In this document: positions 1 to 64,000 of the stretch, piece after piece | Position numbering within the stretch: position 1 is the first letter of the stretch | Layout of the letters: each line of letters begins with the position of its first letter | Assembly: GCA_023245335.1 (NCBI GenBank) | Contig: JAHFKK010000001.1 | Span: forward strand, 299,282 to 363,281 | DNA from: Candidatus Gottesmanbacteria bacterium | GTDB lineage: Bacteria; Patescibacteriota; Microgenomatia; UBA10105; UBA927 | Length of the DNA stretch: 64,000 bases | Direction: 5' to 3' | Notes under the pieces: generated by a model | Database searches by the model: none | What the model was told of the DNA's origin: nothing | The model's input: the letters and a program-made list of their open reading frames with translations, nothing else | Translations under genes and position numbers: made by a program

Positions 1-1786
1 TGTTGCCTACCCACACGACTGCGGTACGTGACGGCGTATAACCGGCGGTCCAATTGTCCCGTTTATCATTGGTGGTGCCGGTTTTTACCGAGACGGTCTT
101 TCCCGGAATAACCAAGGATGAATTCGGACCGAACGCCGCGGTACGCGCCTGATTATCTGCGAGTATGTCGGAAAGAATCCAACTAACGTCAGGTCTCACC
201 GCATCGACGGGCTTTGCGGGCTGGTTATCTTCCAGGACTTGGCCGGTATAATCCGTAACCCGGAGGATAGGAAGGAGAGTCTCGCGTTTTCCCATGTTCG
301 CAAGGGTGCCGTATACTTGTGCCATCTCAAGCATCGTGACGTCTCCGCCTCCCAATGTGAGAGATAGTCCGTAGCGAGTGGGGTCAATCCAGGAATCGAT
401 TCCCATGAGCTTGGCTTTGGCCATCATGGCCGGGAGTCCGACTGCCGCGAGTGTTTTGACGGCAGGAATGTTATAGGAGTTGGCGAGCGCATACCGTAGC
501 GGCACGGGCCCATGGAATTTTCCGTCATAGTTAACCGGTATATAAGCCGGGCTTCCTACTTGTTGGAATACAACCGGCGCGTCGTTTAGAATGGTTGCTG
601 CGGTCATGCCGTTTTCTAGGGCTGTCGCATACGTGACGACTTTGATGGAAGAACCGGGTTGTCGGTGAGAGGTCACGACATTTACATTGCCATCGTGGGC
701 ATCGTCGAAATAATTACGGCTCCCGACCATCGCAAGAATTTCTCCTGTTTTGGGGTTGGTCACGATTGCCGCTCCATTGCCAACCTGGAGATTAGCAAGG
801 CTGTCCACGTTCCGACTGACAATCCTTTGCATCTCATCCTGAACGTTTATGTCTAGAGATGTTGTGACGCGGAGACCTCCCCGTTCGACCAGTCGGGGGC
901 CATATTTTTCTTCCAGAAGCTCTTTGACGTACATGACGAAGTGGGGAGCCCGTATGCCGACACGGGGTTGGGCAAACTGAACAGGTTCGGCAAGAGCCCG
1001 GGTTTCTTCATCACGGGTAATGTCGCCGTCTGCAGCCATACGCGTCAGTACTTCTTTTTGTCTTTCGATCGCCAGTTCCGGGTGTCCGCCGAACGGAGAA
1101 TATTCACTGGGGGCCGCAGGGAGTCCGGCAAGAAGGGCGGCTTGGGCGAGCGTCAATTGGGTAACGGATTTACCAAAGTACGTTTGGGCGGCGGACTCAA
1201 TACCCCATGCGGTGCCACCATAAGGAACCTGGTTGAGGTACATTTCTAATATTTGATCTTTGGTGTAGAGACGCTCGGCCCAAAAGGCGAGAATGATCTC
1301 TTTTGTTTTGCGGACGACGCTGACCTCCGGGGTAAGGAGGGCAGATTTTATAAGTTGCTGAGTGATCGTGGATCCTCCCTGGATTTGTTTGTGGACGACG
1401 ATCTGCGTAGCGGCCCGGACAATACCACGGACCGAGAATCCCGGGTGGTGATAGAAGTCCCGATCCTCAATGGCGAGCGTCGCCTCTTTGACGTAGAGAG
1501 GAATGTTATCTAATTTTACCGGTGTGCGGTTTTGGTCGGTATAGATTTGATACAGGAGCTGTCCGTTCCGATCGAAAATCTTTGTGCTGACTTCCAGATC
1601 CCGTTGGGTAAGGAGTTGGGGATTGGGGAGGCTGCGCAAAAATATGAATGTGTTATACGGGATCATGACAAACATGACTGTCATTCCTATGCCAATGATG
1701 AGTGATTTGATGTGCAAGATAACGCGGGGTTTTCGGGGGGCGGGAAGTTGAATTTTTTTGCGTCTGGTGGGTAGAGAATATTTCAT
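1..1786 (-). CDS. Class A penicillin-binding protein (GT51 transglycosylase + transpeptidase); C-terminus runs off the window start; paralog of 2318-4534
   Basis: Minus-strand hand translation from ATG at ~1784-1786 gives MKYSLPTRRKK..TM..EDRDFYHHPGF..QGGSTITQQL..transpeptidase region, colinear with the neighbouring PBP. It is absent from the ORF track because it touches the window edge. The in-frame reading continues upstream to an ATG at ~2134, so a longer N-terminus is possible. Confidence 0.8.
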   Translation of the reverse strand, partial: MKYSLPTRRKKIQLPAPRKPRVILHIKSLIIGIGMTVMFVMIPYNTFIFLRSLPNPQLLTQRDLEVSTKIFDRNGQLLYQIYTDQNRTPVKLDNIPLYVKEATLAIEDRDFYHHPGFSVRGIVRAATQIVVHKQIQGGSTITQQLIKSALLTPEVSVVRKTKEIILAFWAERLYTKDQILEMYLNQVPYGGTAWGIESAAQTYFGKSVTQLTLAQAALLAGLPAAPSEYSPFGGHPELAIERQKEVLTRMAADGDITRDEETRALAEPVQFAQPRVGIRAPHFVMYVKELLEEKYGPRLVERGGLRVTTSLDINVQDEMQRIVSRNVDSLANLQVGNGAAIVTNPKTGEILAMVGSRNYFDDAHDGNVNVVTSHRQPGSSIKVVTYATALENGMTAATILNDAPVVFQQVGSPAYIPVNYDGKFHGPVPLRYALANSYNIPAVKTLAAVGLPAMMAKAKLMGIDSWIDPTRYGLSLTLGGGDVTMLEMAQVYGTLANMGKRETLLPILRVTDYTGQVLEDNQPAKPVDAVRPDVSWILSDILADNQARTAAFGPNSSLVIPGKTVSVKTGTTNDKRDNWTAGYTPSRTAVVWVGN

Positions 1787-2317
1787 TACCGGAAACCTGA
1801 TTCTCGGGAAAGTAATAACCGGCAGCGTGAGACGCGGTAAGACAATCCGGGGCATGCGGAATTTAGGGAGTGTCACCCTCGGGGGCCGAATCGTAGGAAA
1901 CCGCATAGACGAAGCCGCGGTTTGAATATTCGTGAATGTCCGTGCGATGAGTGTTTGTCGGAAGGTGAATACCGGTTTTGCTTCATGAAGACGTTTCGGT
2001 CGGGGAGCACGACGGCGGGGTTGAATTTCCGTCCATTTTTCATGAAACCACGTGTTGGCAGAGATAGTTGCGTCGTGTACTATCGGCCGAAGATACTGTA
2101 TGAAGAAGGGGGTAAGATGAAGGATAAATGACATGATTATCCGTATAGCATCGCCGATAGCGACAAAGAATAGGATAAAGAGAAGCGCGACCTGGGCAAT
2201 AAGAGGTAATTTGTGTTCCGGCGATGATAGAGGTCTGCGGGGCTTAGTCACGCCACTTTTTATATCACAGTCTATAGGCTTAAACAAGAAGGAATTGCCG
2301 TAGGAACGCTCTAGGCG

Positions 2318-4534
2318 TCATTTTACGATCGCCGGTTTTTCCTGGGGATGCTGGCAGTCCAGGCACCAGTTGGTTATGCTGTCCGATATGACCTGGTGTT
2401 GTTGCATTTCTACATTATCCGTTTGACCGGGGCTTGCAAGATCATTGGTTGTTTTATCGATAGCCACAGTCTGGGTGAGATTTTCCCTCGTGGTAGGGAC
2501 GGTGCCTTTCGTAAAGTATTCAAACCGAGTCGGGCACCCTTTATCACCTGCGTTAGGATCGGGATTCGGCGGAAGGAGCCCCGTCGTCGTACAGATTTGG
2601 GCTCCCACGACGCTATCCGGCTGTTTCGGCCAGATATCCGGTTGGCCGAAAAGTGCGTGTTGCATAAGTTTATTCCAGATAGGAGCCGCTCCCGTAATAC
2701 CGGAAACTAAGTAGCTATTCATCGGATGGTTATCGTTGTTGCCGACCCAGGTGGCGATGAGGAATTGTGGCGTGTAGCCAATGGTCCAGTTGTCACGGAT
2801 ATCATTGGTGGTACCGGTTTTGACTGATACGGCATGGCCAGGGATGACAAGAGCTGAATTGGGGCCGAATTCATCCTGACGGGCGTTGTTGTCGAGAAGT
2901 ATGTGAGAAATAAGAAACGATGTTTCGGGAGATACCACACGGACTCCTGTTTGCAGAAGCTGCGACGGGATGACCTTGCCGAGGTTCGGATCCTTGTATT
3001 GTTGGAGTACCTTGCCGTCTTTGTCGACCACTTTAAGTATTGATACGAGATCGTGTCTCGTGCCGCCGTTGGCAAATACGGAAAATGCCGTCGCCATATC
3101 AGTCATGTGGACTTCGCCGCCTCCCAATGTGAGCGACAGTCCGTAGTGTGTCGGGTCTTTTAACGTGTTTAAACCGAAGGCGGAAGCAGAAGCTACCATA
3201 TCCTGTACGGTGTTGAGGTAGAGCATTTTGACGGCAGGGATATTCAAAGAATTACCCAATGCAAACCGTAATTGTACCGGACCGTGGAATTTCCCGTCAT
3301 AGTTTCTCGGGCAGTATGCAGGCTGGCCGGCAAGATTGGCAAAACATGTGGGTTCATCCAGAAACATCGTTGCAGGCGTGACGATGCGTTTTTCTAGTCC
3401 TATGCTGTAGTTAATCGGTTTGATGGAAGACCCCGGTTGGCGAAGGGCAGTCGTGACATTAAACGATCCTGATGGTGTCGCGAAATAGTCCGTAGACCCC
3501 ACCATGGCGAGTATTTCACCAGTTGAGGGATGGGTGATAAGCGCCGCTCCGTTGGATACGTCAACGGTTTTGAGCTTTGCGACTTCCGCGGCGACGGTTG
3601 CCTGCGCATAGTTTTGCAGATCAAGATCGAGAGTCGTTGTCACTTTAAGTCCGCCCCGTTCTACCAGAGCTTCGCCGTATGTATTTTCAAGCTGGTCCTT
3701 CACGTACATGACGAAATGAGGAGCCTGGATGCCGGTTTCCGGCTTATAGACCAGTGGTTCCGCAAAGGCATCGTCTGCCTGTTTTTGGGTGATGTAGTGG
3801 TCGTCGACCATACGGGTGAGCACTTCTTTTTGGCGCTGTTTTGCATATTCGGGATGGGCCCCATAAGGCGAATACAGCGTCGGGGCCTGCGGCAATCCGA
3901 CCAGAAGAGCGGCTTCGGCGAGACTGACTTGTTTAATGGGTATGCCGAAATATTTTTCTGATGCGGTTTCTATGCCCCACGCGGTCCCGCCGTACGGCAC
4001 GGAATTGAGGTACATTTCCAGAATTTTATCTTTGGAATACAGGAGTTCAACAAGAGGTGCGAGCATAAGCTCCTTCACTTTCCGCGTGATAGTGCGTTCC
4101 GGAGTCAGAAGCGCGGATTTGACGAGCTGTTGGGTGATAGTCGAACCACCCTGGAGTTTGCGGCTGACAACCGATGCCGCAATCGCGCGAAGCAGGCCCC
4201 CGATGGGGTTTATCGCACCGTGTTGATAGAAGTTTTTGTCTTCGATGGATATCGTACCCTGTTGGACGTATTTGGGCATATCGGACAGGGGAACAGGAGT
4301 ACGATTTTGGCCGACGAAGATGTCGAAAAGGAGTTTACCGTTCCGGTCGTATATTTTTGTCGCTACCGGAATATCGTACCTTCCTAAATTCGCGGGAGAC
4401 GGAAGATCCCGTAGGATAAACCAGTAGAATGCGGCGAGCATCAGAAACGGTATGCACCAAAAGATGTATGGTTTCCATGATGACGGAATGCGTGGAAGCG
4501 GCAGTTTGCCAAACGATAGTCTAGGAAAGGACAT
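2318..4534 (-). CDS. Class A penicillin-binding protein 1A (transglycosylase/transpeptidase)
   Basis: 738 aa with an N-terminal TM, EDKNFYQHGAI and QGGSTITQQL (GT51 motifs) and a transpeptidase domain. TATAAT lies 6 nt upstream of the ATG (leaderless-like). Confidence 0.9.
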   Translation of the reverse strand: MSFPRLSFGKLPLPRIPSSWKPYIFWCIPFLMLAAFYWFILRDLPSPANLGRYDIPVATKIYDRNGKLLFDIFVGQNRTPVPLSDMPKYVQQGTISIEDKNFYQHGAINPIGGLLRAIAASVVSRKLQGGSTITQQLVKSALLTPERTITRKVKELMLAPLVELLYSKDKILEMYLNSVPYGGTAWGIETASEKYFGIPIKQVSLAEAALLVGLPQAPTLYSPYGAHPEYAKQRQKEVLTRMVDDHYITQKQADDAFAEPLVYKPETGIQAPHFVMYVKDQLENTYGEALVERGGLKVTTTLDLDLQNYAQATVAAEVAKLKTVDVSNGAALITHPSTGEILAMVGSTDYFATPSGSFNVTTALRQPGSSIKPINYSIGLEKRIVTPATMFLDEPTCFANLAGQPAYCPRNYDGKFHGPVQLRFALGNSLNIPAVKMLYLNTVQDMVASASAFGLNTLKDPTHYGLSLTLGGGEVHMTDMATAFSVFANGGTRHDLVSILKVVDKDGKVLQQYKDPNLGKVIPSQLLQTGVRVVSPETSFLISHILLDNNARQDEFGPNSALVIPGHAVSVKTGTTNDIRDNWTIGYTPQFLIATWVGNNDNHPMNSYLVSGITGAAPIWNKLMQHALFGQPDIWPKQPDSVVGAQICTTTGLLPPNPDPNAGDKGCPTRFEYFTKGTVPTTRENLTQTVAIDKTTNDLASPGQTDNVEMQQHQVISDSITNWCLDCQHPQEKPAIVK

Positions 4535-4580
4535 GGGAACATTATATAATAAATAGCACCTTTAAGGAGGACAGTTACCT

Positions 4581-5189
4581 ATGTTTACACTTCCTGATCT
4601 CCCATACGCATATAATGCATTGGAACCTTTTATAGACGAACGGACGATGCAGATCCATCATGATAAACACCATGCGGCGTATGTCAAAAATCTGAATGAC
4701 GCCCTCGTCGGTCAGGATGCGCTTCTCGCATTACCGGTTGAGGAACTCATACGGGATTTGACGAAAGTGCCGGAGGCTCTACGGACGAAAGTCAAAAATA
4801 ACGCGGGCGGGCACGCGAATCACAGCTTATTCTGGCAGGTGATGGCGCCAAAGGCGGGTGGAGTTCCTGCCGGCAAGGTTGCCCAGGCTATCGATGCGGC
4901 ATTTGGGTCGTTTACCCAATTTCAGGAAAAGTTTTCGGCGGCTGGCATGGGGCGATTCGGAAGCGGTTGGGTATGGCTCGTGGCTGATGGGGGGAAGCTT
5001 ACGCTCACCGATACACCCAATCAGGACAGTCCGGTGATGGAGGGAAAAACTCCGATACTGACGCTCGACGTGTGGGAGCATGCGTATTATTTGAAATATC
5101 AAAATTTGAGAGCCGATTATATAAAGGCCTGGTGGAATGTGGTGAATTGGGCAGACGTAGAAAAACGGTTTCTCGGGGCTACCACATAA
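4581..5189 (+). CDS. sodA: Fe/Mn superoxide dismutase
   Basis: 202 aa starting [25 protein letters not shown], with the D..WEHAYY C-terminal motif. AAGGAGG SD at 4563-4569. Confidence 0.9.
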
Positions 5190-5200
5190 TTTTTTTCTCT

Positions 5201-5935
5201 ATGCGTTTTCCTGATGCGTACGCGCTCCGGCGTGAATCTCCCAAAGAGACGATCATATTTGCCGCGAGTCAATTGATGGGTTCTCGCGCCCGGCAGGAAG
5301 ATTATTTCCTTAATTTTAATGACGAATGTTTTGTCGTCGCTGATGGCGTGGGTAGTCTTCCGAACGGAGACACGGCGGCGAAACTCGCCAGCGAAACTGC
5401 GGTGTGGGCATATAAGCATATCCGTCAGCATCGGTATTATTGGTTGGATAAAAAATTGTTTATGAAGCGTATCTTCCGTTCCACCAACCTTGCTGTATGG
5501 CAAAAACGACGGGAGAAAGGTTTTGAGGAGGGGCTCGCGACGACGCTCATGGTACTTATGGTTGGTCCGAAACATATCTGGTTGGGGACCGCCGGGGATT
5601 CCAGTGCGTGGCTCTTCCGCGACGGAGAGATGACAAAGCTGACCCATGACAAATCCGAATTTCAGGATATCCCGCCCCATGTGTTAGGCGTGCAGCGACT
5701 TGGACTCGTTCCGGAATTTTTGACGAGCCCGTTTGACGAAGGGGATGTGATACTTCTGACGACCGACGGCGTCGGGGATTATCTTACGGTACAGGATATG
5801 CAAACGTGCGTGACATCCGTGGGCTCTCGTATGGAGGACGTCACCAATTCGGTCGTATCAGTTCTTCGTGCCGCCCAAACAAACGGTTCGGATGAAAACA
5901 TGACTGCGGTTATCGTAAAGCGTTTGCCGAAATGA
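5201..5935 (+). CDS. PP2C-family (PPM) Ser/Thr protein phosphatase
   Basis: Carries VVADGVGS, ATTLMV and LTTDGV motifs. The internal ATG at 5201 was chosen because the long ORF start (5072) overlaps sodA. Confidence 0.7.
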   Translation: MRFPDAYALRRESPKETIIFAASQLMGSRARQEDYFLNFNDECFVVADGVGSLPNGDTAAKLASETAVWAYKHIRQHRYYWLDKKLFMKRIFRSTNLAVWQKRREKGFEEGLATTLMVLMVGPKHIWLGTAGDSSAWLFRDGEMTKLTHDKSEFQDIPPHVLGVQRLGLVPEFLTSPFDEGDVILLTTDGVGDYLTVQDMQTCVTSVGSRMEDVTNSVVSVLRAAQTNGSDENMTAVIVKRLPK

Positions 5936-5971
5936 CATTGCACTTTTCTGCAATTCCCCTATACTGAATCT

Positions 5972-7456
5972 ATGCCTGCCGAATTTTTTGATCCTATCAG
6001 TGATCACAAAACACCCCCGACGTATTTCTTTTTTGACGGCACATCATGGAAGGGTAGCGAAAGCGGAAAAACAGTCCCGGTCGTTTCACCCATAGACGGA
6101 TCTCCCGTCGGCAATCTCCCTGTCGTTACAACAAACGAAATTGATCAGGTCATGGCATCAGCAACAGCAGCTCAACCGGCATGGGAGGCGACGGCGCTTA
6201 ATAAACGCGTCTCGGTCATACATTTGGCTGCGGATTGGATCCGTCAGTATCAGGAATATCTGACAAATCTCATGGTCCGCGAGATCGGCAAAAGCGCAGA
6301 AGAAGCAAAAAGCGAAATTGTCCGTACCGCCGACCTCATTGATTATTTTGCGGATGAGGCGGAAGCACTGCGCGGAGAAACCATCGATAGTGATAATTTC
6401 CCCGGATACGAAAAAGGAAAGATCGCAATCGTAGAGCGGGTAGCGCACGGGGTAGTCCTTGCCATCGCCCCGTTTAACTATCCCGTCAATTTATCCGCAA
6501 GCAAAATCGCACCGGCTCTCCTTATGGGCAACAGCGTTGTGGTGAAGCCTCCGACCATGGGAGGTATAAGCGGTTTGCACCTTGTCCGCATATTTGAAAA
6601 AGCAGGTGTACCGCCCGGCGTCATTACCGCAGTAACCGGCACAGGAGATGTGATCGGAGATTACCTCGTGCGGCACCCGAAGATTTCTATGGTCGCCTTC
6701 ACCGGAAGCAGTGACACGGGTCTTGCGATTGCGGGTAAATCCCCGATGAAGCCTTTACTTTTTGAGTGCGGCGGAAATAATCCGGTCGTCGTCATGCCGG
6801 ATGCGGATATTGCCCTTGCTTCCCGCGAAATCATAAAAGGCGCGTTTGCCTACAGCGGCCAGCGGTGTACAGGCATAAAGTATGTCCTGACAACACCGGC
6901 AATACGCGAACAGCTCCTCTCACAAATCGTCAAACTCATGCCGGAGATGGTCAAAGCCGGTGACCCGCGAAGTCCTGATACGAAGATGGTCGGTCCCGTC
7001 ATATCGGAACAAGCGGCAGTCCATGTCGAAGAGGTCATCCAAGAATCGGTAAAAAACGGGGCAACCGTCGTTATGGGAGGGAAACGCGAGAAAGCAATGA
7101 TCGAGCCGACTATATTAACCGGTGTTATTCCGACTATGCCGGTTATTGCGAAAGAAACATTCGGGCCGGTCGTAAGTTTCGTCGATGTGCAATCCTTCGA
7201 TGAAGCAGTCACTATCATCAATCAATCCTCCTACGGATTGCAGGCGAGTGTGTTTACGAAAGATGAAGGGACGGGCATCGTGTTCGGCAGTAAGCTCCAC
7301 GTCGGTTCAGTACAAATAAACGGTTCGCCCCAGCGGGGACCGGATCACTTTCCGTTCTTGGGAGTGAAACACAGCGGCGTTGGTGTCCAGGGCGTGCGGT
7401 ATAGCTTAGAAGCGATGAGTAGGATCCGTCCGATAGTCCTCAATAAGCCTCAGTAG
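5972..7456 (+). CDS. gapN: NADP-dependent non-phosphorylating glyceraldehyde-3-phosphate dehydrogenase (ALDH superfamily)
   Basis: 494 aa with IAPFNYPVNLSASKIAPAL, FECGGN and SGQRCTG (catalytic Glu/Cys) plus the C-terminal QRGPDHFPFLGVKHSGVG. Close colinear match to the GapN I recall from streptococci. TTGCAC-N16-TATACT sits 6 nt before the ATG. Confidence 0.85.
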   Translation: MPAEFFDPISDHKTPPTYFFFDGTSWKGSESGKTVPVVSPIDGSPVGNLPVVTTNEIDQVMASATAAQPAWEATALNKRVSVIHLAADWIRQYQEYLTNLMVREIGKSAEEAKSEIVRTADLIDYFADEAEALRGETIDSDNFPGYEKGKIAIVERVAHGVVLAIAPFNYPVNLSASKIAPALLMGNSVVVKPPTMGGISGLHLVRIFEKAGVPPGVITAVTGTGDVIGDYLVRHPKISMVAFTGSSDTGLAIAGKSPMKPLLFECGGNNPVVVMPDADIALASREIIKGAFAYSGQRCTGIKYVLTTPAIREQLLSQIVKLMPEMVKAGDPRSPDTKMVGPVISEQAAVHVEEVIQESVKNGATVVMGGKREKAMIEPTILTGVIPTMPVIAKETFGPVVSFVDVQSFDEAVTIINQSSYGLQASVFTKDEGTGIVFGSKLHVGSVQINGSPQRGPDHFPFLGVKHSGVGVQGVRYSLEAMSRIRPIVLNKPQ

Positions 7457-7460
7457 TCTT

Positions 7461-8984
7461 TTATTCCCATTCCATCGTTGCCGGGGGCTTCGTCGTGATG
7501 TCATAGACAACACGCGAAATTCCGGGCACCTCGTTTACGATGCGGCTTGAGATCGTCTGAAGGAGCGAATAGGGGAGTCTACTCCAGGATGCAGTCATGA
7601 TATCGACAGATCCGTATACGCGAAGTGCCACGACTTCACCATAAAATCTCCCGTCGCCCTTGACGGCAGTACTTTTGGTATCGGTCAACACCGGAAATGA
7701 CTGGAAAACTTTGTTGATCCACCCGCTTCTCCGCATTTCCTCAAGGACTATCCGGTCAGCGTGCTGTTGCCGCGCGAGCCGATCAGCCGTGACCTCGCCG
7801 ATGACGCGTATGGCCTGTCCCGGTCCGGGAAATGGCTGCTGCATAACAATGTCATTCGGGAGATGTAATTTCAAGCCGAGCTTCCGTACTTCATCCTTGT
7901 AGAGCGCGCGCAGCGGTTCGTAGAGTGTCAATCCCATTTGTTCCGGTAAGCCCCCGACGTTGTGGTGACTTTTGATTTTATCGGCGTGTTTGGTACCTTT
8001 GGATTCTATAACGTCGGAGTAGATGGTTCCCTGGATAAGGAACCGTGCGTCAGAATAGCGCCGTGCTGTCTTTTCGAAATAATCGATATAGAGCTTGCCG
8101 ATTGTTTTACGTTTTTCTTCGGGATCTGTGATTCCCCGAAGCGCCGTAAGAAAATGTTTTTTGGCGTCCACGATCTCCAGCGGCACCTTGAGAATTTCGC
8201 GGAATATATGCGTTATCGATTCGTAGTTTTCCGTCCGCATGAGACCGTTATCTATGTAAATAGGTATGAGCCGCTTCCCGATGGCACGAGAGAGGATGGC
8301 CGCGGCGACCGTAGAATCGACGCCTCCCGATACGGCAATAACAGCACGCTTGTCCCCGATGACTTCTTTTGCCGTTTGGATGAAAGTCGCGGGTTTGAGA
8401 ATGATCCGTTTGATGGGGACACCGCAGATTTCTTTGAGAAAATTGCGAATGATGAGTGAGCCGTATTTCGTGTGCTTCACTTCGGGATGAAATTGCAGGC
8501 TATATATTTTTTTATACTCGTTTTGCATCATAGCAACCGGTGCCGTCGTCGTTTTCGCGGGACTGGTGTATCCGGGAGGGGGCATGGTGACGGTGTCGCC
8601 ATGACTCATCCATACCGTGAAGTGGTTGTCGATGATATGGGCAAATAATTTGGAGGGGCCGTTTATTTCGATAACTGCCGGACCGTATTCCTTGGTGCGT
8701 CCTGGTCTTACCTTGCCGCCCAAAAGATATGCGGTGAGTTGGTGTCCATAACAGATGGCAAGGATGGGGATACCCAGAGTAAATATGTTTTTGTCGACCA
8801 TCGGAGCGCCGTTTTGGTTGACAAACGCAGGGCCTCCGGAAAATATGATGCCGTCCGGTTTTTGAAGTCTGATCTCATCCATCGCATCTTCCGGCGGCAC
8901 GATCATGACTGCGGCCCCGCATTCGCGTACGCGCCTGCCAATAAGATGTGCGGTCTGCGATCCAAAATCGATAAGTAATATCAT
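7461..8984 (-). CDS. guaA: GMP synthase (glutamine-hydrolysing)
   Basis: GATase domain (MILLIDFGSQ..) plus ATP-PPase SGGVDS. Start set to 8984 (MILLID) immediately after the stop of the upstream gene. Confidence 0.9.
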   Translation of the reverse strand: MILLIDFGSQTAHLIGRRVRECGAAVMIVPPEDAMDEIRLQKPDGIIFSGGPAFVNQNGAPMVDKNIFTLGIPILAICYGHQLTAYLLGGKVRPGRTKEYGPAVIEINGPSKLFAHIIDNHFTVWMSHGDTVTMPPPGYTSPAKTTTAPVAMMQNEYKKIYSLQFHPEVKHTKYGSLIIRNFLKEICGVPIKRIILKPATFIQTAKEVIGDKRAVIAVSGGVDSTVAAAILSRAIGKRLIPIYIDNGLMRTENYESITHIFREILKVPLEIVDAKKHFLTALRGITDPEEKRKTIGKLYIDYFEKTARRYSDARFLIQGTIYSDVIESKGTKHADKIKSHHNVGGLPEQMGLTLYEPLRALYKDEVRKLGLKLHLPNDIVMQQPFPGPGQAIRVIGEVTADRLARQQHADRIVLEEMRRSGWINKVFQSFPVLTDTKSTAVKGDGRFYGEVVALRVYGSVDIMTASWSRLPYSLLQTISSRIVNEVPGISRVVYDITTKPPATMEWE

Positions 8985-8986
8985 CG

Positions 8987-9709
8987 TTATTCCTGTCGGA
9001 CCAGAGAAAACCAATAGTTGAACCCTTTCAGCTTGAGTTTTCCCGGGCGCATGGAATCTATCGTCACGAGGGAGTAGATTTCATCGTCCCGGAATCCCGC
9101 TTGCTTGACACGTTCCCGTCCGAGGAATGGCTTTTCGATAACAAATACACAGCCGACCGGAATGGCATTTGCTTCGCGTATGATCGCCAGTAAGTCCGTT
9201 GTTGTTTTGCCGGTATCCAGAAAATCATCACAGATAAGAACCCGGCTTCCCGGAGGGAGGCAATCTTTGGCAACGACGAGTGGTACGGACATACCGTGTG
9301 TATATGAGCGGCTCTGAGTCTTATATGCATCCTGTATGGTGATGGGCATGCCTTTCGGGGCATAGATGATGTCCGGCATTGACGGAAGATTTGCGGCGAT
9401 TGCGACGCTTGGGATGTTACCGGAGGAGGGAGCCGTGAGGATAATGTCGGGTTGGAGATTGGCGACCATGAAGGCAAGTTCTTCGCCTATCGCGTCTATG
9501 AGTCTCGTATTGATGCGATGATTCAAAAAGTGCGTGACGTCCAAAACCAGAAGCGGTGACTCGGAACCCTTCAGGTGATATTCAAAGGATCGCGACTGGG
9601 TGACGAGCGCGCTCGCGAGTAGCTTTTGAGCCCGGGAATAGTCAGAAGATGAGATAAGTTGGAGTGCGGCCTTTGCTTCCGTTACCGGTAATTCCGGGTA
9701 GTCTTTCAT
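8987..9709 (-). CDS. Purine phosphoribosyltransferase, xanthine-PRT-like
   Basis: PRPP-binding motif VLICDDFLDTGKT with an N-terminal extension. ATGA overlap with the upstream PRTase gene. Confidence 0.7.
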   Translation of the reverse strand: MKDYPELPVTEAKAALQLISSSDYSRAQKLLASALVTQSRSFEYHLKGSESPLLVLDVTHFLNHRINTRLIDAIGEELAFMVANLQPDIILTAPSSGNIPSVAIAANLPSMPDIIYAPKGMPITIQDAYKTQSRSYTHGMSVPLVVAKDCLPPGSRVLICDDFLDTGKTTTDLLAIIREANAIPVGCVFVIEKPFLGRERVKQAGFRDDEIYSLVTIDSMRPGKLKLKGFNYWFSLVRQE

Positions 9710-10284
9710 GTCAGGTGATGTTTTCGGACAAATTTAATTTGTTTGTCGGTATACCCTAGTGTCTCGAGAAATGTCTGGATTTCCGCCTTTGTTTTCCCTT
9801 CTGCCGTCATTTTTTTCGTGAATGTGTATATCCATTCGGTCACCTCAAACGGTTGCAGGAGCCATTTCGTCGTACGGGTCGCGAAATAATCCGGCTGTAC
9901 GCTAGAGTGCGGCTTGTAAAACAATGTAGCGATCGTTATCACGTGCGGCCGAAAGCGTTTGAGATAAGAGACGGCGCGGGTGAGCGTTTTGCCGGTATCG
10001 GCGATGTCATCAACCAGTAAGACTCGTTTCCCGGCAATACGCGATGAGAGTCCTGCTGTAATTTCTACCTGACCCTGTTTTTGAATGTCCGTATAGCTTT
10101 GAATAGTGATAGAAGAGATGGGGACACGCAGAAAGTCAGATAATATGTGCCCGAAAGTGAGACCGCCGCGGCCGATCGCGACGATAATATCAAAGGGTTT
10201 GTCATGAACAATGATCGCTGCCGCAAGTTTTTGTGAGAGGTTTTGGTAGTCGTTCCAGGAAACCGGGAGGTATTGGACGTGCAT
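9706..10284 (-). CDS. Purine phosphoribosyltransferase, Hpt/Gpt-like
   Basis: VLLVDDIADTGKT PRTase motif; 192 aa. TTGACA-N18-CATACT sits 5 nt before the ATG on the minus strand. Confidence 0.75.
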   Translation of the reverse strand: MHVQYLPVSWNDYQNLSQKLAAAIIVHDKPFDIIVAIGRGGLTFGHILSDFLRVPISSITIQSYTDIQKQGQVEITAGLSSRIAGKRVLLVDDIADTGKTLTRAVSYLKRFRPHVITIATLFYKPHSSVQPDYFATRTTKWLLQPFEVTEWIYTFTKKMTAEGKTKAEIQTFLETLGYTDKQIKFVRKHHLT

Positions 10285-10332
10285 ACGCTAGTATGCGGGT
10301 GAATCGGCGATTTTGTCAATAATTATTTTCGC

Positions 10333-10361
10333 TTGACGAATACGGGGGCGGCTTTATAATA
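10333..10361 (+). promoter_or_regulatory. sigma70-like promoter (TTGACG-N17-TATAAT) ending 5 nt before the ATG at 10367, so leaderless
   Basis: Sequence reading only. Confidence 0.45.
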
Positions 10362-10366
10362 GGTGC

Positions 10367-10990
10367 ATGGCATCCCGGAAAGCAAAAAAAGCATCCTCGT
10401 CGTTTAACTATGCCAGCATCGCGATTTCCGGCCCTCCGGGAGCGGGAAGGTCCACACTCCTTAAGAATCTCCGACCGTATTTAGAGACTATCGGATGGGA
10501 TTTTTTTTCCGGTGGGGAATGGAGTAGGAAATACGCCATAGATAACGGCATGCACGATCCCCGTGATCCCAAGCACCATTTAGCTACGGACTATGGCGAT
10601 GATGTGGACAACGAGATAGACGCAGCGATGCGTAAAAAAATTTCCGATCCGAACGTGCATATGGCGATCGAAAGCTGGATTGCCGGATGGAATGCGCGGG
10701 GTATTCCGCACGTACTGAAAGTATTACTCATGTGTGATGATTCACTCCGGATCGATCGCATCGTCAACCGCGATGACGTGTCTGTTGAGGAAGCGAAATT
10801 GCATTTGCGTCAGCGGGAAGAGGCAAATCTGACGAAATGGAAGCGGATGTATAATACTGAAGATTTTTGGCATCCCAAACATTATGACCTCATTATAAAT
10901 ACATACTCCCACGGCCCCGCCCAGACGCTCGAAATCGTACTTCAGGCGCTCGGGTATTACAAAATTAACGGCCAGCCGAAGAGTAAATAG
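10367..10990 (+). CDS. P-loop nucleotide kinase-like protein (cytidylate-kinase-like family)
   Basis: Walker A ISGPPGAGRST; about 207 aa. Confidence 0.5.
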   Translation: MASRKAKKASSSFNYASIAISGPPGAGRSTLLKNLRPYLETIGWDFFSGGEWSRKYAIDNGMHDPRDPKHHLATDYGDDVDNEIDAAMRKKISDPNVHMAIESWIAGWNARGIPHVLKVLLMCDDSLRIDRIVNRDDVSVEEAKLHLRQREEANLTKWKRMYNTEDFWHPKHYDLIINTYSHGPAQTLEIVLQALGYYKINGQPKSK

Positions 10991-11006
10991 GTGGTCCGGT
11001 TGATCT

Positions 11007-12185
11007 ATGAAGCAGCGGAAGATATTCGGTTTTCCCTCAAACGTATTTTTCCTTTCTGTGGTGTCGCTTTTTAACGATATCGGCGGCGAGACGATTAAAA
11101 AAACCATCCCGTTATATTTAGCAAACGTCCTCGGAATACCCGCCACCATTATAGGACTCATCGAAGGTGTCGCGAGTGCGACGCCTCAATTATTGCAGCC
11201 GGTTTCGGGTTATTTGTCGGACGTGACGCATGCCCGAAAGCCATTGGTTGTTATAGGTCAGGCGTTGCGATCTGCCATGGTAGCGCTTTTTTGGGCGACG
11301 TCCTGGCCGAGTATATTCATTATCCGTTTATTGGATCGTGGGGGAAAGGGTATTGCTGAAGCCCCCCGTGATGCATTAGTTTCCAGCTCGGCGGAGAAAG
11401 GACATGTCGGAAAAGCTTTTGGTCTCACGAGAATGTTTGATAACGCGGGTGCCGTTATCGGTTTATTGCTCGCAAGCGTCATAGTCTGGTACACCGCGCA
11501 TGCGACGGTGACGCTGACTACCTCGCTTTTCCATTCGATAGTTTTACTATCGGTTATCCCACTTTTACTGAATATCGGAATATTGGCAGTATTAGTCCAT
11601 GATGTGCCAAAAAACAGGGACGACATATCTACGGAGAAGCGGAAAGGATTGGGGCCGGTATTCTACCGATTTTTTGCCCTATCGATCCTTTTTACGATCG
11701 GAAATTCGTCTGACGCATTCATAATTTTACAGTCACAGAGGACCGGGCTTGCGGTTTGGGCGATATTTCTCTTGCTCGCAGGGTATAGTCTGACGTCGTC
11801 ACTTTCTGCAGTGCCGCTTTCCGCCCTGTCCGACAGGTTGGGAAGGAGAACGCTTCTTATCATAGGATGGTTATATTACGCGGTCATCTATTATGTCCTT
11901 GCCGTGGTCAAAACACCACTCGCCGTCTCCATAACCGTGCTTATGTACGGTATTTATTATGGTTTCACCGAAGGGAGTGCGCGTGCCTATATTGCTGATT
12001 TGGTTCCAACCCGCCTTCGGGGTACGGCGTACGGTTTGTATAACATGGGAACGGGGATAGCTCTTTTTGCCGCTTCCCTCATCGCAGGGTACTTATGGCA
12101 GGCTATTTCTCCGTCTGCCACATTCTATTTCGGAAGTGTAGCCGCGGTTCTTGCGGGACTTGGGTTGCTTTTTGTCGTGCATTAA
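11007..12185 (+). CDS. MFS transporter
   Basis: About 12 predicted hydrophobic helices; 392 aa. Confidence 0.75.
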   Translation: MKQRKIFGFPSNVFFLSVVSLFNDIGGETIKKTIPLYLANVLGIPATIIGLIEGVASATPQLLQPVSGYLSDVTHARKPLVVIGQALRSAMVALFWATSWPSIFIIRLLDRGGKGIAEAPRDALVSSSAEKGHVGKAFGLTRMFDNAGAVIGLLLASVIVWYTAHATVTLTTSLFHSIVLLSVIPLLLNIGILAVLVHDVPKNRDDISTEKRKGLGPVFYRFFALSILFTIGNSSDAFIILQSQRTGLAVWAIFLLLAGYSLTSSLSAVPLSALSDRLGRRTLLIIGWLYYAVIYYVLAVVKTPLAVSITVLMYGIYYGFTEGSARAYIADLVPTRLRGTAYGLYNMGTGIALFAASLIAGYLWQAISPSATFYFGSVAAVLAGLGLLFVVH

Positions 12186-12208
12186 TCCGTAGGTCTTTCA
12201 TTATATAT

Positions 12209-12781
12209 ATGATTCCGACACCAAATGAGGCGAAGGTATTGTGGGAAGACTATTCGCTTCCGGACACCAAGCGTAATCATTGTCTTTGGGTGGCTCATCT
12301 TGCCGTGTGGTTTGCCCGGAAGATTTCGTCACAGGGAGTCTCAGTAGATGCCGGTCTTCTCGAAGTTGCAGCGCTCCTTCATGATGTTGATAAAGCTATC
12401 CCGCGACTCACAGGTGAGCGGCATCCGGACACGGCTGTCCGCATACTACGGGAGCGGGGGATGGGAGAGGTTGCGGACCTGGTCAGAACACACCCTCTTC
12501 ATGCGATACTCGATCAAAACCTGTCACCCAAATCTTGGGAAGAAAAAATTCTCTACCTTTCCGATAAGATGGTCAAACATACAATCATTACGGTTGACGA
12601 ACGGTTTGCCTTATGGCGGGCGGAGCATCTCCCGCCAGCTGCAATCTCGGAATTAGACGCTGCATACCCATTGGTAAAATTGCTTGAGAATGAACTGTGT
12701 TCATTCATAGGGATGCAGCCTTCGGATGTGGTAAAACTTGCATCAAAAGATGAAACGAGTACAATGAATTCACCCGTATAA
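12209..12781 (+). CDS. HD-domain phosphohydrolase
   Basis: H..LLHDVDK motif. The internal start at 12209 avoids overlap with the MFS gene. Confidence 0.7.
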   Translation: MIPTPNEAKVLWEDYSLPDTKRNHCLWVAHLAVWFARKISSQGVSVDAGLLEVAALLHDVDKAIPRLTGERHPDTAVRILRERGMGEVADLVRTHPLHAILDQNLSPKSWEEKILYLSDKMVKHTIITVDERFALWRAEHLPPAAISELDAAYPLVKLLENELCSFIGMQPSDVVKLASKDETSTMNSPV

Positions 12782-12791
12782 GGAGGAACTC

Positions 12792-13361
12792 ATGAAAAAA
12801 TATATATCATACGTTTCCGTATTCCTGGTTATCTTTTTTTCCGTTCCACTTCTTACATCCGTTTTTCATGAGACCGTGGTAGCCGCAATGGCAAAAGTTA
12901 CGACGACAGCCAAGGCCCCGGTACCGACGCCGACAGTAGCCCCTTCCCGTGTAGAGTATTCATTGCCCTACCCCGGTATACTTCCGGACAATCCACTCTA
13001 TGTATTGAAAACATTTCGGGATAAGATCATCGAGTTGCTCGTATCCGATCCCATCAATAAAGCTGAGTTTTACATCCTTCAGGCAGATAAAAAACTGAAT
13101 ATGAGCATTGCATTAACCGGAAAAGGTAAATCCGCAGAGGCACAGGAGATGATGGCGCAGGCGTTGATCGCACGGACCCAAGCGGTCACGTTACTGGAAA
13201 CAACCGCACAGTCGGGGAGAGTGATACCTGATTTTGTTCTGGAGAAGTTGACGTTATCATTGAAAAAACATCAAGAAGTGCTCGCAGACATGAAGCAAAA
13301 CGTTGACGCGGTAGCCACTCTTCTTGCGAAAGCAGAGAAGCTTATACCCCAGTCTAAGTAA
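12792..13361 (+). CDS. Secreted hypothetical protein with signal peptide and a YSLPYPGILPDNPLY motif
   Basis: N-terminal hydrophobic signal; AAGGAGG SD before the ATG. Confidence 0.5.
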   Translation: MKKYISYVSVFLVIFFSVPLLTSVFHETVVAAMAKVTTTAKAPVPTPTVAPSRVEYSLPYPGILPDNPLYVLKTFRDKIIELLVSDPINKAEFYILQADKKLNMSIALTGKGKSAEAQEMMAQALIARTQAVTLLETTAQSGRVIPDFVLEKLTLSLKKHQEVLADMKQNVDAVATLLAKAEKLIPQSK

Positions 13362-13572
13362 GTTCTGTGTCCGAATATCGGAGGGAAGCCCACTTTGGCA
13401 GTCCGTCTAACTCCCTTGTTTCCTAGCCTTCTGCATACAGAAGCTGTTCAGGGAAGAAAAGATAATCGGCTCGATCTGAAAGAATGCTGTATTTTCACCG
13501 TACTTTTCCCTCATATAATTACGAACGAGGCTAGCGTGAAACCTTTGGATATTTTGATATAGAAGTTGCCAG

Positions 13573-13601
13573 TTGACTCCCCACGATTAGTGTCTTAGGA
13601 T
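13573..13601 (+). promoter_or_regulatory. Candidate promoter TTGACT-N17-TAGGAT for the nrdR-nrdJ operon, followed by NrdR-box-like sites
   Basis: Sequence reading only. Confidence 0.35.
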
Positions 13602-13640
13602 TTTGATTGGCACAACATATAGTGCCTTTTATTTTCACGG

Positions 13641-14096
13641 ATGAAGTGTCCATATTGCACGAATACTGATACAGAAGTCATCGAAACGAGGGACAGCGAA
13701 GATCTGGCAGTCACACGCAGGCGTCGTACCTGTGCCAAGTGCGGGAAGAGATTTACGACGTACGAACGGATAGAGTCGATGCTTTTGACCGTTATAAAGA
13801 AAGACTCACGAAGAGAGCCATTTGATCGGGACAAACTCGCACGCGGTATTTGGCGGGCAAGCGGAAAAACGATGATTAAGGCAGAAGACGTGCGCCGGGT
13901 CGTCGACGAAGTAGAGCGAGAACTTATAGGCGGCAACACGACGGAAATTAAAAGCAAAAAAATAGGAGAACTGGTTGCTAAGAGGTTGAAAAAAATAGAT
14001 AAGATAGCGTATATCCGGTTTGCAAGCGTGTTTCGGCACTTTGTAGACCTGGAGGATTTCGAGGGAGAATTAAAAAAGTTGATTAAAAAGAAGTAA
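13641..14096 (+). CDS. nrdR: Transcriptional repressor NrdR
   Basis: MKCPYC..CAKCGKRF zinc ribbon followed by an ATP-cone domain; 151 aa. Confidence 0.9.
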   Translation: MKCPYCTNTDTEVIETRDSEDLAVTRRRRTCAKCGKRFTTYERIESMLLTVIKKDSRREPFDRDKLARGIWRASGKTMIKAEDVRRVVDEVERELIGGNTTEIKSKKIGELVAKRLKKIDKIAYIRFASVFRHFVDLEDFEGELKKLIKKK

Positions 14097-14099
14097 CGT

Positions 14100-16574
14100 A
14101 TGGATAATTTTACCGGTATCCGCCAAACAGTATTTGCAGACCGCTACGCACTAAAAAATGAAGCAGGTACCGCTATTGAACAAACCCCAGAAGAAATGTG
14201 GCATCGAGTCGCCCGCGCTATCGCTAAGGTAGAAAAAAAGGCAGATAGGGCGAAGTGGGAGGACGAATTTTACGAAGCCATGAAAGACTTCGTGTTGGTG
14301 CCGGGCGGGCGGATTCTTTCCGGAGCCGGTACGGGGTATAAGGTCACGTTCTACAATTGTTTTGTCATTCCGAGTCCCCATGATTCCCGTCAAGGAATCC
14401 TTACAACACTCTCGCAGATGGTTGAGATCATGTCGAGAGGCGGAGGAGTCGGTATAAACCTTTCGAGTTTGCGTCCGAGAGGTTCGCGGGTGCGGAAAGT
14501 AAACGGGTTTTCTTCCGGTCCGTGTAATTGGGCGGAGCTTTTTTCCGTCGCGACACGCGATATCATCCAGCAGGGCGGGAGTAGGCGCGGGGCGCTCATG
14601 CTCATGCTCTGGGATTGGCATCCGGATGTCGAAGAATTTATCACAGTAAAACAGGATCTCGCCAGGATAAATGGTGCTAATTTGTCCGTGTGTGTTTCGG
14701 ACGAATTTATGACCGCGGTCAAAAACGATGCCGACTGGGATCTCAAGTTTCCGGATACGCATGATCCGGACTACGACACGAAATGGGATGGGTATTTGCC
14801 GAACTGGATAGCACTAGGGAAAACGCCGATCGTCAAAAAAACCATCAAGGCACGTGCGCTGTGGGATTTGGTCGCAACCGCCGCATGGAAAAGCGCAGAG
14901 CCGGGTGTCGTTTTCATGGAGCGCTACAATAAATGGTTTAACAATAATTATTTTGAGTACGTCAATTGTGTGAATCCCTGCGGCGAGGAAGGATTGCCGA
15001 ACTGGGGTGTGTGTAACCTCACATCCATCAATTTATCTTCGTTGGTCAACGAGAACGGCGAGATGGATTTCGAACGACTCGCGCGCATAGCCAAAGTGGG
15101 CGTCCGGTTCCAGGACGATATCATAAATGCAGACACGTACATTTTTGACCAGATTAGAAAAGTGCAACTTCAGGGAGAGCGGCGGATAGGATTGGGGACC
15201 ATGGGACTCGGAGATGCGCTTATCAAAATGAAACTACGGTACGGTTCCGAAGAAAGTTTGGACGTGATCGACAAAATTTACCGGACCATACGGGATGCGG
15301 CATATGAGTCATCCATCAATCTCGCGAAAGAAAAGGGTCCGTTCCCGAAGATAAATAAGACGAAGCATGTCGCGGGATACTTCATACGCCAACTGCCGGA
15401 ACGTCTTAAGAAACAGATGAAGAAATACGGCGTCCGTAATTCGATGGTACTTCAGCAGGCGCCGACCGGCTCAACCTCGCTCATGGCCGGTGTGTCATCC
15501 GGAATTGAACCTGTTTACGAATTCGAATTTTTGCGCCGGGACCGGTTGGGCGAGCACACACTCCGACACCCGTTGTACGATGCGTGGTTTGAGTCGTTTA
15601 AAGAAAAAAACGGCCGTGAACCCACCAAAGAAGAACGGCCTGATTATTTCGTTTCCGCAAATGATCTCAGTCCGGAAGACCACGTCCGCGTCCAGGCGAT
15701 GATTCAAAAGTATGTTGATGCATCGATCAGTAAAACCGTCAACGCACCCCGTACACACACGGTAGAAGACGTGAAGCGTTTGTATACGCTTGCGTACGAC
15801 TTGGGATGTAAAGGGATAGCGTACATGCGGGAAGGAAGCCGCGAAGGGGTTCTCGTACGTAAAGAAGAAGCGCCGAAGGTAGAAGTGAAGCAGGAAGCCG
15901 TGATGTTGCCGGAAGTAAAGCCCCGACCTGCGGTCGTGCACGGATCGACCTACCAGATGGAAACTCCGATGGGACAGGCATATATCACGATCAACACAAA
16001 CGGCGGAGGACATCCCCACGAGTTGTTTGTCAATGTCGGTAAAGCCGGAAGCGATGTCACCGCCATGGCAGAAGCATTAGGGCGGCTCATATCGCTCATC
16101 CTTCGTATATCATCACCGATTTCACCCACGGAACGGATCCACAAAGTAGCGGCAGAGCTTATCGGTATCGGCGGCGCCCGAAGCCTTGGTTTTGGAGAAA
16201 ATCGTGTCAGGAGTCTGCCGGACGCTATAGCGAAAGCCATTGATAGGCATTTCGGATTTTTCAAAAAGCAACACGTTGATAGTCTTGTGGTAACTCCCGG
16301 GGCCGGGGATGGGATGATGACGAACGGTCATACCAATGGGAACGGGAATGGAAACGGTCATGCGGCTGCGATTCTTTTGAATGGTCACACCAACGGACAT
16401 ACTATACCTACGGAATCAGCAACGACTCCCGTAATCCCGACACCGCAACACGCATTTATCGCGACTTCCCCCCGTATGGTGACCGTCGATCTCTGTCCGA
16501 GCTGCGGCGAGGGAAGCCTGGTGTTTGAGGAATCCTGCAAAAAGTGTTACAGCTGCGGATACTCCGAATGTTAG
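14100..16574 (+). CDS. nrdJ: Class II (adenosylcobalamin-dependent) ribonucleotide reductase
   Basis: 824 aa with the NPCGE active-site motif, an (NGH)n low-complexity insert and a C-terminal Cys4 zinc ribbon. Adjacent nrdR and the downstream PduO-type adenosyltransferase support the B12-dependent class. Confidence 0.8.
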   Translation: MDNFTGIRQTVFADRYALKNEAGTAIEQTPEEMWHRVARAIAKVEKKADRAKWEDEFYEAMKDFVLVPGGRILSGAGTGYKVTFYNCFVIPSPHDSRQGILTTLSQMVEIMSRGGGVGINLSSLRPRGSRVRKVNGFSSGPCNWAELFSVATRDIIQQGGSRRGALMLMLWDWHPDVEEFITVKQDLARINGANLSVCVSDEFMTAVKNDADWDLKFPDTHDPDYDTKWDGYLPNWIALGKTPIVKKTIKARALWDLVATAAWKSAEPGVVFMERYNKWFNNNYFEYVNCVNPCGEEGLPNWGVCNLTSINLSSLVNENGEMDFERLARIAKVGVRFQDDIINADTYIFDQIRKVQLQGERRIGLGTMGLGDALIKMKLRYGSEESLDVIDKIYRTIRDAAYESSINLAKEKGPFPKINKTKHVAGYFIRQLPERLKKQMKKYGVRNSMVLQQAPTGSTSLMAGVSSGIEPVYEFEFLRRDRLGEHTLRHPLYDAWFESFKEKNGREPTKEERPDYFVSANDLSPEDHVRVQAMIQKYVDASISKTVNAPRTHTVEDVKRLYTLAYDLGCKGIAYMREGSREGVLVRKEEAPKVEVKQEAVMLPEVKPRPAVVHGSTYQMETPMGQAYITINTNGGGHPHELFVNVGKAGSDVTAMAEALGRLISLILRISSPISPTERIHKVAAELIGIGGARSLGFGENRVRSLPDAIAKAIDRHFGFFKKQHVDSLVVTPGAGDGMMTNGHTNGNGNGNGHAAAILLNGHTNGHTIPTESATTPVIPTPQHAFIATSPRMVTVDLCPSCGEGSLVFEESCKKCYSCGYSEC

Positions 16575-16586
16575 GATAACTATCAT

Positions 16587-17168
16587 ATGCCCATCTATAC
16601 CCGTACCGGGGACTCCGGTTCCACGTCGCTTTTTGGCGGTAAACGCGTCCTCAAATGCGAGGAGCTTGTCGATGTGTATGGATCTATCGATGAACTGAAT
16701 TCCTGGATCGGACGCATCGGGTCAGAACTTGAGTCTCTTGACGTGCAGCAGTTTTTAGCTGCCATACAATCAGATCTTTTTACCGTCGGCAGCCACCTTG
16801 CCGGTTGGAAGACGGATCTTTCTGTTTTACCAAAACGGGTGAAAGAAATGGAAGCGCGCATTGATATTTTGGAAACATCACTCCCGGCACTCAAGAATTT
16901 TATTCTCCCCGGAGGGACGCCGCTCGCTTCGGAAATCCATTTGGCGCGGGCTGTCTGTCGCAGGGTAGAACGGCAAACCGTCGCGTTAGGTCAAAAACCC
17001 TCCTCCGCTAAAGCTTCGACGGGCAGGCAGGAGGTCGACCCCAGAATTCTTGAGTATCTCAACCGATTGTCGGATCTTCTTTTTATGCTCGCACGATTCG
17101 TCAATAAAGAAGAAGGAATTGTAGAAACAGTGTGGAGCGGTATTGACCGCAACCAGAAAAAGAAGTAA
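16587..17168 (+). CDS. ATP:cob(I)alamin adenosyltransferase, PduO type
   Basis: The N-terminal MPIYTRTGDSGSTSL motif is characteristic. Confidence 0.8.
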   Translation: MPIYTRTGDSGSTSLFGGKRVLKCEELVDVYGSIDELNSWIGRIGSELESLDVQQFLAAIQSDLFTVGSHLAGWKTDLSVLPKRVKEMEARIDILETSLPALKNFILPGGTPLASEIHLARAVCRRVERQTVALGQKPSSAKASTGRQEVDPRILEYLNRLSDLLFMLARFVNKEEGIVETVWSGIDRNQKKK

Positions 17169-17185
17169 AAGTAGCTACGTAGAGA

Positions 17186-17270
17186 TTTGAGGAACGCTGT
17201 GTAATTCAGCGACTGTGCCGCAACGGTAACCCGTCTCGACTCGAGGCTGGAAGTCCGGAACTCCCCTCTA
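17186..17270 (+). promoter_or_regulatory. Candidate compact cobalamin-riboswitch-like element upstream of the DUF4430 gene
   Basis: Ordered partial matches to cobalamin aptamer elements: GAGGAA..GCUGUGUAAUUCAGC (GGUG..AA..CC-like hairpin), GCGACUGUG (cf. GCCACUG), and AGUCCGGAACUCCCC (B12-box-like). The CUCCCC run could pair with the AGGAGA SD at 17285-17290. Weak and unverified. Confidence 0.3.
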
Positions 17271-17293
17271 CGCATATCCCGAGCAGGAGATTT

Positions 17294-17713
17294 ATGAAAA
17301 AGATATATGCCGTCATTGCGGCGGTCCTCATTATAATAGGTATTGAAGTTTTCCGTGCGCGTATTCCTTCCGTACCGAACCATCAGACTTCCATTTCTTC
17401 GACTATTTCTCCCGCGCCCATAGTTTCAGTCGTTATAGATGATAGCACGCATATCGCCACATATTCGGCGGTAATGGCTGTGACTCCGTATGCTTCGTTG
17501 CAGGCGGTTATGGATGAGTTACATATACCGGTCACCGTCAAACGGTATGACTTTGGTGTTTTTGTCGACGGAGTGGGCGACAAAAAAAATACAAGTGATC
17601 GGGCTTGGATATATTTTGTGAATGGAATTTCAGGTAATGTCGCTTCCGATGAGATGAAATTACACGCGGGAGACGCCGTCACGTGGCGGTATATGAAGCC
17701 CGCAATGGAGTAA
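17294..17713 (+). CDS. DUF4430-like (transcobalamin/intrinsic-factor beta-domain-like) membrane-anchored protein, putative B12 binder
   Basis: N-terminal TM. C-terminal W.YFVNG...L..GD.V.W.Y pattern (AWIYFVNGISGNVASDEMKLHAGDAVTWRY). Confidence 0.55.
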   Translation: MKKIYAVIAAVLIIIGIEVFRARIPSVPNHQTSISSTISPAPIVSVVIDDSTHIATYSAVMAVTPYASLQAVMDELHIPVTVKRYDFGVFVDGVGDKKNTSDRAWIYFVNGISGNVASDEMKLHAGDAVTWRYMKPAME

Positions 17714-17717
17714 AACT

Positions 17718-18224
17718 ATGTTAGAGCTCGTCGTCCTTACAGCTATTGGTGTCATGTCGCGTTTGTTGCCGCACGTGCCGAACTTTACGGCGGTCGGAGG
17801 AATCGGACTTTTTTCGGGGGCCCGATATGGGGTGAAGAAAGGTCTCGTTGTGACAGGCGTCACCATGTTTATTTCCGATGCGATTGTAGGATTTCATCCG
17901 TTGGTATGGGCGACGTACGGAAGTTTGCTCGCTTCGGTTTTGCTGGGCGCGGCTTTCCTGAAGCGGCGTGATGGCTATCGCATTGCTGCATTCACGATCG
18001 GTTCCGGTTTGTTGTTTTTCATTGTGACGAATTTTGCCGTATGGGCGCAAGGACTGTGGTATCCGAAGACGGTAGCAGGACTTATAGACTGTTATGTGAT
18101 GGCGATCCCATTTTTACGCAATTCATTATCAGGAGATGCGTTTTATAGCGCTCTTCTCTTTGGTATAGAAGCGATAAGTGTTGTGAGGATTCGCCGTCCG
18201 TCAGGAGCGATAGAGGGCGCGTAA
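17718..18224 (+). CDS. Small polytopic membrane protein, possible ECF-type S component (CbrT-like) for cobalamin
   Basis: 168 aa with 4-5 hydrophobic helices. It abuts the DUF4430 gene by 4 nt. Context-based assignment. Confidence 0.4.
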   Translation: MLELVVLTAIGVMSRLLPHVPNFTAVGGIGLFSGARYGVKKGLVVTGVTMFISDAIVGFHPLVWATYGSLLASVLLGAAFLKRRDGYRIAAFTIGSGLLFFIVTNFAVWAQGLWYPKTVAGLIDCYVMAIPFLRNSLSGDAFYSALLFGIEAISVVRIRRPSGAIEGA

Positions 18225-18229
18225 TTTGT

Positions 18230-20224
18230 ATGGAAAAACCCGCACCGATGTTTGATCGATTCAACCGATATACGAAGACCGACTCATACGACCATGGACA
18301 AGGTGTCCAGTATAACGAGCGGATGATCGCCCGTGGGATTCCGGTGGTGAGTGACAAGAACGAGTCATCCGACAAACCGGTTTGGCGGGGGGACCATTCT
18401 TTTAACTCCGATGCTGCTTCGTATTCACTTATGCATTTCATAGAGCCGGAAGTTGCCTCCCAGCACCCGGACTGGGGCATAGAAAAGGTCAAAAAGGAAG
18501 CGCGAAATAGATTTACCCGCAGACTCGCCCAAGATCTTTCGTATGAAAATAGAGAAAACGATCATGAGGAAACCGTCGTCCAATGGCACCCGATAACAAC
18601 ATCAGACGGGTCGGTAGAGCTTGCGACAGAATACGGCGATGGGATGATTACGCTCAAGGAATTATGGAAACATACGAAAGAATATGCGGTGTTTGTCGGT
18701 AAACCCGAGGCATATAACCAGGAGGAAGAACGCGTGCAGCTTACTATGCAGGATGCGTTTGTCCGCGGCTCGTCGACGGGATTTGTGAGCGTCATAAGTC
18801 ATCCCGATGCCGTTCGGTATGTGCAGGTTTGGGAGAAAGCGCCTGACGGGGAAATTACATCAAAGCAAGTGGATCTTTTTTCGACAACCGGGAGAGATTT
18901 TTCGAAGGAAGAAAGTGAGAGGCTCATAGAGCATCTTGCAGTTTTTGACGGACACACGTCAATCGATGTCCGGCTGCCGGATTCGTCATATACGCATGTA
19001 TTTGTGGAGCGTGGTGCCGTCAAAGAACAAAATATTAGGATGATCGCTACGGCATTGGTGATGCAGCATGAGTATCATGCCGAAGCAGGTTTGTCAGAGT
19101 CGGTCATTCATATGCGGGATGCTCGACCCAAAGTCCGGGAAGCTGCGGACTCCATGGTGCTTTTAGGGCGGTTTCTGCATGATCACATATCAGAAACACT
19201 TGATAGGCTCAAAAATATAGACAGTAAAAAAGCGCCAAAGGATGCTGTCCCGATACATCCTGCGAGCAGGCGACCGCTTGAGCATCGAATCAAGAGAGGG
19301 CAAATATCCGCCGCGGAATCCATACTGCATGTCATATCCAGGTCCGAACAGTCACCCAAGAGAAGGATAGAGAGGGGTGAAAAACCCGTACACGCGGCTA
19401 TGGCGGAATGGTTTATATCGCAAACAATAGTTACAAATAGCAGGGATCTTCCGGCAGGACCGCATGCCGCTCTCTATTGGTTTAGTCTGCTCGAAGAGCG
19501 TGAAAGTCTCCAGTCGAGAGCGCCGTCTTTTGTAGATAAGCCAACTACGGAAACCCAAGTTGCCACATCACCGAACGTTTCTCCGTTAAAACATATTTGG
19601 GAGACCGTTTTTTTTGGGTTGCGACAAATACTTGCGCCCGGACGAAACGGGGAGACCATACTGACGAAAAAGAAAGATAGCGTGACAAAGAAAATAAAGC
19701 CGTCCGGGAACGAAGCATCTCGGCGACTCATACGGGCGCCGGAGCTATTACAGGTGTTCTTTCGTGGGGTACGTGATCGTTTTCAGAAGTTTATTCACGT
19801 TCCCTTGTACGTCAGGGAAGCCGCTCGAGTGATCGGTGTACCAAATCAGAATACAGAACTTCCGTTTGTGCCAAAAGAGAATAGAGAACTGCCGGCCGTG
19901 TATGTAAAAAGTCTTGAGGTTGCATGGGTTGTCTGGTATATGCTCCGGGCAGACAGAACATCCTCCGGGAAAGACGTGCCAGCACGAAATAGCGTAGGGA
20001 AAATTCCGTTATTGGTTCGTCGTGAAGTCCGAGCTACGGATCACCATGAAGAAGAAACTATGTGGGTGCTCCTTGGGATCATACGATACCTTACTCTTTT
20101 ACGGGAATCAGGGAGGGGAGGGCACATACAGGGAGTCCGGGCTAAACGGAATAAAGCGCGTCAGGCGTTGGGCTTCCGTACGATTTCCCGTGCCCGGGCC
20201 ATAATATTTACGATCGCTTCATGA
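18230..20224 (+). CDS. Large hypothetical protein (664 aa), no recognisable domain
   Basis: Long ORF in an operon with the TraD/VirD4-like ATPase. No TM segments and no Walker motifs. Confidence 0.6.
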   Translation: MEKPAPMFDRFNRYTKTDSYDHGQGVQYNERMIARGIPVVSDKNESSDKPVWRGDHSFNSDAASYSLMHFIEPEVASQHPDWGIEKVKKEARNRFTRRLAQDLSYENRENDHEETVVQWHPITTSDGSVELATEYGDGMITLKELWKHTKEYAVFVGKPEAYNQEEERVQLTMQDAFVRGSSTGFVSVISHPDAVRYVQVWEKAPDGEITSKQVDLFSTTGRDFSKEESERLIEHLAVFDGHTSIDVRLPDSSYTHVFVERGAVKEQNIRMIATALVMQHEYHAEAGLSESVIHMRDARPKVREAADSMVLLGRFLHDHISETLDRLKNIDSKKAPKDAVPIHPASRRPLEHRIKRGQISAAESILHVISRSEQSPKRRIERGEKPVHAAMAEWFISQTIVTNSRDLPAGPHAALYWFSLLEERESLQSRAPSFVDKPTTETQVATSPNVSPLKHIWETVFFGLRQILAPGRNGETILTKKKDSVTKKIKPSGNEASRRLIRAPELLQVFFRGVRDRFQKFIHVPLYVREAARVIGVPNQNTELPFVPKENRELPAVYVKSLEVAWVVWYMLRADRTSSGKDVPARNSVGKIPLLVRREVRATDHHEEETMWVLLGIIRYLTLLRESGRGGHIQGVRAKRNKARQALGFRTISRARAIIFTIAS

Positions 20225-20228
20225 TAGA

Positions 20229-20681
20229 ATGAAATTAATGACTGATACACTGCCCCAATCAAATCCGGCATCACCAAATCCTCCCCCGGGAGCGGTGCCG
20301 CAGCCGACAAGCGGCAGCATGGCGAAAGAAACAGGCCCGCATATCAGCTTCGTGGAAGCCCCGCTGGTGACTGAAGTAGGTCAGGAGACGCCTCTTTCGG
20401 ATGAAGTCGCAAAGGCTGGCGTGACGATCCGACCAACGACCGTGACTCTCCCGCCCTCCGTCCAAAAGCTGGGGGTGAAGGTGCTAGGTGAGGGGACTCC
20501 TGCGTCCGCGTCAAAGACCGCTACCCCGCTTCCTTTGACCGATGATCAGATTGCGACCGGATTACATCAGAGCATCAAAAGTTCGTGGCGGTGGCTTGCG
20601 GAATGGTGCGTCCGTCAGTTAAAACAGGCACATGTCCTGCTGAAGTCATTTCATGGAAAAATCGTGCGGCTCGATGAGTGA
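20229..20681 (+). CDS. Pro-rich hypothetical protein (150 aa)
   Basis: ORF between the 664-aa protein and the coupling-protein-like ATPase. Confidence 0.45.
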   Translation: MKLMTDTLPQSNPASPNPPPGAVPQPTSGSMAKETGPHISFVEAPLVTEVGQETPLSDEVAKAGVTIRPTTVTLPPSVQKLGVKVLGEGTPASASKTATPLPLTDDQIATGLHQSIKSSWRWLAEWCVRQLKQAHVLLKSFHGKIVRLDE

Positions 20682-20708
20682 GCGGCCGGTCTTTAAATTA
20701 TTTGTCTT

Positions 20709-23060
20709 ATGCCAATAGAATTTGCAGATATCATCTATCGGTTAGAAGTGTTGGGCGTGGTGTTGGTTATTTTGACTATGTGCGTGGTCGGACTTGCCGT
20801 GGTCGCGTACGTCGTTTTCCTCTTCTGGAAATATCGCGATCGCGAGAAACGATCACTTGATTATGTCCTCATGCAGATAGCTACTCCCCGTGACAATGAA
20901 ATAAAGATTGATGCCGCCGAGCAGTTATTTGCCAGTCTTTCCGCGATCCGTCACGGAGGGTTCTGGTCGTTTCTGAAGCCGCAGGAGCATATGTCGTTTG
21001 AAATCGTTGCGAAACGGGAAGATATCAGATTTTATGTGGCGGTACCCAAGCATTTGGTTGACCTCGTTGAGAAACAGATCCACGGGTCGTATCCGGGCGC
21101 TGATGTGAAGCAAGTCGATGAATACAATATTTTTAGTGAAAAGGGTAAGGTCGCATTTGCGGCACTTATTCCCAAAAATTCCGACTATCTGCCGATCCGC
21201 ACGTACCGTGATTTACCTGTTGACCCATTGTCCTCGCTTACCTCGAACCTTGCGAAGATGGGTGAGGATGAGGGGGCTGCCATACAAATCCTCATCCAGC
21301 CCGCAGACAGTAAATGGAGTAGTTTGGGTCGATCGTATATAGCCAAAACCAAAAAGAATGAAGCGAATCCTGAAAAAGCGAGTTTCAAAGTAGACCCGAA
21401 GACGCTTGAATCCATCGAACAAAAAACGTCGAAACCCGGATTTAATACCGTCATTCGTTTGGTCGTCAACGCCGCCACAAAAGAAGCCGCCGACGCGAAT
21501 CTGGAGAACCTCGAGACGTCATTTCATCAGTTCACATCTGATCATAATCATTTTTCCAAAGTGAAACATCCGTTAAAAAAGTTTTTTATGATAGATTTCG
21601 TATATCGGTATTTCCCAATTGCAAATTTCCCGTTTTTCAAGCAGTACGGCGTCCTCAACAGTGACGAGCTGGCATCAATTTATCATCTGCCGAATAAATT
21701 GATTGAGACCGCGCATATTTTTTGGCTGAATGCCAAGCGGGCTCCCGCTCCAATGCAGATTCCGTCGAGCGGGTTATTTTTGGGCGTGTCCCGGTATAGG
21801 GGCGTCGACCGGCCGATATTTGTGAGTGATGAAGACCGGAGGCGCCATCTTTATGTCATAGGGAAAACGGGTACCGGAAAATCACAACTCTTGGAAGAGT
21901 TGGTGCTACAGGACATGAGAGCGGGAAAGGGACTCGCGGTCATAGATCCGCACGGAGACCTTATCGAAGGAATACTGGAGCGCATGCCTGCCGAACGGGC
22001 AGAGGATGTCATCTATTTTGATCCTTCCGATACCGACCGTCCCGTGGGACTCAATATGATCGAGAGTCATAGTGAACAGGAGATGCATTTTGTGGCGACG
22101 TCCATCGTCGGACTCATGTACAAACTGTTCGACCCGATGAAAACCGGCATCATCGGTCCCCGATTCGAGCATGCGATACGAAATGCCATATTGACGGTAC
22201 TTCAGGCGATGTCCGGGGGTACGTTTATTGAAGTCGTTCAGGTATTACAGCGGCCTGACTTTGTGCAGGAACTTCTGCCCCGGGTGTCGGATCCTATCGT
22301 CCGCCGGTACTGGACCGATCAGATCGCCCAGACGGCGGATTTCCACAAATCCGAAGTTCTGGACTACATCGTTTCCAAATTCGGCAGATTCATTACCAAT
22401 AAACTCATGCGTAATATCATCGGACAATCACAGTCGACACTCGATTTCCGTAAAGCGATGGATGACGGCAAGATACTGCTGGTCAACCTCGCCAAAGGAA
22501 AACTTGGGGAAGAAAACAGTAACTTTTTGGGGCTTATCCTCGTGCCGAAAATATTGATTGCCGCCATGAGCAGGCAGGATATACCGGAAGAAAAGCGTCG
22601 TGATTTCTATCTCTATGTCGATGAGTTCCAAAACTTCGCCACCCCTGATTTCGCGCAAATACTTTCCGAGGCCCGGAAATACCGCTTGAACCTGATCGTC
22701 GCAAACCAATTTATCGGTCAGATGGAAGAAGAGGTAAAAAATGCGGTTTTCGGAAATGTGGGAACGCTTATCACATTCCGTATCGGAGTGACGGATGCCA
22801 ATTACATTCAGCACGAATATACACCGACGTTTAATGAGACCGATCTTATCAACATTGATAAATATAATGCCTATGTCAAAACGATTGTCCACAACGAACC
22901 GGTGAAGCCGTTTAGCATTGATCTCACGAAAGATATGTCAAAAGTTATGGAAACACAGAATCTTGAAGTGGCCAAAGCAGTGGTTCAGTTATCCCGCCTC
23001 AAATACGGGAAGCCGAGGGAACTTGTGGAAGCGGAGATTACCGAACGTGCGAGACTATAA
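20709..23060 (+). CDS. TraD/TrwB/VirD4-like type IV coupling-protein-family ATPase
   Basis: N-terminal TM helices, Walker A GKTGTGKS and Walker B LYVDEFQNF; 783 aa. Confidence 0.75.
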   Translation: MPIEFADIIYRLEVLGVVLVILTMCVVGLAVVAYVVFLFWKYRDREKRSLDYVLMQIATPRDNEIKIDAAEQLFASLSAIRHGGFWSFLKPQEHMSFEIVAKREDIRFYVAVPKHLVDLVEKQIHGSYPGADVKQVDEYNIFSEKGKVAFAALIPKNSDYLPIRTYRDLPVDPLSSLTSNLAKMGEDEGAAIQILIQPADSKWSSLGRSYIAKTKKNEANPEKASFKVDPKTLESIEQKTSKPGFNTVIRLVVNAATKEAADANLENLETSFHQFTSDHNHFSKVKHPLKKFFMIDFVYRYFPIANFPFFKQYGVLNSDELASIYHLPNKLIETAHIFWLNAKRAPAPMQIPSSGLFLGVSRYRGVDRPIFVSDEDRRRHLYVIGKTGTGKSQLLEELVLQDMRAGKGLAVIDPHGDLIEGILERMPAERAEDVIYFDPSDTDRPVGLNMIESHSEQEMHFVATSIVGLMYKLFDPMKTGIIGPRFEHAIRNAILTVLQAMSGGTFIEVVQVLQRPDFVQELLPRVSDPIVRRYWTDQIAQTADFHKSEVLDYIVSKFGRFITNKLMRNIIGQSQSTLDFRKAMDDGKILLVNLAKGKLGEENSNFLGLILVPKILIAAMSRQDIPEEKRRDFYLYVDEFQNFATPDFAQILSEARKYRLNLIVANQFIGQMEEEVKNAVFGNVGTLITFRIGVTDANYIQHEYTPTFNETDLINIDKYNAYVKTIVHNEPVKPFSIDLTKDMSKVMETQNLEVAKAVVQLSRLKYGKPRELVEAEITERARL

Positions 23061-23147
23061 CCCGCGTATTTTTTCTGGATTTTCTCTCTTTACATTACCC
23101 AAAAATCGTGTAAGCTCACTAAGTATTCTTATATATTTTTCTCCTGC

Positions 23148-24542
23148 ATGAATGGAATAACGGCAGACGCGTCACTGGAAAAAAAACATAACGTAGTTGT
23201 TTACGTTTTTAACATGTCGGAGGATGTCTGGCCGTTTATTTCCTCCATGTCGGATGCGAATGCCCGGTCCGCGGAAATTGTAGAAAACGCATACCTTGGG
23301 GACTCGCGCATGTTTCAGTTTGCGGGTGAGGACAGTGATGTCCTCTATATCACACCGCAGGCCGTGAGTGAATACTTCCTCGAATATTTCCATTCGTTAT
23401 TTCCTCATACCAATCTGACCGTTTTGACCACAGGACAGCATAGCGGTGTCATATGCGAGGATATGCTCCATGATCCATCTATCATGAATGCGTTGGTTGA
23501 GGCCGCCAATTCATCCAAGAAACTTATAATCACAAGTTACGCGGTAACGCAGCCGTTTCTCCAGTTAGTGAGAGCGCTTCGGGAGAAGGGGTTGACAGTC
23601 GTCACTCCGGAAGCACCGGATGAAGAAGATGCATGGACGGTAAATTTTTTCGGCAGTAAGTCGGGCATACGGCAGCTTGCGCAACAAAGTGAACATGAAG
23701 AACCGGATTTTCAGATGGCAGACGGCGTCATTTGTTTTGGTATAGAGGATGCCTCCAAGATTGCTGCCATCCGGTACGTGAAGGAACAGGGAGTGGTCAT
23801 AAAGACCAACAAGGGCCATTCCGGTATGGGAGTCGAGATATTCCGTCCCGGGGATTTACCCGGGGACTTTCATGCATGCCAGGCGAAGATTTATTCATTA
23901 CTTGAGAAAGATGCATATTGGCAGAAGTTTCCGATTGTTATAGAAAAGCTTATCCTGGTGAGTAACACGGTTGCCGGCGGGAATCCGAACGTGGAGTTTA
24001 AAATCAGCCGGAACGGACGCATTGATTTTCTTTATCACTGTGGTGTGTTGGTCACAAAAGACGGCGTGTTTCACGGCATAGAGGTGGGGCATGACATCAT
24101 GCCGGAACGGGTAGCGGCCCGAATCAAGGATACGGGTTTCTATATAGCGGAACGATTTGCCGCAGCCGGATACCGCGGATATTTTGACGTTGATTATGTC
24201 GCGGGGAGAAACGGCGAAGTGTATGTCGCCGAGTCAAACGTCAGAAGTACCGGCGGCACATTTGTGTATACGACGGCTGTTGCTCTCTTCGGTGAAAACT
24301 TCATGTTCGACACGTATTTATTTTCCAATAACGGGTATATGATCCCGCATCTGAAGCAACTTACATTCGAGAAGCTTATGGAGCGGCTTTCTCCGGTGCT
24401 TTTTAGTAACCAAACCAAAGAGGGAATAGTCCTCACGTCAGAGAACCTGCTGCGGATGCAAAAATTTTCGTTCATTATCTTTGCACCGACCAAAAAGCGC
24501 GCCTACGAAATTGAGGCTTCCATGGAGTCGCTCCTCAAATAA
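23148..24542 (+). CDS. ATP-grasp superfamily ligase, substrate unknown
   Basis: VVIKTNKGHSGMGVEIF and YRGYFDVDYV..GEVYVAESNVR motifs with a roughly 190-aa N-terminal pre-domain. Confidence 0.6.
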   Translation: MNGITADASLEKKHNVVVYVFNMSEDVWPFISSMSDANARSAEIVENAYLGDSRMFQFAGEDSDVLYITPQAVSEYFLEYFHSLFPHTNLTVLTTGQHSGVICEDMLHDPSIMNALVEAANSSKKLIITSYAVTQPFLQLVRALREKGLTVVTPEAPDEEDAWTVNFFGSKSGIRQLAQQSEHEEPDFQMADGVICFGIEDASKIAAIRYVKEQGVVIKTNKGHSGMGVEIFRPGDLPGDFHACQAKIYSLLEKDAYWQKFPIVIEKLILVSNTVAGGNPNVEFKISRNGRIDFLYHCGVLVTKDGVFHGIEVGHDIMPERVAARIKDTGFYIAERFAAAGYRGYFDVDYVAGRNGEVYVAESNVRSTGGTFVYTTAVALFGENFMFDTYLFSNNGYMIPHLKQLTFEKLMERLSPVLFSNQTKEGIVLTSENLLRMQKFSFIIFAPTKKRAYEIEASMESLLK

Positions 24543-24576
24543 GAGACCCGGATTTTGGTATAATAAGGCTCGTATT

Positions 24577-24648
24577 GGGCGCGTAGCTCAGTGGTAGAGC
24601 GCTACTCTTATAAAGTAGATGTCCTTGGTCCGATCCCAAGCGCGCCCA
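24577..24648 (+). tRNA. tRNA with anticodon TAT (UAU), putative tRNA-Ile reading AUA; unusual T-loop (TCCGATC, C at position 55)
   Basis: Hand-folded cloverleaf: acceptor GGGCGCG/CGCGCCC, D arm GCTC-AGTGGTA-GAGC, anticodon stem CTACT/AGTAG with loop CTTATAA, T arm CTTGG-TCCGATC-CCAAG, discriminator A. CCA is not encoded. Confidence 0.6.
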
Positions 24649-24688
24649 CAAATAGTTGGTACCATTAACACATTAACGAAAGAAAGAA

Positions 24689-25237
24689 ATGTCTGAATTC
24701 GTCGTATTAGTAGATGAGAAGAATAATCCAATAGGCACTGCGGATAAAAATGCCGTGCATACGGAAAGTACTCCACTGCATCGCGGATTTTCACTTTTCG
24801 TATTCAATTCCAAACGGCAATTTTTGCTTACGAAACGGGCGTCAACGAAAAAAACATTTCCCGGAGTATGGACGAATACGGTCTGCGGACACCCGGCGCC
24901 TGAAGAATCGGTGACGGAAGCGGCCTCGCGAAGATTGCGTGACGAACTGGGGATTACCGGGGTAGATGTACAGGAGCTTGCGCCATATCGGTACCGGGTT
25001 GCCGACCAAAACGGTATCGTAGAAAACGAAATATGCCCGATCCTGGTGGGACAGTATCAGGGAGATCCTGTGCCGGTCTCCGGCGAGGTTGAAGACTGGA
25101 AATGGGTAGACTGGAATGAATTCCTGCGGGAGATTCACGATAATCCTATGGCGTACTCACCCTGGAGTGTTGCGGAAGCAAAGATCCTCGCCCGGAGCCA
25201 GCTTCAGCTTATTGATAGGGCCCCACGTGCGGTTTAG
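24689..25237 (+). CDS. idi: Isopentenyl-diphosphate delta-isomerase, type 1 (Nudix)
   Basis: 182 aa with a conserved Cys/Glu Nudix-like core (TNTVCGHP..E). Confidence 0.8.
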   Translation: MSEFVVLVDEKNNPIGTADKNAVHTESTPLHRGFSLFVFNSKRQFLLTKRASTKKTFPGVWTNTVCGHPAPEESVTEAASRRLRDELGITGVDVQELAPYRYRVADQNGIVENEICPILVGQYQGDPVPVSGEVEDWKWVDWNEFLREIHDNPMAYSPWSVAEAKILARSQLQLIDRAPRAV

Positions 25238-25292
25238 GGCGTCAGAACAACTAAAGTTGATTTATTCACCGTGTAAGAGTAGTATCCGAGGC

Positions 25293-25553
25293 ATGACAAC
25301 ACACTATGAAGGAAAGAGAGTGCCATTTAACGCTAAAGTAAGTGCATCCAATATACTTCTGAGTCCTGATCTTATCAAGATACATTCTTTGCCAGGTGGG
25401 GCTCTTTCCGTTATAGGAGAACATCTTAAACAGTATCATCAACTTAGAGAGGGAACACGAGCTTGGGTGAGTGGAAGGGCTCGACACCTCGCAGCTTGGT
25501 GTGCTGGCGATGCTTCACTTCCTGAGTTTAGCGCCGGAGATAATTCTCACTAA
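25293..25553 (+). CDS. Small hypothetical protein (86 aa) in a lower-GC spacer
   Basis: Internal ATG of track ORF 25116-25553. Convergent with tsaD. Confidence 0.3.
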   Translation: MTTHYEGKRVPFNAKVSASNILLSPDLIKIHSLPGGALSVIGEHLKQYHQLREGTRAWVSGRARHLAAWCAGDASLPEFSAGDNSH

Positions 25554-26587
25554 ATAGATTCAACTGACAGATCGGGCACCGCAGTGACCTTTCGCCACGG
25601 CGCCTTTTTACCCCGGAAATATGCATAGCTTGCAATATATGCTGCATTGTCTGTGCAGAGATTCACGGGAGGGACGAATAAGGGAATGGTCAAACGTTTG
25701 AAGTCCAGTTCTTCCCGGAACTTTTCCCGCAGACGAAGATTTGATGCGACACCTCCGGAAAGCAGAATAGATTTGACACCAATCCTCCCAGCCGCTTTGA
25801 GCGTCTTTTCGACGAGAAGGCCGGTGATTATTTCTTGCACCGCGTGCGCAAACGCGCCGACGGATGGTGAGGAGTGGTCCGTTTCTTTATTCCACTCGCG
25901 CCAGATGGCCGTTTTCAAACCGCTAAAGGAAAAGTTAAATTCGTTTTTGCCAAGCAGTATGGGATGGGGAAGAGGGACAGTGGGTTTTTGTCCGTGGTAG
26001 TCGGCGGCCGCTTCCTGTATCGCAAGTCCGCCGCCATGGCCGAATCCCAGAAGCCTCGCCGTTTTGTCGAAACATTCTCCCGCCGCGTCATCGAGTGTGC
26101 CGCCAAGCCATTTCAACTTTTTGGGCAATTCCATGAGATAGAGTTCGGTATGTCCTCCGGAGACGACCAGAGATATGGCGGGATACTGAATGCGAGACGA
26201 GTTATCAACAAAATTCGCATACATATGCGCCAATACGTGATTGACCGGGATAAGCGGCTTATCGGTGACTAATGCCATTGTCTTTGCCGTTTCCACTCCA
26301 ACTAGTAAGCTCCCGATAAGACCGGGGCCCTGAGTTACGGCAATAGCGTCAATGGTGTCGATGAGGTGATCTATGACAGACGATTCATCTTTGATGCCCG
26401 TTGCTTCCATGATGACCGGAATAACCGATTCCAGTTGGGCGCGTGCCGCAACTTCCGGAACAATGCCGCCATATTTTTCATGCATGTCTTTGGACGTGGC
26501 GACAGCGTTTCCCAATACGTGCACGCCGTCTTTTACGACAGCGGCTGCCGTTTCGTCACAGGATGATTCGATGGCAAGAATGTTCAT
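25550..26587 (-). CDS. tsaD: tRNA N6-adenosine threonylcarbamoyltransferase
   Basis: Kae1/TsaD family, starting MNILAIESSCDETAAAVV; 345 aa. Confidence 0.9.
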   Translation of the reverse strand: MNILAIESSCDETAAAVVKDGVHVLGNAVATSKDMHEKYGGIVPEVAARAQLESVIPVIMEATGIKDESSVIDHLIDTIDAIAVTQGPGLIGSLLVGVETAKTMALVTDKPLIPVNHVLAHMYANFVDNSSRIQYPAISLVVSGGHTELYLMELPKKLKWLGGTLDDAAGECFDKTARLLGFGHGGGLAIQEAAADYHGQKPTVPLPHPILLGKNEFNFSFSGLKTAIWREWNKETDHSSPSVGAFAHAVQEIITGLLVEKTLKAAGRIGVKSILLSGGVASNLRLREKFREELDFKRLTIPLFVPPVNLCTDNAAYIASYAYFRGKKAPWRKVTAVPDLSVESI

Positions 26588-26596
26588 GCGGCTATT

Positions 26597-27013
26597 CTAC
26601 TCAAGCCCGAGAAGTTTCGCCAGTTGCGATGTCGACGGGGTAGAGATTTTTGGAATGACGGCAACGCGAGCATCTATCGTTGTGGCGTGCTGTTGTTTTT
26701 TTCCTATTACCGGATCGCCCTCGGTGACGGCGATGACGCCGGGGTGCACATCAGTTACGAGTTTGGCATACTCAGCATCTGATGTCATGGTCGGAAGAGA
26801 TATCACCTCATCAACACAGCTGAGTGCCGTCAGCATGGCTTTCCGTTGTGCTTGTGTGTGAATGGGACGTGCGTCGCCTTTCATGCGGCGGACGTTTTCG
26901 TCCGATTCCAATGCAACCACGAGATAGTCGCCCTGTTCTTTTGCTTTTTTCAGGAACTCTATATGTCCGAAATGCAAAAGGTCGAAACACCCGCCGACGA
27001 GTACTTTTTTCAT
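26597..27013 (-). CDS. Cytidylyltransferase-family protein (TagD/RfaE-II-like nucleotidyltransferase)
   Basis: MKKVLVGGCFDLLHFGHIEFL (HxGH motif) and GDYLVVA. The track ORF extends to 27037. Confidence 0.7.
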   Translation of the reverse strand: MKKVLVGGCFDLLHFGHIEFLKKAKEQGDYLVVALESDENVRRMKGDARPIHTQAQRKAMLTALSCVDEVISLPTMTSDAEYAKLVTDVHPGVIAVTEGDPVIGKKQQHATTIDARVAVIPKISTPSTSQLAKLLGLE

Positions 27014-27155
27014 ACGTTCATTATTATCCTGTTTCATTATTCAGTGTGCAATAAATAAAAAAAATCATATTTTGAAAAAGAGCAGCAGCGGTTTATGTTC
27101 GGCTTAGCCGGACGCTGCGTCGAGAAAAAATCGAAGGTTTTGTCTCGAGATTTTA

Positions 27156-28580
27156 TTAAACCTGCGGCCCCCGCAGGTATACTGCCTGCCAGGGTTGAAA
27201 GTTTGACGTAAATGTCTGGTTTTCCAGTACCTCACCCCCTCGTGTCACGGTGTACTGAAACGATGCTTTAGCGCCCCAGGCAGCAAAATCCACTTGTTTA
27301 ATTTTGCCGGGAGGCAAGGTAGGGTCGTCCTGATATAAATCCGGCGGGGGAGCTACTTGTCCATAGACCACCTGATTGGAAATGACGGCACTTCGTCCGT
27401 CGGACGTACCGTACAGCTCGAAAGTCAGGGTTAGGTTGGTTGTGTCGGTTTTGGTTTGTATGAGAATGTAGGATGCAGTGTCATTTTTGAATTTGAGATC
27501 GACCGATGGTGAAAAGACCGTAGCGTCGAGCCCGGCTTTAAATCCGCCCTCCTCGTAATAATGGACGCGATACGCATGCGCATGGCGTTCAACAATCGGA
27601 AGTCCTGCGTTGAGTGCCGCGCGAAATAGCGTGGTACTGACCTGACATACGCCTCCTCCGTCTCCCAAGACCGTATGTCCTTCTTTGATGATGTAGGCGG
27701 ATTGATATCCGGTAGCCGCGGAAATGTCTCCAACGGCGTTATCAAAAGAAAACGTTTCTCCCGGTGGGATGAGTACGCCGTTTAAGCGGGAGGCTGCAAG
27801 TTCCACATTATGAATTCTTCCCGGTATGGAACCCTGGAATTCGGAGTACCCGGTCGCGATCAATTCTTTGATGCCGTATGAATTAACCTGTGCCGTGGTG
27901 ACTGCGGGTTTCACTGTGTCGACCGGGACACTCACGATAATATGGAAGATAGGTGCGTGGGGAAGGGCGGCGACCGCTGCGTTAAACCTGTTTCTCGTCT
28001 CCATTTTATTGACAGCTCTGCCGTCTTTGGACAATCGGAATGCGGTTACCCTGCCGTTTTCGAAATGGAAAAGTGCATCCTGTACCGGTATATCGATATC
28101 CTGGGATAAGTTTTGTAGCGCCGTGTCGACCAGGTCCGTCTTCCATCGAAAATACGGTGTGAGGTTGGTGGGCCCGTGGAAAAATTTCATGACAGCATCG
28201 CTTAGCCAGTGGCCGCTTCTACCTATCGCATACGCTTGGGTCGCTGAAAGCGTTGCATCATAGCCCAAATCCATGTCTGCTCCCGAGACGGTCGCGACTT
28301 TGTCCTCGAATTTGAATTCAAAAACTGCACTGGCAAACGGAATATTTTGTGATTGCCAGTATGCCTCGACGTCCGCTGGTGTTTTACCGCCAAATGATAC
28401 CCCATCGATCGTGACGTTCGGATAGATTTTACCGTTATATTGTTGTTCAAATACGCCCAAACCGACTGCCCCGGCGAGGATGAGAACCAAAAAGCCGAGG
28501 GCTACGCTCATTATGATTCGTCGGGATGAAAACGATGCACGCGGGGTAGTGGAGTGATCGTGAGACATGATATGATACAT
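27156..28580 (-). CDS. VanW-domain protein
   Basis: N-terminal TM and the VanW core GGGVCQVSTTL..A. An alternative start at 28511 (MSVALGF) is possible. Confidence 0.8.
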   Translation of the reverse strand: MYHIMSHDHSTTPRASFSSRRIIMSVALGFLVLILAGAVGLGVFEQQYNGKIYPNVTIDGVSFGGKTPADVEAYWQSQNIPFASAVFEFKFEDKVATVSGADMDLGYDATLSATQAYAIGRSGHWLSDAVMKFFHGPTNLTPYFRWKTDLVDTALQNLSQDIDIPVQDALFHFENGRVTAFRLSKDGRAVNKMETRNRFNAAVAALPHAPIFHIIVSVPVDTVKPAVTTAQVNSYGIKELIATGYSEFQGSIPGRIHNVELAASRLNGVLIPPGETFSFDNAVGDISAATGYQSAYIIKEGHTVLGDGGGVCQVSTTLFRAALNAGLPIVERHAHAYRVHYYEEGGFKAGLDATVFSPSVDLKFKNDTASYILIQTKTDTTNLTLTFELYGTSDGRSAVISNQVVYGQVAPPPDLYQDDPTLPPGKIKQVDFAAWGAKASFQYTVTRGGEVLENQTFTSNFQPWQAVYLRGPQV

Positions 28581-28596
28581 TGTATCCTAAACACCT

Positions 28597-30204
28597 ATGG
28601 ATCCAAAAGACCCGTCTGTTCCAGCTCCTCCGGTTCCTTCCGAGGGAGGGGTAGGGATAGCTCAATCAGTATTTGAGGCGCCTCCTTCGGTTCCGCCTGA
28701 ACCTTCACACGAACCTCTGATGATGGAGGATACCGTTGTAGTTCCGCCGGGCGGAGGAAATACGTCAGGTAGTGGAGAAGTGACACAGGCTTCCCAGCAA
28801 CAAAACCCTTTTATTCCGGACATCGCGATGCCGCAGGTAGCCGGGAGCCCGCCGGCCAATAGCGGAAATCCCCTGATGCGCAGAATCCTTCTCATCGGCA
28901 TTCCCGTCCTAGTGATTATCGTGATTATTGCAATTGTCCGGATGCTTCTTCCGGGCAGTAATGGTAGTGGCGGTAGCGGTACCGGCCCGTCGAAAAAAGT
29001 GACCATAAACTATTGGGGATTGTGGGAGAATGACGCTGTTACCCGGCAGTTCCTCTCGGATTTTGAGGCGAAATACCCGAATATCACCGTACAATATACC
29101 CAACAGTCGCCGAAACAATACCGTGAACGGTTGCAATCCGCGATTAATCGCGGTGAGGGGCCGGACGTATTCCGGTTTCATAATACGTGGATTCCTATGT
29201 TACGGATGCAGCTAGCGACAGTGCCGCCAAGCGTCATGTCGGTATCGGATTTTAACAGCGCGTTTTTTCCGATCGCAAGCAGTAATCTGGTTGCGGGGAC
29301 GAGTATTTTCGGCATCCCGCTCATGATTGACGGATTGGGCCTCTATGTAAACGATGATCTATTCGCGACAGCAGGAGTCACGCCGCCTACCACGTGGACG
29401 GATGTCGCTGACATCGTTCCGAAGCTCACCGTGAAAAACGGTACGGCGATTGTCACCTCGGCTATAGCTTTGGGTACTGCCACAAATGTCGAACACTTTA
29501 GCGATATATTAGGATTACTCTTTTTCCAAAACGGCGCAGACCTCGCGGCCTTGACCGGTAAGGATGCGGAGCAGACGCTGACCTTTTACCGGCAATTCAG
29601 TGATCCGACTAACCCGTTGTATACATGGAGCGATGGCATGGACAATTCGGTGTCCGCATTTGCTTCCGGCAGAGTTGCCATGATTCTGGCGCCGTCGTGG
29701 CGGGCTCACGAGATCGCGCAGATAAGTCCCAAACTGCGGTTTCATATCGCCCCGGTCCCGCAACTCCAGGGGAACTCCGTCGCATGGGCGTCGTATTGGG
29801 TAGAGGGGGTATCGAGTAAAAGTACCAACCAGGATGCGGCCTGGATATTCGTCAAATATCTCACCAGTAAAGATGGTGCGAGTAGGCTATATACCGAAGA
29901 GTCAAAAACCCGGTTGTTTGGAGAACCGTATGCACGGGTGGATCTCGCGAACACCATACTCAATGATCCCTATACCGGCGCGTATGTCAAACAGGCGGGA
30001 TTCGCGCGTTCATTCCCGATCGCTTCCCGTACCTATGACAATGGGATTAATGACCGGCTCATCCAATATCTCACTGATGCGGTGAACAGTATGGCAACCG
30101 GTGCGGCTCCGTCACAGGTTTTGCAGACCGCCTCAGCAGGATTCCGGCAAGTACTGTCGTCATACGGCTTTGTGACCGGTTCAGCAGTGACTCCTACCCC
30201 GTAA
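28597..30204 (+). CDS. Extracellular solute-binding protein (ABC type, family 1), with a Pro-rich N-terminus and a TM anchor
   Basis: KKVTINYWGLWENDAV..SBP_bac_1-like fold; 535 aa. No permease or ATPase genes are adjacent. Confidence 0.7.
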   Translation: MDPKDPSVPAPPVPSEGGVGIAQSVFEAPPSVPPEPSHEPLMMEDTVVVPPGGGNTSGSGEVTQASQQQNPFIPDIAMPQVAGSPPANSGNPLMRRILLIGIPVLVIIVIIAIVRMLLPGSNGSGGSGTGPSKKVTINYWGLWENDAVTRQFLSDFEAKYPNITVQYTQQSPKQYRERLQSAINRGEGPDVFRFHNTWIPMLRMQLATVPPSVMSVSDFNSAFFPIASSNLVAGTSIFGIPLMIDGLGLYVNDDLFATAGVTPPTTWTDVADIVPKLTVKNGTAIVTSAIALGTATNVEHFSDILGLLFFQNGADLAALTGKDAEQTLTFYRQFSDPTNPLYTWSDGMDNSVSAFASGRVAMILAPSWRAHEIAQISPKLRFHIAPVPQLQGNSVAWASYWVEGVSSKSTNQDAAWIFVKYLTSKDGASRLYTEESKTRLFGEPYARVDLANTILNDPYTGAYVKQAGFARSFPIASRTYDNGINDRLIQYLTDAVNSMATGAAPSQVLQTASAGFRQVLSSYGFVTGSAVTPTP

Positions 30205-30211
30205 GATAGGC

Positions 30212-31114
30212 ATGATGCAATCCGTACACCAACAACTCATCGCAACGATCGCGTATGCAGATGTTTTTGATTATCCTTTAACGGATGAGGAAACCCGCCG
30301 ATGGATGATCTCACTCACAACTTCAAAGATCGCTACCCGTATACCGGGTATTGACCGGATTCGGGAGGGGAGTAAGACGTATCACCTGTTACACGGGAGA
30401 AAAGATATTCTTTCTCTACGGGCGAATCGTCACCGCATTGCTCAGGATAAATGGCGGTTTGTGCGCTCGGTCACGCGGTCGCTGCAATGGATTCCCACGG
30501 TTGAGCTCATCGGAGTGACCGGTGGCTTGTCGGTTGATAATGCCAAGTCGGAAGATGACATTGATCTTTTTTTCATCGCCCATCGGGGGACATTGTGGAT
30601 GACACGATTACTAGTGACAATAGCCTCGGAAATTATGGGAATCCGTAGACGTCCAGGGGATCACGCCGTCGCTGATAAAATATGTCTCAATATGTTTATG
30701 GCAGAAGATGCACTCGGACTGGCACCGGGAGACCGGGATCTATTCTCCGCCCATGAAGTGCTGCAGATGGTGCCGATTTGGGAACGGGAAGGGAGCTACA
30801 GACGATTCCTACAAGCGAATGAATGGGTGAAGTGGTTTCTGCCGAACGCATGGCGGGATAATGTGAAGCATCGGGAGAGTCGAGTAAGGAGGAGCAGCGT
30901 GTCTGTATTTTTTCTCATGCTCCTTGGGTTATGTGAGCCGCTCGCCCGTGAACTGCAGTTACGGTATATGCGAAGGCGCCGTACGGCAGAGGTAATTACT
31001 CCGGGCGTTCTGCGGTTTCACCCCAAAGACGCACGTGTCTGGATCAAGAAAAAGTATCGTGCCAGACTCCGGCGATATAATATCCCCCTTGACAATGTTT
31101 TTTATCACCGATAA
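30212..31114 (+). CDS. Hypothetical protein with a minimal nucleotidyltransferase (Pol-beta-like) motif
   Basis: GVTGGLSVDNAKSEDDIDLFFI matches the G[GS]-x9-13-D.D pattern. Confidence 0.45.
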   Translation: MMQSVHQQLIATIAYADVFDYPLTDEETRRWMISLTTSKIATRIPGIDRIREGSKTYHLLHGRKDILSLRANRHRIAQDKWRFVRSVTRSLQWIPTVELIGVTGGLSVDNAKSEDDIDLFFIAHRGTLWMTRLLVTIASEIMGIRRRPGDHAVADKICLNMFMAEDALGLAPGDRDLFSAHEVLQMVPIWEREGSYRRFLQANEWVKWFLPNAWRDNVKHRESRVRRSSVSVFFLMLLGLCEPLARELQLRYMRRRRTAEVITPGVLRFHPKDARVWIKKKYRARLRRYNIPLDNVFYHR

Positions 31115-31117
31115 AAT
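31089..31117 (+). promoter_or_regulatory. sigma70-like promoter TTGACA-N17-TAAAAT for groES-groEL
   Basis: Exact -35, 17-nt spacer, then -10 TAAAAT. Confidence 0.6.
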
Positions 31118-31142
31118 AGCACTCACTTCGAAAGACTGCTAG
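31116..31142 (+). promoter_or_regulatory. CIRCE-like HrcA operator, degenerate right arm (TAGCACTC-N9-GACTGCTAG)
   Basis: Left arm matches TTAGCACTC; right arm matches 7/9 of GAGTGCTAA. It lies immediately after the -10. Confidence 0.5.
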
Positions 31143-31198
31143 TATTACTTTCTGTATCAATAGTAGTCATATATAAAAATTTATTAAGGAGGTTCTTT

Positions 31199-31495
31199 AT
31201 GGCAAAGCAAAAGATTGTGCCGTTATTTGATAATGTCCTCGTGAAGCCCCTTGAGGCAGAAACAAAACTTCCCTCAGGATTAGTACTCCCTGATACCGCC
31301 AAAGAAAAACCCCAGATCGGAGAAGTCATGGCTGTCGGTCCTGGTGGGACAGACGACAAAGGAAACGTCGTCAAGGTGGTCGTGAAGGTCGGACAGAAGG
31401 TGATGTACAAAAAATGGGGAGGCAATGAAGTAAAAGTAGAAGGTGCTGAATGGACGATCGTCGAACAAAAAGACATATTAGCAATTGTTGAATAA
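31199..31495 (+). CDS. groES: Co-chaperonin GroES
   Basis: 98 aa with AAGGAGG SD. Confidence 0.95.
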   Translation: MAKQKIVPLFDNVLVKPLEAETKLPSGLVLPDTAKEKPQIGEVMAVGPGGTDDKGNVVKVVVKVGQKVMYKKWGGNEVKVEGAEWTIVEQKDILAIVE

Positions 31496-31500
31496 TATAA

Positions 31501-33168
<1,668 letters not shown>

Positions 33169-33240
33169 GCGCGAAGTGAAACCCCTCGGAGCTTTAGCGA
33201 AGTGGGGTTAATCATAAATAAATTAACTATTAACCAAAAG

Positions 33241-33266
33241 GTCCCGCGAAAGCGGGACTTTTGGTA
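33241..33266 (+). terminator. Rho-independent terminator after groEL (GTCCCGC-GAAA-GCGGGAC + TTTTGG)
   Basis: Perfect 7-bp stem with a GAAA tetraloop and a T-tract. Confidence 0.8.
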
Positions 33267-33288
33267 TATATGCTATACTTCACATGCT

Positions 33289-33495
33289 ATGACAGTGGCT
33301 AAATGGAAAAAACTTTCACAAAAATACCCAAATAAATGGGTCGCTCTCAATGAAAAGACAGGGCAGGTTGTTGGTGTGGGGAAAACGCCGAAAACCGCGT
33401 ACGAGCAATCACAAAAGAAAGGGATTTCCGTCCCGCTTATTACGAAGGTGCCGAAGGAATATGGCTCTTACATCCTTACTACGGTTGGCATATAA
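33289..33495 (+). CDS. Small protein (68 aa), DUF5678-like (KWVAL...GQVVGVGKT...GISVPLITKVP)
   Basis: Internal ATG of track ORF 33202-33495. TATACT -10-like element just upstream. AT-rich segment. Confidence 0.45.
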   Translation: MTVAKWKKLSQKYPNKWVALNEKTGQVVGVGKTPKTAYEQSQKKGISVPLITKVPKEYGSYILTTVGI

Positions 33496-33904
33496 GACGT
33501 TTCCCGCTTCACCCATTGAGCCATTTCCCAATAGAAGTACGGTATCCAGGCCAGTTATTGATGTGCTATTACGTTGGAACGGAAAATCTATTAAATACAG
33601 TGCCATCGTTGATTCCGGAGCGGATTATTGTGTTTTCCATGCGGAAGTGGGTGAGCTTCTTGGTTTGTCAGTTAAAAAAGGCAAGAAGCTCACGTTTTAC
33701 GGCACGAGTGGTTCACCTCAAAACGCCTATTTCCATACAATACAGATAGAAATTGCGGGTTGGCCAATGGATCTCTACTGCGGGTTTAGTTATGATATGC
33801 AGACACTGCCGTATGGGTTGCTCGGGCAAACAGGATTTTTTGATCGGTTTAAGGTTGAATTTGACTATCATAATAAACGGCTTGAACTTAAACCAAAACG
33901 ATAA
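33461..33904 (+). CDS. Retropepsin-like (clan AA) aspartic protease
   Basis: Active-site SAIVDSGADYCVF and a C-terminal GLLGQTGFFDRFKVEFDYHNKRLEL tail typical of bacterial clan-AA proteases. It overlaps the preceding small gene by about 35 nt in another frame. Confidence 0.6.
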   Translation: MALTSLLRLAYKTFPASPIEPFPNRSTVSRPVIDVLLRWNGKSIKYSAIVDSGADYCVFHAEVGELLGLSVKKGKKLTFYGTSGSPQNAYFHTIQIEIAGWPMDLYCGFSYDMQTLPYGLLGQTGFFDRFKVEFDYHNKRLELKPKR

Positions 33905-33959
33905 ATACATCACAGTAATTCCTTCTGAGTATATAGAAAAGTTAAAGGGCTTGAATTGC

Positions 33960-35144
33960 ATGAAGATTGACTCAAAAATTATCCGTATTATCGGGACGTT
34001 TATAATTATTGAATTCTGTTTGCAGCTCGTTACTTTCGGCCGATATGCCTGGGGTCAATATTCACAGAAACAGGCAGAGAACGATATCGTTGCCCGCACG
34101 TGGGCACTCCGGGATCCCACATTTCGGGCGGTATTTAACGAAGAGTCAAACGTTTGGGAAGAGTATTACCCTTTCGTCGGCTGGCGGACGCGGGAGATGC
34201 ACACGCCGCACATAAACGTCAGCGCGGACGGGATTCGTACAACCGTTGGTAATTCTGCGACAGTAGCCGGCTTGCCGACCATCTACTTTTTGGGAGGATC
34301 CGCGATGTGGGGGGAGGGGCTTACGGATGACACGACGATTCCGTCGCTTGTCGTAAAGCAACTTAACTCGCAATCCCCGGCTGCAGCGGTCTTTAATTAC
34401 GGAGAGATCGGGTATGTCAGCACACAGGAGGTTCTCCGTCTCGCACTGCTTCTCAAGTCCGGCAAACGGCCGGATCACGTGATTTTCTACGACGGATGCA
34501 ATGATTTTTTCGTTTCCGCTCTGGATTCGCGCGTGCACGAGACGTATCGCGACGACCGCATGAAGTCAGTACTGGGAAACATTTGGGCGCTGCCGGATGA
34601 TAGCGAGACGGTGCGTACTCACGACAACACAACGATATTCAGTACCGGGTTTTGGCAGCAGGTATTTTCTGCGGCTATAAAATATATACAGATTATCCGC
34701 TATCCTATGGAGATCTATAACACGCTACATCATGATGCAATTTCAGCGAAGCCGCAGGGATCAGTCAGTGATGCCGGGAAAACAGAGGCGATAGCAAACA
34801 ATTATGTAGAAAATATCCGATTAGTAGACGCGCTGTCACAAACCTATCATTTCGATTATCTTTTATTTTGGCAGCCCACGGTATATTCCTATGATCTGAC
34901 GCCGGAGGAGCGCAACTTGCCGGGCATTCATCCTGACCGATATACACAATTTTCTCGAATGTATCATGACGCGGCACAAATAATCGGACAGAAACTCGGC
35001 GGTAAATTCATAGACCTTTCCCGTATATACGAAGGGACGAAAGGTCCGATATTTACCGATTCCTGTCACGTGACGGTTGAGGGAAACAGGACGGTAAGTG
35101 AGAGAATCGCAAAGGAATTACAGTCAGCATGGGGATTCAGATAA
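33960..35144 (+). CDS. Membrane-anchored SGNH/GDSL-type hydrolase-like protein
   Basis: N-terminal TM, YFLGGSAMWGEG, FYDGCNDF (GxND block) and C-terminal DSCH (Asp..His). Confidence 0.55.
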   Translation: MKIDSKIIRIIGTFIIIEFCLQLVTFGRYAWGQYSQKQAENDIVARTWALRDPTFRAVFNEESNVWEEYYPFVGWRTREMHTPHINVSADGIRTTVGNSATVAGLPTIYFLGGSAMWGEGLTDDTTIPSLVVKQLNSQSPAAAVFNYGEIGYVSTQEVLRLALLLKSGKRPDHVIFYDGCNDFFVSALDSRVHETYRDDRMKSVLGNIWALPDDSETVRTHDNTTIFSTGFWQQVFSAAIKYIQIIRYPMEIYNTLHHDAISAKPQGSVSDAGKTEAIANNYVENIRLVDALSQTYHFDYLLFWQPTVYSYDLTPEERNLPGIHPDRYTQFSRMYHDAAQIIGQKLGGKFIDLSRIYEGTKGPIFTDSCHVTVEGNRTVSERIAKELQSAWGFR

Positions 35145-35163
35145 GTTTGTTATACTAGCTCAT

Positions 35164-35796
35164 ATGCCGGATGATCATGTCAAAAAAACGATTGCCGCGT
35201 ATGATGAAATCGCAGAAGAGTATATAGCGAAAATTCAGAAATACGCACCAAAGATGGAGCGGGAACGGTTCGCTTCTATGGTAAAGCCGGGAGGGAAAAT
35301 ATTAGATGCCGGGTGCGGTTCGGGTCGGGATTCGTGGTATCTCTCGGAACGTGGATTTACTGTTGTCGGGATAGATTTGTCCGACAGATTGCTGGACTAT
35401 GCAGATAGATATACAACCGCTTCCTGTTCGTTCCAAAAAATGGATTTACGGAAGATAAGCTTTACAGACGGAAGTTTTGACGGTATTTGGGCTTGTGCGT
35501 CTCTCCTGCACCTCACGCGGGAAGAGATTGTGCCGGTAATAAAAAGACTGTATGAAGTGCTTGTTTCCGGCGGAGTATTATTTCTTCTCATGAAAGAGGG
35601 GAAAGGCGAAAAATACCTTACCAACGAGAAATTCCGCGGCGACACCCGTTTTTTTACCTGGTATACGCAGGATGAGATCCGTTCACTTCTTGGGACTGTC
35701 GAATTTTCCGTATTGGATATGTTTACGTGGGATCAGAAAAACCGCAATGCCGAACGCCCGCATGAGATATGGATTTCTACGTTTGCTAAGAAATAA
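35164..35796 (+). CDS. Class I SAM-dependent methyltransferase
   Basis: Motif I ILDAGCGSGRDS. Internal ATG at 35164. Confidence 0.75.
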   Translation: MPDDHVKKTIAAYDEIAEEYIAKIQKYAPKMERERFASMVKPGGKILDAGCGSGRDSWYLSERGFTVVGIDLSDRLLDYADRYTTASCSFQKMDLRKISFTDGSFDGIWACASLLHLTREEIVPVIKRLYEVLVSGGVLFLLMKEGKGEKYLTNEKFRGDTRFFTWYTQDEIRSLLGTVEFSVLDMFTWDQKNRNAERPHEIWISTFAKK

Positions 35797-35825
35797 TTTA
35801 TCAATGTGTTAACACGTTAACATAT

Positions 35826-36728
35826 TTGGAGAATAGTATGAGAACAACATTTGAACTCGTAGAAGCAGTTACAAAAGATAAATTAGTGCATCAGGGCATT
35901 TTTACTCACCCGGAAAAAGCGGGAAAACGGGCTATCCTTTGGGTGCATGGGTTAACCGGCAGATTTTTCGGCGATGCGAAGCTCATGAATCTTTTTGCCG
36001 CTGAATGTGCCAAACAAGGCATGGCGTTTGCGGCATTCAACAATCGCGGGCATGACATCATCGCAAATATTCATACGCTGAAACAATCGGGAAGCACGGA
36101 GGACAGCGTGATGATCGGCGCCGGCATGGAAGTATTTGAGGGGAGCGTTTTTGACGTTGATGCCGGTATATCGTTTCTCGTGTCGCAGGGATATTCTGAA
36201 GTCGTCCTTGTCGGCCACAGTACGGGTGCCAATAAAGTCTGTTATTACGCAGGGAATACCGATGACCCGCGGATAGTCGGGGTTGCTCTCGCCGGCCCGA
36301 TATCAGATAGGCTCTCGGAACGCACGGATAAGGAAAAGTACGATGAGAACATCAAAATGTTGAAAGACCTTATCAATACCGGAAGGGGAGACGCACTGCT
36401 TGCCAAGACGCATTGGTTCCCGATTACCGCGAAAAGGGCGTGGAGTTTACTCGCACCGAACACCAAGGAAGACGTCTTTAACTATGGGGATGAAAAAGAC
36501 GTGCTGACGGTATTTAAAAAAATTACCATTCCGGTGCTCGTTACCCTTTCGGGGAATGATGAAGCCGCCGACCGGCCGATGGAAACAATCAAAGAGACGT
36601 TTGATACACATACCGGATCCAAGGATTACAAAAGCGTCATCATTCCCGATACGACCCACGGATATGAGGGGAAAGAAAAAGAATTTGTTCGCGCGGTGAC
36701 AGGTTGGGCGGCGTCGCTTGTATCATGA
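35826..36728 (+). CDS. Alpha/beta-hydrolase-fold protein
   Basis: Nucleophile elbow GHSTG. Confidence 0.7.
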   Translation: MENSMRTTFELVEAVTKDKLVHQGIFTHPEKAGKRAILWVHGLTGRFFGDAKLMNLFAAECAKQGMAFAAFNNRGHDIIANIHTLKQSGSTEDSVMIGAGMEVFEGSVFDVDAGISFLVSQGYSEVVLVGHSTGANKVCYYAGNTDDPRIVGVALAGPISDRLSERTDKEKYDENIKMLKDLINTGRGDALLAKTHWFPITAKRAWSLLAPNTKEDVFNYGDEKDVLTVFKKITIPVLVTLSGNDEAADRPMETIKETFDTHTGSKDYKSVIIPDTTHGYEGKEKEFVRAVTGWAASLVS

Positions 36729-37513
36729 AATATCAAACTATCAAACTAGCTATTCCCAACGGCTGCGGGTTGAAGCTTGCGACAGAAATTTATAAACCCG
36801 AAAAAGACGGGAGACTCCCCGCAGTAATGCTTTTTCATGGTTTTACCGGATACAAAGAGACGGCAGATTTTGTCGATATTGCAGACAAACTCGCCCGAAA
36901 GGGAATCGTTTCAATTCGGTTTACCGCATCGGGATTCGGGGACAGCGAGGGGACGCTGGAACAGGATTATCGGTTCAGTAATCACCGGAAGGATGCGGAA
37001 GCGGTTTACGAGTACGTGCGGAAACTTCCGTACGTTGATACATCCCGCCTCGGCGTACATGGTCACAGCATGGGTGGGAAACTGGCGGTATTGTTTGCCC
37101 GGGATCATCAGAACGTAAAGGTTTTAGTTGTAGTTTCCGCACCGGTTACTATGACCGCCACGTCCTACGGGAGTCACCTAGAGGAGTGGAAATCAACAGG
37201 ATATTTCCGTAAGGTGAGCGGCAGAGATGGGAAAGAGTTGCATGTGCCGTATGCGTATTTTGTTGATGTTGAAGGGCCGGAAAACGATGTACTCATCGCA
37301 GCTGCACAAGTTACGCATCCTCAATCATTGGTTATGGCGGGGGACGCGGATACCGAAGTGCCATGGCAAGAGACGCATAAAATCTATGAAGCGCTCACGT
37401 GCAGAAAGATTTGGAAGCTCGTCAAGGGCATTCCACATATCTATGGGAAATATTTGGAGTCTAGGAATACGGTAAATACTCTCATTATGGACTTTTGTAT
37501 GACCAACCTATGA
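36725..37513 (+). CDS. Alpha/beta-hydrolase-fold protein (second of tandem pair)
   Basis: GHSMGG. ATGA overlap with the upstream hydrolase gene. Confidence 0.7.
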   Translation: MKYQTIKLAIPNGCGLKLATEIYKPEKDGRLPAVMLFHGFTGYKETADFVDIADKLARKGIVSIRFTASGFGDSEGTLEQDYRFSNHRKDAEAVYEYVRKLPYVDTSRLGVHGHSMGGKLAVLFARDHQNVKVLVVVSAPVTMTATSYGSHLEEWKSTGYFRKVSGRDGKELHVPYAYFVDVEGPENDVLIAAAQVTHPQSLVMAGDADTEVPWQETHKIYEALTCRKIWKLVKGIPHIYGKYLESRNTVNTLIMDFCMTNL

Positions 37514-37758
37514 CAATCTCGATTAGAAATATTTTCCCTGACACCGCAGAGCGTTGCATAGAAATCCAAAAAAATGACGGTTTTCGACATGCATACTTTC
37601 TTACAAAAGAACGGATTGAAAAACTCTACAAAAACGGCGAGAAGTTTTATGGCGTCTTTGATGATAAGCATTACTTGATTGGATTTGCCTCGATTAATGT
37701 CGATCTCGTACGGTTACGCATTCATTTTTTCTCTGTATCCTTAATTACTGTTTCTTAA
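37510..37758 (+). CDS. Small hypothetical ORF (about 82 aa), possibly a remnant
   Basis: ORF-track only; weak. Confidence 0.25.
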   Translation: MTISIRNIFPDTAERCIEIQKNDGFRHAYFLTKERIEKLYKNGEKFYGVFDDKHYLIGFASINVDLVRLRIHFFSVSLITVS

Positions 37759-38359
37759 GCTCCGGTAGCACTTCCAGAGGATTGGTGGCTGTGCCGTTGA
37801 TATGGATCTCCAGATGCAAATGATTGCCGGTCGCCCAGCCGGTAGCACCGACTTCACCAAGCTCCGTGTTCTTTGTCACTTTTTGTCCTTCTTTGACGTT
37901 TATTTTGGAAAGATGGGCATACAATGACTCCAACTGGTCATTGTGTTTGACGATGACATGTTGGCCATAGCCCATGAGGATGGTGCCGGCATAGATGACC
38001 GTGCCGTCGGCAATCGGGTGGATGGCTGTACCTACCGGGTCGGTTAAGTCCATCCCGGGGTGGCCGCCGGAGAATTCCTGGGAAATGCCGAAGGTCGCGA
38101 GCGGCCAGCGGAAACGCGAATCAGATACGCCCGCGTTTACGATAATTTTTGGAGTATCGAAGTAGAGTTCTGTGGAGGCAAAGCCAGCCATTGTCTGCGG
38201 GACGACAAACGCACCGAAAAAGGCTAGGCCTATAAGCGGAATACCGATGAGTTCCTGCAGATGACGTTTTTCGATATGCAGGCGAATCCAGCGGCTTAAG
38301 CGGTTGCTGCCGTAATACGGAGTCGTGATCCAGTGAAGAAACTGTTGTATTTGTTTCAT
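37745..38359 (-). CDS. M23-family (LytM-type) peptidoglycan endopeptidase
   Basis: GGHPGMD..HLHLEIHINGTATNP zinc-binding motifs. Start at 38359 is chosen because a TTGACT-N17-TATACT promoter lies upstream of it, downstream of the track start at 38455. Confidence 0.8.
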   Translation of the reverse strand: MKQIQQFLHWITTPYYGSNRLSRWIRLHIEKRHLQELIGIPLIGLAFFGAFVVPQTMAGFASTELYFDTPKIIVNAGVSDSRFRWPLATFGISQEFSGGHPGMDLTDPVGTAIHPIADGTVIYAGTILMGYGQHVIVKHNDQLESLYAHLSKINVKEGQKVTKNTELGEVGATGWATGNHLHLEIHINGTATNPLEVLPELKKQ

Positions 38360-38401
38360 ATATGTTTTCGGTACGATCCCACGTCGCGTAAAGCTTCGTG
38401 G

Positions 38402-38435
38402 GAGTAAACAAAAACCACTCCCGAAAGAGTGGTTT
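38402..38435 (-). promoter_or_regulatory. 5'-leader hairpin (AAACCACUC-UUUCGG-GAGUGGUUU) plus U-tract at about +3 of the predicted M23 transcript
   Basis: Looks like an intrinsic terminator but sits at the transcript 5' end. Possible 5' stabiliser or attenuator. Confidence 0.35.
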
Positions 38436-38445
38436 AGTACCCGGT

Positions 38446-38474
38446 AGTATAGCAAGAAATCGTAGGTAAGTCAA
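38446..38474 (-). promoter_or_regulatory. Minus-strand promoter TTGACT-N17-TATACT for the M23 gene
   Basis: Reverse-complement reading: -35 at 38469-38474, -10 at 38446-38451. Confidence 0.5.
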
Positions 38475-38494
38475 ATCACTATAGGATAAGATCG

Positions 38495-38524
38495 TTGCCT
38501 ACAGCTTGAAAGGTGTGATATTAT
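38495..38524 (+). promoter_or_regulatory. Candidate promoter TTGCCT-N18-TATTAT for the PEGA-domain gene
   Basis: Sequence reading only. Confidence 0.35.
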
Positions 38525-38536
38525 CGAACTCAATCT

Positions 38537-39430
38537 ATGAAGCGCAAAGTGGTATTTTTCACTGTTATCATCCTCATTATTCTTGCTATCGCTGGGACGA
38601 TTAAGCTCATTTCATCCCGGACTCCCAAAGAAGGTGAATTACGGGTAGAAAGCAGCCCTTCAGTAAGTGTGTTTTTGGATAACAAACACCTCGGGAGAAG
38701 CCCGTATCGGGAGAAGGTGCAGGCAGGAGAATACACCCTCCGTCTGGTTCCGGAAAGTACGACCGGAAACATCGCGCCCTGGCAGGGGAAGATTTCCGTG
38801 GGAGCAAATTTACTTACCTTCGTCAACGCGGTTCTTTCGGAGTCAGAACTTTCTTCGGCCGTTGACGTACTGTGGCTCGAGAAAAGCATAGCCAGTAAGC
38901 CGGAGCTTTCGGTCATCACTAATCCGGACGGCGCTTCCGTCGTTGTCGATGACATAACGAAAGGCATCACCCCGTTGACGCTCCAGGATCTGCCGGAAGG
39001 AGATCATTCACTGACCGTTACGTCCCCGGGATTTTTGACACGGACCATGAAGATTAAATTGACGGTCGGATACAAGCTTATTGCGTCCCTGAAGCTCGCG
39101 CTTTCTGCAACTGGGGCGTCAGACGTGACCGCCTCGCCTTCCGCGACGACGTCAATTACGCCCACTCCGACACTCAAATCCGGAACCAAAACTGCTACAT
39201 CGTCTGCTACAACCCAAACACCGCAAAAACCGTATGTCGTGATCAAGGATACGCCGACCGGATTCCTGCGCGTACGCATGGACCCGTCGACGACCGCGAC
39301 AGAAGCGGGACGTGTGAACCCCGGAGATAAATTCCACGTATTTGATGAACAGACCGGGTGGTTCCAGATTTCCTATGACGGGACCAACAAAGGTTGGGTT
39401 TCGGGTACCTACGCCACAGAAACGAAGTAA
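38537..39430 (+). CDS. PEGA-domain membrane protein with a C-terminal SH3b-like domain
   Basis: N-terminal TM, PEGA-like repeats (LPEGDHSLTV), a Thr/Ser-rich linker, and an SH3_3-like C-terminus (GFLRVR..GWVSGTY). Confidence 0.6.
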   Translation: MKRKVVFFTVIILIILAIAGTIKLISSRTPKEGELRVESSPSVSVFLDNKHLGRSPYREKVQAGEYTLRLVPESTTGNIAPWQGKISVGANLLTFVNAVLSESELSSAVDVLWLEKSIASKPELSVITNPDGASVVVDDITKGITPLTLQDLPEGDHSLTVTSPGFLTRTMKIKLTVGYKLIASLKLALSATGASDVTASPSATTSITPTPTLKSGTKTATSSATTQTPQKPYVVIKDTPTGFLRVRMDPSTTATEAGRVNPGDKFHVFDEQTGWFQISYDGTNKGWVSGTYATETK

Positions 39431-39440
39431 TTATATTGGT

Positions 39441-39815
39441 ATGAATACCAATCAAATTCACCGTTGGATGGATGCATTCGGTTTAGCTTGGAGCAGTAAA
39501 GACGTTGATGTTGTGATGGGCCTGTTTGATAAGGATAATATCGAGTACTTTGAATCGGTATTCAACCCGCCGTTAACGGATTGGGCTGCGGTTAAAAAGC
39601 TTTGGGCTGTCGTACCTGCAAATCAGAAAGACATTACCTTCTCATACGACATAGTCTTGAGTTCTAAGGCCTCCTGTGTGATACATTGGAATGTTTCCCG
39701 AGTCTTACTACCCGCCAATGAAAAACAACTGGTAGATGGGATATTTCTGATTAGACTAAATAATAAGGGACTTTGTACGTTTTTCAAACAGTGGAGAGCA
39801 GTAAAAGCAGGATAA
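39441..39815 (+). CDS. NTF2-like/SnoaL-like small protein
   Basis: 124 aa from an internal ATG. Fold guess only. Confidence 0.4.
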   Translation: MNTNQIHRWMDAFGLAWSSKDVDVVMGLFDKDNIEYFESVFNPPLTDWAAVKKLWAVVPANQKDITFSYDIVLSSKASCVIHWNVSRVLLPANEKQLVDGIFLIRLNNKGLCTFFKQWRAVKAG

Positions 39816-39817
39816 TA

Positions 39818-40756
39818 TTACCCCCCGATGCCGTAGATAATGAACATGGCGCTCGCCCCCCAGAGGATAACGGTCGTCAGAAGCGGCAGATCAGCGGTCA
39901 GTACCTGTTCCGGCGATTCCCCTTTACCATGATAGATGAGCTGCATATAGCGCATGATGCCGTACAGGATAAAAGGAATCGTAATCATCATCCATTTGCG
40001 ATCCGGGATATCCGTGACAAAATCCCCGTAGTTTTTGAAAAATAATCCCTGGCTAAGCGGCCGCTCAAGGAACGTGAAGTATGTATAGGAAATAAACGTG
40101 GAGGTGGCAAACATAGACGTATATGCATCCAATAGTTTTTCCGAATAGTGCGAAAGCGACGCGCGGGTATCGCGGGGGGACATAGCGCCGGAACCCTGGA
40201 TGAGCGTCAATTCTGCGCGGCGTTTGCCTATCGCGAGGAAGAGCGCGAGTGATAGCGCCGCGAGCGCGAGCCATATGGATATATGGAGGCCCGTAGCCGC
40301 TTCACCCGCATAGACGCGGATGACGTAGCCTGCGGTTATGACGATAATGTCTACGACCGATATATGTTTGAGGATCATGGAGTATAGATATTGCAGGATG
40401 ATGAAAAGGATCGCAAACAGGAAAAATGACGGGCCGACACTATGCGCGATGGTCAGACCGATGAGGACAAAAAAAAGTGATGTGAGAAGTGCAATCTTCA
40501 CGGGCAACTTGCCGCTTGCCACGGGCCGGAATTTTTTGAACGGGTGCCGACGGTCGGCCGGAGCGTCCAAGACGTCGTTAAAAATATAATTCGAGGAGGC
40601 GAGGAAACAGAATGCAACGAAACCGAGCACCGTGTTGAGAAACAACTCCTGACGGAACAGTTGTCCCGTAAAAAATACGGTCGTAAACAGCGCGACATTT
40701 TTCAACCATTGTCGGGGCCGCGCAGCTTTGAAAATTGCGTAAAGAAGCTGACCCAT
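39818..40756 (-). CDS. UbiA-family prenyl-phosphate phosphoribosyltransferase (decaprenyl-phosphate 5-phosphoribosyltransferase-like)
   Basis: N-terminal RPRQWLKN and NDVLDAPADRRHP, the signature of DPPR synthases. Start set to MGQLL (40756) so the RPRQW motif is retained. It overlaps the upstream GT4 gene by 55 nt. Confidence 0.7.
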   Translation of the reverse strand: MGQLLYAIFKAARPRQWLKNVALFTTVFFTGQLFRQELFLNTVLGFVAFCFLASSNYIFNDVLDAPADRRHPFKKFRPVASGKLPVKIALLTSLFFVLIGLTIAHSVGPSFFLFAILFIILQYLYSMILKHISVVDIIVITAGYVIRVYAGEAATGLHISIWLALAALSLALFLAIGKRRAELTLIQGSGAMSPRDTRASLSHYSEKLLDAYTSMFATSTFISYTYFTFLERPLSQGLFFKNYGDFVTDIPDRKWMMITIPFILYGIMRYMQLIYHGKGESPEQVLTADLPLLTTVILWGASAMFIIYGIGG

Positions 40757-41784
40757 ACGAGAAACATGGTCAACGCGACAGCAACTGCGATAAACGCGAA
40801 TACTTTGAGAGAACTCGTGACTGTGAGCGAGACCAGCCCCAGTATAGCGGACACCCCCCAGTAAAACAAGGCGATTCTGCGTTTTCCCCACCCCAAATCC
40901 ATGAGCCGGTGATGAAGGTGTCCGCGGTCCGCCCAGACCGGTGACTTCTTCGTCCCGAGACGCCGCACCAGGGTTGCCACGGCGTCCAACATGGGGATGC
41001 CCAGGACAAGGAGCGCGGTCCCGAGTTTCGCAAACGAAAGTATGCCTAAGAGCGCCAAAAAGTATCCCGCAAGCGTTTTGCCGCCGTATCCGGGCATAAT
41101 GCGCTGCGGATAGAAGTTCCACGGCAAAAAGCCAAGAAACGATCCGGTCACGATGAATGCGAGCGTCGTTACCCAGGCCTGTGACGGGTCGGATAGGCTG
41201 TAGCGGAGCGACAGTAATCCCAAAACAAATGCGGAGATTGCGACATAGCCCGGCATTTGTCCGTCAACGCCTGCTGACCATCCGATGATGTTCATGGTCC
41301 AGACAATCCAAAGAAGTGCGAAGATCTGTGGTAACCCGACGACCACGCGAAGAGCACCGATAGTCAGTGTTTGATCCCATGTCGTGAGTTGTAGTACTCC
41401 TCCCGTCAACGGGTTGGTGATAAACGGAATGACGTTACCGCTGAAAACCACAATGCACGCGACCAGTACGTTCACGGTGAGGCGTACATACGGATTGATG
41501 TCTTTTTTGTCGTCAAGTAACCCTAGGATGGTGAGTATGAGCGCGCCGACTATGATGCCTACCTGATGGGGATTTAATTGTATGGAGAAAACGATCGCTA
41601 TGACGATGCCAAAACATATGGCGAGTCCTCCGGCGCGCGGTACTATGCCCCGATGCGTGTGTGCAGGATGATATCTGTGGGTGGGGTCATCAACGAGACC
41701 AAACCGTTTTGCCAAGACAATGACGAACGGCGTTGCGAGACATGTCGCGATAAGAGCAATAGCCCACGGTGCGATAAATTGCAT
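40702..41784 (-). CDS. GT4-family polyprenyl-phosphate N-acetylhexosamine-1-phosphate transferase (WecA/MraY-like)
   Basis: Ten or more TM helices and the HLHHRL motif. Confidence 0.8.
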   Translation of the reverse strand: MQFIAPWAIALIATCLATPFVIVLAKRFGLVDDPTHRYHPAHTHRGIVPRAGGLAICFGIVIAIVFSIQLNPHQVGIIVGALILTILGLLDDKKDINPYVRLTVNVLVACIVVFSGNVIPFITNPLTGGVLQLTTWDQTLTIGALRVVVGLPQIFALLWIVWTMNIIGWSAGVDGQMPGYVAISAFVLGLLSLRYSLSDPSQAWVTTLAFIVTGSFLGFLPWNFYPQRIMPGYGGKTLAGYFLALLGILSFAKLGTALLVLGIPMLDAVATLVRRLGTKKSPVWADRGHLHHRLMDLGWGKRRIALFYWGVSAILGLVSLTVTSSLKVFAFIAVAVALTMFLVWVSFFTQFSKLRGPDNG

Positions 41785-41786
41785 AA

Positions 41787-42179
41787 TTATCCTACTAAGG
41801 TCACTATACGGATAACAAAGAGAACGCTTAAGCTTGAGACCAGAAGAGACGTCATAAAGAGTACCCGTGCGAATATGGGATGATCTGCAGCATACCGGAC
41901 GACTACCGCGATATTCGTAAGATATATGATGATTGCCACACCGATAGGAACCAGGAGGAATAGCGGTGACGATAATCGATCTTCACCCCACGGCTGACTA
42001 TACCAAATCGGTACGACCGGGGGGAGTTTGCGCCAGTTCCAAAGGATTGCGACGATGCCGATGATTCCTTGTAAAATGGCACCTGCTGATGCAGCACGGT
42101 ATTCCCACGTCCGGCGAAGCGGCGCGATGCCCTGAAGGAAACGTTCCGGTGTCGGTGTGGTAGGGAAGATAAATTTCAT
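41787..42179 (-). CDS. Small integral membrane protein (130 aa)
   Basis: Three to four hydrophobic helices. Operon position between the GT-C and GT4 genes. Confidence 0.45.
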   Translation of the reverse strand: MKFIFPTTPTPERFLQGIAPLRRTWEYRAASAGAILQGIIGIVAILWNWRKLPPVVPIWYSQPWGEDRLSSPLFLLVPIGVAIIIYLTNIAVVVRYAADHPIFARVLFMTSLLVSSLSVLFVIRIVTLVG

Positions 42180-43525
42180 AGTTTGTTTTTACGAACGGAC
42201 GTTGTCCCTGCTGACGTGCGGTAAATGACCTCAAACGATGCGTCTCCGTGCACGAGAAACGTACGCGACGGAGGAAAGACGGAAAAATCTGCTTTCATGC
42301 GTCCCGGTGTCATAAGCGCCTCACCTATATACCACGGAAACGGTGCGTTTTGCGGGTTATAGAGAAATACCTGTGAACGATTATGGGCATAATAGAGCGT
42401 CTCAAGATATATAAGCGCGTTATCCGCCATGATGACGTCAGTGTTTCTCGAAAGAGCGTTGACTTCCAGCATTGTGTTGCGAAGCGGAACTTTGGGGTGT
42501 TGCGGGGGGAACCACCAGTTGATCCACAGGACAAAAACCATGAGCACCGCTGCCGTGATCTTTTGAAACATCCGGTTTTTGATCGCATCGAGCGCCGCGA
42601 CGATCACGAGGACCTCCGCGATAGTCGATGGAATGAGATACCGGTTCACAAAAAGCGGTTTCACAAAAGATATACCAATGATAACGGCAAGCGGCAGTGC
42701 CCCGAAGAGGATAAAGAGTGACGTGCGGTTGCGGTTTTTGCGGTCCATGAGGGCAAAAAGAGCGAAGCCCGCAAGGATAAGCGAAAGATACGCCGTATAG
42801 CCCCATCCGTACCACGGCGTCCCCTCATAGCCGGTAAACATATTTCCGAGTGCAGAGAGCACAAGTTGCAGATTGACCGGGAAATACCATGAATTCCGAA
42901 ATCGGGATGACTCCGCACCAATTTTTATGAGCCAGGGGATCATCAGTACGCCGACAGCAGTAAAGGCTCGAAGTGCCGCATCATGACGGAATAAATTTTT
43001 GATACGTCGGATGTCCGGATGGGTGAAGATGAACCAGTGGACAAAAAGAGCGCCGAGGAATAGTAGAAGATACACGTGGGTGTAGAATCCCAAAACTGCG
43101 GCTACGATAAACCATTTCCATCGTTTGTTCGTATATGCATAAAGCGTCGCAGTAGCGAAGAACATATACCATGCATATGTGCGCACCTCGAACGCATAGT
43201 AGAGGATCATGGGGTTCAGGAAAAAAAAGACCGGCATATAGAACGAAAGCCAGTGCTTTTTGTACATTTGAGCCGCCCATCGGATGATGATGACTGTCGT
43301 CAGCAAAAATCCCAGAAGCGATAAGCTGCGCGCGGCAATATCCGACTCACCGAATATCCGTATCCAGTAGTGGAGGAGTGTGTAGTAAACCGGAGGTTCG
43401 AATCCCAATCTTTCGACAATAAACCGGAGCGATTGTTCAGAGGCGAGGACCGAAAACGCTTCATCCCGCCAAAAACTTTGGGTCATGTAGAGAAGCGGTG
43501 TATGGGTGAGTAATAAGTTCCACAT
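42176..43525 (-). CDS. GT-C-fold membrane glycosyltransferase (ArnT/PMT-like)
   Basis: FWRDEAFS (DE motif) near the N-terminus; polytopic. Confidence 0.65.
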   Translation of the reverse strand: MWNLLLTHTPLLYMTQSFWRDEAFSVLASEQSLRFIVERLGFEPPVYYTLLHYWIRIFGESDIAARSLSLLGFLLTTVIIIRWAAQMYKKHWLSFYMPVFFFLNPMILYYAFEVRTYAWYMFFATATLYAYTNKRWKWFIVAAVLGFYTHVYLLLFLGALFVHWFIFTHPDIRRIKNLFRHDAALRAFTAVGVLMIPWLIKIGAESSRFRNSWYFPVNLQLVLSALGNMFTGYEGTPWYGWGYTAYLSLILAGFALFALMDRKNRNRTSLFILFGALPLAVIIGISFVKPLFVNRYLIPSTIAEVLVIVAALDAIKNRMFQKITAAVLMVFVLWINWWFPPQHPKVPLRNTMLEVNALSRNTDVIMADNALIYLETLYYAHNRSQVFLYNPQNAPFPWYIGEALMTPGRMKADFSVFPPSRTFLVHGDASFEVIYRTSAGTTSVRKNKL

Positions 43526-43574
43526 AGGAAAGAAACAAGGGCATTTGCTACGCTTCTGCGCAGTCTATTAACAA

Positions 43575-45056
43575 TTATATCTTTTCCGTTACTCTGTATT
43601 CCAGCCGTTTACCCAAAAGAAGCCGAGTGTGGGCATCCAATCCCGGGAGAGCGGAGAGGAAAAATGAAATGATCGGAAGCGTGAGCCACTGAAGATAAAG
43701 AAGAGGCAATTTCCATTTGGCGTATGATGCCGGCGGGGGAGGTTTGATGCGCCAATCGATGATGAAGACTATAGCAAGGAAGATGGTAGAAAGCGTAAGT
43801 ATACCGGAGGAGATTTGTGCAAGGTTGTGTCCCAGAACAGTCCGTGCAAATACCGGGTTGACGAGTGGTGGTACGGTGCTTCCGAGCGTCAGGATAAACC
43901 AGTTCGTCGGCCATAATATATGGTGTTCCAGGAGGAGGAGTAAGCGCCGAAATCGTTCTCTCGCTTTGATTTCGGTATGAATAAAAACGTTTTGGATGAC
44001 ATACGGAATGTCGGATACGCCCCAGGCCCAGCGTTTGGCCTGTTCATACTGATTGATGAACGTATGAAAAAATCCCGTGCTTTCCGCCGCATCGACCGAT
44101 ATCGGTAAAAATATAGGAAGCGCTGATACTCGTCCGCCTTTGGCAAAATACACTTTGAAGAACATATGATAATCCTCGGGAATGACGTCGACAGACCACC
44201 CGCCTACTTCTTTGGCAGTTTTAAGAGACAGGGAATAGGTAGAGAAGTTTATAAGTCTGCCTTTTTGTGAGAGCGTTGCGAGATTCCAAATCGTGTTGAG
44301 GGTGTTGAGAAAACGATAGGGTAGTTGGATGCGCCAGATATTGTTGTAAAACATGATAGCACCCTGGTAAAAGTGATACGCACGGTCCTCATCCTTGAGA
44401 AATGTGCTGGCAAGTGCGGAGAAATATTTAGGATGCGGCAATGCGTCGGCGTCGCAGGATGTAACGGTTGTGTACTCGAGGGGAATATGTTTTGTTTTCA
44501 GGAACGCAATGATATTTTTTGAAGCCCACGCCATGTTTGAGGATTTACCGGCTATTTCACCGTTATGGAGGGTGTGTCTCGTGATGATGAAGTGAGCGAA
44601 AGCCGATGAAAATTCTTTTTTCAAAATTGCGCACGTTGCTTTGGCATCCGGATCCTTGGCCTCGGTCGCAAGAACGACTACCATTTTTGTTTTGGGGAAG
44701 TCCTGATTCGCGAGGTTAGTAAGGGTGCGACGGAGGATGTGGATGGGCTCTTTGAATTCCGGAATGATGACGACGTGCCAAAGATTTTCGAAGTGCGGAT
44801 TCGCCATTGCGAGCTTAAGCCAATCTTCCCGAACATGTGCCGAAAGCTTCGCAAATGACCGGAATGCGGAGTAAACAAGCGTCAATGATTTATAAAACCA
44901 ATAGACATCGAATGTGATGATGAGATACGCGACGGTCGCAGGGTGCCAGAACGAAAGCCAGAGCGGCATGGTGATAAGAAGCCATGAGACCGTCGGGATG
45001 GCAATTTCGAGTAACCGTTGGATTTTGTTCGGATAACGTAGGAATATCCAGCGCAT
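43575..45056 (-). CDS. Membrane-embedded GT2-family glycosyltransferase (processive-synthase-like)
   Basis: TSCDADA (DxD) and QAKRWAWG (QxxRW) with flanking TM helices. Confidence 0.75.
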   Translation of the reverse strand: MRWIFLRYPNKIQRLLEIAIPTVSWLLITMPLWLSFWHPATVAYLIITFDVYWFYKSLTLVYSAFRSFAKLSAHVREDWLKLAMANPHFENLWHVVIIPEFKEPIHILRRTLTNLANQDFPKTKMVVVLATEAKDPDAKATCAILKKEFSSAFAHFIITRHTLHNGEIAGKSSNMAWASKNIIAFLKTKHIPLEYTTVTSCDADALPHPKYFSALASTFLKDEDRAYHFYQGAIMFYNNIWRIQLPYRFLNTLNTIWNLATLSQKGRLINFSTYSLSLKTAKEVGGWSVDVIPEDYHMFFKVYFAKGGRVSALPIFLPISVDAAESTGFFHTFINQYEQAKRWAWGVSDIPYVIQNVFIHTEIKARERFRRLLLLLEHHILWPTNWFILTLGSTVPPLVNPVFARTVLGHNLAQISSGILTLSTIFLAIVFIIDWRIKPPPPASYAKWKLPLLYLQWLTLPIISFFLSALPGLDAHTRLLLGKRLEYRVTEKI

Positions 45057-45100
45057 AGTATCAAGCCAAACAATTATACTATATAGGAGTGTTCTTGCGC

Positions 45101-45880
45101 TTAAATGCCAAAGAGAGCTTTCGCGTTGGTGGTAGTCGCTTCCATAATTTCCTGTACCGGCTTTTGTTGTAGCTCAGCGAGCTTTTGGGCGATGAGCGGG
45201 ATGTATTTGGGCTCGTTACGTTCTCCGCGGTGGGGTACCGGCGTGAGATACGGGGCGTCGGTCTCCAGTACCAGCATGGAAAGCGGGATATGCGGGACGA
45301 TCATCGCAAGTTGTTTGGAATAGGTGACATTGCCGTCTATGCCGACGTAGAATCCGAGTTCCTGCGAGCTTCTAAGGTCCTGCAGGCCGCCGGAAAAGCA
45401 ATGAAGAACCCCCCGTGGTATGTTGGGTACCGTATGAAGGATAGTGAATAGATCCTCAAATGCGTCGCGACAATGGAGGATGACCGGGAGATTGTGGGTG
45501 AGCGCAAGTTTGAGCTGTTCCTCGAGTAACCGGTGTTGGACATCTTTTCTTCCTGCTGCCACCTCGCCTTTGTATTCATGGTAATCCAGGCCGCATTCGC
45601 CGATTGCGACAATCAATTTCTTGTTTTGTTCGTCCGTGAGGAGTGATTCAAGGTATGAAATATCCGGATTATGCGGTGCTTCATACGGGTGGTAGCCGAC
45701 ACCGGCAAAAATGACGCCCGGATGCACGGAGGCAAGGTGAAGAGCCGTCCTGCAGGAATTATGATCTACTCCCGGGACGACAAATTGTTTCACCCCGGCT
45801 TTTTTCGCATTGCCGATGACCATCTCCCGATCCGTATCAAAATCCGAGAAATTCAGTTGTGTGTGCGTGTCGATGAACAT
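45101..45880 (-). CDS. tatD: TatD-family metal-dependent hydrolase/DNase
   Basis: MFIDTHTQL start, then ..GECGLDYH.. motifs. Confidence 0.85.
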   Translation of the reverse strand: MFIDTHTQLNFSDFDTDREMVIGNAKKAGVKQFVVPGVDHNSCRTALHLASVHPGVIFAGVGYHPYEAPHNPDISYLESLLTDEQNKKLIVAIGECGLDYHEYKGEVAAGRKDVQHRLLEEQLKLALTHNLPVILHCRDAFEDLFTILHTVPNIPRGVLHCFSGGLQDLRSSQELGFYVGIDGNVTYSKQLAMIVPHIPLSMLVLETDAPYLTPVPHRGERNEPKYIPLIAQKLAELQQKPVQEIMEATTTNAKALFGI

Positions 45881-45882
45881 GA

Positions 45883-47340
45883 TTACGTAAGCCTTGGAAA
45901 CAAGGGTGGTTGAGATTTGATTGTCGGACCTTTAAATTGATCAAGGATTTTTTTCGCAGTTTCGGGCAGAAATGGTTTTAAAACTTGAGCAATCGATATA
46001 ATCTGATTAACAGCATTTGTTATAACAACATAGTTTGAAAGTTTTTTACTATCATCTGATAATTCTTTTTGCCACGGCCTTTCATTATTTATATATCGAT
46101 CTAGTCCAGTAACAGCACCCCAAATAAGTGAAAGCGCTTCATTAAAACGGAATGATTCAACAATCGGTTGTACATCGTTCCAAAGCGAATTGATTTCATC
46201 GGATTGGTCATTCTTAATTAATACATTATTATTCTCTGCGAGCTTAGCTACGCGGGCAATCAGGTTGCCCAATCCGTTCGCTAAGTCTGAATTATAAAGT
46301 TCCTTGAATCTCCGTTCGGAGAAATCTCCGTCGGCGGAAGAAGGAATTTCGCGCAGGAAATAATAGCGCAAGGCGTCTGCGCCGTATTTTTTGATAAGTT
46401 CAAACGGGTCGATGACGTTGCCTAAAGTTTTGGACATCTTCTGGTCGTTCACCGTGAAGTACCCGTGTACGAATATGCTTTTGGGAGTTGCGAGTCCTGC
46501 AGACAAAAGGAATGCCGGCCAATAGACCGCGTGGAAGCGGGAGATGCCTTTGCCGATGACGTGGACGTCAGCGGGCCACCATTTCTCATACTGCTTTTCG
46601 TCCCAGCCGAATCCGATGCCGGACTGATAGATGTTGAGCGCATCAAACCATACATACATGCGCTGGCTGTCATCGCCAGGTACAGGGACGCCCCAGTTTT
46701 TGGCGCGCGCGTTACTCCGGGAAATACTTATATCCTGGAGCGGCTGTTTGAGAAATGATAAAACCTCGTTTCTGCGGGTATCCGGAATGATCTTGAGTTT
46801 GTCTTTTGAGATTAGGTCAATTATCTGCTTTTGGTATTTGGATAGCCGGAAGAAATAATTTTCCTCCGACACCTTTTCGAGTTTTTTGCCGGGGTGTTCG
46901 AAACATTCGCCGTTTTCATCCAGTTCGTCGGCTGTATAAAACGTTTCGCACCCCACACAATAGAGGCCTTCATACGATTTTTTGTAGATGTCTCCGGCCT
47001 TGTCGCAGAGCTGCCATAATTTTTGGCTCGCGACGAAGTGATGTTCCTGGTCGCTTCCTTTTTGCCACACGTCAAACCGGCAACCGAGGGCGGTCGTGAG
47101 TTCCAGAAACTTTTTCGTATTGTCGTCGATGAATTTGTGTACGGGTACACCCGCCTTCTCTGCGGCCTGGACGTTTTTCAGTGCGTTTTCATCGCCGCCG
47201 GACAGGAGTAAGGTGTCTTCGCCCAAAAGCGCATGATACCGCGCGATGACATCTCCCTGTACGAATTCCAGGGCATGCCCGATATGTGGTGCGGCATTCA
47301 CGTACGGAATGGCGCACGTTATGTAGAACTTTTTGTTCAT
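45883..47340 (-). CDS. metG: Methionyl-tRNA synthetase (short form)
   Basis: PHIGHA (HIGH) and KMSKT motifs with a CxxC zinc knuckle; 485 aa. Confidence 0.9.
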   Translation of the reverse strand: MNKKFYITCAIPYVNAAPHIGHALEFVQGDVIARYHALLGEDTLLLSGGDENALKNVQAAEKAGVPVHKFIDDNTKKFLELTTALGCRFDVWQKGSDQEHHFVASQKLWQLCDKAGDIYKKSYEGLYCVGCETFYTADELDENGECFEHPGKKLEKVSEENYFFRLSKYQKQIIDLISKDKLKIIPDTRRNEVLSFLKQPLQDISISRSNARAKNWGVPVPGDDSQRMYVWFDALNIYQSGIGFGWDEKQYEKWWPADVHVIGKGISRFHAVYWPAFLLSAGLATPKSIFVHGYFTVNDQKMSKTLGNVIDPFELIKKYGADALRYYFLREIPSSADGDFSERRFKELYNSDLANGLGNLIARVAKLAENNNVLIKNDQSDEINSLWNDVQPIVESFRFNEALSLIWGAVTGLDRYINNERPWQKELSDDSKKLSNYVVITNAVNQIISIAQVLKPFLPETAKKILDQFKGPTIKSQPPLFPRLT

Positions 47341-47618
47341 AGTCGTATTTTACTACGCAACCAGTTCCCTAAGCCACGTTTAGCTTTTGGCGCCTCAAGA
47401 CTTTTGAGTTCTGACAGAGAAACTGTTCTTATAGGAACCGCTTGGGAATATATTTTTTTCCGTTTGGAAATTCCGTCGAGCGAGGTGCGTATCGAATGAT
47501 TTTGGATAAGAACGCTTGCACGATCTCCCTCTTTACTGATGAGCGTGACATCATACGCTTCGTCTTCGATTTTTAGACGATAGGCGTGTCCGATTATATG
47601 TTCTTTTTTTCCAAACAT
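47337..47618 (-). CDS. Small hypothetical protein (93 aa), translationally coupled to metG
   Basis: ATGA overlap with metG. GGGGTGA-like SD. Confidence 0.45.
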   Translation of the reverse strand: MFGKKEHIIGHAYRLKIEDEAYDVTLISKEGDRASVLIQNHSIRTSLDGISKRKKIYSQAVPIRTVSLSELKSLEAPKAKRGLGNWLRSKIRL

Positions 47619-47626
47619 ACTTCACC

Positions 47627-47658
47627 CCAATAAAAAACCTCCCGGTTCGGGAGGTTGT
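47627..47658 (-). terminator. Strong intrinsic terminator or attenuator hairpin on the minus strand (AACCUCCCG-AAC-CGGGAGGUU + UUUUUUAUU)
   Basis: 9-bp GC-rich stem and a U-tract, upstream of the small ORF and metG. Coordinates approximate. Confidence 0.6.
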
Positions 47659-47698
47659 CTGTGATTCCTGGTTAGGAAACTACGAAACACCCTCCCGT

Positions 47699-47746
47699 CA
47701 CGGGGGTTGCATCATAGACACCAACTGTCGCAAAAGATGGTTCATA
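47699..47746 (-). other. Candidate 15-codon leader-peptide ORF (MNHLLRQLVSMMQPP*) with tandem Met codons and AGGAGGA SD, upstream of the terminator
   Basis: Hand translation. See the finding on the metG attenuator. Coordinates +/-1. Confidence 0.45.
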
Positions 47747-47830
47747 GTATCAGGTATCCTCCTACGCCAAGGCTTCGGCGGATTGATGGTTGGTAAATTC
47801 ACTCGTCAGACTCGTTCGTTAACCAACCAT

Positions 47831-47862
47831 CAAAAAACCTCCTTGCGGAGGTTCATTTTTTG
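47831..47862. terminator. Bidirectional intrinsic terminator (AAAAAACCUCC-UUGC-GGAGGUU-CAUUUUUU)
   Basis: Hairpin flanked by A-run and T-run. It would terminate the minus-strand gene 47970-48287. Confidence 0.55.
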
Positions 47863-47969
47863 GCACATACAAACCTCCGTTAGTCGGCTGTCATGGCCAT
47901 CATCATGGAGATTGTAATCGTCATTAATGTGAAGAATATCACCAATTTATCGGGCGTGCAAGCGAGAGG

Positions 47970-48287
47970 TCATTTCCGTTTCCAGAGGATTTCTATAGCG
48001 ACAATACAGGCAATAAGAAGCGCCGGATAGACCGGACTCCGGAGACCAAAAAATCTCAAGACCAGAAACAGTGCCAGTCCGAAGCCTAGGAGGATGGATT
48101 GCTGTATTCGCCGGAGTACATACTGGATAAGGAGTCCCGTGGACGCGGTAAAGGCGATGATAAAGAGTGCGATCCGCCATAGAGCATCCGGTGGAAATAT
48201 GTTGACGAACGCGGCGAGTAATATGTATCCCGAGACGCCGGATATGAGGAGGTAGGGATTCCGCTGGGACCGTGGTAGTCGCTCCAT
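47970..48287 (-). CDS. Small membrane protein (105 aa, three TM helices)
   Basis: ORF-track call. TACAAT lies 6 nt before the ATG on the minus strand. Confidence 0.45.
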   Translation of the reverse strand: MERLPRSQRNPYLLISGVSGYILLAAFVNIFPPDALWRIALFIIAFTASTGLLIQYVLRRIQQSILLGFGLALFLVLRFFGLRSPVYPALLIACIVAIEILWKRK

Positions 48288-48294
48288 AAGTTTA

Positions 48295-48324
48295 TTGTAG
48301 GGCGGTAGACTCCCATGCTACAAT
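48295..48324 (+). promoter_or_regulatory. Promoter TTGTAG-N18-TACAAT, 8 nt before the ATG at 48333
   Basis: Sequence reading only. Implies a leaderless rmuC mRNA. Confidence 0.4.
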
Positions 48325-48332
48325 GGGCGGAC

Positions 48333-49367
48333 ATGCGACCCGACTTTCTCATCCTCATTCTTGTCGTCATCGCCGGGTTCGGAGTGCTTGCGTATCTCGT
48401 GAAAAAGGAACTCGGGAAACTCGCCGAGAAAAAAGAAGACACGACGCTTACCGAATGGCTGAAGACCATGCAGGTCTCGATCGAAAACACCAATAAGGTT
48501 TTAAATGAAGCGATGCGGGGACAGACAAGCGACGTCGCGAAACTTCTTCAATCCAACACAAAACAATTAAACGACCGTCTCGATACGGCGGCGCGAGTTA
48601 TCGGAGACCTCAAACAAAATTTAGGCGAAATGTCCGAAGTGGGGAAGGGAATACGGAGTTTGCAGGAATTCCTCCAGTCACCGAAGCTCCGCGGCAACAT
48701 CGGTGAACAGGTTATGCAGGACATGATCGGTCAGACGTTCCCAAAGAATTCGTTTCATCTCCAGTATCAATTCCGAAGCGGCGTGAAAGTGGATGCGGTC
48801 CTCAAAACTGATGCGGGTTTACTCTGTGTCGACTCTAAGTTTCCGATGGAGAATTTCACCAAGATGCACAAAGGGGAGACGGAAGTATTGAGAAATGCGG
48901 CAAAACGGGATTTCATGGCGGACGTCAAAAAGCATGTGAACGACATAAATAAAAAATACATTTTGCCGGAAGAGGGTACGATGGATTTTGCCCTTATGTA
49001 CATACCGTCCGAAGCCGTATATTACGAGATTGCCAACATGGAGGAACTCATGGAGTACGCACGGAAGCAGCGCGTGTATCCGGTATCTCCGAATACGCTC
49101 TATGCGCATCTCCAAGTACTCCTGCTCTCATTTCAGGGGAAGGAACTGGAACAAAAGTCACGGCAGGTTTTTCAACTTCTGCGGGCGATCCAGAAGGACT
49201 ACACGAAAGTGGAAGAAAATTTGGGTATCCTTTCAAAGCATGTGGGTAATGCGTATAACATGATGAGTAATGTTTCCGGATCGTTCTCCCTTCTCGGGCA
49301 GAAACTCTCACGGACCCAAAACCTTGAAGCAGAAGAAGAGCCTCCGTCTTTACCTCTCGCTGAATGA
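48333..49367 (+). CDS. rmuC: DNA recombination protein RmuC
   Basis: N-terminal TM, coiled-coil, then KLRGNIGE..LCVDSKFP RmuC core. Start moved to 48333 (MRPDF) because the -10 overlaps the 48315 ATG. Confidence 0.75.
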   Translation: MRPDFLILILVVIAGFGVLAYLVKKELGKLAEKKEDTTLTEWLKTMQVSIENTNKVLNEAMRGQTSDVAKLLQSNTKQLNDRLDTAARVIGDLKQNLGEMSEVGKGIRSLQEFLQSPKLRGNIGEQVMQDMIGQTFPKNSFHLQYQFRSGVKVDAVLKTDAGLLCVDSKFPMENFTKMHKGETEVLRNAAKRDFMADVKKHVNDINKKYILPEEGTMDFALMYIPSEAVYYEIANMEELMEYARKQRVYPVSPNTLYAHLQVLLLSFQGKELEQKSRQVFQLLRAIQKDYTKVEENLGILSKHVGNAYNMMSNVSGSFSLLGQKLSRTQNLEAEEEPPSLPLAE

Positions 49368-49955
49368 TTACTTCCCGATACCGCGTACGAACATGAGGAT
49401 GACGGGATAGTAGACGTAGATAAAATATCCGTTAACGGCGATAAGCCCCGGAAAAATGAAAAATTGTTCCAACGGCCCGCCTGTCCGTATCCGTAGAAAT
49501 TTAAACGGGGGGAAACCGAAGCGGATCGGGATGGGGAAAAACCACGGGATGCCTTCTTTGGTGATGAAGTCCATGACAAGATGTGATGCGTACCCGATCA
49601 TAAGAGCCCACCAGACGACCGTCATGTCGACCAGAAGCACGTGGTGCATCGCGTCCAGAAGAAGATGGACCAGGTATCCTGCTATCGCCATACCCACGAA
49701 CGAATGCGAAATCATGCGGTGATGACCTATAAGAGGGTGCAGTACTTTGCCGAAGAAAGATCCTGCAGGTATCTTTTGCCAGAAGTCGCTCGTCGCATCA
49801 TCAATGTCCGGCATGAGACCGCCGATCATATTGGCGGCAAATGCCGTAACTGCGGTGCCTAAGCTCATGTGCGGCACGTGTTGGGTCGCGATGAAGTACG
49901 TGAGTGTCGTAAACGCAGCGAGATCGTGGGTCCGTCCGGTCATAGAAAAAATCAT
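49368..49955 (-). CDS. Membrane-bound metal-dependent hydrolase, YdjM/DUF457-like
   Basis: His-rich TM protein (HHRMISHSF, HLLLDAMHH, HLVMDF). Confidence 0.6.
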   Translation of the reverse strand: MIFSMTGRTHDLAAFTTLTYFIATQHVPHMSLGTAVTAFAANMIGGLMPDIDDATSDFWQKIPAGSFFGKVLHPLIGHHRMISHSFVGMAIAGYLVHLLLDAMHHVLLVDMTVVWWALMIGYASHLVMDFITKEGIPWFFPIPIRFGFPPFKFLRIRTGGPLEQFFIFPGLIAVNGYFIYVYYPVILMFVRGIGK

Positions 49956-50003
49956 AGCATATCGGCCTTAACTCTGGGCTGCGGTGTATAATATGGAGGA
50001 GCT

Positions 50004-51176
50004 ATGAAGTTTATCTTATTTCATGGAGCCTTTGGTAGTCCCGGCAGTAATTGGTTGCCGGAACTCAAGGATAAGCTTGAATTATCCGGACAGGAAGCAT
50101 TAGCTCCCGCGTTTCCGGTGGATACATGGGACCGTGTGACGGAATTGGGGAAAAACGTCCCGTCTAAACGGCAAACTTTAGAGAATTGGTTTACTGAATT
50201 CGATGCGGTTTATAAGACGCTTCATAAAGGAGAAAAACTTTGTTTTGTCGGTCACTCGTTGGGCCCGCTCTTTATTCTCCACGTAGTTGAGAAATATAAC
50301 ATACAGCTGGATAGCGCTATTTTTGTCTGTCCGTTTTTCACGACGCTTCATAAGTCATGGCAAATAGACCATGTGAATAAAAGCTTTTACAAAACGGACT
50401 TTGATTTAAAAAAATTACGGAAATTAATCCCTGTTTCTTACGTACTCTATTCCGGTGATGATCCGTATGTCGATTCAAAATATTCTTTAGAGTTCGGAGA
50501 GAATTTGGGTAGTTCTGTTATATCCATGAAGCGTGCGGGTCATATGAACGACGAGGTACACCTCAATGACTTTCCTCTGGTTGTCGATCTTTGTTATACC
50601 CGCCTTGACCTTTCTTTGTATCAAAAATTTTTGGAACATTATAAGAAGCAGTCTGCTCAGGGATATATAACGGAAACAAAGAACAGCGGCATACTGAAAA
50701 TTAAACCTGAAGAAGTCATTGATGAAGGGATATTTCATTTCCGTCATTTAAGTTCGGATGGGTTCTGCACACTATTCACGCGAATCCAAAAATTTTGGGA
50801 TCCGGAATCTACCTATATGCAGCACGGCCGGGATGCTGCGAAACGGGGAGTATCGTTTACCCGCGTCATCGTTGCCGACGATGGAAGCGATTTGCACTCG
50901 CCGGTTCTCAAGAGGCAAGTGGAGTTGGATATCGCTGCCGGCATCCATATATATAGTGTTCTGTGGGATGACATAAAAGACGTCGTGACGGAGCCTGATT
51001 TCGGTCTCTGGGATAACAGCTATGTTTGTGTGGTTCGGGTAAATTCCGATACGGGAAAAGTGGTTGAGGCGGAACTAAATAGCAGGTTGAGTGACATGGG
51101 CAGATACCAGGATTGGCGGAAATACATATTGTCGAAAGCCAAAAAAATTCGTTCGACAAAAGACCTCATACGGTGA
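50004..51176 (+). CDS. Two-domain protein: N-terminal RBBP9/YdeN-like serine hydrolase plus a roughly 190-aa C-terminal domain of unknown function
   Basis: N-terminal MKFILFHGAFGSPGSNW..FVGHSLG. The C-terminal half is unrecognised. Lower-GC gene. Confidence 0.55.
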   Translation: MKFILFHGAFGSPGSNWLPELKDKLELSGQEALAPAFPVDTWDRVTELGKNVPSKRQTLENWFTEFDAVYKTLHKGEKLCFVGHSLGPLFILHVVEKYNIQLDSAIFVCPFFTTLHKSWQIDHVNKSFYKTDFDLKKLRKLIPVSYVLYSGDDPYVDSKYSLEFGENLGSSVISMKRAGHMNDEVHLNDFPLVVDLCYTRLDLSLYQKFLEHYKKQSAQGYITETKNSGILKIKPEEVIDEGIFHFRHLSSDGFCTLFTRIQKFWDPESTYMQHGRDAAKRGVSFTRVIVADDGSDLHSPVLKRQVELDIAAGIHIYSVLWDDIKDVVTEPDFGLWDNSYVCVVRVNSDTGKVVEAELNSRLSDMGRYQDWRKYILSKAKKIRSTKDLIR

Positions 51177-51209
51177 TCATTTTTACTTTCTTGCTATAAT
51201 GGCTCCACG

Positions 51210-54155
51210 ATGCAGAAGATCCCCGTAATTGACCGTAAATTAAATGATGAACAAAAGGCCGCAGTAGAGTACGGCGACGGACCGCTCCTTATTATCGCCG
51301 GCGCCGGTACCGGCAAGACGACGGTCATCACCGAGCGCATCAAGCACCTCATATCGACGAGCCGCGCGAATCCGTCGGAGATTCTTGCTTTGACCTTTAC
51401 CGAAAAAGCCGCACGCGAGATGGAAGAGCGGGTGGACGTCATCATGCCCTACGGTGTGACGGAAATGTGGATTTCCACGTTTCATAAATTCTGCGACCGC
51501 TTGCTTCGTCAGGAAGCGATCCATATCGGGTTGAATCCCGCATACCGTCTGATGACCGATACCGATGCTACGATGCTTTTCCGGCAGAATCTGTTTCAAT
51601 TTGACCTCAATTATTTCCGGCCTCTGGGCAATCCGACCAAGTTTATAAGCGGCATGCTGCAGCATTTTTCGAGATTGCAGGATGAGGATGTGAGTCCGCA
51701 AGAATATCGTGCGTACGTCAAAAAACTAGAGAGCGGGAAAAAAGAGAAATCCGAAGAAGACGAGTTGGAACTAGAGAAATATGTGGAGCTCGCCCGTGTG
51801 TACGGCGAGTATCAGGCGCTCAAGGAAAAAGAGGGCCGCATGGATTTCGGCGACCTTATCATCCAGACGCTTAAATTATTCCGGACGCGAAAAAATCTGT
51901 TGTCTGTCTACCGGAAACAGTTCAAATACATCCTCGTCGACGAATTCCAGGATACCAATATCGCCCAAAATGAACTCATCGCGCTTCTTTCCGGGGAGAA
52001 ACAAAATATCACGGCGGTATGTGATGACGACCAGAGTATATATAAATTCCGGGGAGCGGCGGTATCAAATGTTCTTGCATTCCGTAAGCACTTCACGAAG
52101 GCAAAACTCATTGTCCTGACCAAAAACTACCGGTCGACGCAGTCGATCCTCGACGCATCGTATCAACTTATCCAGCACAACAATCCAGATAGACTGGAAG
52201 TCAAGGAAAAGATAAGTAAAAAACTTGTGGCCGAGCGGGGGACAAACGGCCGCTGGCCGTCACTTTTGTATCATGACCGGGTCGAAAACGAAGCGGAGGG
52301 TGCCGTCAAAGAAATACAAAAACTCCATGAGGAATCCGGCAGGAAGTATGCATGGAAGGATGTCGCGATCTTAGTCCGGGCCAACAGTCACGCGGATCCT
52401 TTTATCCGTGCGTGTATGAGACTCGGCGTGCCGTTCCAGTTCCTGGGGCCGGGACAGCTTTTCCGCCAGCCGGAGGTCATGGACCTCATCGCGTACTTGC
52501 AGGTCATCCAGCATTTTGACAACAACGTAGCATTTTTTCGGGTGTTGTCCATGAAATATTTTGATATGCCCCCGCGGGATTTTGCGGCTATAGCGAATCT
52601 CGCCCGGAAGCAAAACATGTCCGTATTTGAGGCGAGCGAAGTCATGGCGGGGAAAAGGATTTTGGACGGCATAACCCTGCCGTTTATTTCCGAGGAAACC
52701 AAGGAGAAACTCGGCACCATTATTTCTATGATCCATAGGCACCTGGGGTTGGTGACCAAAGAGACGGCGGGGCAGATCCTTTTCTATTTTTTACAGGATT
52801 CCGGCTTTATCAAAAATATCCTGGAATATTCGACCCGGTCGGATGAGCAAAAAGCAAATAACGTGTCGAAATTTTTCAGCAAACTCAAAACTTATGAGAC
52901 GGATCATGCAGATGCCAGTGTGACCGCGGTTCTCGACTGGATAGAACTTTCGATGGAACTTGGAGAATCACCGCTTGCCGGGGATACCGACTGGGTGCAA
53001 AACGACGCTGTCAATATCCTGACGATTCATAGTGCGAAGGGTCTGGAGTTCCCCGTAGTTTTTTTGGTCAATCTCGTATCTCAGCGGTTTCCGACGACCG
53101 AGCGGCACGAACAGATCCCTATTCCGGAAGCGCTTATCAAGGAAGAATTGCCCGAAGGAGATTATCATCTGGAGGAAGAGCGCAGGCTTTGTTACGTCGG
53201 CATGACGCGTGCCCGGGATCTCTTGTATCTGACCGGAGCAAATTACTACGGCGAAGGCAAACGTGAGAAAAAATTATCGCCGTTTGTCGGAGAAGTGATA
53301 GGGGACGCAGCACGTGTGCCTATCGTGCCGCCCAAGGCGCTGCAGATGTCACTTCTGGACTGGAAAAAAGAGGATGCAACGGACACGACGAAAGTGACGA
53401 AAGCGCCGATTACGTATCTGTCATATTCTCAAATAGAAACGTTCCGGTTGTGCCCTTTGCACTATAAACTGAGGTACCTTTTGAATATTCCGACTCCGCC
53501 GTCCGCATCGCTTTCGTTTGGAACCAGCATTCATGCGGTGCTCAGAGATTTTTATGCCATGCACGAAAACGGAGAGAAGGTGACCAAGTCACTCCTCACA
53601 GATTTATTGGTGACCCACTGGAAACGCGAGGGGTATGAAAATAAACGATATGAGGAAGAAATGAAAAAGCGAGGAGAACGGTATTTGTCCGAATATTTTG
53701 ATAAAGAATTTCACCCTGATACGAAAACCGTTGCACTGGAGCAGTCGTTTACCGTACCAATAGCAACTGATACCGGATCACTTAAAATAGGCGGGAAGAT
53801 TGACCGCGTCGATATCTTGCCGGGAGGCAACATAGAGATCATAGACTATAAGACGGGCCGTATGCCCAGTAAGCGCGAGGTAGACACAAACCTGCAACTT
53901 TCGATGTACGCCATTGCCGCGACCAGCATTCCCGGTACGCCGTTTGGTAAGAACCCTGAAGACATTGTTCTCTCTTTGTATTTTTTTGATTCACAAACCC
54001 GCATATCGACGACCCGCACCGCGGATCAACTGCAAAAGGAGAAGGGAACGATCATTGATATCGCGCACGCGATCGAAACTTCGGACTTCATGTGTTCCGG
54101 CAATCAATTATGTGCTGCATGCGAATATGCGATGTTTTGTAACGTCTCCGGTTAG
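51210..54155 (+). CDS. UvrD/PcrA-family SF1 helicase fused to a C-terminal PD-(D/E)XK nuclease with a Cys4 Fe-S cluster motif (AddA/Cas4-like architecture)
   Basis: N-terminal GAGTGKT Walker A and UvrD motifs. C-terminal nuclease motifs IDYKTG, QL..Y and Cys pattern C..(CX5CX2CX5C). Confidence 0.8.
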   Translation: MQKIPVIDRKLNDEQKAAVEYGDGPLLIIAGAGTGKTTVITERIKHLISTSRANPSEILALTFTEKAAREMEERVDVIMPYGVTEMWISTFHKFCDRLLRQEAIHIGLNPAYRLMTDTDATMLFRQNLFQFDLNYFRPLGNPTKFISGMLQHFSRLQDEDVSPQEYRAYVKKLESGKKEKSEEDELELEKYVELARVYGEYQALKEKEGRMDFGDLIIQTLKLFRTRKNLLSVYRKQFKYILVDEFQDTNIAQNELIALLSGEKQNITAVCDDDQSIYKFRGAAVSNVLAFRKHFTKAKLIVLTKNYRSTQSILDASYQLIQHNNPDRLEVKEKISKKLVAERGTNGRWPSLLYHDRVENEAEGAVKEIQKLHEESGRKYAWKDVAILVRANSHADPFIRACMRLGVPFQFLGPGQLFRQPEVMDLIAYLQVIQHFDNNVAFFRVLSMKYFDMPPRDFAAIANLARKQNMSVFEASEVMAGKRILDGITLPFISEETKEKLGTIISMIHRHLGLVTKETAGQILFYFLQDSGFIKNILEYSTRSDEQKANNVSKFFSKLKTYETDHADASVTAVLDWIELSMELGESPLAGDTDWVQNDAVNILTIHSAKGLEFPVVFLVNLVSQRFPTTERHEQIPIPEALIKEELPEGDYHLEEERRLCYVGMTRARDLLYLTGANYYGEGKREKKLSPFVGEVIGDAARVPIVPPKALQMSLLDWKKEDATDTTKVTKAPITYLSYSQIETFRLCPLHYKLRYLLNIPTPPSASLSFGTSIHAVLRDFYAMHENGEKVTKSLLTDLLVTHWKREGYENKRYEEEMKKRGERYLSEYFDKEFHPDTKTVALEQSFTVPIATDTGSLKIGGKIDRVDILPGGNIEIIDYKTGRMPSKREVDTNLQLSMYAIAATSIPGTPFGKNPEDIVLSLYFFDSQTRISTTRTADQLQKEKGTIIDIAHAIETSDFMCSGNQLCAACEYAMFCNVSG

Positions 54156-54238
54156 CAGCAGTTCGTGTTGTGAGATAGGTCACTAAGTAAAAGCATGAGA
54201 CTTGACAACCTGAAAAACCTTCTGCATAGTAGATAGTA

Positions 54239-55786
54239 ATGGTGCAAAGAAATAATTCACCGATCAAGATTTTCTCTCTCGTTATAGCAGTCGCATTTGC
54301 CGTCATAGCACTTGCCGTAGGATACGTTGCCGTCCAGAAATCCACAGAAGGCCGATCAAAGGCAGGACTCATCCAGAAAGATTACATGCGCTGGGATTTC
54401 ACCAAGGATGCAGAAGGATGGACAGGAGCAAATATCGTCAGTAAGATCATGGCTTGGAGCGGAGGCGGTGTCTTGACCGGCACCATAATGCCGGGAAGTA
54501 CATTTAATAGTCCTGTTGTAAATGTTCCGATGCCGGTAGGCAATAAGTCTATCGTCGTGCGTATGAGCGTGTCTTCCGGTCAGCCGCTACCTATCTGGAT
54601 CGGAGGCACAGATTGTACAGTCGGGCCACTAAATGATGTCAAGTGCGGCGTCGTCCTAAACAAAACAGGGACGGTAACCGTCCAGAACGTAGGCGGAAGT
54701 GCTGTAAGTGGTAGTGCTCCGATCACAACATCGGCCGGTGTAGCACAAAAGCTTGTCACTTTGGATCCTATTGAGCGGCAACCCGCTCCGCCCTCTACAG
54801 TATGCATACCGCAACCCACGTGTCCGTCAGGCCAAATGTGTCCCATGATTGAATCATTTAGAGCGGGCGGTTACTGTCCGCCTGATGTCACACCAAAACC
54901 TTCACCGGTGTGTGTGCCACGGCTTCCGTGTATGGATGCCACAAATGGACCGCGATGTTTGCCCGACATAGCTCCCGGTGCTGCATTTTGTCCGCAACCC
55001 TGCGTCTCCAGGCCTGTTTGTAAGGATCCGAAGGGATGCGCCCAAAAAATGATGGTACCGGTTGGCGGGTGGTGTCCGGACACGACTCCGTATCCGACCA
55101 CAGCGCCAGTTAAACGATCAGTTACGTTTACCGTAACGTATGCATTGTCCAAAGGGCCTAAAGCACTCGATTCTGCTCCGATTTCCGAAACAGGAGAAAT
55201 ACCGAATAGCTTTATCGTACCGGTAGATGGCAGCATGACGGAATACACAGTAAAAATTCCCTTAATAAATTCAGCAGTCGTGCGTAAAGTCGGCATTCAG
55301 GTACAGCAGGGTGCGCTTAAAGGTGATCGGGTACTTATCGATTCCGTGCGCTTAGTAGGAGATGTAACGCCGGTCGTTACATGTGTCCAGCCCCCGACAT
55401 GCAGGCAGACTCTGATGAAAGGCACGGATGGCAGCTTCCGTTGTCCGATGACGGCAGATCTCAAGCCCGGGGTGACGTATTGCCCGTATCCTACGCCGCA
55501 GTGCATCCAGCCACCGACGACGTGCAACGTGAATGTAGTCGCGGGGAAAGACGGCACCTTTTATTGTCCATCCTTGGGATTAATGGATAAAACCGGCATG
55601 AAATACTGTGAGTTTCCCAAGCCGACTCCAACTCCGCCGGCTCCTGCGAACTGCTACTATCAAGCCGTGAAGTGTGTCAAAGCGCCATGTAATGCAGTCT
55701 TGGTGTGCACGAACCCAAAAGTGAATCCGCCGTTGAATCAAAATCGAGACCCCGGTGATAAAGCGATGAATAAGAAAAATAGGTAA
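54239..55786 (+). CDS. Cys/Pro-rich secreted or membrane-anchored hypothetical protein (about 36 Cys)
   Basis: N-terminal TM/signal; repeated C.P..C patterns. Confidence 0.5.
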   Translation: MVQRNNSPIKIFSLVIAVAFAVIALAVGYVAVQKSTEGRSKAGLIQKDYMRWDFTKDAEGWTGANIVSKIMAWSGGGVLTGTIMPGSTFNSPVVNVPMPVGNKSIVVRMSVSSGQPLPIWIGGTDCTVGPLNDVKCGVVLNKTGTVTVQNVGGSAVSGSAPITTSAGVAQKLVTLDPIERQPAPPSTVCIPQPTCPSGQMCPMIESFRAGGYCPPDVTPKPSPVCVPRLPCMDATNGPRCLPDIAPGAAFCPQPCVSRPVCKDPKGCAQKMMVPVGGWCPDTTPYPTTAPVKRSVTFTVTYALSKGPKALDSAPISETGEIPNSFIVPVDGSMTEYTVKIPLINSAVVRKVGIQVQQGALKGDRVLIDSVRLVGDVTPVVTCVQPPTCRQTLMKGTDGSFRCPMTADLKPGVTYCPYPTPQCIQPPTTCNVNVVAGKDGTFYCPSLGLMDKTGMKYCEFPKPTPTPPAPANCYYQAVKCVKAPCNAVLVCTNPKVNPPLNQNRDPGDKAMNKKNR

Positions 55787-55799
55787 CGTAGGAACCCCG

Positions 55800-56630
55800 T
55801 TACGAGGAGAGAGGATAATACAACTCACTTCCGCCGAAACCCTCTTTAAATTTGGTAAATCCTTTCCACTCATGATTCTGGTTTGGCATACGCTCATCCC
55901 AGACGCCGACAAAATCTAGGGCCGTCGTGCCTCGCTTTTTGGCGAGCTTAAGTGCCTCCCAGACGAGATAGGTCGGTGCAAAGAGATGTTTACCCTCCTT
56001 TGTCGCTCCAGCAACCCAGTAGTATGCAATTTTTTGCCAGTATATGAGGAGTATGCCGGCAACCGGAGTGTCCTTTGAGGTGCGCGCAGTAAGTATGTCA
56101 GCGTGATCCGGACGGAACTTTGGCCAGAGTTTATCAAGTCCGTACGTCGTGATGGAGCCCAAAAATCCGGCAGACGTATTTTTGAGACGGATAAATGTCC
56201 GGATGTCGTCGCTGACATCTATACGGACGCCATTTTTTTGCGCCCGCCGTACGGCGCGGCGCTTTGCCTCGCTCAATCCACGAAATATGGCGTCTTCAGG
56301 ACGCGTCACATCGACACGGATAGTTTTGGTCGGTAAGAACGGATCATGGTTGACGTGTATCGCACGCGGCAGACGCCTCACCCATCGTTTGAGATCACCG
56401 GAGCTCACCCGGCTGTCCGGTTCTATCGCGAGCCGTGTTGCCTTTTCATGAGACAGTAAAGGGAGAAATGTTTTGAGGTCCGGAAGCCTGGTCACCCGCT
56501 GGACCTTGATAAGCGCTCCCATAAATGGGAATCGACGGATGTAATAATATTGCCGGTTGTGCGCGACGACTTTCCATCCCAAAGATGCGATAAACGCGGC
56601 ATAAGGTTTGGATTGTTGGATTTCCATCAT
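55800..56630 (-). CDS. FemAB-family peptidoglycan interpeptide-bridge peptidyltransferase
   Basis: C-terminal GFTKFKEGFGG, the FemABX signature. Confidence 0.7.
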   Translation of the reverse strand: MMEIQQSKPYAAFIASLGWKVVAHNRQYYYIRRFPFMGALIKVQRVTRLPDLKTFLPLLSHEKATRLAIEPDSRVSSGDLKRWVRRLPRAIHVNHDPFLPTKTIRVDVTRPEDAIFRGLSEAKRRAVRRAQKNGVRIDVSDDIRTFIRLKNTSAGFLGSITTYGLDKLWPKFRPDHADILTARTSKDTPVAGILLIYWQKIAYYWVAGATKEGKHLFAPTYLVWEALKLAKKRGTTALDFVGVWDERMPNQNHEWKGFTKFKEGFGGSELYYPLSS

Positions 56631-56646
56631 ACAAATCGTAACGTCT

Positions 56647-57624
56647 CTAGCGGGACATGAGTTTCAGTATGGTCCATCGGAGCGTATCTGCGATCGTATA
56701 CAGGCGATAGAGGAACGGATGGACAACGAGATCGTACGAGCCGACAAACTCGATGAGCGTCGGGTTAAATCCCTGTTTGAAACGATGGAACCCGAACCAG
56801 GGATCGTTGATGTCCGGATTAGGTCCCAGAGACCCCCATAGATCAAATGTCTTGTATCCTTTCGCTTTCGCCCATTTGGTGATTTCCCACAACATAAGAG
56901 TCGGTGCCATGACTTCCCTATGGGTCCGCGAGGAGGCCCCGTAGGGGTAATACACAGTCTCACCCCAGGTAAATAGAATCCACGCCGTAAGTATTTCGCC
57001 TTCGTACACGGCAGTAAAAAGGTGTGCTATCCCGGCTTTGTGGAGCATATTCCACATCTTCTCGTGATATATCCTGTTATGCGCAAAGAATCCCTGTCTG
57101 GATGTGGTTTCCTCGTTGAGCCGAAGGTAGGAAGCAAATGCTTTTGGGGAAGAATCTTCTTGTATCGTTACCTTGTGGCGCTCGGCGACCCGTAAGTTAT
57201 ATCGTGTCTTAGAGTGCATAGCGGCAAGAAGCTCATTTTCCGTCCTTGTGAGGTCCAAGATATACGTGTATTTGGTGAAAAGGGGGTGATGTGACGGGAT
57301 GATTGATAATTTTTTGAGTTCGGTTGCCGTTTTTTCGGATGTAACGGCGTTTGGTTCCAACTGGATGAATATTGCACGTTTTTCTTTTCCGATACGCGTT
57401 AGCTTTTCGATCATGCGTGTATCAGGAAGCGGTCCTTTTGGAAAGAATCCGACATACCAGGGCGTATGAGGGAGCCGGTGAAACGTAAGTTGCCAGCCGT
57501 TTACCCGTACGACTTCGATACCCATTGCTTTACGGAATTCACCCCATGCCCACGTTTGCAGCGGATGGAGAGCCCCGGCATCCCAGGATTTTTGGTCGGT
57601 GTCTATGGCAGTACGGATTGTCAT
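56647..57624 (-). CDS. FemAB-family peptidoglycan interpeptide-bridge peptidyltransferase (tandem paralog)
   Basis: GFHRFKQGFNP C-terminal signature. Confidence 0.7.
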   Translation of the reverse strand: MTIRTAIDTDQKSWDAGALHPLQTWAWGEFRKAMGIEVVRVNGWQLTFHRLPHTPWYVGFFPKGPLPDTRMIEKLTRIGKEKRAIFIQLEPNAVTSEKTATELKKLSIIPSHHPLFTKYTYILDLTRTENELLAAMHSKTRYNLRVAERHKVTIQEDSSPKAFASYLRLNEETTSRQGFFAHNRIYHEKMWNMLHKAGIAHLFTAVYEGEILTAWILFTWGETVYYPYGASSRTHREVMAPTLMLWEITKWAKAKGYKTFDLWGSLGPNPDINDPWFGFHRFKQGFNPTLIEFVGSYDLVVHPFLYRLYTIADTLRWTILKLMSR

Positions 57625-57876
57625 ACCGGTCTTTATAATATATCTATTATCGCGCGTTCTTTACTATGATACAATGGGTTCGATGAAGCGCAAAGCGAGA
57701 TCTATGCGTCATGAAGAACCGGTCAGTTGGCTCCCTGTAGACACCAGAGTGATGCTCCCTCTCCTGTCATTCGGACACGTCCACGGGGTCGCAAAAGTGT
57801 TTTTGACCATAGAACTCGTACTCGCAGTAAGCGTCGTGTTTGGAAGTTGTGCTGCAGTACTTCTCCGGGTTTTGCC

Positions 57877-59742
57877 CTAAAGAAGGAGATCCTCATCCTG
57901 AAATCCCCGGTCTGTAGCAAGTGATACCTGGAGGTCGAGTGCGTGCTCCGGGATGTCCGCGATAAATCGCGATATCATGTTTTGTGTACGGGTCCCGAAA
58001 AATAACCGCCGGTTGGCATACGTGAGGTAAAGTTTTTCTTTGGCGCGGGTAATTCCGACATAGCAGAGCCGACGTTCTTCCTCGAGCTCATCCTTTTCCA
58101 TGAGAGACCGGCTGTGGGGGAATATTCCCTCTTCCATGCCGACGATAGTCACGATAGGAAACTCTAAACCTTTCGCGGCATGCAGTGTCATAAGCGTCAC
58201 GGCTTTGCGTTTGGCATCCATATCCCTCAATTTTTGCGGCGTGTATTCCTGCTCGACGAGCGCGACGTTTTCGAGAAACGTGGTGAGATCCGGAAACTGG
58301 GTCGCTACAGAGCGTAATTCCTTGATGTTTTCGAGACGGTAGTTTTCTTCCTCGACATTGGCGTCGTAGAGATCGGTATATCGGGTTACCTCCAATATCT
58401 CGTCCAGAAGCTCGAGAGTGGTGAGAGCGATGAGATGATTGTCATTCTTTCGTTTTTCGGCGAAGGCGAGAAATTTTTCGAACCTGGCCTTTCCGAGTTT
58501 TTCGGCACGGTGATAGGAGACCGTATCTTTGGAGTTTGCCAGTAGTCTCAAATATGAAAGCACATCCTTGATTTCTTTGCGTTCGTAGAATCGCGTACCG
58601 CCGACCAATACATAGGGGACTCCCGAATGCAGGAATGCCTCTTCCAGCACCCGCGATTGTGCATTCGTGCGATAGAGGACGGCGAAGTCGGAAAACGGTT
58701 TGTCTGATTGTAAGATGGTTTGGATGATGTACATGGCCTCGTCCTGTTCATTGCGTGCTTCGTAGAGCGTCACTTTTTCGCCGCCGTCTTTTTCTGTCCA
58801 GAGTTTGAGAATAGGATGCGACGTGTTTTTGGCGATCACGCCGAACGCTGCATCAAGAATGGTCTGGGTGGACCGGTAATTCTGTTCCAGGTGAAAAACA
58901 GCAATACCGGGAAAATCCGCCCTGAAGTTCATAATGTTGCGGAAATCCGCTCCGCGCCACCTATAAATACTCTGTGAAGCGTCGCCGACAACCGTGATAT
59001 TGTGCCAGCGTTTTGAGAGAAGTTTGGTCAGTTCATATTGGGCTTTATTGGTGTCCTGATATTCATCGACCAGGACATAGTGATACCGTTCCTGGTATTT
59101 GCCGGCGATCTCAGGAACTTCTTTCAGAAGCCGGACGGTTTTCATGAGTAAATCATCAAAATCCAAAGCCTCGTTGTCGAGCAACAATTTTTGGTATCCG
59201 AGGTAGACCCGGGCCACGGTTTCCTGAAAATTCCCACGGGCATAGTTGGGGTATTCGAGCGCGGTAATGAGCTCATTTTTTGCCTGAGAAATCGTGGCCA
59301 ACACCGCATTCGGATGATATTGTTTGGCAGATATGTCCAGTTTTTTCATCACGTCTTTGATTGCATCTATCTGGTCGTCGCCGTCGTAGATAACAAATGT
59401 GGGAGGCACGTGGACGTGTATGCCGTCTACGCGCAGTATCCTCACGCACAGCGAATGATAGGTCCCGGCGAAAGGCATGTCTTTATTGGCGATGGGAGAC
59501 GAAGTGTCGGAGATGAGTTTCGTGATGCGCTCCTTCATTTCGTTTGCGGCTTTATTCGTGAACGTGACCATGAGTATATTTTGGGGTGGCACATGCTTTT
59601 CTGCGATGAGGTAGGCGACCCGGTAGGTGAGAACTCTGGTTTTGCCGCTGCCGGCGCCTGCTAGTATGAGGACCGGTCCCTCGGTATGCACTACTGCCGC
59701 TTGCTGTTCTTTATTTAGATCACTGAGAAGCGAAGATGACAT
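57877..59742 (-). CDS. UvrD/PcrA-type DNA helicase (compact, 621 aa)
   Basis: GAGSGKT, TFTNKAANEM, VDEYQDTN and the remaining SF1 motifs. Confidence 0.85.
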   Translation of the reverse strand: MSSSLLSDLNKEQQAAVVHTEGPVLILAGAGSGKTRVLTYRVAYLIAEKHVPPQNILMVTFTNKAANEMKERITKLISDTSSPIANKDMPFAGTYHSLCVRILRVDGIHVHVPPTFVIYDGDDQIDAIKDVMKKLDISAKQYHPNAVLATISQAKNELITALEYPNYARGNFQETVARVYLGYQKLLLDNEALDFDDLLMKTVRLLKEVPEIAGKYQERYHYVLVDEYQDTNKAQYELTKLLSKRWHNITVVGDASQSIYRWRGADFRNIMNFRADFPGIAVFHLEQNYRSTQTILDAAFGVIAKNTSHPILKLWTEKDGGEKVTLYEARNEQDEAMYIIQTILQSDKPFSDFAVLYRTNAQSRVLEEAFLHSGVPYVLVGGTRFYERKEIKDVLSYLRLLANSKDTVSYHRAEKLGKARFEKFLAFAEKRKNDNHLIALTTLELLDEILEVTRYTDLYDANVEEENYRLENIKELRSVATQFPDLTTFLENVALVEQEYTPQKLRDMDAKRKAVTLMTLHAAKGLEFPIVTIVGMEEGIFPHSRSLMEKDELEEERRLCYVGITRAKEKLYLTYANRRLFFGTRTQNMISRFIADIPEHALDLQVSLATDRGFQDEDLLL

Positions 59743-59811
59743 AGATAAATAATCGGGTAGCAGAAATTCTGTCCTTATTTCATAAGGAAAAAAAGAAAGC
59801 GAACCGCTTTC

Positions 59812-59841
59812 TTGTATAGAAGTTTCACAACCCGCTATAAT
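59812..59841 (+). promoter_or_regulatory. Promoter TTGTAT-N18-TATAAT, 8 nt before the tpiA ATG
   Basis: Sequence reading only. Confidence 0.45.
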
Positions 59842-59849
59842 CTTATCAT

Positions 59850-60545
59850 ATGAAACATTTCTTCATTGCGGGGAATTGGAAGAGTTATAAGCGGACAGAT
59901 GAGGCCTTTATTTGGTTCAAGCGCTTCGCCGCGCTTGTTCAGTCGGCGCCGCGGTCATTTGAGAATGTGACTGCGGTGTTGTGTCCGCCGTATACATTAC
60001 TCCCGTACGCTCATGAGCAGATTCTCGCGCATAAATTACCGCTCGAACTGGGAGCACAGGACGTTTCGGCGTTTGGAGAAGGCGCATATACCGGTGAAAT
60101 CAGTGCGATGCAGGTTGCGGAATTTGCGAAGTGGTCGATTATAGGGCACTCGGAACGCCGCAAAAATTTAGGTGAAACCGATATGCTTCTCACGCAAAAG
60201 GTCAAAGCAGCCAAAGACGCCGGTCTTAAGGTAATTTACTGCGTGCAGGATGAATCCGTGCTGGTTCCTGAAGGAACGGATGTCATCGGGTATGAACCAC
60301 CCTGGGCAATAAGTGCGGTAAGCGGCGGGGTCGCGCAAAATCCGGAAAGTGCCAACCGAGTCTGTGAAAAAATAGTTGTCAAACACTTCGGGATTCCCGT
60401 CATATACGGCGGTAGCACGACGCCTGAGAACATTCAATCATTTGTCAGCCAAGAATACATTTCCGGCGTACTACCCGGTGGTGCCAGTTTGGATCCGGAA
60501 AAATTTTTCCAGATGATCGAGAGTCTCGCCGCTGACAACGTCTAA
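59850..60545 (+). CDS. tpiA: Triosephosphate isomerase
   Basis: AGNWKS..GHSERR..motifs; 231 aa. Confidence 0.9.
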   Translation: MKHFFIAGNWKSYKRTDEAFIWFKRFAALVQSAPRSFENVTAVLCPPYTLLPYAHEQILAHKLPLELGAQDVSAFGEGAYTGEISAMQVAEFAKWSIIGHSERRKNLGETDMLLTQKVKAAKDAGLKVIYCVQDESVLVPEGTDVIGYEPPWAISAVSGGVAQNPESANRVCEKIVVKHFGIPVIYGGSTTPENIQSFVSQEYISGVLPGGASLDPEKFFQMIESLAADNV

Positions 60546-60548
60546 TCC

Positions 60549-61604
60549 ATGCAGCAAAAATTCAAAAGAACGGTCGCGCCGAAGCTCCGAAGCGTTCTGC
60601 TTCTTTTTGTGGCGATGCTTCTCGTCGCAGGCCTTGCTATCGGGATTCGGACAGTCCGTTCGTTTACGAAAAATACCGGTTTGACGCCGGCAGCGGTTTT
60701 CGGCCTCATGTTTGATACCGGCGTTGACCTCGCTCCCATAAAGGGTCGGGTAAACGTGGCTCTATTGGGGATCGGGGGAGGCAATCACGACGGTGCTGAC
60801 CTCACGGACACCATTCTCATCCTTTCCTTTAATGAAAAGCATGATACGCTTGGGATGATTTCCGTGCCGCGAGACATATGGTCGGACTCTCTAAAAGATA
60901 AAGTAAACAGTGCCTATCATTACGGTGAGGAAAAGTCCCGCGAAGCTGGATCGGCCGCTGGTCGAAAAAAAGGCGGATTGATTCTCTCTAAAGCAATTCT
61001 ATCCGATATGGTGGGCCTGCCGATTCAGTATGGCATCGTATTTGATTTTACGAAGTTTCAGAATATCATCGATCTCGTTTCCGGCGTCACGATAGATGTG
61101 CCGGAGGCATTTACGGATTCCCAATATCCGATAACGGGGAAAGAAAAGGATATCTGTGACGGTGATCCCACATTTGCCTGCAGATACGAAACGCTTCATT
61201 TTGATAAGGGCCTACAAACTATGGATGGTGAACGGGCTTTGAAATATGTCCGGAGCCGGCATGCGGAAGGCGTCGAGGGAAATGATTTCGCGCGGGGGAG
61301 ACGGCAACAGCAAGTATTAGTTGCGCTTAAAGATCGGCTCACTTCTAAGAACACTATATGGAATCCGCGGAAATTATCGGCATTATATCGGGCGTTTGAT
61401 GATGCCACGGATGTCGATATGAATATCGCACAGCTAATGACGGTAGGGAAGCTATTTTTGCGGGTGCCACAGATCAACATTACCCGGATATCTATAGAGA
61501 ATGAGTTATACTCGCCTCCGGAAAGCTGGTACGGTGGATACGTGTTGTTGCCAAAAGACACCTTCGAGTCAATTCACGAATACGTATCATCTTTTCTTAA
61601 GTGA
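60549..61604 (+). CDS. LytR-CpsA-Psr (LCP) family cell-envelope phosphotransferase
   Basis: N-terminal TM, then TDTILILSF..ISVPRDIW LCP core. Confidence 0.8.
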   Translation: MQQKFKRTVAPKLRSVLLLFVAMLLVAGLAIGIRTVRSFTKNTGLTPAAVFGLMFDTGVDLAPIKGRVNVALLGIGGGNHDGADLTDTILILSFNEKHDTLGMISVPRDIWSDSLKDKVNSAYHYGEEKSREAGSAAGRKKGGLILSKAILSDMVGLPIQYGIVFDFTKFQNIIDLVSGVTIDVPEAFTDSQYPITGKEKDICDGDPTFACRYETLHFDKGLQTMDGERALKYVRSRHAEGVEGNDFARGRRQQQVLVALKDRLTSKNTIWNPRKLSALYRAFDDATDVDMNIAQLMTVGKLFLRVPQINITRISIENELYSPPESWYGGYVLLPKDTFESIHEYVSSFLK

Positions 61605-61607
61605 AGT

Positions 61608-62357
61608 TTAGAACGCCAGTCCCAGAAGCAGCAGGAGTATTCCTCCCGCAATCGTGGAAGCTCCCAAGACGGTTGGTCCTCCGGATACCGGGATCTTCGG
61701 TGTGGCAATAGGAGCCGGTGTTGGTGACGGTCCCGGTGTGGATGTCGGTCCGGGTGTGGATGTCGGTCCGGGTGTGGATGTCGGTCCGGCAGTGCCGATA
61801 CTCATGGACGTCTTACAGACATCCGGTACGTCAGAGAAGGCAAAGTTGTTGTCCCGCACGCGACAGGAGAAACTGAACGTGCCGTTTTGGGAGACCGTGT
61901 AGTCGGTAGAAAGCGATCCGGGACTGCCGACGTTTTTCTCGACCAGCTTGGTCGTGCCGTCGGGCAGGGTAAACTCCACAGCGGTGATGTCACCGTCGGT
62001 GTCTTTCCCGGAACAGGTCACGGTTGTGGTAAATGACGGCGTACCGCTAGAGGGTGACAGGGTAAGACCCGTACACTCCGGTACCGTATTGTTGCTTGAT
62101 GTGCCCGTCGGTGTCGGTGTCGCTGTAGGCGTCGACGTCGGTCCTCCGGTTGATGTCGGGGTCGGCGTGTTAGGCGTAATGGAAAACACGAGCTTACAGT
62201 TGATGTCATCGGTCGCCTTCGGGGTGACCTGCGGGACGGTGGGAGCGACGGATTGCTTGTTGGCCAGCTGGGTCGACGTGAGGAAGGCTACCACGCCAAT
62301 ACCGACCGTGAGGAGGGTGACCAGCAGTAAATACCAATATTTTTTCAGAAAACTCAT
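61608..62357 (-). CDS. Thr/Pro-rich repeat surface protein with an N-terminal TM/signal and a hydrophobic C-terminus
   Basis: Start at MSFLKKYW (62357) with a GGAG SD. (PTSTPG)3 repeats and a C-terminal GGILLLLLGLAF tail. Confidence 0.5.
   Translation of the reverse strand: MSFLKKYWYLLLVTLLTVGIGVVAFLTSTQLANKQSVAPTVPQVTPKATDDINCKLVFSITPNTPTPTSTGGPTSTPTATPTPTGTSSNNTVPECTGLTLSPSSGTPSFTTTVTCSGKDTDGDITAVEFTLPDGTTKLVEKNVGSPGSLSTDYTVSQNGTFSFSCRVRDNNFAFSDVPDVCKTSMSIGTAGPTSTPGPTSTPGPTSTPGPSPTPAPIATPKIPVSGGPTVLGASTIAGGILLLLLGLAF
61729..61782. repeat. Three tandem copies of an 18-bp unit (GGTCCGGGTGTGGATGTC), coding (PTSTPG)n on the minus strand
   Basis: Direct reading. Confidence 0.8.
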
Positions 62358-62358
62358 A

Positions 62359-63849
62359 TTATCTCCATGCTCCGTCCGTAAATACTTCTGCCTCAATGAC
62401 AAAGTCAGTGACGCCTGTGGCAGGCACCGTATACGCAAGAGTGAAGTCTGGTGGATCACTTTGTGTAGCCACGGTTGCGTCCTGCCATGCAGTGCCGTTT
62501 ATGCGGAAGTGTGCTTTCGTCGGGCTGCCGTCTCCGGAGACATGAAGTACAACGTCATCACCGGGAAGCAATGAAGACGGCGTGACCGCCGTACCAGCTC
62601 TCGTGATTCTCAGGTTTTTGCATTGAGGCGCGACCGGGGTAGCTGTAGGATTGTTTGTTGTGTCGCCCCCGTCACCGTTACTACTCCCGTTGGAAGTATC
62701 AACCGGATACCAGTTGCCGTTTGTTTGTGACAGATAATATCCAGCTACAGATGTGGGTTTGTTATCAGGTCCTAAAATGGCATACCCGCCCTTATTTACA
62801 TTTTCGGGTTTTGTATAATCAACCGGAACTCCATTTACCGTATAAAACGATTTAATTTCCTCATATGTATATCCGCCTGGAACATACGGCAGCGCCATGT
62901 TTTGTGGGTTTTTATCGACATTAACCATGTTGAGGGTTACGGGTTTTTGAACACCGTTTGCATCCGTTCCTGCAGCCTGTTCTCCGATGCCCCTATATAC
63001 GTCTTTTATGGTTTGCATGGCCTTGTCTTGCGCCGCCTTGACCCCGTTGGGGTCTGTGTGGTCAACTATTATTTCTGTTTTAGTACCATCAGGAAGTGTC
63101 ACTGAAGCTTTTGACGCACCGCTATTTATGTCTGCAACTGCCTTAATCGCTTCGTTATATGACGCATTATTGACACATCCACTGCCGCATTTATCATTTT
63201 CCTGTTTACTCCATTTGCCGCCCTGTGAAAAACCATTATTTTTTCCGGCCTGACTCCGTATATCAGCAAGTTGTTTGGGGTTTGCGACATAGATTGCGCC
63301 CACGCCGATTGCCACAAGCATGACAATGGCTCCAAGAATGCCGGCGAGCGGAATTTTTTTTCCTTTTTTACCCGGTATCTTGGGCTTCGGTGCATTATAG
63401 GATGGTGTAGGTGATACGGTTTCCGACGCAGGCGGGACGACCGAGCCCGGATTTTTTGAGTTTAAAATACTTTCGACAAACGCAGACGCTTCCGGGGATG
63501 GTGGAGCGGCATCGGGAGTAGACGCTGGCGGCGGTGTGGGAGCCGCAGAAGTAGTTGGTTCGACATGTGTTGGTTCTGCCGGTTTGTTTTCAGGCATTGA
63601 AGGCACGGGGGCGGCCGCGGGTTGGGCAGATAATCCATCAGCAAGAGGTATTCCGGGCGCCGACTCTGTGCTTGCGGTCATCGGGGGAACGGGTGCGGGT
63701 TCTTCCGGTATAGATGAGGGAGTCGAGGGAGAGGGTGGTGTGGCGGGTGCAGGAGATTGTTCTGGTTGGGATGATACCGGATCCGTGACAACTCCAGCGG
63801 CAGCGTCGTTTATTGCTTTTTGAGCGGCATCCAAAATATCATCCGGCAT
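62359..63849 (-). CDS. Pro-rich membrane-anchored hypothetical protein (about 190-aa Pro/Ser/Thr/Ala-rich N-terminus, one TM, extracellular domain)
   Basis: ORF-track call; compositional features only. Confidence 0.5.
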   Translation of the reverse strand: MPDDILDAAQKAINDAAAGVVTDPVSSQPEQSPAPATPPSPSTPSSIPEEPAPVPPMTASTESAPGIPLADGLSAQPAAAPVPSMPENKPAEPTHVEPTTSAAPTPPPASTPDAAPPSPEASAFVESILNSKNPGSVVPPASETVSPTPSYNAPKPKIPGKKGKKIPLAGILGAIVMLVAIGVGAIYVANPKQLADIRSQAGKNNGFSQGGKWSKQENDKCGSGCVNNASYNEAIKAVADINSGASKASVTLPDGTKTEIIVDHTDPNGVKAAQDKAMQTIKDVYRGIGEQAAGTDANGVQKPVTLNMVNVDKNPQNMALPYVPGGYTYEEIKSFYTVNGVPVDYTKPENVNKGGYAILGPDNKPTSVAGYYLSQTNGNWYPVDTSNGSSNGDGGDTTNNPTATPVAPQCKNLRITRAGTAVTPSSLLPGDDVVLHVSGDGSPTKAHFRINGTAWQDATVATQSDPPDFTLAYTVPATGVTDFVIEAEVFTDGAWR

Positions 63850-64000
63850 ACCTATACATTATGAGTGCATTCTAAACAATCTTGAAAGCACGAAAAATGC
63901 TCCTAGATCCAGAGTAGTGGAAATATATGACATGCGTCAAGTGGTGTCTCTACTTTAGAGGATGAGAACTGCTGTTCCCCCGACAAAGAGGCCAATTCCA

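Follow-up and report, generated by a model that had tools for sequence, protein, structure and literature searches.

In Lactobacillus delbrueckii, CbrT is the vitamin B12-specific S component of the transporter ECF-CbrT (PDB 6FNP; eLife 2018, PMC5997447). BtuM of Thiobacillus denitrificans is a solitary S-component-like B12 transporter that works without an ECF module (Nat Commun 2018, PMC6072759). The btuM gene is found next to btuB and is co-localised with the adenosyltransferase gene btuR, the protein combines binding with decyanation, and metabolic trapping of the vitamin through adenosylation has been proposed (PMC6072759). In the TCN proteins, the C-terminal domain is a DUF4430 domain (PMC4350170). 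No transport or binding measurements on any DUF6580 or bacterial DUF4430 protein were found in the literature searched.

In this report, a locus from a small uncultured CPR-type bacterium is compared with these systems. The genes probably form a cassette for the acquisition, activation and use of B12, arranged on one strand in two regulatory units, in which a DUF4430 protein would capture a corrinoid and a DUF6580 protein would import it.

Gene content and order

The window, by which we mean the whole 64-kb stretch of DNA that was analysed, is part of a 1.2-Mb genome. It contains the following five genes, the coordinates of which are identical to those of the initial annotation.

13641..14096, + strand: nrdR, transcriptional repressor with a Zn-ribbon and an ATP-cone (TIGR00244, PF22811, PF03477)
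14100..16574, + strand: nrdJ, class II (adenosylcobalamin-dependent) ribonucleotide reductase (TIGR02504, PF00317, PF02867, PF12637)
16587..17168, + strand: pduO-type ATP:cob(I)alamin adenosyltransferase (PF01923, TIGR00636)
17294..17713, + strand: membrane-anchored DUF4430 protein (PF14478)
17718..18224, + strand: DUF6580 six-helix membrane protein (ORF5), putative S-component-like corrinoid transporter (PF20221)

The genes are separated by 3, 12, 125 and 4 nt, and all five assignments lie above the curated profile cut-offs. NrdR matches the TIGR00244 equivalog at 173.9 bits (cut-off 124.65), NrdJ matches TIGR02504 at 570.5 bits (cut-off 399.95), and the adenosyltransferase matches TIGR00636 at 182.4 bits (cut-off 108.45) and PF01923 over its full length (1-171 of 171, E=1.6e-53). 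The DUF4430 protein scores 39.0 bits against PF14478 (cut-off 23.8) and ORF5 scores 148 bits against PF20221 (cut-off 27, E=3.5e-43). The initial annotation had named a NrdR repressor, a class II reductase, a PduO-type enzyme and, with PF14478 as a suggestion, a DUF4430 protein, and had made its reading depend on the last of these and on the membrane protein; every one of the family assignments held.

Two details of NrdJ needed correction. The protein has the RNR N-terminal, barrel and TSCPD domains, a low-complexity linker and a C-terminal cluster that had been described as a Cys4 ribbon, but six cysteines are conserved there (C799, C802, C813, C816, C819 and C824), and the motif CPxCG...CKKCYSCGYSEC is invariant across relatives. 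The N/G/H-rich stretch that had been called an (NGH)n insert is present, but it is better described as a hypervariable linker, since its length and composition are different in every relative.

The order nrdR-nrdJ-pduO-gap-DUF4430-DUF6580 also occurs in at least seven other genomes (L004, L005, L006 and L086-L089). The stretch from pduO to DUF6580 is kept on a short contig (L084), and permuted versions of the cassette are found in L011, L034 and L038. The DUF6580 proteins of the same-order genomes are 46-60% identical to that of the window globally and 48-64% identical in local BLAST or tblastn alignments. Within the 64-kb window, to which these absences apply, no cob/cbi genes, second RNR or ABC/ECF ATPase were found, which bears out the earlier statements that the window holds a single RNR and no B12 biosynthesis genes.

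The string of genes had been taken to end at position 18224, but another gene begins 5 nt after the DUF6580 stop codon.

18230..20224, + strand: ORF6, 664 aa, without a known domain

ORF6 gave no matches to Pfam or NCBIfam and belongs to a fast-evolving family found at the same position in relatives. The family member in L004 has its own cobalamin riboswitch upstream, as do the genes at the ORF6 position in L034 and L038, in which similarity to ORF6 was not detected. The riboswitch-controlled unit described below probably extends to ORF6 as a tentative third member.

Two predicted regulatory units

Three candidate control elements precede nrdR.

13573..13601, + strand: promoter-like site TTGACT-17-TAGGAT, overlapping the NrdR-box region (consensus scan)
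13578..13593, strand not assigned: candidate distal NrdR half-box TCCCCACGATTAGTGT (direct sequence reading)
13610..13625, strand not assigned: proximal NrdR box GCACAACATATAGTGC, 16 nt upstream of the nrdR ATG

The proximal box departs from the degenerate NrdR-box pattern at two positions, and the window as a whole has only six sites with at most three mismatches. NrdR boxes also precede nrdR at the corresponding place in L004, L006, L011 and L034, and in the last three of these they are in tandem with a spacing of 31-32 bp. The distal candidate lies 32 bp upstream of the proximal box and matches the consensus in its 3' half only. The promoter-like site is weak evidence by itself because the number of such sites found was not above that in shuffled controls. 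From the boxes it is expected that NrdR represses the first unit, nrdR-nrdJ-pduO, in response to the state of the nucleotide pool.

The second unit begins in the 125-nt gap between pduO and the DUF4430 gene, where a riboswitch absent from the initial annotation was identified.

17178..17272, + strand: cobalamin riboswitch aptamer, class II / Rfam AdoCbl-II-like (RF01689 match, covariation)
17277..17289, + strand: conserved expression-platform box TCCCGAGCAGGAG (kept in orthologous gaps)

The aptamer scores 29.8 bits against RF01689 (E=8e-4), which is below the gathering score of 36.5 because of a variable 25-nt hairpin inserted in P6 and a divergent P2. Its invariant core, CTGTGCCGCAACGGTAA, is common to the window and the above-threshold aptamers of relatives, and is identical in the equivalently placed ones of L011, L013, L021, L034, L053 and L063. 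Over seven orthologous gaps, pairing is kept in 97.2% of cells with compensatory changes at 11 of the 21 aptamer pairs; none of 500 shuffled controls reached the observed value and slid controls gave 36-52%. This covariation identifies the element, at the level of sequence, as a class-II cobalamin riboswitch. The expression-platform box contains the DUF4430 Shine-Dalgarno sequence GGAG (17286-17289), ends 4 nt before the DUF4430 ATG, and is kept in all of the seven orthologous gaps but that of L088, where it is degenerate. Downstream of the box, L005 and L087 have a hairpin containing CTCGGG and then a T-run, which together resemble a terminator. As the riboswitch separates pduO from DUF4430, two control units are predicted; the earlier idea of an uptake-to-use cassette is thereby supported and extended, but not as one plain operon. 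Read-through from the nrdR promoter into the second unit may also occur.

The DUF4430 and DUF6580 proteins

The DUF4430 protein is predicted to consist of an N-terminal transmembrane helix, a linker and an ectodomain (about residues 41-139). In the AF2 model the blocks of this domain have pLDDT values of 86-96, falling to 69 at residues 111-120. The best Foldseek match of the modelled ectodomain is the bacterial DUF4430 structure 3U7Z (E=4e-5), and every one of the next 17 matches is a transcobalamin, intrinsic factor or haptocorrin structure, among them the isolated transcobalamin beta-domain with bound cyanocobalamin (5NP4, TM 0.68). The model thus has the transcobalamin/intrinsic-factor beta-domain fold, in agreement with the relationship proposed earlier.

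ORF5 (168 aa) was modelled with a pLDDT of 94.2, and the nine best PDB matches of the model are all ECF S components, seven of them with TM-scores of 0.5-0.69; the Foldseek E-values are weak (0.2-1.5) and the probabilities and TM-scores are good. The model therefore has an ECF S-component fold. When the DUF6580 profile was compared with PDB sequences, CbrT (6FNP) was the only match, and profile-profile comparison with HHalign gave a probability of 90.8% (E=1.2e-6) over about 68 columns only (TM1-TM3), the CbrT alignment having been made from truncated sequences. On these two results the earlier term "CbrT-like" holds as a remote homology between the profiles. ORF5 belongs to PF20221 and not to a named ECF S family or to the CbrT family PF12822. 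ECF dependence is also not supported, since ORF5 lacks the AxxxA motif for EcfT docking and has no ECF module in its neighbourhood.

Of the 80 DUF6580 loci surveyed, which come from many phyla, 48 have a cobalamin-clan riboswitch, and 53 of 55 aptamers lie on the DUF6580 strand. At least eight of the 32 loci without a riboswitch, but not all, are on truncated contigs. A TonB-dependent receptor adjoins DUF6580 in 31 of the 80 loci, a DUF4430 gene is directly upstream in 15, and the neighbours include PduO (11), Dph6-like ATP-pyrophosphatases (7) and BtuF-like proteins (4). Diderm lineages have many members of the family, located in riboswitch-BtuB operons. These associations place DUF6580 in the B12 regulon, and it is probably a widespread, uncharacterised corrinoid importer with putative binding and transport activities.

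Proposed pathway and alternatives

In the pathway that we favour, binding of cobalamin to the riboswitch would sequester the Shine-Dalgarno box and turn off translation of DUF4430 together with the tightly coupled translation of DUF6580, and perhaps of ORF6. When the unit is expressed, the DUF4430 protein, held in the membrane by its single helix, would capture a corrinoid outside the cell with its beta-domain-like module and may hand it to DUF6580, which would transport it into the cell and, like BtuM, would most likely do so without the help of an ECF ATPase module. The PduO-type enzyme would convert the imported corrinoid into adenosylcobalamin for NrdJ, which requires it, and adenosylation and NrdJ binding would trap the cofactor inside the cell.

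One alternative is that DUF6580 acts as an ordinary group-II ECF S component, binding corrinoid and relying for ATP-driven import on a shared EcfA-EcfA'-EcfT module whose genes lie elsewhere in the genome; this was the literal suggestion of the initial annotation. The S-component fold and the specific remote homology to CbrT, a partner of an ECF module, are in its favour, and the genes for shared modules of group II transporters are typically not located beside those for the S components. We nevertheless consider it rather unlikely, as the TM1 AxxxA motif occurs in only 3 of 32 DUF6580 members, neither an ECF module nor BtuCD adjoins DUF6580 in any of the 80 loci, no ABC ATPase was found in the window, and the diderm riboswitch-BtuB operons follow the pattern described for ECF-independent BtuM.

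It is also conceivable, though improbable, that the two proteins belong to the B12 regulon without importing intact cobalamin, acting instead in cobalt or cobinamide uptake, corrinoid export or processing at the membrane (decyanation). In other bacteria, cobalt transporters and biosynthesis genes are also among the targets of cobalamin riboswitches. BtuM couples binding with decyanation, the invariant His19 and a near-conserved Cys (28 of 32 members, C125 in the window) are possible cobalt ligands, and Dph6-like genes lie beside DUF6580 in seven loci. Cobalt alone, however, would be useless here, since the window has no cob/cbi genes and its visible B12 consumers are only NrdJ and PduO; in addition, the receptor, BtuF-like and adenosyltransferase neighbours point to corrinoid uptake and the partner DUF4430 has the fold of whole-cobalamin binders.

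Mere adjacency of the five genes, with small proteins unrelated to B12 and a chance riboswitch match, might be argued from the sub-threshold aptamer and from DUF families without proven function, but it is effectively refuted by a gene order conserved in at least ten genomes, by covariation unapproached in the controls and by the co-oriented riboswitches of the survey.

Comparison with known systems

As in NrdR-regulated nrdJ operons, the RNR gene directly follows nrdR and the promoter region contains NrdR boxes; this operon differs in adding a cofactor-activating enzyme and a putative riboswitch-gated module for cofactor uptake. The aptamer has the helices and conserved core of the RF01689 AdoCbl-II riboswitches (clan CL00101) and, like them, lies upstream of genes for (here putative) B12 transport; close relatives have above-threshold aptamers in the same position, whereas the copy in the window carries the P6 insertion and divergent P2.

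The DUF4430 ectodomain shares PF14478 and the fold of the transcobalamin, intrinsic factor and haptocorrin beta-domains and of 3U7Z (TM 0.67-0.68 for isolated domains, rmsd ~3 A) at a sequence identity of 8-16%. The isolated transcobalamin beta-domain binds cyanocobalamin, according to the title of PDB entry 5NP4, whereas B12 binding by the protein in the window is putative. The latter is a beta-domain only, without the alpha-domain, and is tethered by its membrane helix.

CbrT resembles DUF6580 in its size (~170-180 aa), its six-helix S-component fold and its link to B12, and both contain the motifs R..P.PN..PV and M..S[D/N]...GF in the HHalign alignment of TM1-TM3. CbrT, however, belongs to PF12822 and PF07155, below which models ORF5 falls, has the AxxxA motif, works with EcfAA'T, and operates without an extracytoplasmic binding partner of its own.

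BtuM and DUF6580 follow the same genomic logic. BtuM was not among the top fold matches of ORF5, and no BtuM chain matched the DUF6580 profile in the PDB at E<=10. Cys80 in loop 3 of BtuM is a required cobalt ligand, whereas none of the cysteines is invariant among the 32 DUF6580 members. BtuM is reported to have 131 homologues, mainly in alpha-, beta- and gamma-proteobacteria, whereas DUF6580 is spread over many phyla and, clustered at 50% identity, forms over 5,000 groups, a large unstudied family that resembles a missing bacterial B12 transporter.

Gene content and order of the locus

The locus consists of five co-directional genes, the coordinates of which were recovered exactly as placed in the initial annotation and the products of which all score above curated thresholds. 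The genes are as follows:

13641-14096, + strand: nrdR (TIGR00244, 173.9 bits against a cut-off of 124.65)
14100-16574, + strand: nrdJ (TIGR02504, 570.5 against 399.95; RNR N-terminal, barrel and TSCPD domains)
16587-17168, + strand: pduO (PF01923 full length; TIGR00636, 182.4 against 108.45)
17294-17713, + strand: gene for a DUF4430 protein, ORF4 (PF14478, 39.0 bits against a gathering score of 23.8)
17718-18224, + strand: gene for a DUF6580 protein, ORF5 (PF20221, E=3.5e-43)

The gaps between the five genes are, in order, 3, 12, 125 and 4 nt. The first three products are NrdR (PF22811 at residues 1-42 and PF03477 at 50-135), a class II RNR and a PduO-type adenosyltransferase (PF01923 over residues 1-171 of 171, E=1.6e-53), as had been proposed, each above its equivalog or family cut-off. 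NrdJ is, as judged from its sequence, a class II (adenosylcobalamin-dependent) RNR; the class I model TIGR02506 gives it just 353 compared to 570.5 for TIGR02504. Within the 64-kb window there is no gene for an NrdB/F small subunit or an activase, and neither a further RNR nor an ABC/ECF ATPase is encoded there; searches of the same 64 kb found no cob/cbi gene, in agreement with the earlier statement that B12 biosynthesis is missing from it.

Two details of NrdJ are revised here. The C-terminal Cys4 ribbon that had been described is instead a region with six invariant cysteines (CPxCG...CKKCYSCGYSEC). The N/G/H-rich stretch reported as an unusual (NGH)n insert is present, but it is a hypervariable low-complexity linker that is different in every relative and not a special insert. 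The (NGH)n stretch is rejected as a functional feature on account of this hypervariability, and TRF reports only a 1.9-copy repeat of 12 nt.

Several assemblies, independent of each other, contain the identical locus, and a 1.2-Mb contig is on record as encoding the DUF6580 protein. The same gene order is found in at least seven further genomes, the DUF6580 proteins of which are 46-60% identical to that of the window in global and 48-64% in local alignment; permuted forms exist as well. The nearest named relatives are Candidatus Gottesmanbacteria, Levybacteria and Woesebacteria (Microgenomates), CPR bacteria throughout. As the order recurs across genomes, the arrangement is attributed to selection and not to chance. 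The observation of a coherent locus for B12-dependent dNTP synthesis and cofactor handling is confirmed and its interpretation supported, with the functional side predicted.

The region upstream of nrdR (7461-13361) is a nucleotide-salvage neighbourhood that encodes GMP synthase, two phosphoribosyltransferases, an AAA_18/cytidylate-kinase-like protein, an MFS transporter, an HD phosphohydrolase and a DUF5667 protein. One of the DUF6580 loci collected from other genomes for comparison (L-numbers), L088, is syntenic for the kinase, HD and DUF5667 part of this block. The comparison loci L005, L006, L007, L021, L034, L038 and L072 come from records titled 'uncultured Gammaproteobacteria'; several of these have the CPR-specific order nrdR-nrdJ-pduO-DUF4430-DUF6580-ORF7-TrwB-like and encode proteins that are nearest to those of Microgenomates, and the labels on these records are probably wrong.

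A cobalamin riboswitch between pduO and the DUF4430 gene

The sole long junction of the locus (17169-17293) contains a match to the Rfam AdoCbl-II aptamer (RF01689) at 17179-17271. The match scores 29.8 bits (E=8e-4 in a permissive search of 7.5 kb), which is under the RF01689 gathering score of 36.5, and because of this a scan of the whole window with Rfam at gathering threshold returned one tRNA only and no riboswitch. The window aptamer, including the core sequence element CTGTGCCGCAAC, has an invariant core composed of GAGGAA, a hairpin and then ACTGTGCCGCAACGGTAA, which is common to it and to above-threshold aptamers in relatives. Aptamers above threshold are found upstream of DUF4430-DUF6580 in four comparison loci (L013, L021, L053 and L063) and between nrdJ and DUF6580 in L011.

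The pduO/DUF4430 gaps from six close relatives can be aligned with the window gap. When the seven sequences were folded independently, the MFE structures of five yielded identical P1, P2 and P3 helices and a variable P6 hairpin, and those of L086 and L005 retained P3 alone. In the seven-gap alignment 97.2% of the cells are paired compared to 36-52% in slid controls, compensatory changes occur in 11 of the 21 pairs, and none of 500 shuffles matches the observed values. An initial RNAalifold run on a heterogeneous set of 10 sequences gave P3 and P5 only because the 3' halves were misaligned, and it is superseded by the alignment of orthologous gaps. Given the shared core, the conservation between orthologous gaps and the covariation, 17179-17271 is assigned from sequence comparison as a cobalamin riboswitch.

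Downstream of the aptamer is a 13-nt box, TCCCGAGCAGGAG (17277-17289), that is kept in six of the seven gaps and is degenerate in L088. In the window this box includes the Shine-Dalgarno sequence, 4 nt ahead of the ATG of the DUF4430 gene. L005 and L087 have, 3' of the box, a hairpin containing CTCGGG and then a T-run, an expression platform of the terminator type. We infer that the window riboswitch is a translational OFF control, which would act through pairing of the box CCCGAGCAGGAG (CCCGAG) with a loop of the aptamer.

NrdR boxes are 16-bp palindromes in nrd promoters that usually occur in tandem, ~31-32 bp apart. A proximal NrdR box, GCACAACATATAGTGC (13610-13625, 2 mismatches), is located 16 nt 5' of nrdR, and a distal site 32 bp further upstream (13578-13593) is a half-match only that overlaps a promoter-like site; L006, L011 and L034 have two clear boxes in tandem, 31-32 bp apart. 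No + strand promoter-like site was found between the nrdR/nrdJ junction (14079-14108) and 20692, and therefore none ahead of the riboswitch, and the terminator scan gave none that was convincing. The counts from both scans were no higher than those of shuffled controls and hence carry little weight for transcript structure. The simplest model, for which these scans are weak evidence only, is that transcription from the nrdR promoter yields a single mRNA, within which the riboswitch controls translation. The riboswitch and the resulting two-unit regulatory logic, in which nrdR-nrdJ-pduO lie behind NrdR boxes and DUF4430-DUF6580 behind the riboswitch, are new relative to the initial annotation.

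The DUF4430 protein

The suggested PF14478 assignment of 17294-17713 was borne out by Pfam, and all six ORF4 homologues found carry PF14478 as well. In all DUF4430 partners of this type a hydrophobic helix at the N-terminus is joined by a linker to one domain of ~75-90 aa; the ORF4 ectodomain spans approximately residues 41-139. The AF2 model of ORF4 has block-mean pLDDT values of 86-96 over most of the domain and 69 at residues 111-120. The best fold match to this model in the PDB (Foldseek) is the bacterial DUF4430 structure 3U7Z (E=4e-5), and the next 17 consecutive ranks are transcobalamin, intrinsic factor and haptocorrin structures with probability 1.00. The matches include the isolated human TC beta-domain with cyanocobalamin, with a TM of 0.68 to 5NO0 and 5NP4. 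The proposed relation of DUF4430 to the beta-domain of transcobalamin and intrinsic factor is thus supported at the level of the predicted fold, and the C-terminal domain of TCN proteins is itself DUF4430 (PMC4350170). Bacteroides BtuH was considered as a DUF4430 protein and rejected, as its paper gives the B12-binding domain no structural homologues and no DUF4430. Searches of PDB sequences with ORF4 and ORF5 as single sequences (phmmer) returned noise only.

Fold and remote homology of DUF6580

Literature searches returned no paper that names DUF6580, PF20221 or PF14478, and the NCBI name of the ORF5 protein is only 'putative transport protein'. The family is large, with 5,191 clusters at 50% identity (E<=1e-10), and is present in at least 598 species-level genomes from many phyla. 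The initial annotation had suggested that this 168-aa protein could be a CbrT-like ECF S component. The S-component fold and a remote homology to CbrT, the B12-specific S component, stand, but the protein matches neither of the Pfam families of CbrT and is missing the EcfT docking motif.

The AF2 model of ORF5 (pLDDT 94.2) has six helices, and its nine best PDB matches are ECF S components (RibU, ThiT, FolT, PanT and others); seven of the nine have a TM of 0.5-0.69 and a probability of 0.66-1.0, and the other two are weaker (TM 0.41). When the DUF6580 profile was searched against all PDB chains (hmmsearch, E<=10) there was a single match, 6fnp_A (E=0.035), the 182-aa membrane chain of the B12 ECF transporter ECF-CbrT. 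HHalign aligned DUF6580 with a CbrT-clade alignment over 68 columns, TM1-TM3, at 90.8% (E=1.2e-6), and the motifs R..P.PN..PV and M..S[D/N]...GF are common to DUF6580 and CbrT. CbrT belongs to PF12822 and PF07155 (a CbrT fragment reaches PF12822 at 1.5e-8), whereas ORF5 matches neither at E<=0.01. Among 32 aligned DUF6580 members two score against PF12822 (best E 0.017) and four against PF07155 (best E 0.27), in each case marginally. The AxxxA sequence in TM1 of S components is the EcfT docking motif. It is found in 3 of the 32 members and is missing from the window protein, and no EcfA/A'/T module was found in the 64-kb window or adjoining any of the 80 DUF6580 loci.

The residues R15, H19, N22, D54, G58, W109, Y115, G121, P131, F132 and F148 are invariant in DUF6580. 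No cysteine is invariant, and the commonest one (28 of 32 members; C125 in the window) is located in the short fifth helix (119-128), outside loop 3. By analogy with the cobalt-ligating Cys of BtuM, H19, which is in the PH.PN loop that follows helix 1, and C125 are candidate cobalt ligands.

Genomic context of DUF6580

Eighty DUF6580 loci were fetched and every one was scanned with Rfam at gathering thresholds. Cobalamin-clan riboswitches are present in 48 of them (60%), with 53 of the 55 aptamers on the DUF6580 strand; at least 8 of the riboswitch-negative loci are truncated contigs. The neighbours below were counted from an unbiased clustering of the genes around the 80 loci.

Neighbours of DUF6580 genes in 80 loci
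TonB-dependent receptor, adjacent and on the same strand: 31/80
DUF4430 at position -1: 15/80
PduO: 11/80
NrdJ: 9/80
Dph6-like ATP-pyrophosphatase: 7/80
DUF5074: 6/80
BtuF-like Peripla_BP_2: 4/80

The typical diderm operon consists of a riboswitch, a TonB-dependent receptor, in some cases DUF5074, DUF6580 and then an optional BtuF-like or Dph6-like gene, and no BtuC/BtuD or ECF genes were found alongside DUF6580 in these operons. On the basis of this layout DUF6580 is assigned to the inner-membrane transporter slot.

Several features of these operons were observed in addition. Two cobalamin riboswitches flank DUF6580 in some loci, one 5' of it and one 5' of the next gene, usually that of a TonB-dependent receptor (L047:5688-5885 and 6563-6760; L044:5727-5865 and 6486-6625; L062:5712-5842 and 6461-6599; L069:168-315 and 960-1155). 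Dph6-like genes (PF01902, Diphthami_syn_2) directly adjoin DUF6580 in 7 loci, including L012:5262-5960, L031:4789-5958, L032:5122-5937 and 6480-7154, L035:6477-7217 and L055:2812-3600, and several of these operons begin with a cobalamin riboswitch; Dph6-like ATP-pyrophosphatases are not known to act in B12 salvage. BtuF-like Peripla_BP_2 genes are located beside DUF6580 in operons that have no BtuC/BtuD-type ABC genes (L041:6485-7629, L012:6516-7845, L031:6528-7757 and L035:7402-8550), which is a hint that an S-component-like carrier may receive B12 from a binding protein.

ORF6 and the downstream block

ORF6 (18230-20224, 664 aa) begins 5 nt past the stop codon of the DUF6580 gene. It belongs to a fast-evolving family that occupies the equivalent position in relatives; ORF6 and its positional equivalents have zero Pfam or NCBIfam matches, and direct BLAST of ORF6 against most of the equivalents gave no match, the links being transitive only. 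In L004 a member of the family has its own cobalamin riboswitch upstream (L004:6504-6614), and in L034 (7092-7216) and L038 (7115-7192) a riboswitch precedes a gene at the ORF6 position that has no detected similarity to ORF6. On account of these riboswitches and the position of the family, ORF6 may be a third B12-regulated component of the unit.

The genes that follow encode a 150-aa protein (20229-20681), a 783-aa DUF8128/TrwB-like P-loop ATPase (20709-23060) and a PreATP-grasp protein (23148-24542). This block (20229-24542) is conserved in CPR relatives and syntenic with the B12 cassette in L004-L007, L011, L038 and L086-L088.

Proposed mechanism and comparison with known B12 transporters

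The gene identities, the riboswitch, the folds, the remote CbrT homology and the membership in a B12 regulon are the basis for the following proposal. The comparative evidence is strong, and DUF6580 is probably a widespread corrinoid importer, likely ECF-independent and a distant relative of CbrT. It can be described as a variant of the S-component-type B12 transporters, with putative transport function, that has a putative minimal transcobalamin-like binder as its partner in CPR bacteria. A more specific reading, which we regard as possible and put forward tentatively, is that DUF6580 proteins are new, very widespread ECF-module-independent corrinoid importers fed by a dedicated extracytoplasmic binder. 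The monoderm CPR bacteria would use the membrane-tethered DUF4430 protein for this; in diderms the role would fall to a BtuF-like protein or to the BtuB pathway.

In the proposed mechanism, demand for dNTPs would lift NrdR repression and NrdJ and PduO would be produced. When cobalamin is scarce the riboswitch would leave the Shine-Dalgarno sequence open, allowing the DUF4430 binder, tethered at the cell surface, and the DUF6580 carrier to be produced. Corrinoid would be captured and would cross the single membrane of the monoderm-type cell, for which S-component-like toppling that needs no ATPase is a plausible route. Once inside, the cofactor would be trapped because it is adenosylated and bound by NrdJ. 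With ample cobalamin the riboswitch would turn uptake off.

CPR bacteria have tiny genomes and rely on scavenged cofactors. In the CPR case DUF6580 and a putative minimal transcobalamin-like binder are wired to the only B12 consumer in view, the RNR, which supplies all precursors for DNA. Since the two are tied to the RNR at one locus, the locus is a concrete, cloneable system of three parts, a riboswitch, a putative binder and a putative transporter, that could be used to probe how ultra-small symbionts get B12. ORF4 would also offer a bacterial single-domain model of the vertebrate B12-carrier fold.

The membrane proteins for B12 uptake are unidentified for most prokaryotes, and about half of the B12 auxotrophs are without BtuCDF (PMC6072759); a 2023 survey lists BtuBCDF, BtuM, Rv1819c/BacA and CbrT as the only known importers (PMC10378866). 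The locus points to DUF6580 as an additional, large importer family, 60% of the sampled loci being riboswitch-controlled, that combines the fold of an S component, an N-terminal half resembling CbrT and, in diderms, the position expected for BtuCD. Under the tentative reading given above, DUF6580 would fill much of the gap left by the missing inner-membrane B12 transporter. BtuM, an S-component-like transporter that functions free of an ECF module, was recognised by like reasoning: btuM co-localises with btuB and btuR (PMC6072759), and DUF6580 has the same type of context, with a TonB-dependent receptor in 31/80, PduO in 11/80 and a riboswitch in 48/80 loci. The search of all PDB chains (E<=10) detected no sequence similarity between DUF6580 and BtuM. 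In BtuM an essential Cys of loop 3 is the cobalt ligand (PMC6072759), whereas DUF6580 has no counterpart of this residue. A dedicated binder would, if the proposal holds, set DUF6580 apart from any known transporter of the S-component type.

Follow-up and report, generated by a model that had tools for sequence, protein, structure and literature searches.

The window analysed here, a 64,000-nucleotide stretch of DNA on whose forward strand all features described below lie, contains a 125-nt spacer between the stop codon of pduO (17166–17168) and an AUG at 17294, which raises the question of whether this spacer is a cobalamin riboswitch and how it might act on the genes around it. The gene order is nrdR, nrdJ (encoding a B12-dependent ribonucleotide reductase), pduO, the spacer, DUF4430, DUF6580, and further genes, with pduO (16587–17168) encoding an ATP:cob(I)alamin adenosyltransferase (Pfam PF01923, Cob_adeno_trans, 1.6e-53; TIGR00636, PduO_Nterm, 5.7e-54). 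Our analysis indicates that the spacer is probably a genuine, compact class-II cobalamin riboswitch of the Cbl-IIb layout, located inside an operon and most likely turning translation off through L5/L13 pairing and the Shine-Dalgarno sequence; it is a known kind of element, in this case in an ultra-small bacterium of the CPR, and its arrangement ahead of B12-uptake genes is ordinary. The initial annotation had named GAGGAA, a CGCUG-UGUAAUU-CAGCG hairpin, GCGACUGUG, AAGUCCGGAACUCCCC, and AGGAGA as motifs of such an element, and each was found where it had been placed, with GAGGAA at 17189–17194, GCGACUGUG at 17209–17217, and AAGUCCGGAACUCCCC at 17251–17266. When the 64-kb window was compared with 4227 Rfam families, region 17179–17271 matched the full RF01689 (AdoCbl-II) model (1–81) with 29.8 bits and E=0.0069, the second-best match after a tRNA, and the E value was 3.8e-5 when a 351-nt region was scanned alone. 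The Rfam check suggested at the outset thus gave a significant RF01689 match, yet one below the gathering score of 36.5, which explains why a default scan at the gathering score reported nothing for the pduO/DUF4430 spacer. RF00174 scored lower than RF01689 at this site and was removed by clan competition. In the RF01689 alignment, the core nucleotides of the clan (J3/4 GGAA, CUGU...GCAAC around P5, and the B12-box AGYCMGG in P6/J6/3) and the L4 T-loop positions were matched with high posterior probability, and these positions do not vary in alignment A1, although the search pattern had fixed part of them. The single-sequence folding energy of the spacer was unremarkable (z = −0.43), and the support for a riboswitch therefore comes from homology and covariation rather than from stability.

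Matches to the cobalamin clan at the same place were obtained for all five distinct homologues of the pduO/DUF4430 spacer, and four of the five passed the Rfam gathering score (RF01689, 47.7 and 42.7 bits; RF00174, 39.7 and 32.4 bits), as did 15 of 26 further family loci. The position is likewise conserved: in 29 of 31 related loci, a pduO homologue ends 3–64 nt ahead of the riboswitch. A word-based search for DUF4430 homologues recovered 6 proteins only, and the family was gathered far more productively by a DNA pattern derived from the window and anchored on the aptamer. This pattern left the stems, L5, and the platform free and fixed AGTCMGGAAC; because it was derived from the window, conservation at its fixed positions is circular, which applies to the AGTCMGGAAC part of AGTCMGGAACTC, invariant in alignment A1. 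A model built from 31 other sequences, with the window left out (R1), returned a single match in the 64 kb, at 17173–17299, with 99.6 bits (E 1.4e-23). In a MAFFT alignment without the window, P1 was absent from the RNAalifold consensus owing to register shifts, and the model was rebuilt with explicit structure. P1, P3, P4, P5, P6, and P13 were independently recovered in the RNAalifold consensus, and the four-way junction P3-P4-P5-P6 closed by P1 was supported by covariation in RNAalifold and in pair counts. Across 47 aligned sequences, 97.4% of the cells were paired compared with 77.6% in shuffles, these pair counts being taken on a model-fitted alignment and hence biased towards structure; the covariation score was 0.457 against 0.106 in shuffled alignments, none of 500 shuffles reached the observed values, slid registers were only 30–51% paired, and 14 pairs showed double changes. 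Together with the RF01689 match, the scores of the relatives and this covariation bear out the compact class-II type that had been proposed, and the conserved structure sought in homologous spacers of related genomes was found. A riboswitch that has decayed and no longer functions would be in keeping with the sub-threshold Rfam score, the short P3, and the unremarkable folding energy, but it is a scarcely credible explanation when 66 distinct members preserve all helices by compensatory change and have an invariant platform, with PduO down to 41% identity, and when the clade model gives the window 112.3 bits, a score as high as that of any member (rank fourth of 47).

The aptamer, delimited by the RF01689 match and the R1 model, extends from the 5' to the 3' strand of P1 (17178–17272) and begins 10 nt past the pduO stop codon. 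P1 pairs CGUAGAG (17178–17184) with CUCUACG (17266–17272) in the MFE fold, and both-side changes occurred in all six modelled pairs among the 47 sequences. J1/3, a 4-nt AUUU (17185–17188), was not conserved in sequence across the family and measured 2–5 nt in 64 of 66 members and 6 nt in the other two; the RF01689 model has seven positions there, and the resulting 6-position deletion lowers the score of the window. P3 consists of 3 bp between GAG (17189–17191) and CUC (17261–17263), invariant as G-C/A-U/G-C in 32 of 32 sequences, whereas the RF01689 model expects a 5-bp P3 and mismatches are marked at this helix; the CC bulge after P3 (17264–17265) sets 2 nt opposite the 4-nt J1/3. The core junction J3/4 GAA (17192–17194), which together with the 5' strand of P3 makes up the GAGGAA motif, is invariant in alignment A1 and aligns to GGGAAA of RF01689. 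P4 (17195–17211; CGCUG/CAGCG) carries the 7-nt L4 UGUAAUU (T-loop consensus GUGNAAUUC), and four of its five pairs covary, with both sides changed in 17–30 of the 47 sequences and none broken. P5 (17214–17222) comprises the invariant pairs U17214-A17222 and G17215-C17221 and presents L5, UGCCG (17216–17220). Covariation also supports P6 (17224–17257; CGG 17224–17226 with CCG 17255–17257), whose middle pair is G-C in 29 and U-A in 18 sequences and is never broken. Inside P6 lie the L6 nucleotides UAA (17227–17229) and AAGU (17251–17254) and a 21-nt hairpin of 8 bp with an ACU loop (17230–17250), seen in the fold and as a 25-nt insertion relative to RF01689; L6 inserts of 17–40 nt, unrelated in sequence and each with a predicted hairpin, were present in 28 of 66 members and absent from 38. 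J6/3 GAA (17258–17260) falls within the B12-box-like AGUCCGGAACUC. Approximately 40% of family members, including the window, fall between the RF01689 and RF00174 models, and standard annotation misses members because the P6 hairpin and the shortness of P3 and J1/3 lower the score against RF01689, and RF00174 expects a long extension; RF00174 gave the best score for six orthologues with L6 hairpins (L009, L012, L021, L022, L036, and L040).

Behind the aptamer, the J1/13 linker CAUA (17273–17276; mostly 4–8 nt in the family) leads to the platform hairpin P13 (17277–17288), identified by conservation and by RNAalifold, in which UCC (17277–17279) pairs with GGA (17286–17288) around L13, CGAGCA (17280–17285). 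The 3' strand GGA is part of the Shine-Dalgarno sequence AGGAG (17285–17289), which ends 4 nt before the AUG at 17294, and of 39 GGAG-type relatives, 32 had an ATG within the following 12 nt. By itself, P13 is a weak hairpin (−0.8 kcal/mol), and YCCGAGCAGGA was present in all 66 UGCCG-type members, though it was never part of the search pattern. The best L5:L13 duplex in ViennaRNA was UGCCG:CG(A)GCA, with 5 bp and one bulged A, a type of match that only 0.46% of random hexaloops are able to form; CG-N-GCA occurred downstream in 32 of 32 UGCCG-type sequences compared, and patterns from other L5 types matched 1–5 of these 32. Because L5 and L13 never vary within the CPR clade, covariation of the kissing loop rests on more distant lineages, in which matched L5/L13 variants were found in five other L5 types (among them UCCCG with CGAGGA or CGUGGA, CCCCG with CGAGGG, GCGCG with CGCGC, and UAGCG with CGCAUA), some of these lineages being G+C-rich, so that chance matches are common in them. 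Sequestration of the ribosome-binding site by a kissing loop in which one or more nucleotides stay unpaired is an established mechanism (PMC5028336; PMC7367189), and in env8 the linker is 7 nt long and function depends on linker length (PMC5028336). An env8-type P13 (GAG...CUC) was considered and rejected, being without a conserved 3' partner downstream of GGAGA.

In the mechanism that we propose, the aptamer would bind cobalamin, most likely adenosylcobalamin, and the ligand would stabilise the kissing loop between L5 and the CGAGCA loop of the 3-bp hairpin, thereby locking up the Shine-Dalgarno sequence, whose core is the 3' strand of that hairpin. When B12 is plentiful, translation of the DUF4430 B12-binding protein would be repressed, translational coupling would extend this repression to the BtuM-like DUF6580 transporter, and the nrdJ and pduO cistrons, upstream on the same mRNA, would remain expressed. 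A scan of 16400–17500 gave no promoter-like or terminator-like site, which fits an operon-internal translational switch and weakly supports co-transcription with pduO. The initial annotation had suggested that the CUCCCC run (17261–17266) could pair with AGGAGA (17285–17290), 19 nt after the run, and we regard a switch in which the run acts as an anti-Shine-Dalgarno in one of the two states, on an otherwise real aptamer, as improbable. In the window, CUCC and GGAG are complementary, but CUC owes its invariance to its role as the P3 3' strand, and C occupies the fourth position in just 24 of 66 members (19 of the 39 with GGAG); by contrast, the UCC partner of GGA in P13 is kept in 64 of 66 and replaced by the wobble-compatible UUC in the other two, so the GGA of the Shine-Dalgarno has this partner in 66 of 66. 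Pairing with the P3 strand would, moreover, hide the Shine-Dalgarno in the ligand-free state, whereas an uptake operon needs the reverse. The same module may serve other purposes in relatives, approximately 10 of which, of CPR type, had no AUG after the platform and instead carried a hairpin with a U-run; the 5' arm of this hairpin (CUUCUCGGGA or CUUCUUGGGA) shows complementarity to the platform UCCCGAG, which suggests terminator/antiterminator use. Translational riboswitches often also work via Rho or RNA decay (PMC6158498). Control of transcript elongation or stability in the window, by Rho-dependent or intrinsic termination or RNase entry rather than by ribosome access, is nonetheless unlikely given the lack of a terminator-like site in 16400–17500 and the GGAG 4 nt before AUG, an arrangement alike in 32 of 39 GGAG-type relatives.

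The identity of the ligand was approached by comparing the window with known cobalamin riboswitches. Cbl-I, the AdoCbl riboswitch in its classical form (RF00174; exemplified by E. coli btuB and T. tengcongensis 4GMA), belongs to the same clan and has the same core. Its kissing loop has a variable single bulge, a further point of resemblance, whereas its P2 forms a loop-stem-loop, and a P7-P11 extension with J11/10 adenosines builds the adenosyl pocket. Neither P2 nor the long P7-P11 is present in the window, where 4 nt separate P1 from P3 and one hairpin of 21 nt is all that extends P6. The env8 hydroxocobalamin riboswitch, a Cbl-IIa (PDB 4FRN/4FRG, Rfam RF01689), resembles the window in being the source of its best-scoring Rfam model, in its core, in the L4 T-loop GUGNAAUUC, and in a 3-bp P13 that presents the ribosome-binding region to L5, and it switches translation off; the platform motif CGAGCA(A)GGAG is common to both. 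In env8, a J1/3 T-loop of 5 nt contacts J6/3, P3 comprises 5 bp, and L6 is a plain loop, whereas the window has a 4-nt J1/3, a 3-bp P3, an L6 hairpin, and one bulged A, with the Shine-Dalgarno in the P13 stem and not in the loop. In the Cbl-IIa J1/3 internal loop, the last five nucleotides form the T-loop that contacts J6/3 (PMC6158498), and this T-loop is not present in the window because AUUU, at 4 nt, is too short for five. The kissing loop of the env8 family contains two strictly conserved bulged purines at a fixed position (PMC5028336), in place of which the window has one bulged A; the plain P6 loop of Cbl-IIa is also missing from the window, which has the hairpin at 17230–17250, and is present in 38 of 66 relatives.

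Following the class definitions of PMC7367189 and PMC6158498, the Cbl-IIb subclass of Batey and co-workers is characterised, as depicted in Fig. 1 of PMC7367189, by a short mismatched or paired J1/3, a small P6 extension, and specificity for adenosylcobalamin. The window shares with it the P3-P6 four-way junction, the short mismatched J1/3 without a P2 module, the short P6 hairpin (8 bp, 17230–17250), and the L5-L13 kissing loop; according to PMC7367189, no Cbl-IIb structure exists to compare it with. It differs in its 3-bp P3, in the P6 hairpin being optional (28 of 66 in the orthologous family), in the invariant UCC[CGAGCA]GGA, and in its location between cistrons and not in a 5' leader. By analogy with Cbl-IIb, the ligand is predicted to be adenosylcobalamin, which fits the pduO/nrdJ context. 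Another corrinoid, such as hydroxo- or methylcobalamin (as in Cbl-IIa), cobinamide, or cobamides broadly, is possible, though we hold it to be doubtful: the top-scoring Rfam model, RF01689, has as its structural archetype env8, for which hydroxo- and methylcobalamin are the preferred ligands (PMC7367189), selectivity in class II is a spectrum set by small peripheral changes (PMC6158498), and relatives with a minimal L6 have a IIa-like P6, but the short J1/3 and short P6 hairpin are the adenosylcobalamin-specific Cbl-IIb layout (PMC7367189), the Cbl-IIa hallmarks (the 5-nt J1/3 T-loop and two bulged kissing-loop purines) are missing, and the operon both makes (PduO) and uses (NrdJ) adenosylcobalamin.

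The genes served by the riboswitch agree with the placement ahead of corrinoid-binding or uptake genes that had originally been suggested, since the DUF4430 and DUF6580 genes are both B12-linked. The first (17294–17713) encodes a 139-aa protein with an N-terminal hydrophobic segment and a DUF4430 domain (PF14478, 1.1e-9), which B12 binders of the transcobalamin type carry at their C-terminus (PMC4350170) and which constitutes the likeness of this protein to transcobalamins. The second (17718–18224) encodes a 168-aa DUF6580 membrane protein (PF20221, 3.5e-43) that is predicted from its structural model to be a cobalamin transporter resembling BtuM and ECF S-components: among PDB folds, the AF2 model (pLDDT 94.7) best matched BtuM with cyanocobalamin (8c7p) and with hydroxycobalamin (8ovv), at TM 0.66–0.69, the S-component fold being alike at a sequence identity of ~16%. 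A 10-sequence DUF6580 profile gave a marginal match to 6FNP chain A of ECF-CbrT (E 0.05), tied with the unrelated OST3 and taken as a lead only, and single-sequence PDB searches with DUF4430 and DUF6580 gave only noise. No ECF module or BtuCDF genes were seen adjoining the DUF6580 gene, and literature searches found no paper on DUF6580. The tightly packed genes that follow (18230–23060; gaps of 4–27 nt by ORF spacing) encode an orphan 664-aa protein (18230–20224), a 150-aa protein (20229–20681), and a VirD4/TrwB-like ATPase of 783 aa (20709–23060); they probably belong to the same transcript as the riboswitch and may be under its control. The orphan protein had no match in Pfam, NCBIfam, or PHROGs, and Foldseek against PDB returned nothing meaningful (probability ≤0.18), although its N-terminal domain (residues ~60–290) was modelled confidently.

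Wherever a related locus is long enough to include them, homologues of the 18230–23060 genes come after the riboswitch, and the block comprises the orphan ~660-aa protein (or an analogue), the ~150-aa protein, the ~783-aa membrane-anchored VirD4/TrwB-like ATPase, and an ATP-grasp ligase. An unexpected observation in the relatives was the same riboswitch directly ahead of the cluster of the orphan ~660-aa protein and the VirD4-like ATPase. In at least 9 loci, the start codon of the orphan protein was served directly by the Shine-Dalgarno of the riboswitch. The riboswitch lay downstream of DUF4430-DUF6580 in 4 loci, a second copy followed DUF6580 in 3 loci, and in one locus (L039) a copy stood immediately ahead of the DUF6580 gene. 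We tentatively consider that the riboswitch may mark a CPR-specific B12-responsive gene set exceeding the two uptake genes, with the block forming either a new B12-acquisition machine or a B12-sparing bypass. A bypass could, for example, consist in taking up external DNA or deoxynucleotides and processing them at times when NrdJ, which depends on B12, cannot work, and would parallel the control of B12-independent isozymes by B12 riboswitches elsewhere.

No paper on cobalamin riboswitches in Patescibacteria/CPR turned up in literature searches, and the present analysis describes a riboswitch family that is well conserved among Gottesmanbacteria, Woesebacteria, and other CPR/Patescibacteria. The members that fall between RF01689 and RF00174 reveal a blind spot of standard annotation. 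The family also displays a modular organisation, in that orthologues at one conserved position differ in the presence of the P6 hairpin, and platforms that are either SD-occluding or terminator-type are built on the same invariant L13 module; the orthologue set thereby offers a natural series for studies of peripheral-element evolution and Cbl-IIb selectivity. For the proteins encoded downstream, the riboswitch assigns a B12-linked role to the BtuM-like DUF6580 and flags the orphan protein family and the VirD4-like ATPase cluster as putatively B12-responsive. For the organisms themselves, it suggests how reduced CPR cells may adjust B12 salvage to the needs of NrdJ, the one obvious B12 enzyme they have.

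The 125-nt spacer between the pduO stop codon (17166–17168) and the AUG at 17294 almost certainly contains a genuine cobalamin riboswitch of a known type, located within a CPR bacterial operon. Upstream lie nrdR (13641–14096), nrdJ (14100–16574), encoding a class II B12-dependent ribonucleotide reductase, and pduO (16587–17168), encoding a PduO-type adenosyltransferase; downstream are the genes for a DUF4430 protein (17294–17713) and a DUF6580 protein (17718–18224). Toward its C-terminus (16290–16574), NrdJ has a low-complexity stretch rich in Asn, Gly, His, and Thr (NGHTNGNGNGNGH...NGHTNGHT), and it then ends in a zinc-ribbon-like tail of the form CxxC...CxxC. The initial annotation had tentatively read the spacer as a compact cobalamin riboswitch with a possible anti-Shine-Dalgarno (SD) pairing; our analysis supports the riboswitch identity, but not the proposed pairing. 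The sequence strings on which that reading was built were all located in the window at the positions given: GAGGAA (17189–17194), the hairpin CGCUG-UGUAAUU-CAGCG (17195–17211), GCGACUGUG (17209–17217), AAGUCCGGAACUCCCC (17251–17266), and AGGAGA (17285–17290).

At gathering thresholds, Rfam returned nothing but one tRNA across the whole 64-kb window. In E-value mode, the AdoCbl-II model RF01689 aligned over its full length (model positions 1–81) to 17179–17271 with 29.8 bits, short of the 36.5 bits required for gathering (E = 3.8e-5 in a local search, 0.0069 for the whole window against 4,227 families), ranking second among the window's matches to all of these families. Three differences from the model lowered the score: the P6 loop carries a 25-nt insertion, six positions of J1/3 are deleted, and the P3 helix, 5 bp in the model, includes non-canonical pairs. 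The folding energy of the spacer alone was not remarkable (z = -0.43). A weak sub-threshold match to RF03531 (C. difficile sRNA n00280) at 53145–53243 on the forward strand (35.5 bits, with gathering set at 65.2; E = 0.054) is probably due to chance.

Only five non-identical homologues of the DUF4430 protein were found in a large protein collection; their contigs carry pduO upstream wherever the sequence reaches, and DUF6580 followed by a gene for a protein of ~660 aa downstream. The syntenic spacers aligned to cobalamin-clan models just where the window does, through RF01689 in L008 (47.7 bits), L010 (42.7 bits), and L004 (34.9 bits, slightly under gathering), and through the classical Cbl-I model RF00174 (gathering score 31.5) in L009 (39.7 bits) and L012 (32.4 bits). 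These spacers displayed compensatory stem differences, and their 3' element AUCCCGAGCAGGA was identical in all. A search pattern anchored on the aptamer core, which left P1, P4, L5, the L6 insert, and all sequence 3' of J6/3 free, was run on GTDB species genomes and JGI metagenomes and yielded 39 and 55 loci, respectively. Because the window supplied the pattern, agreement at the positions it fixes is partly circular; it placed no constraint on the stems or the platform.

RNAalifold, applied unguided to 32 distinct CPR-type sequences, recovered P1, P3, P4, P5, P6, and a small 3' hairpin, and a covariance model trained on the 31 non-window sequences produced a single match in the window, at 17173–17299 (99.6 bits, E = 1.4e-23). 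In a model-guided alignment of 47 sequences, which leans toward the structure because it was fitted to the model, standard pairs filled 97.4% of cells compared with 77.6% in shuffles and 30–51% in slid registers, and the covariation score of 0.457 (0.106 in shuffles) was reached by none of 500 shuffles. In the same 47 sequences, P4 showed four covarying pairs and not a single broken cell, P6 had G-C (29) or U-A (18) at its middle pair, and P1 covaried at all six pairs; the independent RNAalifold result agreed with this alignment. Covariation in homologous spacers was among the checks proposed in the initial annotation.

In the window, P1 (17178–17184/17266–17272; CGUAGAG/CUCUACG) leads through J1/3 (AUUU, 17185–17188) to P3 (17189–17191/17261–17263; GAG/CUC, then a CC bulge), and J3/4 (GAA, 17192–17194) leads to P4 (17195–17199/17207–17211; L4, UGUAAUU). 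P5 (17214–17215/17221–17222) is capped by L5 (UGCCG, 17216–17220), and P6 (17224–17226/17255–17257) by L6 (17227–17254), in which UAA and AAGU are split by an 8-bp hairpin (17230–17250), followed by J6/3 (GAA, 17258–17260). Among 66 distinct family members, P1 is mostly 6–9 bp long, and J1/3, whose sequence is not conserved, measures 2–5 nt in 64 and 6 nt in the other two. L6 is minimal in 38 members and carries a 17–40-nt insert in 28, each insert with a predicted hairpin and the sequences unrelated.

The expression platform is defined by the motif YCCGAGCAGGA, never part of the search pattern, which occurs in all 66 UGCCG-type members and in most lies 3' of P1 after a 4–8-nt linker. In the window it forms a 3-bp hairpin, P13 (UCC 17277–17279/GGA 17286–17288), with the loop CGAGCA, and its GGA is the core of the SD sequence AGGAG, 4 nt ahead of the AUG. 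The loop, L13, is complementary to L5, 5'-CG(A)GCA-3' forming five Watson-Crick pairs and one bulged A with 5'-UGCCG-3'; ViennaRNA returned exactly this duplex as the optimum (-4.3 kcal/mol), and such pairing is possible for only 19 of 4,096 random hexaloops. Both loops are invariant within the CPR clade, and non-CPR lineages retrieved by the same pattern have other L5 sequences, each with a matching downstream hairpin loop: UCCCG with CGAGGA or CGUGGA (actinomycetes and one spirochaete), CCCCG with CGAGGG (L048, L068), GCGCG with CGCGC in AUCCU[CGCGCAC]AGGAU (L024), UAGCG with CGC(A)UA (L083), and, with four pairs only, GCCCG with CGAGG (spirochaetes, L033) and ACCCG with CGAGG (L013). The arrangement corresponds to the L5-L13 kissing loop described for Cbl-I and Cbl-II, which includes at least one unpaired nucleotide and in which the ligand touches both kissing loops and so sequesters the ribosome-binding site (PMC5028336; PMC7367189). 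The alternative in the initial annotation, in which a CUCCCC run pairs with the SD, was rejected, as CUCC is kept in only 24 of the 66 members.

A translational mechanism through the canonical kissing loop is probable, most likely repressing the putative B12-uptake pair. The element is a member of the cobalamin clan. It lacks three hallmarks of Cbl-IIa (env8 type), namely a 5-nt J1/3 T-loop, an L6 loop free of any hairpin, and a kissing loop with two bulged purines, as well as the P2 module and P7–P11 extension of Cbl-I. Its short J1/3 and small P6 hairpin fit the layout of Cbl-IIb, a subclass described as specific for adenosylcobalamin (PMC7367189); adenosylcobalamin is the predicted ligand, by a modest preference. 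A scan of 16400–17500 revealed no promoter-like or terminator-like site, and therefore the riboswitch most likely shares the nrdJ-pduO transcript and controls how the following cistron is translated. Plentiful B12 would close the switch and stop production of the uptake proteins; the upstream reductase and adenosyltransferase cistrons on the same mRNA would stay translated. About ten relatives (L058, L069, L075, L078, L086, L099, and L100, also L015, L043, and L074) have no AUG after the platform and carry a hairpin and U-run in place of the SD-AUG, with part of the hairpin 5' arm region (CUUCUCGGGA, CUUCUUGGGA, or CCUCUCGGGU) complementary to the invariant UCCCGAG. These sequences suggest that the same L13 module also serves terminator/antiterminator control of transcription.

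Most named pattern matches were Candidatus Gottesmanbacteria, Woesebacteria, or "Patescibacteria group"; others were actinomycetes, Spirochaetota, one Lambdaproteobacterium, and one Holophagae MAG. Similarity and synteny indicate that the window most likely comes from a Gottesmanbacteria-like CPR bacterium. Among 31 CPR-type loci whose contigs extend upstream, 29 have pduO ending 3–64 nt before the riboswitch, loci reaching far enough show the order nrdR, nrdJ, pduO, and PduO identity to the window copy ranges from 41% to 83%. Nine contigs from TPA MAGs (L014, L017, L022, L023, L025, L028, L038, L041, L046) are labeled "uncultured Gammaproteobacteria" and share the nrdR-nrdJ-pduO-riboswitch-orphan-gene synteny with Gottesmanbacteria contigs, at 41–79% protein identity to the window; this label looks doubtful. 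Gathering scores were reached by 19 of 31 CPR-type loci tested, most through RF01689 with a plain L6 loop and six through RF00174 with the hairpin present, and medium-hairpin members, the window copy among them, tended to slip between the two models. Approximately 40% of the family, chiefly those with a medium-sized P6 hairpin, fall below both thresholds (L004, L016, L017, L019, L023, L025, L027, L030, L041, L043, L047, L050, and the window at 17179–17271), leaving a blind spot in standard Rfam annotation.

DUF4430 is the C-terminal domain of transcobalamin-type B12 binders (PMC4350170). The window protein has a hydrophobic N-terminal segment and is therefore probably membrane-anchored or secreted. 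DUF6580, named "putative transport protein" by NCBI, was modeled by AlphaFold2 with a pLDDT of 94.7 (54 homologues), and its best PDB fold matches were BtuM with cyanocobalamin (8c7p) and hydroxycobalamin (8ovv) (TM 0.66–0.69, probability 1.00), followed by ECF S-components for folate, thiamin, and riboflavin. Its sequence profile marginally matched (E = 0.05) chain A of 6FNP, an unnamed 182-residue "membrane protein" in the ECF-CbrT B12-transporter entry, which we take to be the S-component CbrT. With a transcobalamin-type domain and a BtuM-like predicted fold, the pair thus plausibly constitutes a B12 capture-and-import module.

The gene order 3' of the riboswitch is conserved in relatives: optional DUF4430 and DUF6580, an orphan protein of ~660 aa (664 aa in the window, 18230–20224; in some loci replaced by an unrelated large protein), a ~150-aa protein (20229–20681), a ~783-aa membrane-anchored TrwB/VirD4/HerA-like ATPase (20709–23060) strongly matching phrog_5156, a family with no assigned function, and finally a pre-ATP-grasp/ATP-grasp ligase-like protein (23148–24542). 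The block of the last three (20229–24542) always lies 3' of the riboswitch in relatives. Gaps of just 4–27 nt from the DUF4430 gene through the ATPase gene suggest one operon. A wider gap of 87 nt precedes the ligase-like gene, and a tRNA gene (24577–24648, forward strand, 69.7 bits), situated between that gene and a NUDIX hydrolase gene (24689–25237), likely marks the operon end. The orphan family (window 18230–20224, L019, L021, L023, L027, L038, L039, L047, L050, L051) comprises 66 homologues, all in Patescibacteria and none with a Pfam domain or name, and Pfam, PHROG, and PDB-fold searches found no relatives. Its N-terminal domain (residues ~60–290, ~230 aa) is strongly conserved and confidently modeled, and many of its His, Asp, and Glu residues are invariant; the remainder is poorly conserved with low AlphaFold2 confidence. 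The riboswitch SD directly serves the orphan start codon in at least nine loci. Within a single gene cluster, L039 (925–1027 and 1976–2078) as well as L058 and L069 (copies ~1.1 kb apart) carry the riboswitch twice, ahead of DUF4430 and again behind DUF6580, and in L039 the second copy lies immediately before the large orphan gene; the sole copy follows DUF4430-DUF6580 in L061, L073, L078, and L100. This recurrent placement links the orphan/ATPase block to the switch across related loci, and the block might, as a tentative reading, represent either a novel system for acquiring B12 or a bypass that spares it.

Follow-up and report, generated by a model that had tools for sequence, protein, structure and literature searches.

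Prokaryotic single-domain clan AA peptidases of the PF13650 type are the pSNCAPs of COG3577/COG5550 (PMC2642776). Among other bacterial proteins of this kind, RimB is a retropepsin-like protease that acts with partners that are activated by it or that activate it, and for the known bacterial A2-type peptidases the involvement of other protein factors is noted (PMC11957791). APRc of Rickettsia is a retropepsin-like aspartic protease (PMC4140852), and the Rlo peptidases of Pseudomonas aeruginosa are described as retropepsin-like and secreted (PMC12239564). No dedicated small upstream partner of RimB, APRc or Rlo is described in the retrieved literature.

The locus considered here is compact, about 620 bp long, and present as a single pair in the window, the 64,000-nucleotide stretch of Candidatus Gottesmanbacteria DNA that was analysed. 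It encodes a small DUF5678 protein followed by a retropepsin-like protease. As with the pSNCAPs, the protease has about 120–150 residues and one retropepsin domain with the D-[ST]-G-A and hydrophobic-hydrophobic-Gly motifs. Unlike other pSNCAPs, its subfamily carries a conserved N-terminal extension of about 30–50 residues (Y11...R30-P31), a GLLGQxGFF signature and a preceding DUF5678 gene (78/78). Both families are already in Pfam and the obligate pairing appears to be undescribed in the literature searched, where the terms DUF5678, PF13650, COG5550, PDC-M08 and toxin-antitoxin returned nothing on a DUF5678/retropepsin pair, and where DUF5678 was mentioned only in an unrelated context.

The closest described gene arrangements are PDC-M52 and PDC-M08 of PADLOC, two-gene phage-defence candidates chosen for their embedding in BREX, DISARM, RM or Hma loci (bioRxiv 10.1101/2024.01.29.577857). 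They share with the present pair a first gene followed by a homologous B protein, which in those cassettes has about 120–140 residues. PDC-M52B is matched by 18/29 family proteases (best 8.4e-8) and PDC-M08B by 14/29, the window protease itself giving a weak match to a PADLOC B model (E=1.3e-4). No relationship links the A proteins to DUF5678: only 1/67 members matched, at E=0.008 and over 17 residues only. Judged by these profile matches, the pair does not belong to PDC-M52 or PDC-M08, for which A and B must both match. Moreover, unlike those cassettes, the loci studied here show no defence setting among their neighbours.

The two genes and their products

The groEL gene of the window ends at 33168, upstream of the module, whose features are as follows.

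33241–33264, plus strand: intrinsic-terminator-like hairpin GTCCCGC-GAAA-GCGGGAC (stem-loop 33241–33258), then TTTTGG, read in the sequence
33271–33279, plus strand: extended −10-like element TGcTATACT (TG 33271–33272, TATACT 33274–33279)
33289–33495, plus strand: DUF5678 small gene, 68 aa, containing KWVAL, GQVVGVGKT and GISVPLITKVP (ORF, Pfam)
33461–33904, plus strand: retropepsin-like (clan AA) aspartic protease gene, 147 aa, single domain (ORF from ATG, Pfam)
33461–33495, plus strand: gene overlap of 35 nt, out of frame, the protease lying +1 relative to the small ORF (ORFs)
33611–33625, plus strand: protease catalytic motif D51-S-G-A-D55, unchanged in all of the aligned homologues (29/29)
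33815–33841, plus strand: G119-L-L-G-Q-T-G-F-F127, the hydrophobic-hydrophobic-Gly motif followed by a family-specific FF (alignment)

The hairpin after groEL (33241–33264) is the upstream limit of the module. A terminator scan called its palindrome (33241–33258) on the minus strand, and a homologous hairpin plus TTTTGGTATACT lies downstream of groEL in L093, a locus that has no pair. The TATACT stands 9 nt before the ATG of the small ORF (33289), and a sigma-70 consensus scan makes no call there because a −35 element is absent. With the −10-like element so near the ATG, the transcript may be leaderless or near-leaderless, with a predicted start at about 33286–33289. The arrangement TATACT-N7/8-ATG is also seen before a methyltransferase gene at window position 35164, and in L093.

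An earlier note, made from the sequence alone, had named a groEL terminator, a TATACT element and both reading frames. All were recovered: the hairpin with its TTTTGG at 33241–33264, TATACT at 33274–33279 with an extended TG and no −35, the 68-residue ORF with all three quoted peptides, and the protease ORF with VDSGAD and GLLGQTGFFDRFKVEFDYHNKRLEL. Public gene calls, made independently on this DNA, likewise give two genes, of 68 and 147 aa, with an identical overlap. The only match of an Rfam scan of the window was a tRNA elsewhere, with no structured RNA at the module.

The note's assignment of the small protein to a DUF5678-like family is borne out by PF18929 (E=6.6e-10, 39.1 bits against a gathering cutoff of 23.2), residues 8–57 covering model positions 1–49 of 49, so that the protein spans the whole model. 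The family holds 1664 proteins, and NCBI labels relatives 'DUF5678 domain-containing protein'. The small proteins are usually basic (median pI 9.7; pI 10.0 in the window), and an AF2 model (pLDDT 82.7) predicts an alpha-beta-beta-alpha-beta fold with a short helix added. W17, P49, P55 and Y61 are conserved. The tail, P55-x5-Y61-[IV]-[LG], is conserved, yet nowhere in the model is the pLDDT lower (last block 49). Foldseek found no PDB structure with E<1, a profile search against PDB sequences gave nothing significant, and an antitoxin DNA-binding fold of the RHH, HTH, AbrB or Phd type was found by no Pfam, PDB or fold match.

The protease was likewise correctly placed among the retropepsin-like aspartic proteases by the earlier note, with a PF13650 (Asp_protease_2) match of 29.7 bits against a gathering cutoff of 24.3 that aligns residues 37–123 with model positions 3–88 of 90. 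Not all the families searched were matched: PF18929 and PF13650 gave hits above cutoff, whereas PF13975 (23.0 bits, cutoff 28.2) fell short, as did PF00077 (14.0, cutoff 20.7), and the NCBIfam models TIGR03698 (clan_AA_DTGF; 19.7 bits, curated cutoff 57.35) and TIGR02281 (clan_AA_DTGA; 13.9 bits, curated cutoff 57.95) were far under theirs. The search found 135 homologues, mostly of 140–150 aa, the downstream proteins overall having about 130–150 residues. Both clan AA hallmarks, D-[ST]-G-A and hydrophobic-hydrophobic-Gly (here L120-L121-G122), are present in the window protease; L121, G122, F126 and F127 are invariant among the 29 aligned homologues, and G119 and Q123 nearly so.

A family profile searched against the PDB matched FIV and HIV proteases, Ddi1 and APRc. 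Moreover, an AF2 model of the database protein P0084, which is 50% identical to the window protease, has a protease part with pLDDT of 85–98, and its Foldseek matches were the Ddi1 RVP domain, HIV-1 PR, EIAV PR and APRc, each at a probability of 1.0, the target-normalised TM-scores being about 0.6–0.7. On this modelled relative, the family is predicted to have the retropepsin fold. With the D-S-G-A motif intact, the protein is predicted to be an active enzyme. A single-domain retropepsin of clan AA supplies one catalytic aspartate and would therefore need to form a homodimer for activity. APRc is described as embedded in the membrane; unlike APRc and Rlo, the window protease is soluble, with no transmembrane or hydrophobic segment.

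Conservation of the pair and its junction

Genomic relatives were recovered with the GLLGQTGFF stretch of the protease (33815–33841) as the search pattern. A DUF5678 gene lies directly upstream on the same strand in 78/78 related protease loci for which upstream sequence exists, and no orphan protease was seen among these. The situation that the earlier note had named as fatal to its reading, an unconserved small ORF beside a protease that occurs alone, is thus not what the genomes contain, the small gene keeping its position in all 78. The reverse search, from the small protein, found protease pairing in 2/2 sampled loci, and an orphan DUF5678 copy was seen in L091. That such pairs recur in bacteria, as the note had it, holds from both sides; none of the 80 best loci is archaeal. 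At least 514 protease relatives occur among the species-representative genomes scanned and the two halves together make up 1205 representative protein clusters, with a patchy spread over CPR, Chloroflexota, Acidobacteriota and Omnitrophota. The pairing is beyond chance, and the module is a real, autonomous and conserved two-gene operon with fixed adjacency, fixed order and separate polypeptides. A conserved third gene was not found among the neighbours.

Across 80/80 pairs the junction lies between an overlap of 35 nt and a gap of 17 nt. ATGA or GTGA is the commonest form (36/80), 11–12 are 1-nt overlaps or direct abutments, and short gaps also occur. To judge from their sequences, these junctions are of the kind typical of translational coupling. 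The overlap of about 35 nt reported earlier is exactly 35 nt in the window (33461–33495), and the protease ATG arises within TAT GGC, the codons for Tyr-Gly in the conserved tail of the small protein. Its conservation is confined to one clade: overlaps of 35, 32 or 29 nt occur in 8/8 members of the Gottesmanbacteria-like window clade (the window and L001–L007) and are absent elsewhere in the family, where the usual junction is ATGA. The ATG is conserved across this clade and is the sole start candidate in L001, L006 and L007. The long overlap arises there because the conserved Tyr-Gly, encoded as TAT-GGN, brings with it an ATG in the +1 frame. A coupling junction would appear to have drifted into the overlap, with no role in recoding.

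The resemblance to retroviral gag-pro, in which a retropepsin ORF likewise begins inside the preceding ORF and out of frame with it, raises a different reading, namely that the overlap serves a programmed frameshift or read-through to make a DUF5678-protease fusion. The open frame of the protease reaches back past its ATG to 33350, both ORFs share one frame with a single stop codon between them at 12 loci, and P0084 looks at first sight like a fusion. However, unlike gag-pro, the pair has no frameshift signal, its protease keeps its own conserved ATG throughout the overlap clade, and the relative frame varies over loci (51/16/12), with ATGA as the usual junction. No conserved slippery site was found at the overlap. 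P0084 was rejected as a natural fusion, and with it as Rosetta-stone evidence: an in-frame TAG in its DNA had been translated as Gln, a gene-calling artefact. A search of the 150 best representatives for matches to both halves found no two-domain protein. On these sequence features the marks of a programmed frameshift are lacking, and recoding is so improbable as to be effectively refuted.

Genomic setting and origin

The neighbours of the pair are mostly housekeeping genes such as groEL, EF-G and those for ribosomal proteins and tRNA synthetases, and in one Parcubacteria group the pair lies within the spc ribosomal-protein operon. Ribosomal L5, GroEL, GNAT and ABC are the families that recur most among the neighbours (75 upstream, 76 downstream). 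The setting is not that of a defence island, with only 2 MazE and 2 PD-(D/E)XK matches. The pair is almost absent from viral contigs, with only 3 loci among 2.9 million, and PHROGs gave nothing significant (best E=0.065 for the small protein and 0.017 for P0084, none for the protease).

The earlier note had also pointed to a drop in GC content and read it as a sign of horizontal acquisition. The drop is real but modest: the module has 43.2% GC against a window mean of 49.6% (sd 2.9, same-length windows), which is the 3rd percentile, and of the genes nearby groES (45.5%) and the downstream methyltransferase gene (44.9%) are comparable, groEL standing at 53.7%. The step from composition to acquisition is weakly supported, being helped by the absence of the pair from close relatives and opposed by its age at the site. 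In the closest GroEL relatives (82–88%) both flanks occur in the same order without the pair, and since relatives as close as these lack it the module is dispensable; it is an accessory element of patchy occurrence. On the other hand, the pair follows groEL in seven related, species-level genomes and is therefore old at that site.

On these grounds it is improbable that the low-GC pair is a foreign island brought in recently by horizontal transfer, or that its small ORF is spurious. Low GC, absence from the nearest relatives and patchy phyletic spread would all suit a recent arrival. Against it, the proteases of the seven post-groEL pairs are 64–79% identical (59% in L007), a divergence that fits vertical descent, so that presence at the groEL site is probably ancestral, with later losses. 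Neither convincing flanking direct or inverted repeats nor a flanking integrase or transposase was found, and a spurious ORF would hardly be conserved in 78/78 loci and score above a Pfam cutoff.

What the small protein may do to the protease

The reading tentatively favoured here, although it falls somewhat short of probable, is that of a translationally coupled protease with a cognate binding partner, an antitoxin-like inhibitor being preferred to an activating cofactor. The small protein would be made first from the shared mRNA and would associate in a complex with the protease, holding it inactive or restricted, either as a guard resembling an antitoxin or as a pseudo-substrate inhibitor. 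Binding would probably be through the conserved tail, P-x5-Y-[IV]-[LG], the part modelled at low confidence. Loss or displacement of the partner upon stress, translation arrest or perhaps infection might then free the protease dimer to cut cellular targets. The model of the P0084 pseudo-fusion (block, unpaired alignment) has a pTM of 0.80 with high pLDDT in both domains and low pLDDT in the linker, a pattern which, read from pTM and pLDDT alone, implies that the small domain is confidently packed, or docked, on the protease. The joint alignment of small protein, protease and P0084 is sound except in the first ~20 residues of the protease N-terminal extension.

Type II toxin-antitoxin loci are autonomous pairs of small, co-directional and tightly coupled genes, a form seen at 80/80 junctions here. 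They also share with the present module a small upstream gene coupled to a downstream enzyme, a dispensable and patchy occurrence and at least one orphan of the small gene. The related PADLOC cassettes with their unrelated A partners resemble toxin-antitoxin mix-and-match, and were counted for inhibition. Counted against it, and unlike type II systems, are a small protein without a recognisable DNA-binding antitoxin fold, a single copy in the window, housekeeping neighbours and the stable post-groEL position in seven genomes. The spc operon site and the near absence from viral contigs count against it too. We know of no aspartic-protease toxin. That the module is the first of a toxin-antitoxin-like or abortive-infection-like kind with an aspartic-protease effector, checked by a pseudo-substrate partner, widespread in ultra-small CPR/Patescibacteria and protease-related to PDC-M52 and PDC-M08, is conceivable but rather unlikely.

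The docking and the setting are also consistent with an obligate cofactor or adaptor, in which the DUF5678 protein would activate, or deliver substrate to, a regulatory or housekeeping protease. Folding, dimerisation or target recognition might depend on it, and a specific cellular substrate would be processed by the complex. Strict 1:1 linkage with coupled junctions, the confident docking predicted for the pseudo-fusion, the surroundings (groESL and the spc ribosomal operon included) and long-lasting stability at the groEL site suit this role, and a basic small protein could attach to RNA, ribosomes or acidic targets. A precedent is RimB, which works inside the RimABK complex (PMC11957791), although no RimK or RimA is present at the window locus. 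As RimB activates or is activated by its partners and is not inhibited by them, an activating cofactor is nearly as plausible as an inhibitor. However, the closest relatives do without the module, the lack of fusions among the 150 best of more than 1000 representatives would be unusual for an obligate subunit, no candidate substrate gene is conserved among the neighbours, and homologous proteases are paired with unrelated small partners in the PADLOC candidate cassettes. An obligate cofactor is a doubtful, though serious, alternative.

It is a good deal less likely that the small protein is itself the substrate, for instance a pro-protein whose tail is trimmed to yield a mature effector or signal. 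Retropepsins prefer aromatic and hydrophobic residues at P1/P1', which the conserved Y-[IV]-[LG] of the tail resembles, and the low modelling confidence of the tail was counted in favour as well. Yet in many lineages the small protein stops straight after this motif (...YIL-stop), leaving nothing to release, and where residues follow they are few and unconserved. Moreover, there is no export signal and no modification enzyme nearby.

At present the module is an uncharacterised gene pair from two catalogued families, and characterised retropepsin-like proteases of bacteria are very few so far. The pairing provides the first functional anchor for DUF5678. If the inhibitor reading is true, the pair would bring a new enzyme class into toxin-antitoxin and defence-like modules and would offer a case of a retropepsin inhibited by a natural protein; if instead the small protein is a cofactor, the pair would represent a proteolytic switch of CPR bacteria that depends on a partner.

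Architecture of the locus and its two products

The pair is present once in the window, downstream of groEL, with the following layout.

Features of the locus (positions in the window)
31199-31495: groES
31513-33168: groEL
33241-33258: GC-rich hairpin GTCCCGC-GAAA-GCGGGAC after groEL, followed by TTTTGG
33271-33279: TGcTATACT, 9 bases upstream of the ATG of the small ORF
33289-33495: DUF5678 ORF, 68 codons
33461-33904: protease ORF, 147 codons, ATG at 33461

The final 35 nt of the small ORF are shared with the protease ORF, which lies in the +1 frame, and the public gene calls on identical DNA agree on both genes. At 43.2% GC the module lies at the 3rd percentile of the window (mean 49.6%, sd 2.9), a dip that is genuine but modest. 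The ORFs, overlap, protein families and GC drop described in the earlier note were thus all borne out by ORF reading, Pfam and composition. A TATACT element lies 7-9 nt ahead of the ATG of both the small ORF (33271-33291) and a methyltransferase gene (35145-35166, ATG 35164), and likewise in the related locus L093 (4700-4725), a spacing that points to mRNAs with no leader, or almost none, in this lineage. The GroEL C-terminus is encoded by three 9-nt GGM repeats (33123-33158), and the sole Rfam match within the window is a tRNA (24577-24648).

The small protein belongs to DUF5678 (PF18929; 39.1 bits, cutoff 23.2) and is basic (pI 10.0), as is usual for the family (median pI 9.7, median net charge +5), whose profile recovers 1664 proteins, nearly all of 62-70 aa. 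Its AF2 model (pLDDT 82.7 from 47 sequences, with a less confident C-terminus) contains a helix (3-12), two strands (17-20 and 27-31), a second helix (34-43), a further strand (50-53) and a short helix (59-62), for which neither sequence nor fold searches found a likeness in the PDB. The conserved residues are W17, P49, P55 and Y61, and many orthologues terminate directly after Y-I-L.

The larger protein is a member of Asp_protease_2 (PF13650; 29.7 bits, cutoff 24.3) and scores under the cutoffs of PF13975, TIGR03698 and TIGR02281. Its 135 homologues are mostly 140-150 aa long, and an alignment of 29 sequences has D51-S-G-A-D55, G81, G108-F109, L121-G122 and F126-F127 invariant. Among PDB entries the family profile matches Ddi1, Rickettsia APRc and the proteases of FIV and HIV, and a homologue with 50% identity, modelled with AF2, matches the Ddi1 RVP domain, HIV-1 PR, EIAV PR and APRc at a Foldseek probability of 1.0. 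Judged by its motifs and by the modelled fold of this homologue, the window protease appears to be a bona fide retropepsin-type enzyme with an intact catalytic motif. Single-domain enzymes of clan AA are active only as homodimers. No hydrophobic segment was found in either protein.

Pairing, junctions and the question of fusion

When a single genome of each species was scanned, 514 relatives of the protease came out, and the 80 best were taken as loci. These are mostly from Patescibacteria/CPR, the closest named being Candidatus Gottesmanbacteria, with a few from Chloroflexota/Dehalococcoidia, Acidobacteriota, Omnitrophota and Actinomycetota. Searched with an iterated HMM based on the small protein of the window, 78 of them have a DUF5678-like ORF directly upstream in the same orientation, and the remaining two end at a contig edge with no DNA upstream. 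Seen from the small protein the picture is alike: in the two cases sampled on long contigs the protease gene comes next and overlaps by 4 nt. The conservation of the gene pair proposed in the earlier note therefore holds, and its reading is on the whole upheld; neither of the findings that it named as refuting, an unconserved small ORF or a protease on its own, applies to these loci. That the small ORF is spurious is for practical purposes excluded. This obligate linkage, across hundreds of mostly CPR genomes, is the significant fact of the locus.

Some loci depart from the simple arrangement. One Patescibacteria contig (L080) has two pairs about 3 kb apart (374-996 and 3747-4399), the second protease being without the DSGA[DS] motif and retaining a D[ST]GA core. 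In L091 (3163-3357, minus strand), and again in L092, a further DUF5678-like gene of 64 aa with a weak Pfam hit converges on the pair; it has no protease of its own, and the 83-aa ORF ahead of it gives no Pfam hit. In L086, a distant relative on a viral contig, the protease (3998-4525) has no same-strand DUF5678 ORF upstream, and an opposite-strand ORF (3803-4063, minus strand) carrying a DUF5678-like motif (SWVYVSDDGKIVAVGTS) overlaps its start.

Junctions between the two ORFs in the 80 pairs
4-nt overlap, ATGA/GTGA: 36
1-nt overlap: 6
direct abutment: 5-6
gap of 2-17 nt: 20
11-nt or 17-nt overlap: 3
29-35 nt overlap: 8, the window and L001-L007 only
no identified start codon: 1, L045

In L045 (3960-3975), ATATAA replaces the ATGA of its relatives and there is no canonical protease start codon at the expected position. 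The relative frame of the two ORFs differs among loci (51, 16 and 12). In the window's clade the protease ATG arises where the conserved tail of the small protein is encoded by TAT-GGN (Tyr-Gly) or TAT-GCT (Tyr-Ala), and in three members it is the sole start available to the protease. The out-of-frame overlap of about 35 nt first read from the window is hence real there but not family-wide; from the junction sequences, it is best taken as a local, clade-specific form of ordinary coupling, with recoding effectively excluded.

An apparent fusion, P0084 (L081:409-1026, on a 1.3-kb contig), was rejected as natural. The public gene call merges both ORFs, but the DNA has an in-frame TAG after ...YGAFVL that the gene caller read as Gln, which looks like an artefact of alternative-genetic-code gene calling; such calls could seed false evidence of fusion elsewhere. 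An exhaustive HMMER search with its sequence gave 1205 representative clusters, and no protein among the best 150 spans both halves. Together these results indicate that the two products are always separate polypeptides.

The pseudo-fusion was modelled, with a linker formed by its natural three residues and the protease's own N-terminal extension. With a block alignment, and hence no inter-domain covariation, the model reached a pTM of 0.80; confidence was high in both domains and poor only over residues 61-80. A pTM at this level implies that the model packs the small domain confidently against the protease, which is suggestive of a direct complex between the two proteins.

Genomic context and history

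No conserved third gene accompanies the pair, whose immediate neighbours are diverse and mostly housekeeping. Two contexts recur, one downstream of groEL in the window's clade and the other inside the spc ribosomal operon in 6 or 7 Parcubacteria loci (L038:2222-6677, also L040, L043, L045, L047, L050 and similar loci). The order in L038 is S17-L14-L24-L5-[pair]-S14-S8-L6-L18, with the pair between rplE and rpsN and accompanied by an uncharacterised 149-aa ORF; the gene most often found upstream encodes ribosomal protein L5 (6 loci). Viral contigs almost never carry the pair (3 loci).

A metagenome scan for the closest GroEL genes gave 80 loci (59-88% identity), none with the pair within 3 kb. 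Three relatives, L093 and L094 (GroEL 88%) and L095 (82%), have the window's flanking genes on both sides with groEL leading directly into the downstream flank; in L093, terminator-TTTTGGTATACT-N8-ATG runs straight into the methyltransferase gene. In L001-L006 (GroEL 83-86%) the pair follows groEL in all. Three of these MAGs (L001, L003 and L005) are titled "uncultured Gammaproteobacteria", probably wrongly; their GroEL is 85-86% identical to the window's and their gene order is common with Candidatus Gottesmanbacteria. The window also holds a 394-aa ORF (33960-35144) with weak GDSL-lipase similarity (PF13472, 30.0 bits, under the cutoff of 32.9) and no tblastn match in any compared relative, with or without the pair. 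From this presence and absence, the pair and the GDSL-like gene occupy a variable spot downstream of groEL. The simplest account of the pair, which is dispensable, is that the window's clade had it ancestrally and some members lost it later. No flanking insertion repeats were found. Such a history is in keeping with an accessory module, but it tempers the horizontal acquisition suggested earlier, if that is taken to be recent.

Known relatives and possible function

Both families, DUF5678 and Asp_protease_2, are already catalogued; the literature searched treats neither DUF5678 nor its pairing with retropepsins. With PADLOC, PDC-M52B is matched by 18 of the 29 family proteases (best 8e-8) and PDC-M08B by 14, the window protease matching PDC-M52B over nearly its full length (E=1.3e-4). 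Each of the two is the second protein of a two-gene cassette, put forward as a phage-defence candidate purely from its embedding in known systems. The B proteins are homologous to the protease whereas the A proteins are unrelated to DUF5678, so that the layout with a small gene ahead of a retropepsin-like one turns up repeatedly, its partners being interchangeable, and the pair belongs to neither system. The characterised bacterial retropepsin-like enzymes, namely RimB of RimABK (PMC11957791), APRc (PMC4140852) and the Rlo peptidases (PMC12239564), which are secreted, differ from it in partners and localisation. According to the RimB paper, further protein factors take part in the bacterial cases known (PMC11957791).

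At the level of sequence, the pair is shown as an autonomous, translationally coupled and dispensable unit, in which a retropepsin-type protease with intact catalytic residues has a dedicated small partner to which it is never fused. The two proteins are inferred to form a complex. The main rival account of its function, possible but rather unlikely, takes the enzyme as a regulatory protease and the DUF5678 protein as its activating or adaptor subunit, in keeping with the housekeeping contexts, the positional stability of the pair and the precedent of RimB. The gene order, the lack of fusions, the dispensability, the sighting of an orphan small gene but not of an orphan protease, and the mix-and-match relation to the PADLOC cassettes favour instead, tentatively, a guarded-protease or antitoxin-like module. 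That the small protein is a substrate or precursor of the protease is less likely, and improbable. As a guarded protease, the enzyme would have a partner synthesised first, from the same message, which would restrain it, possibly by placing its conserved aromatic tail as a pseudo-substrate.
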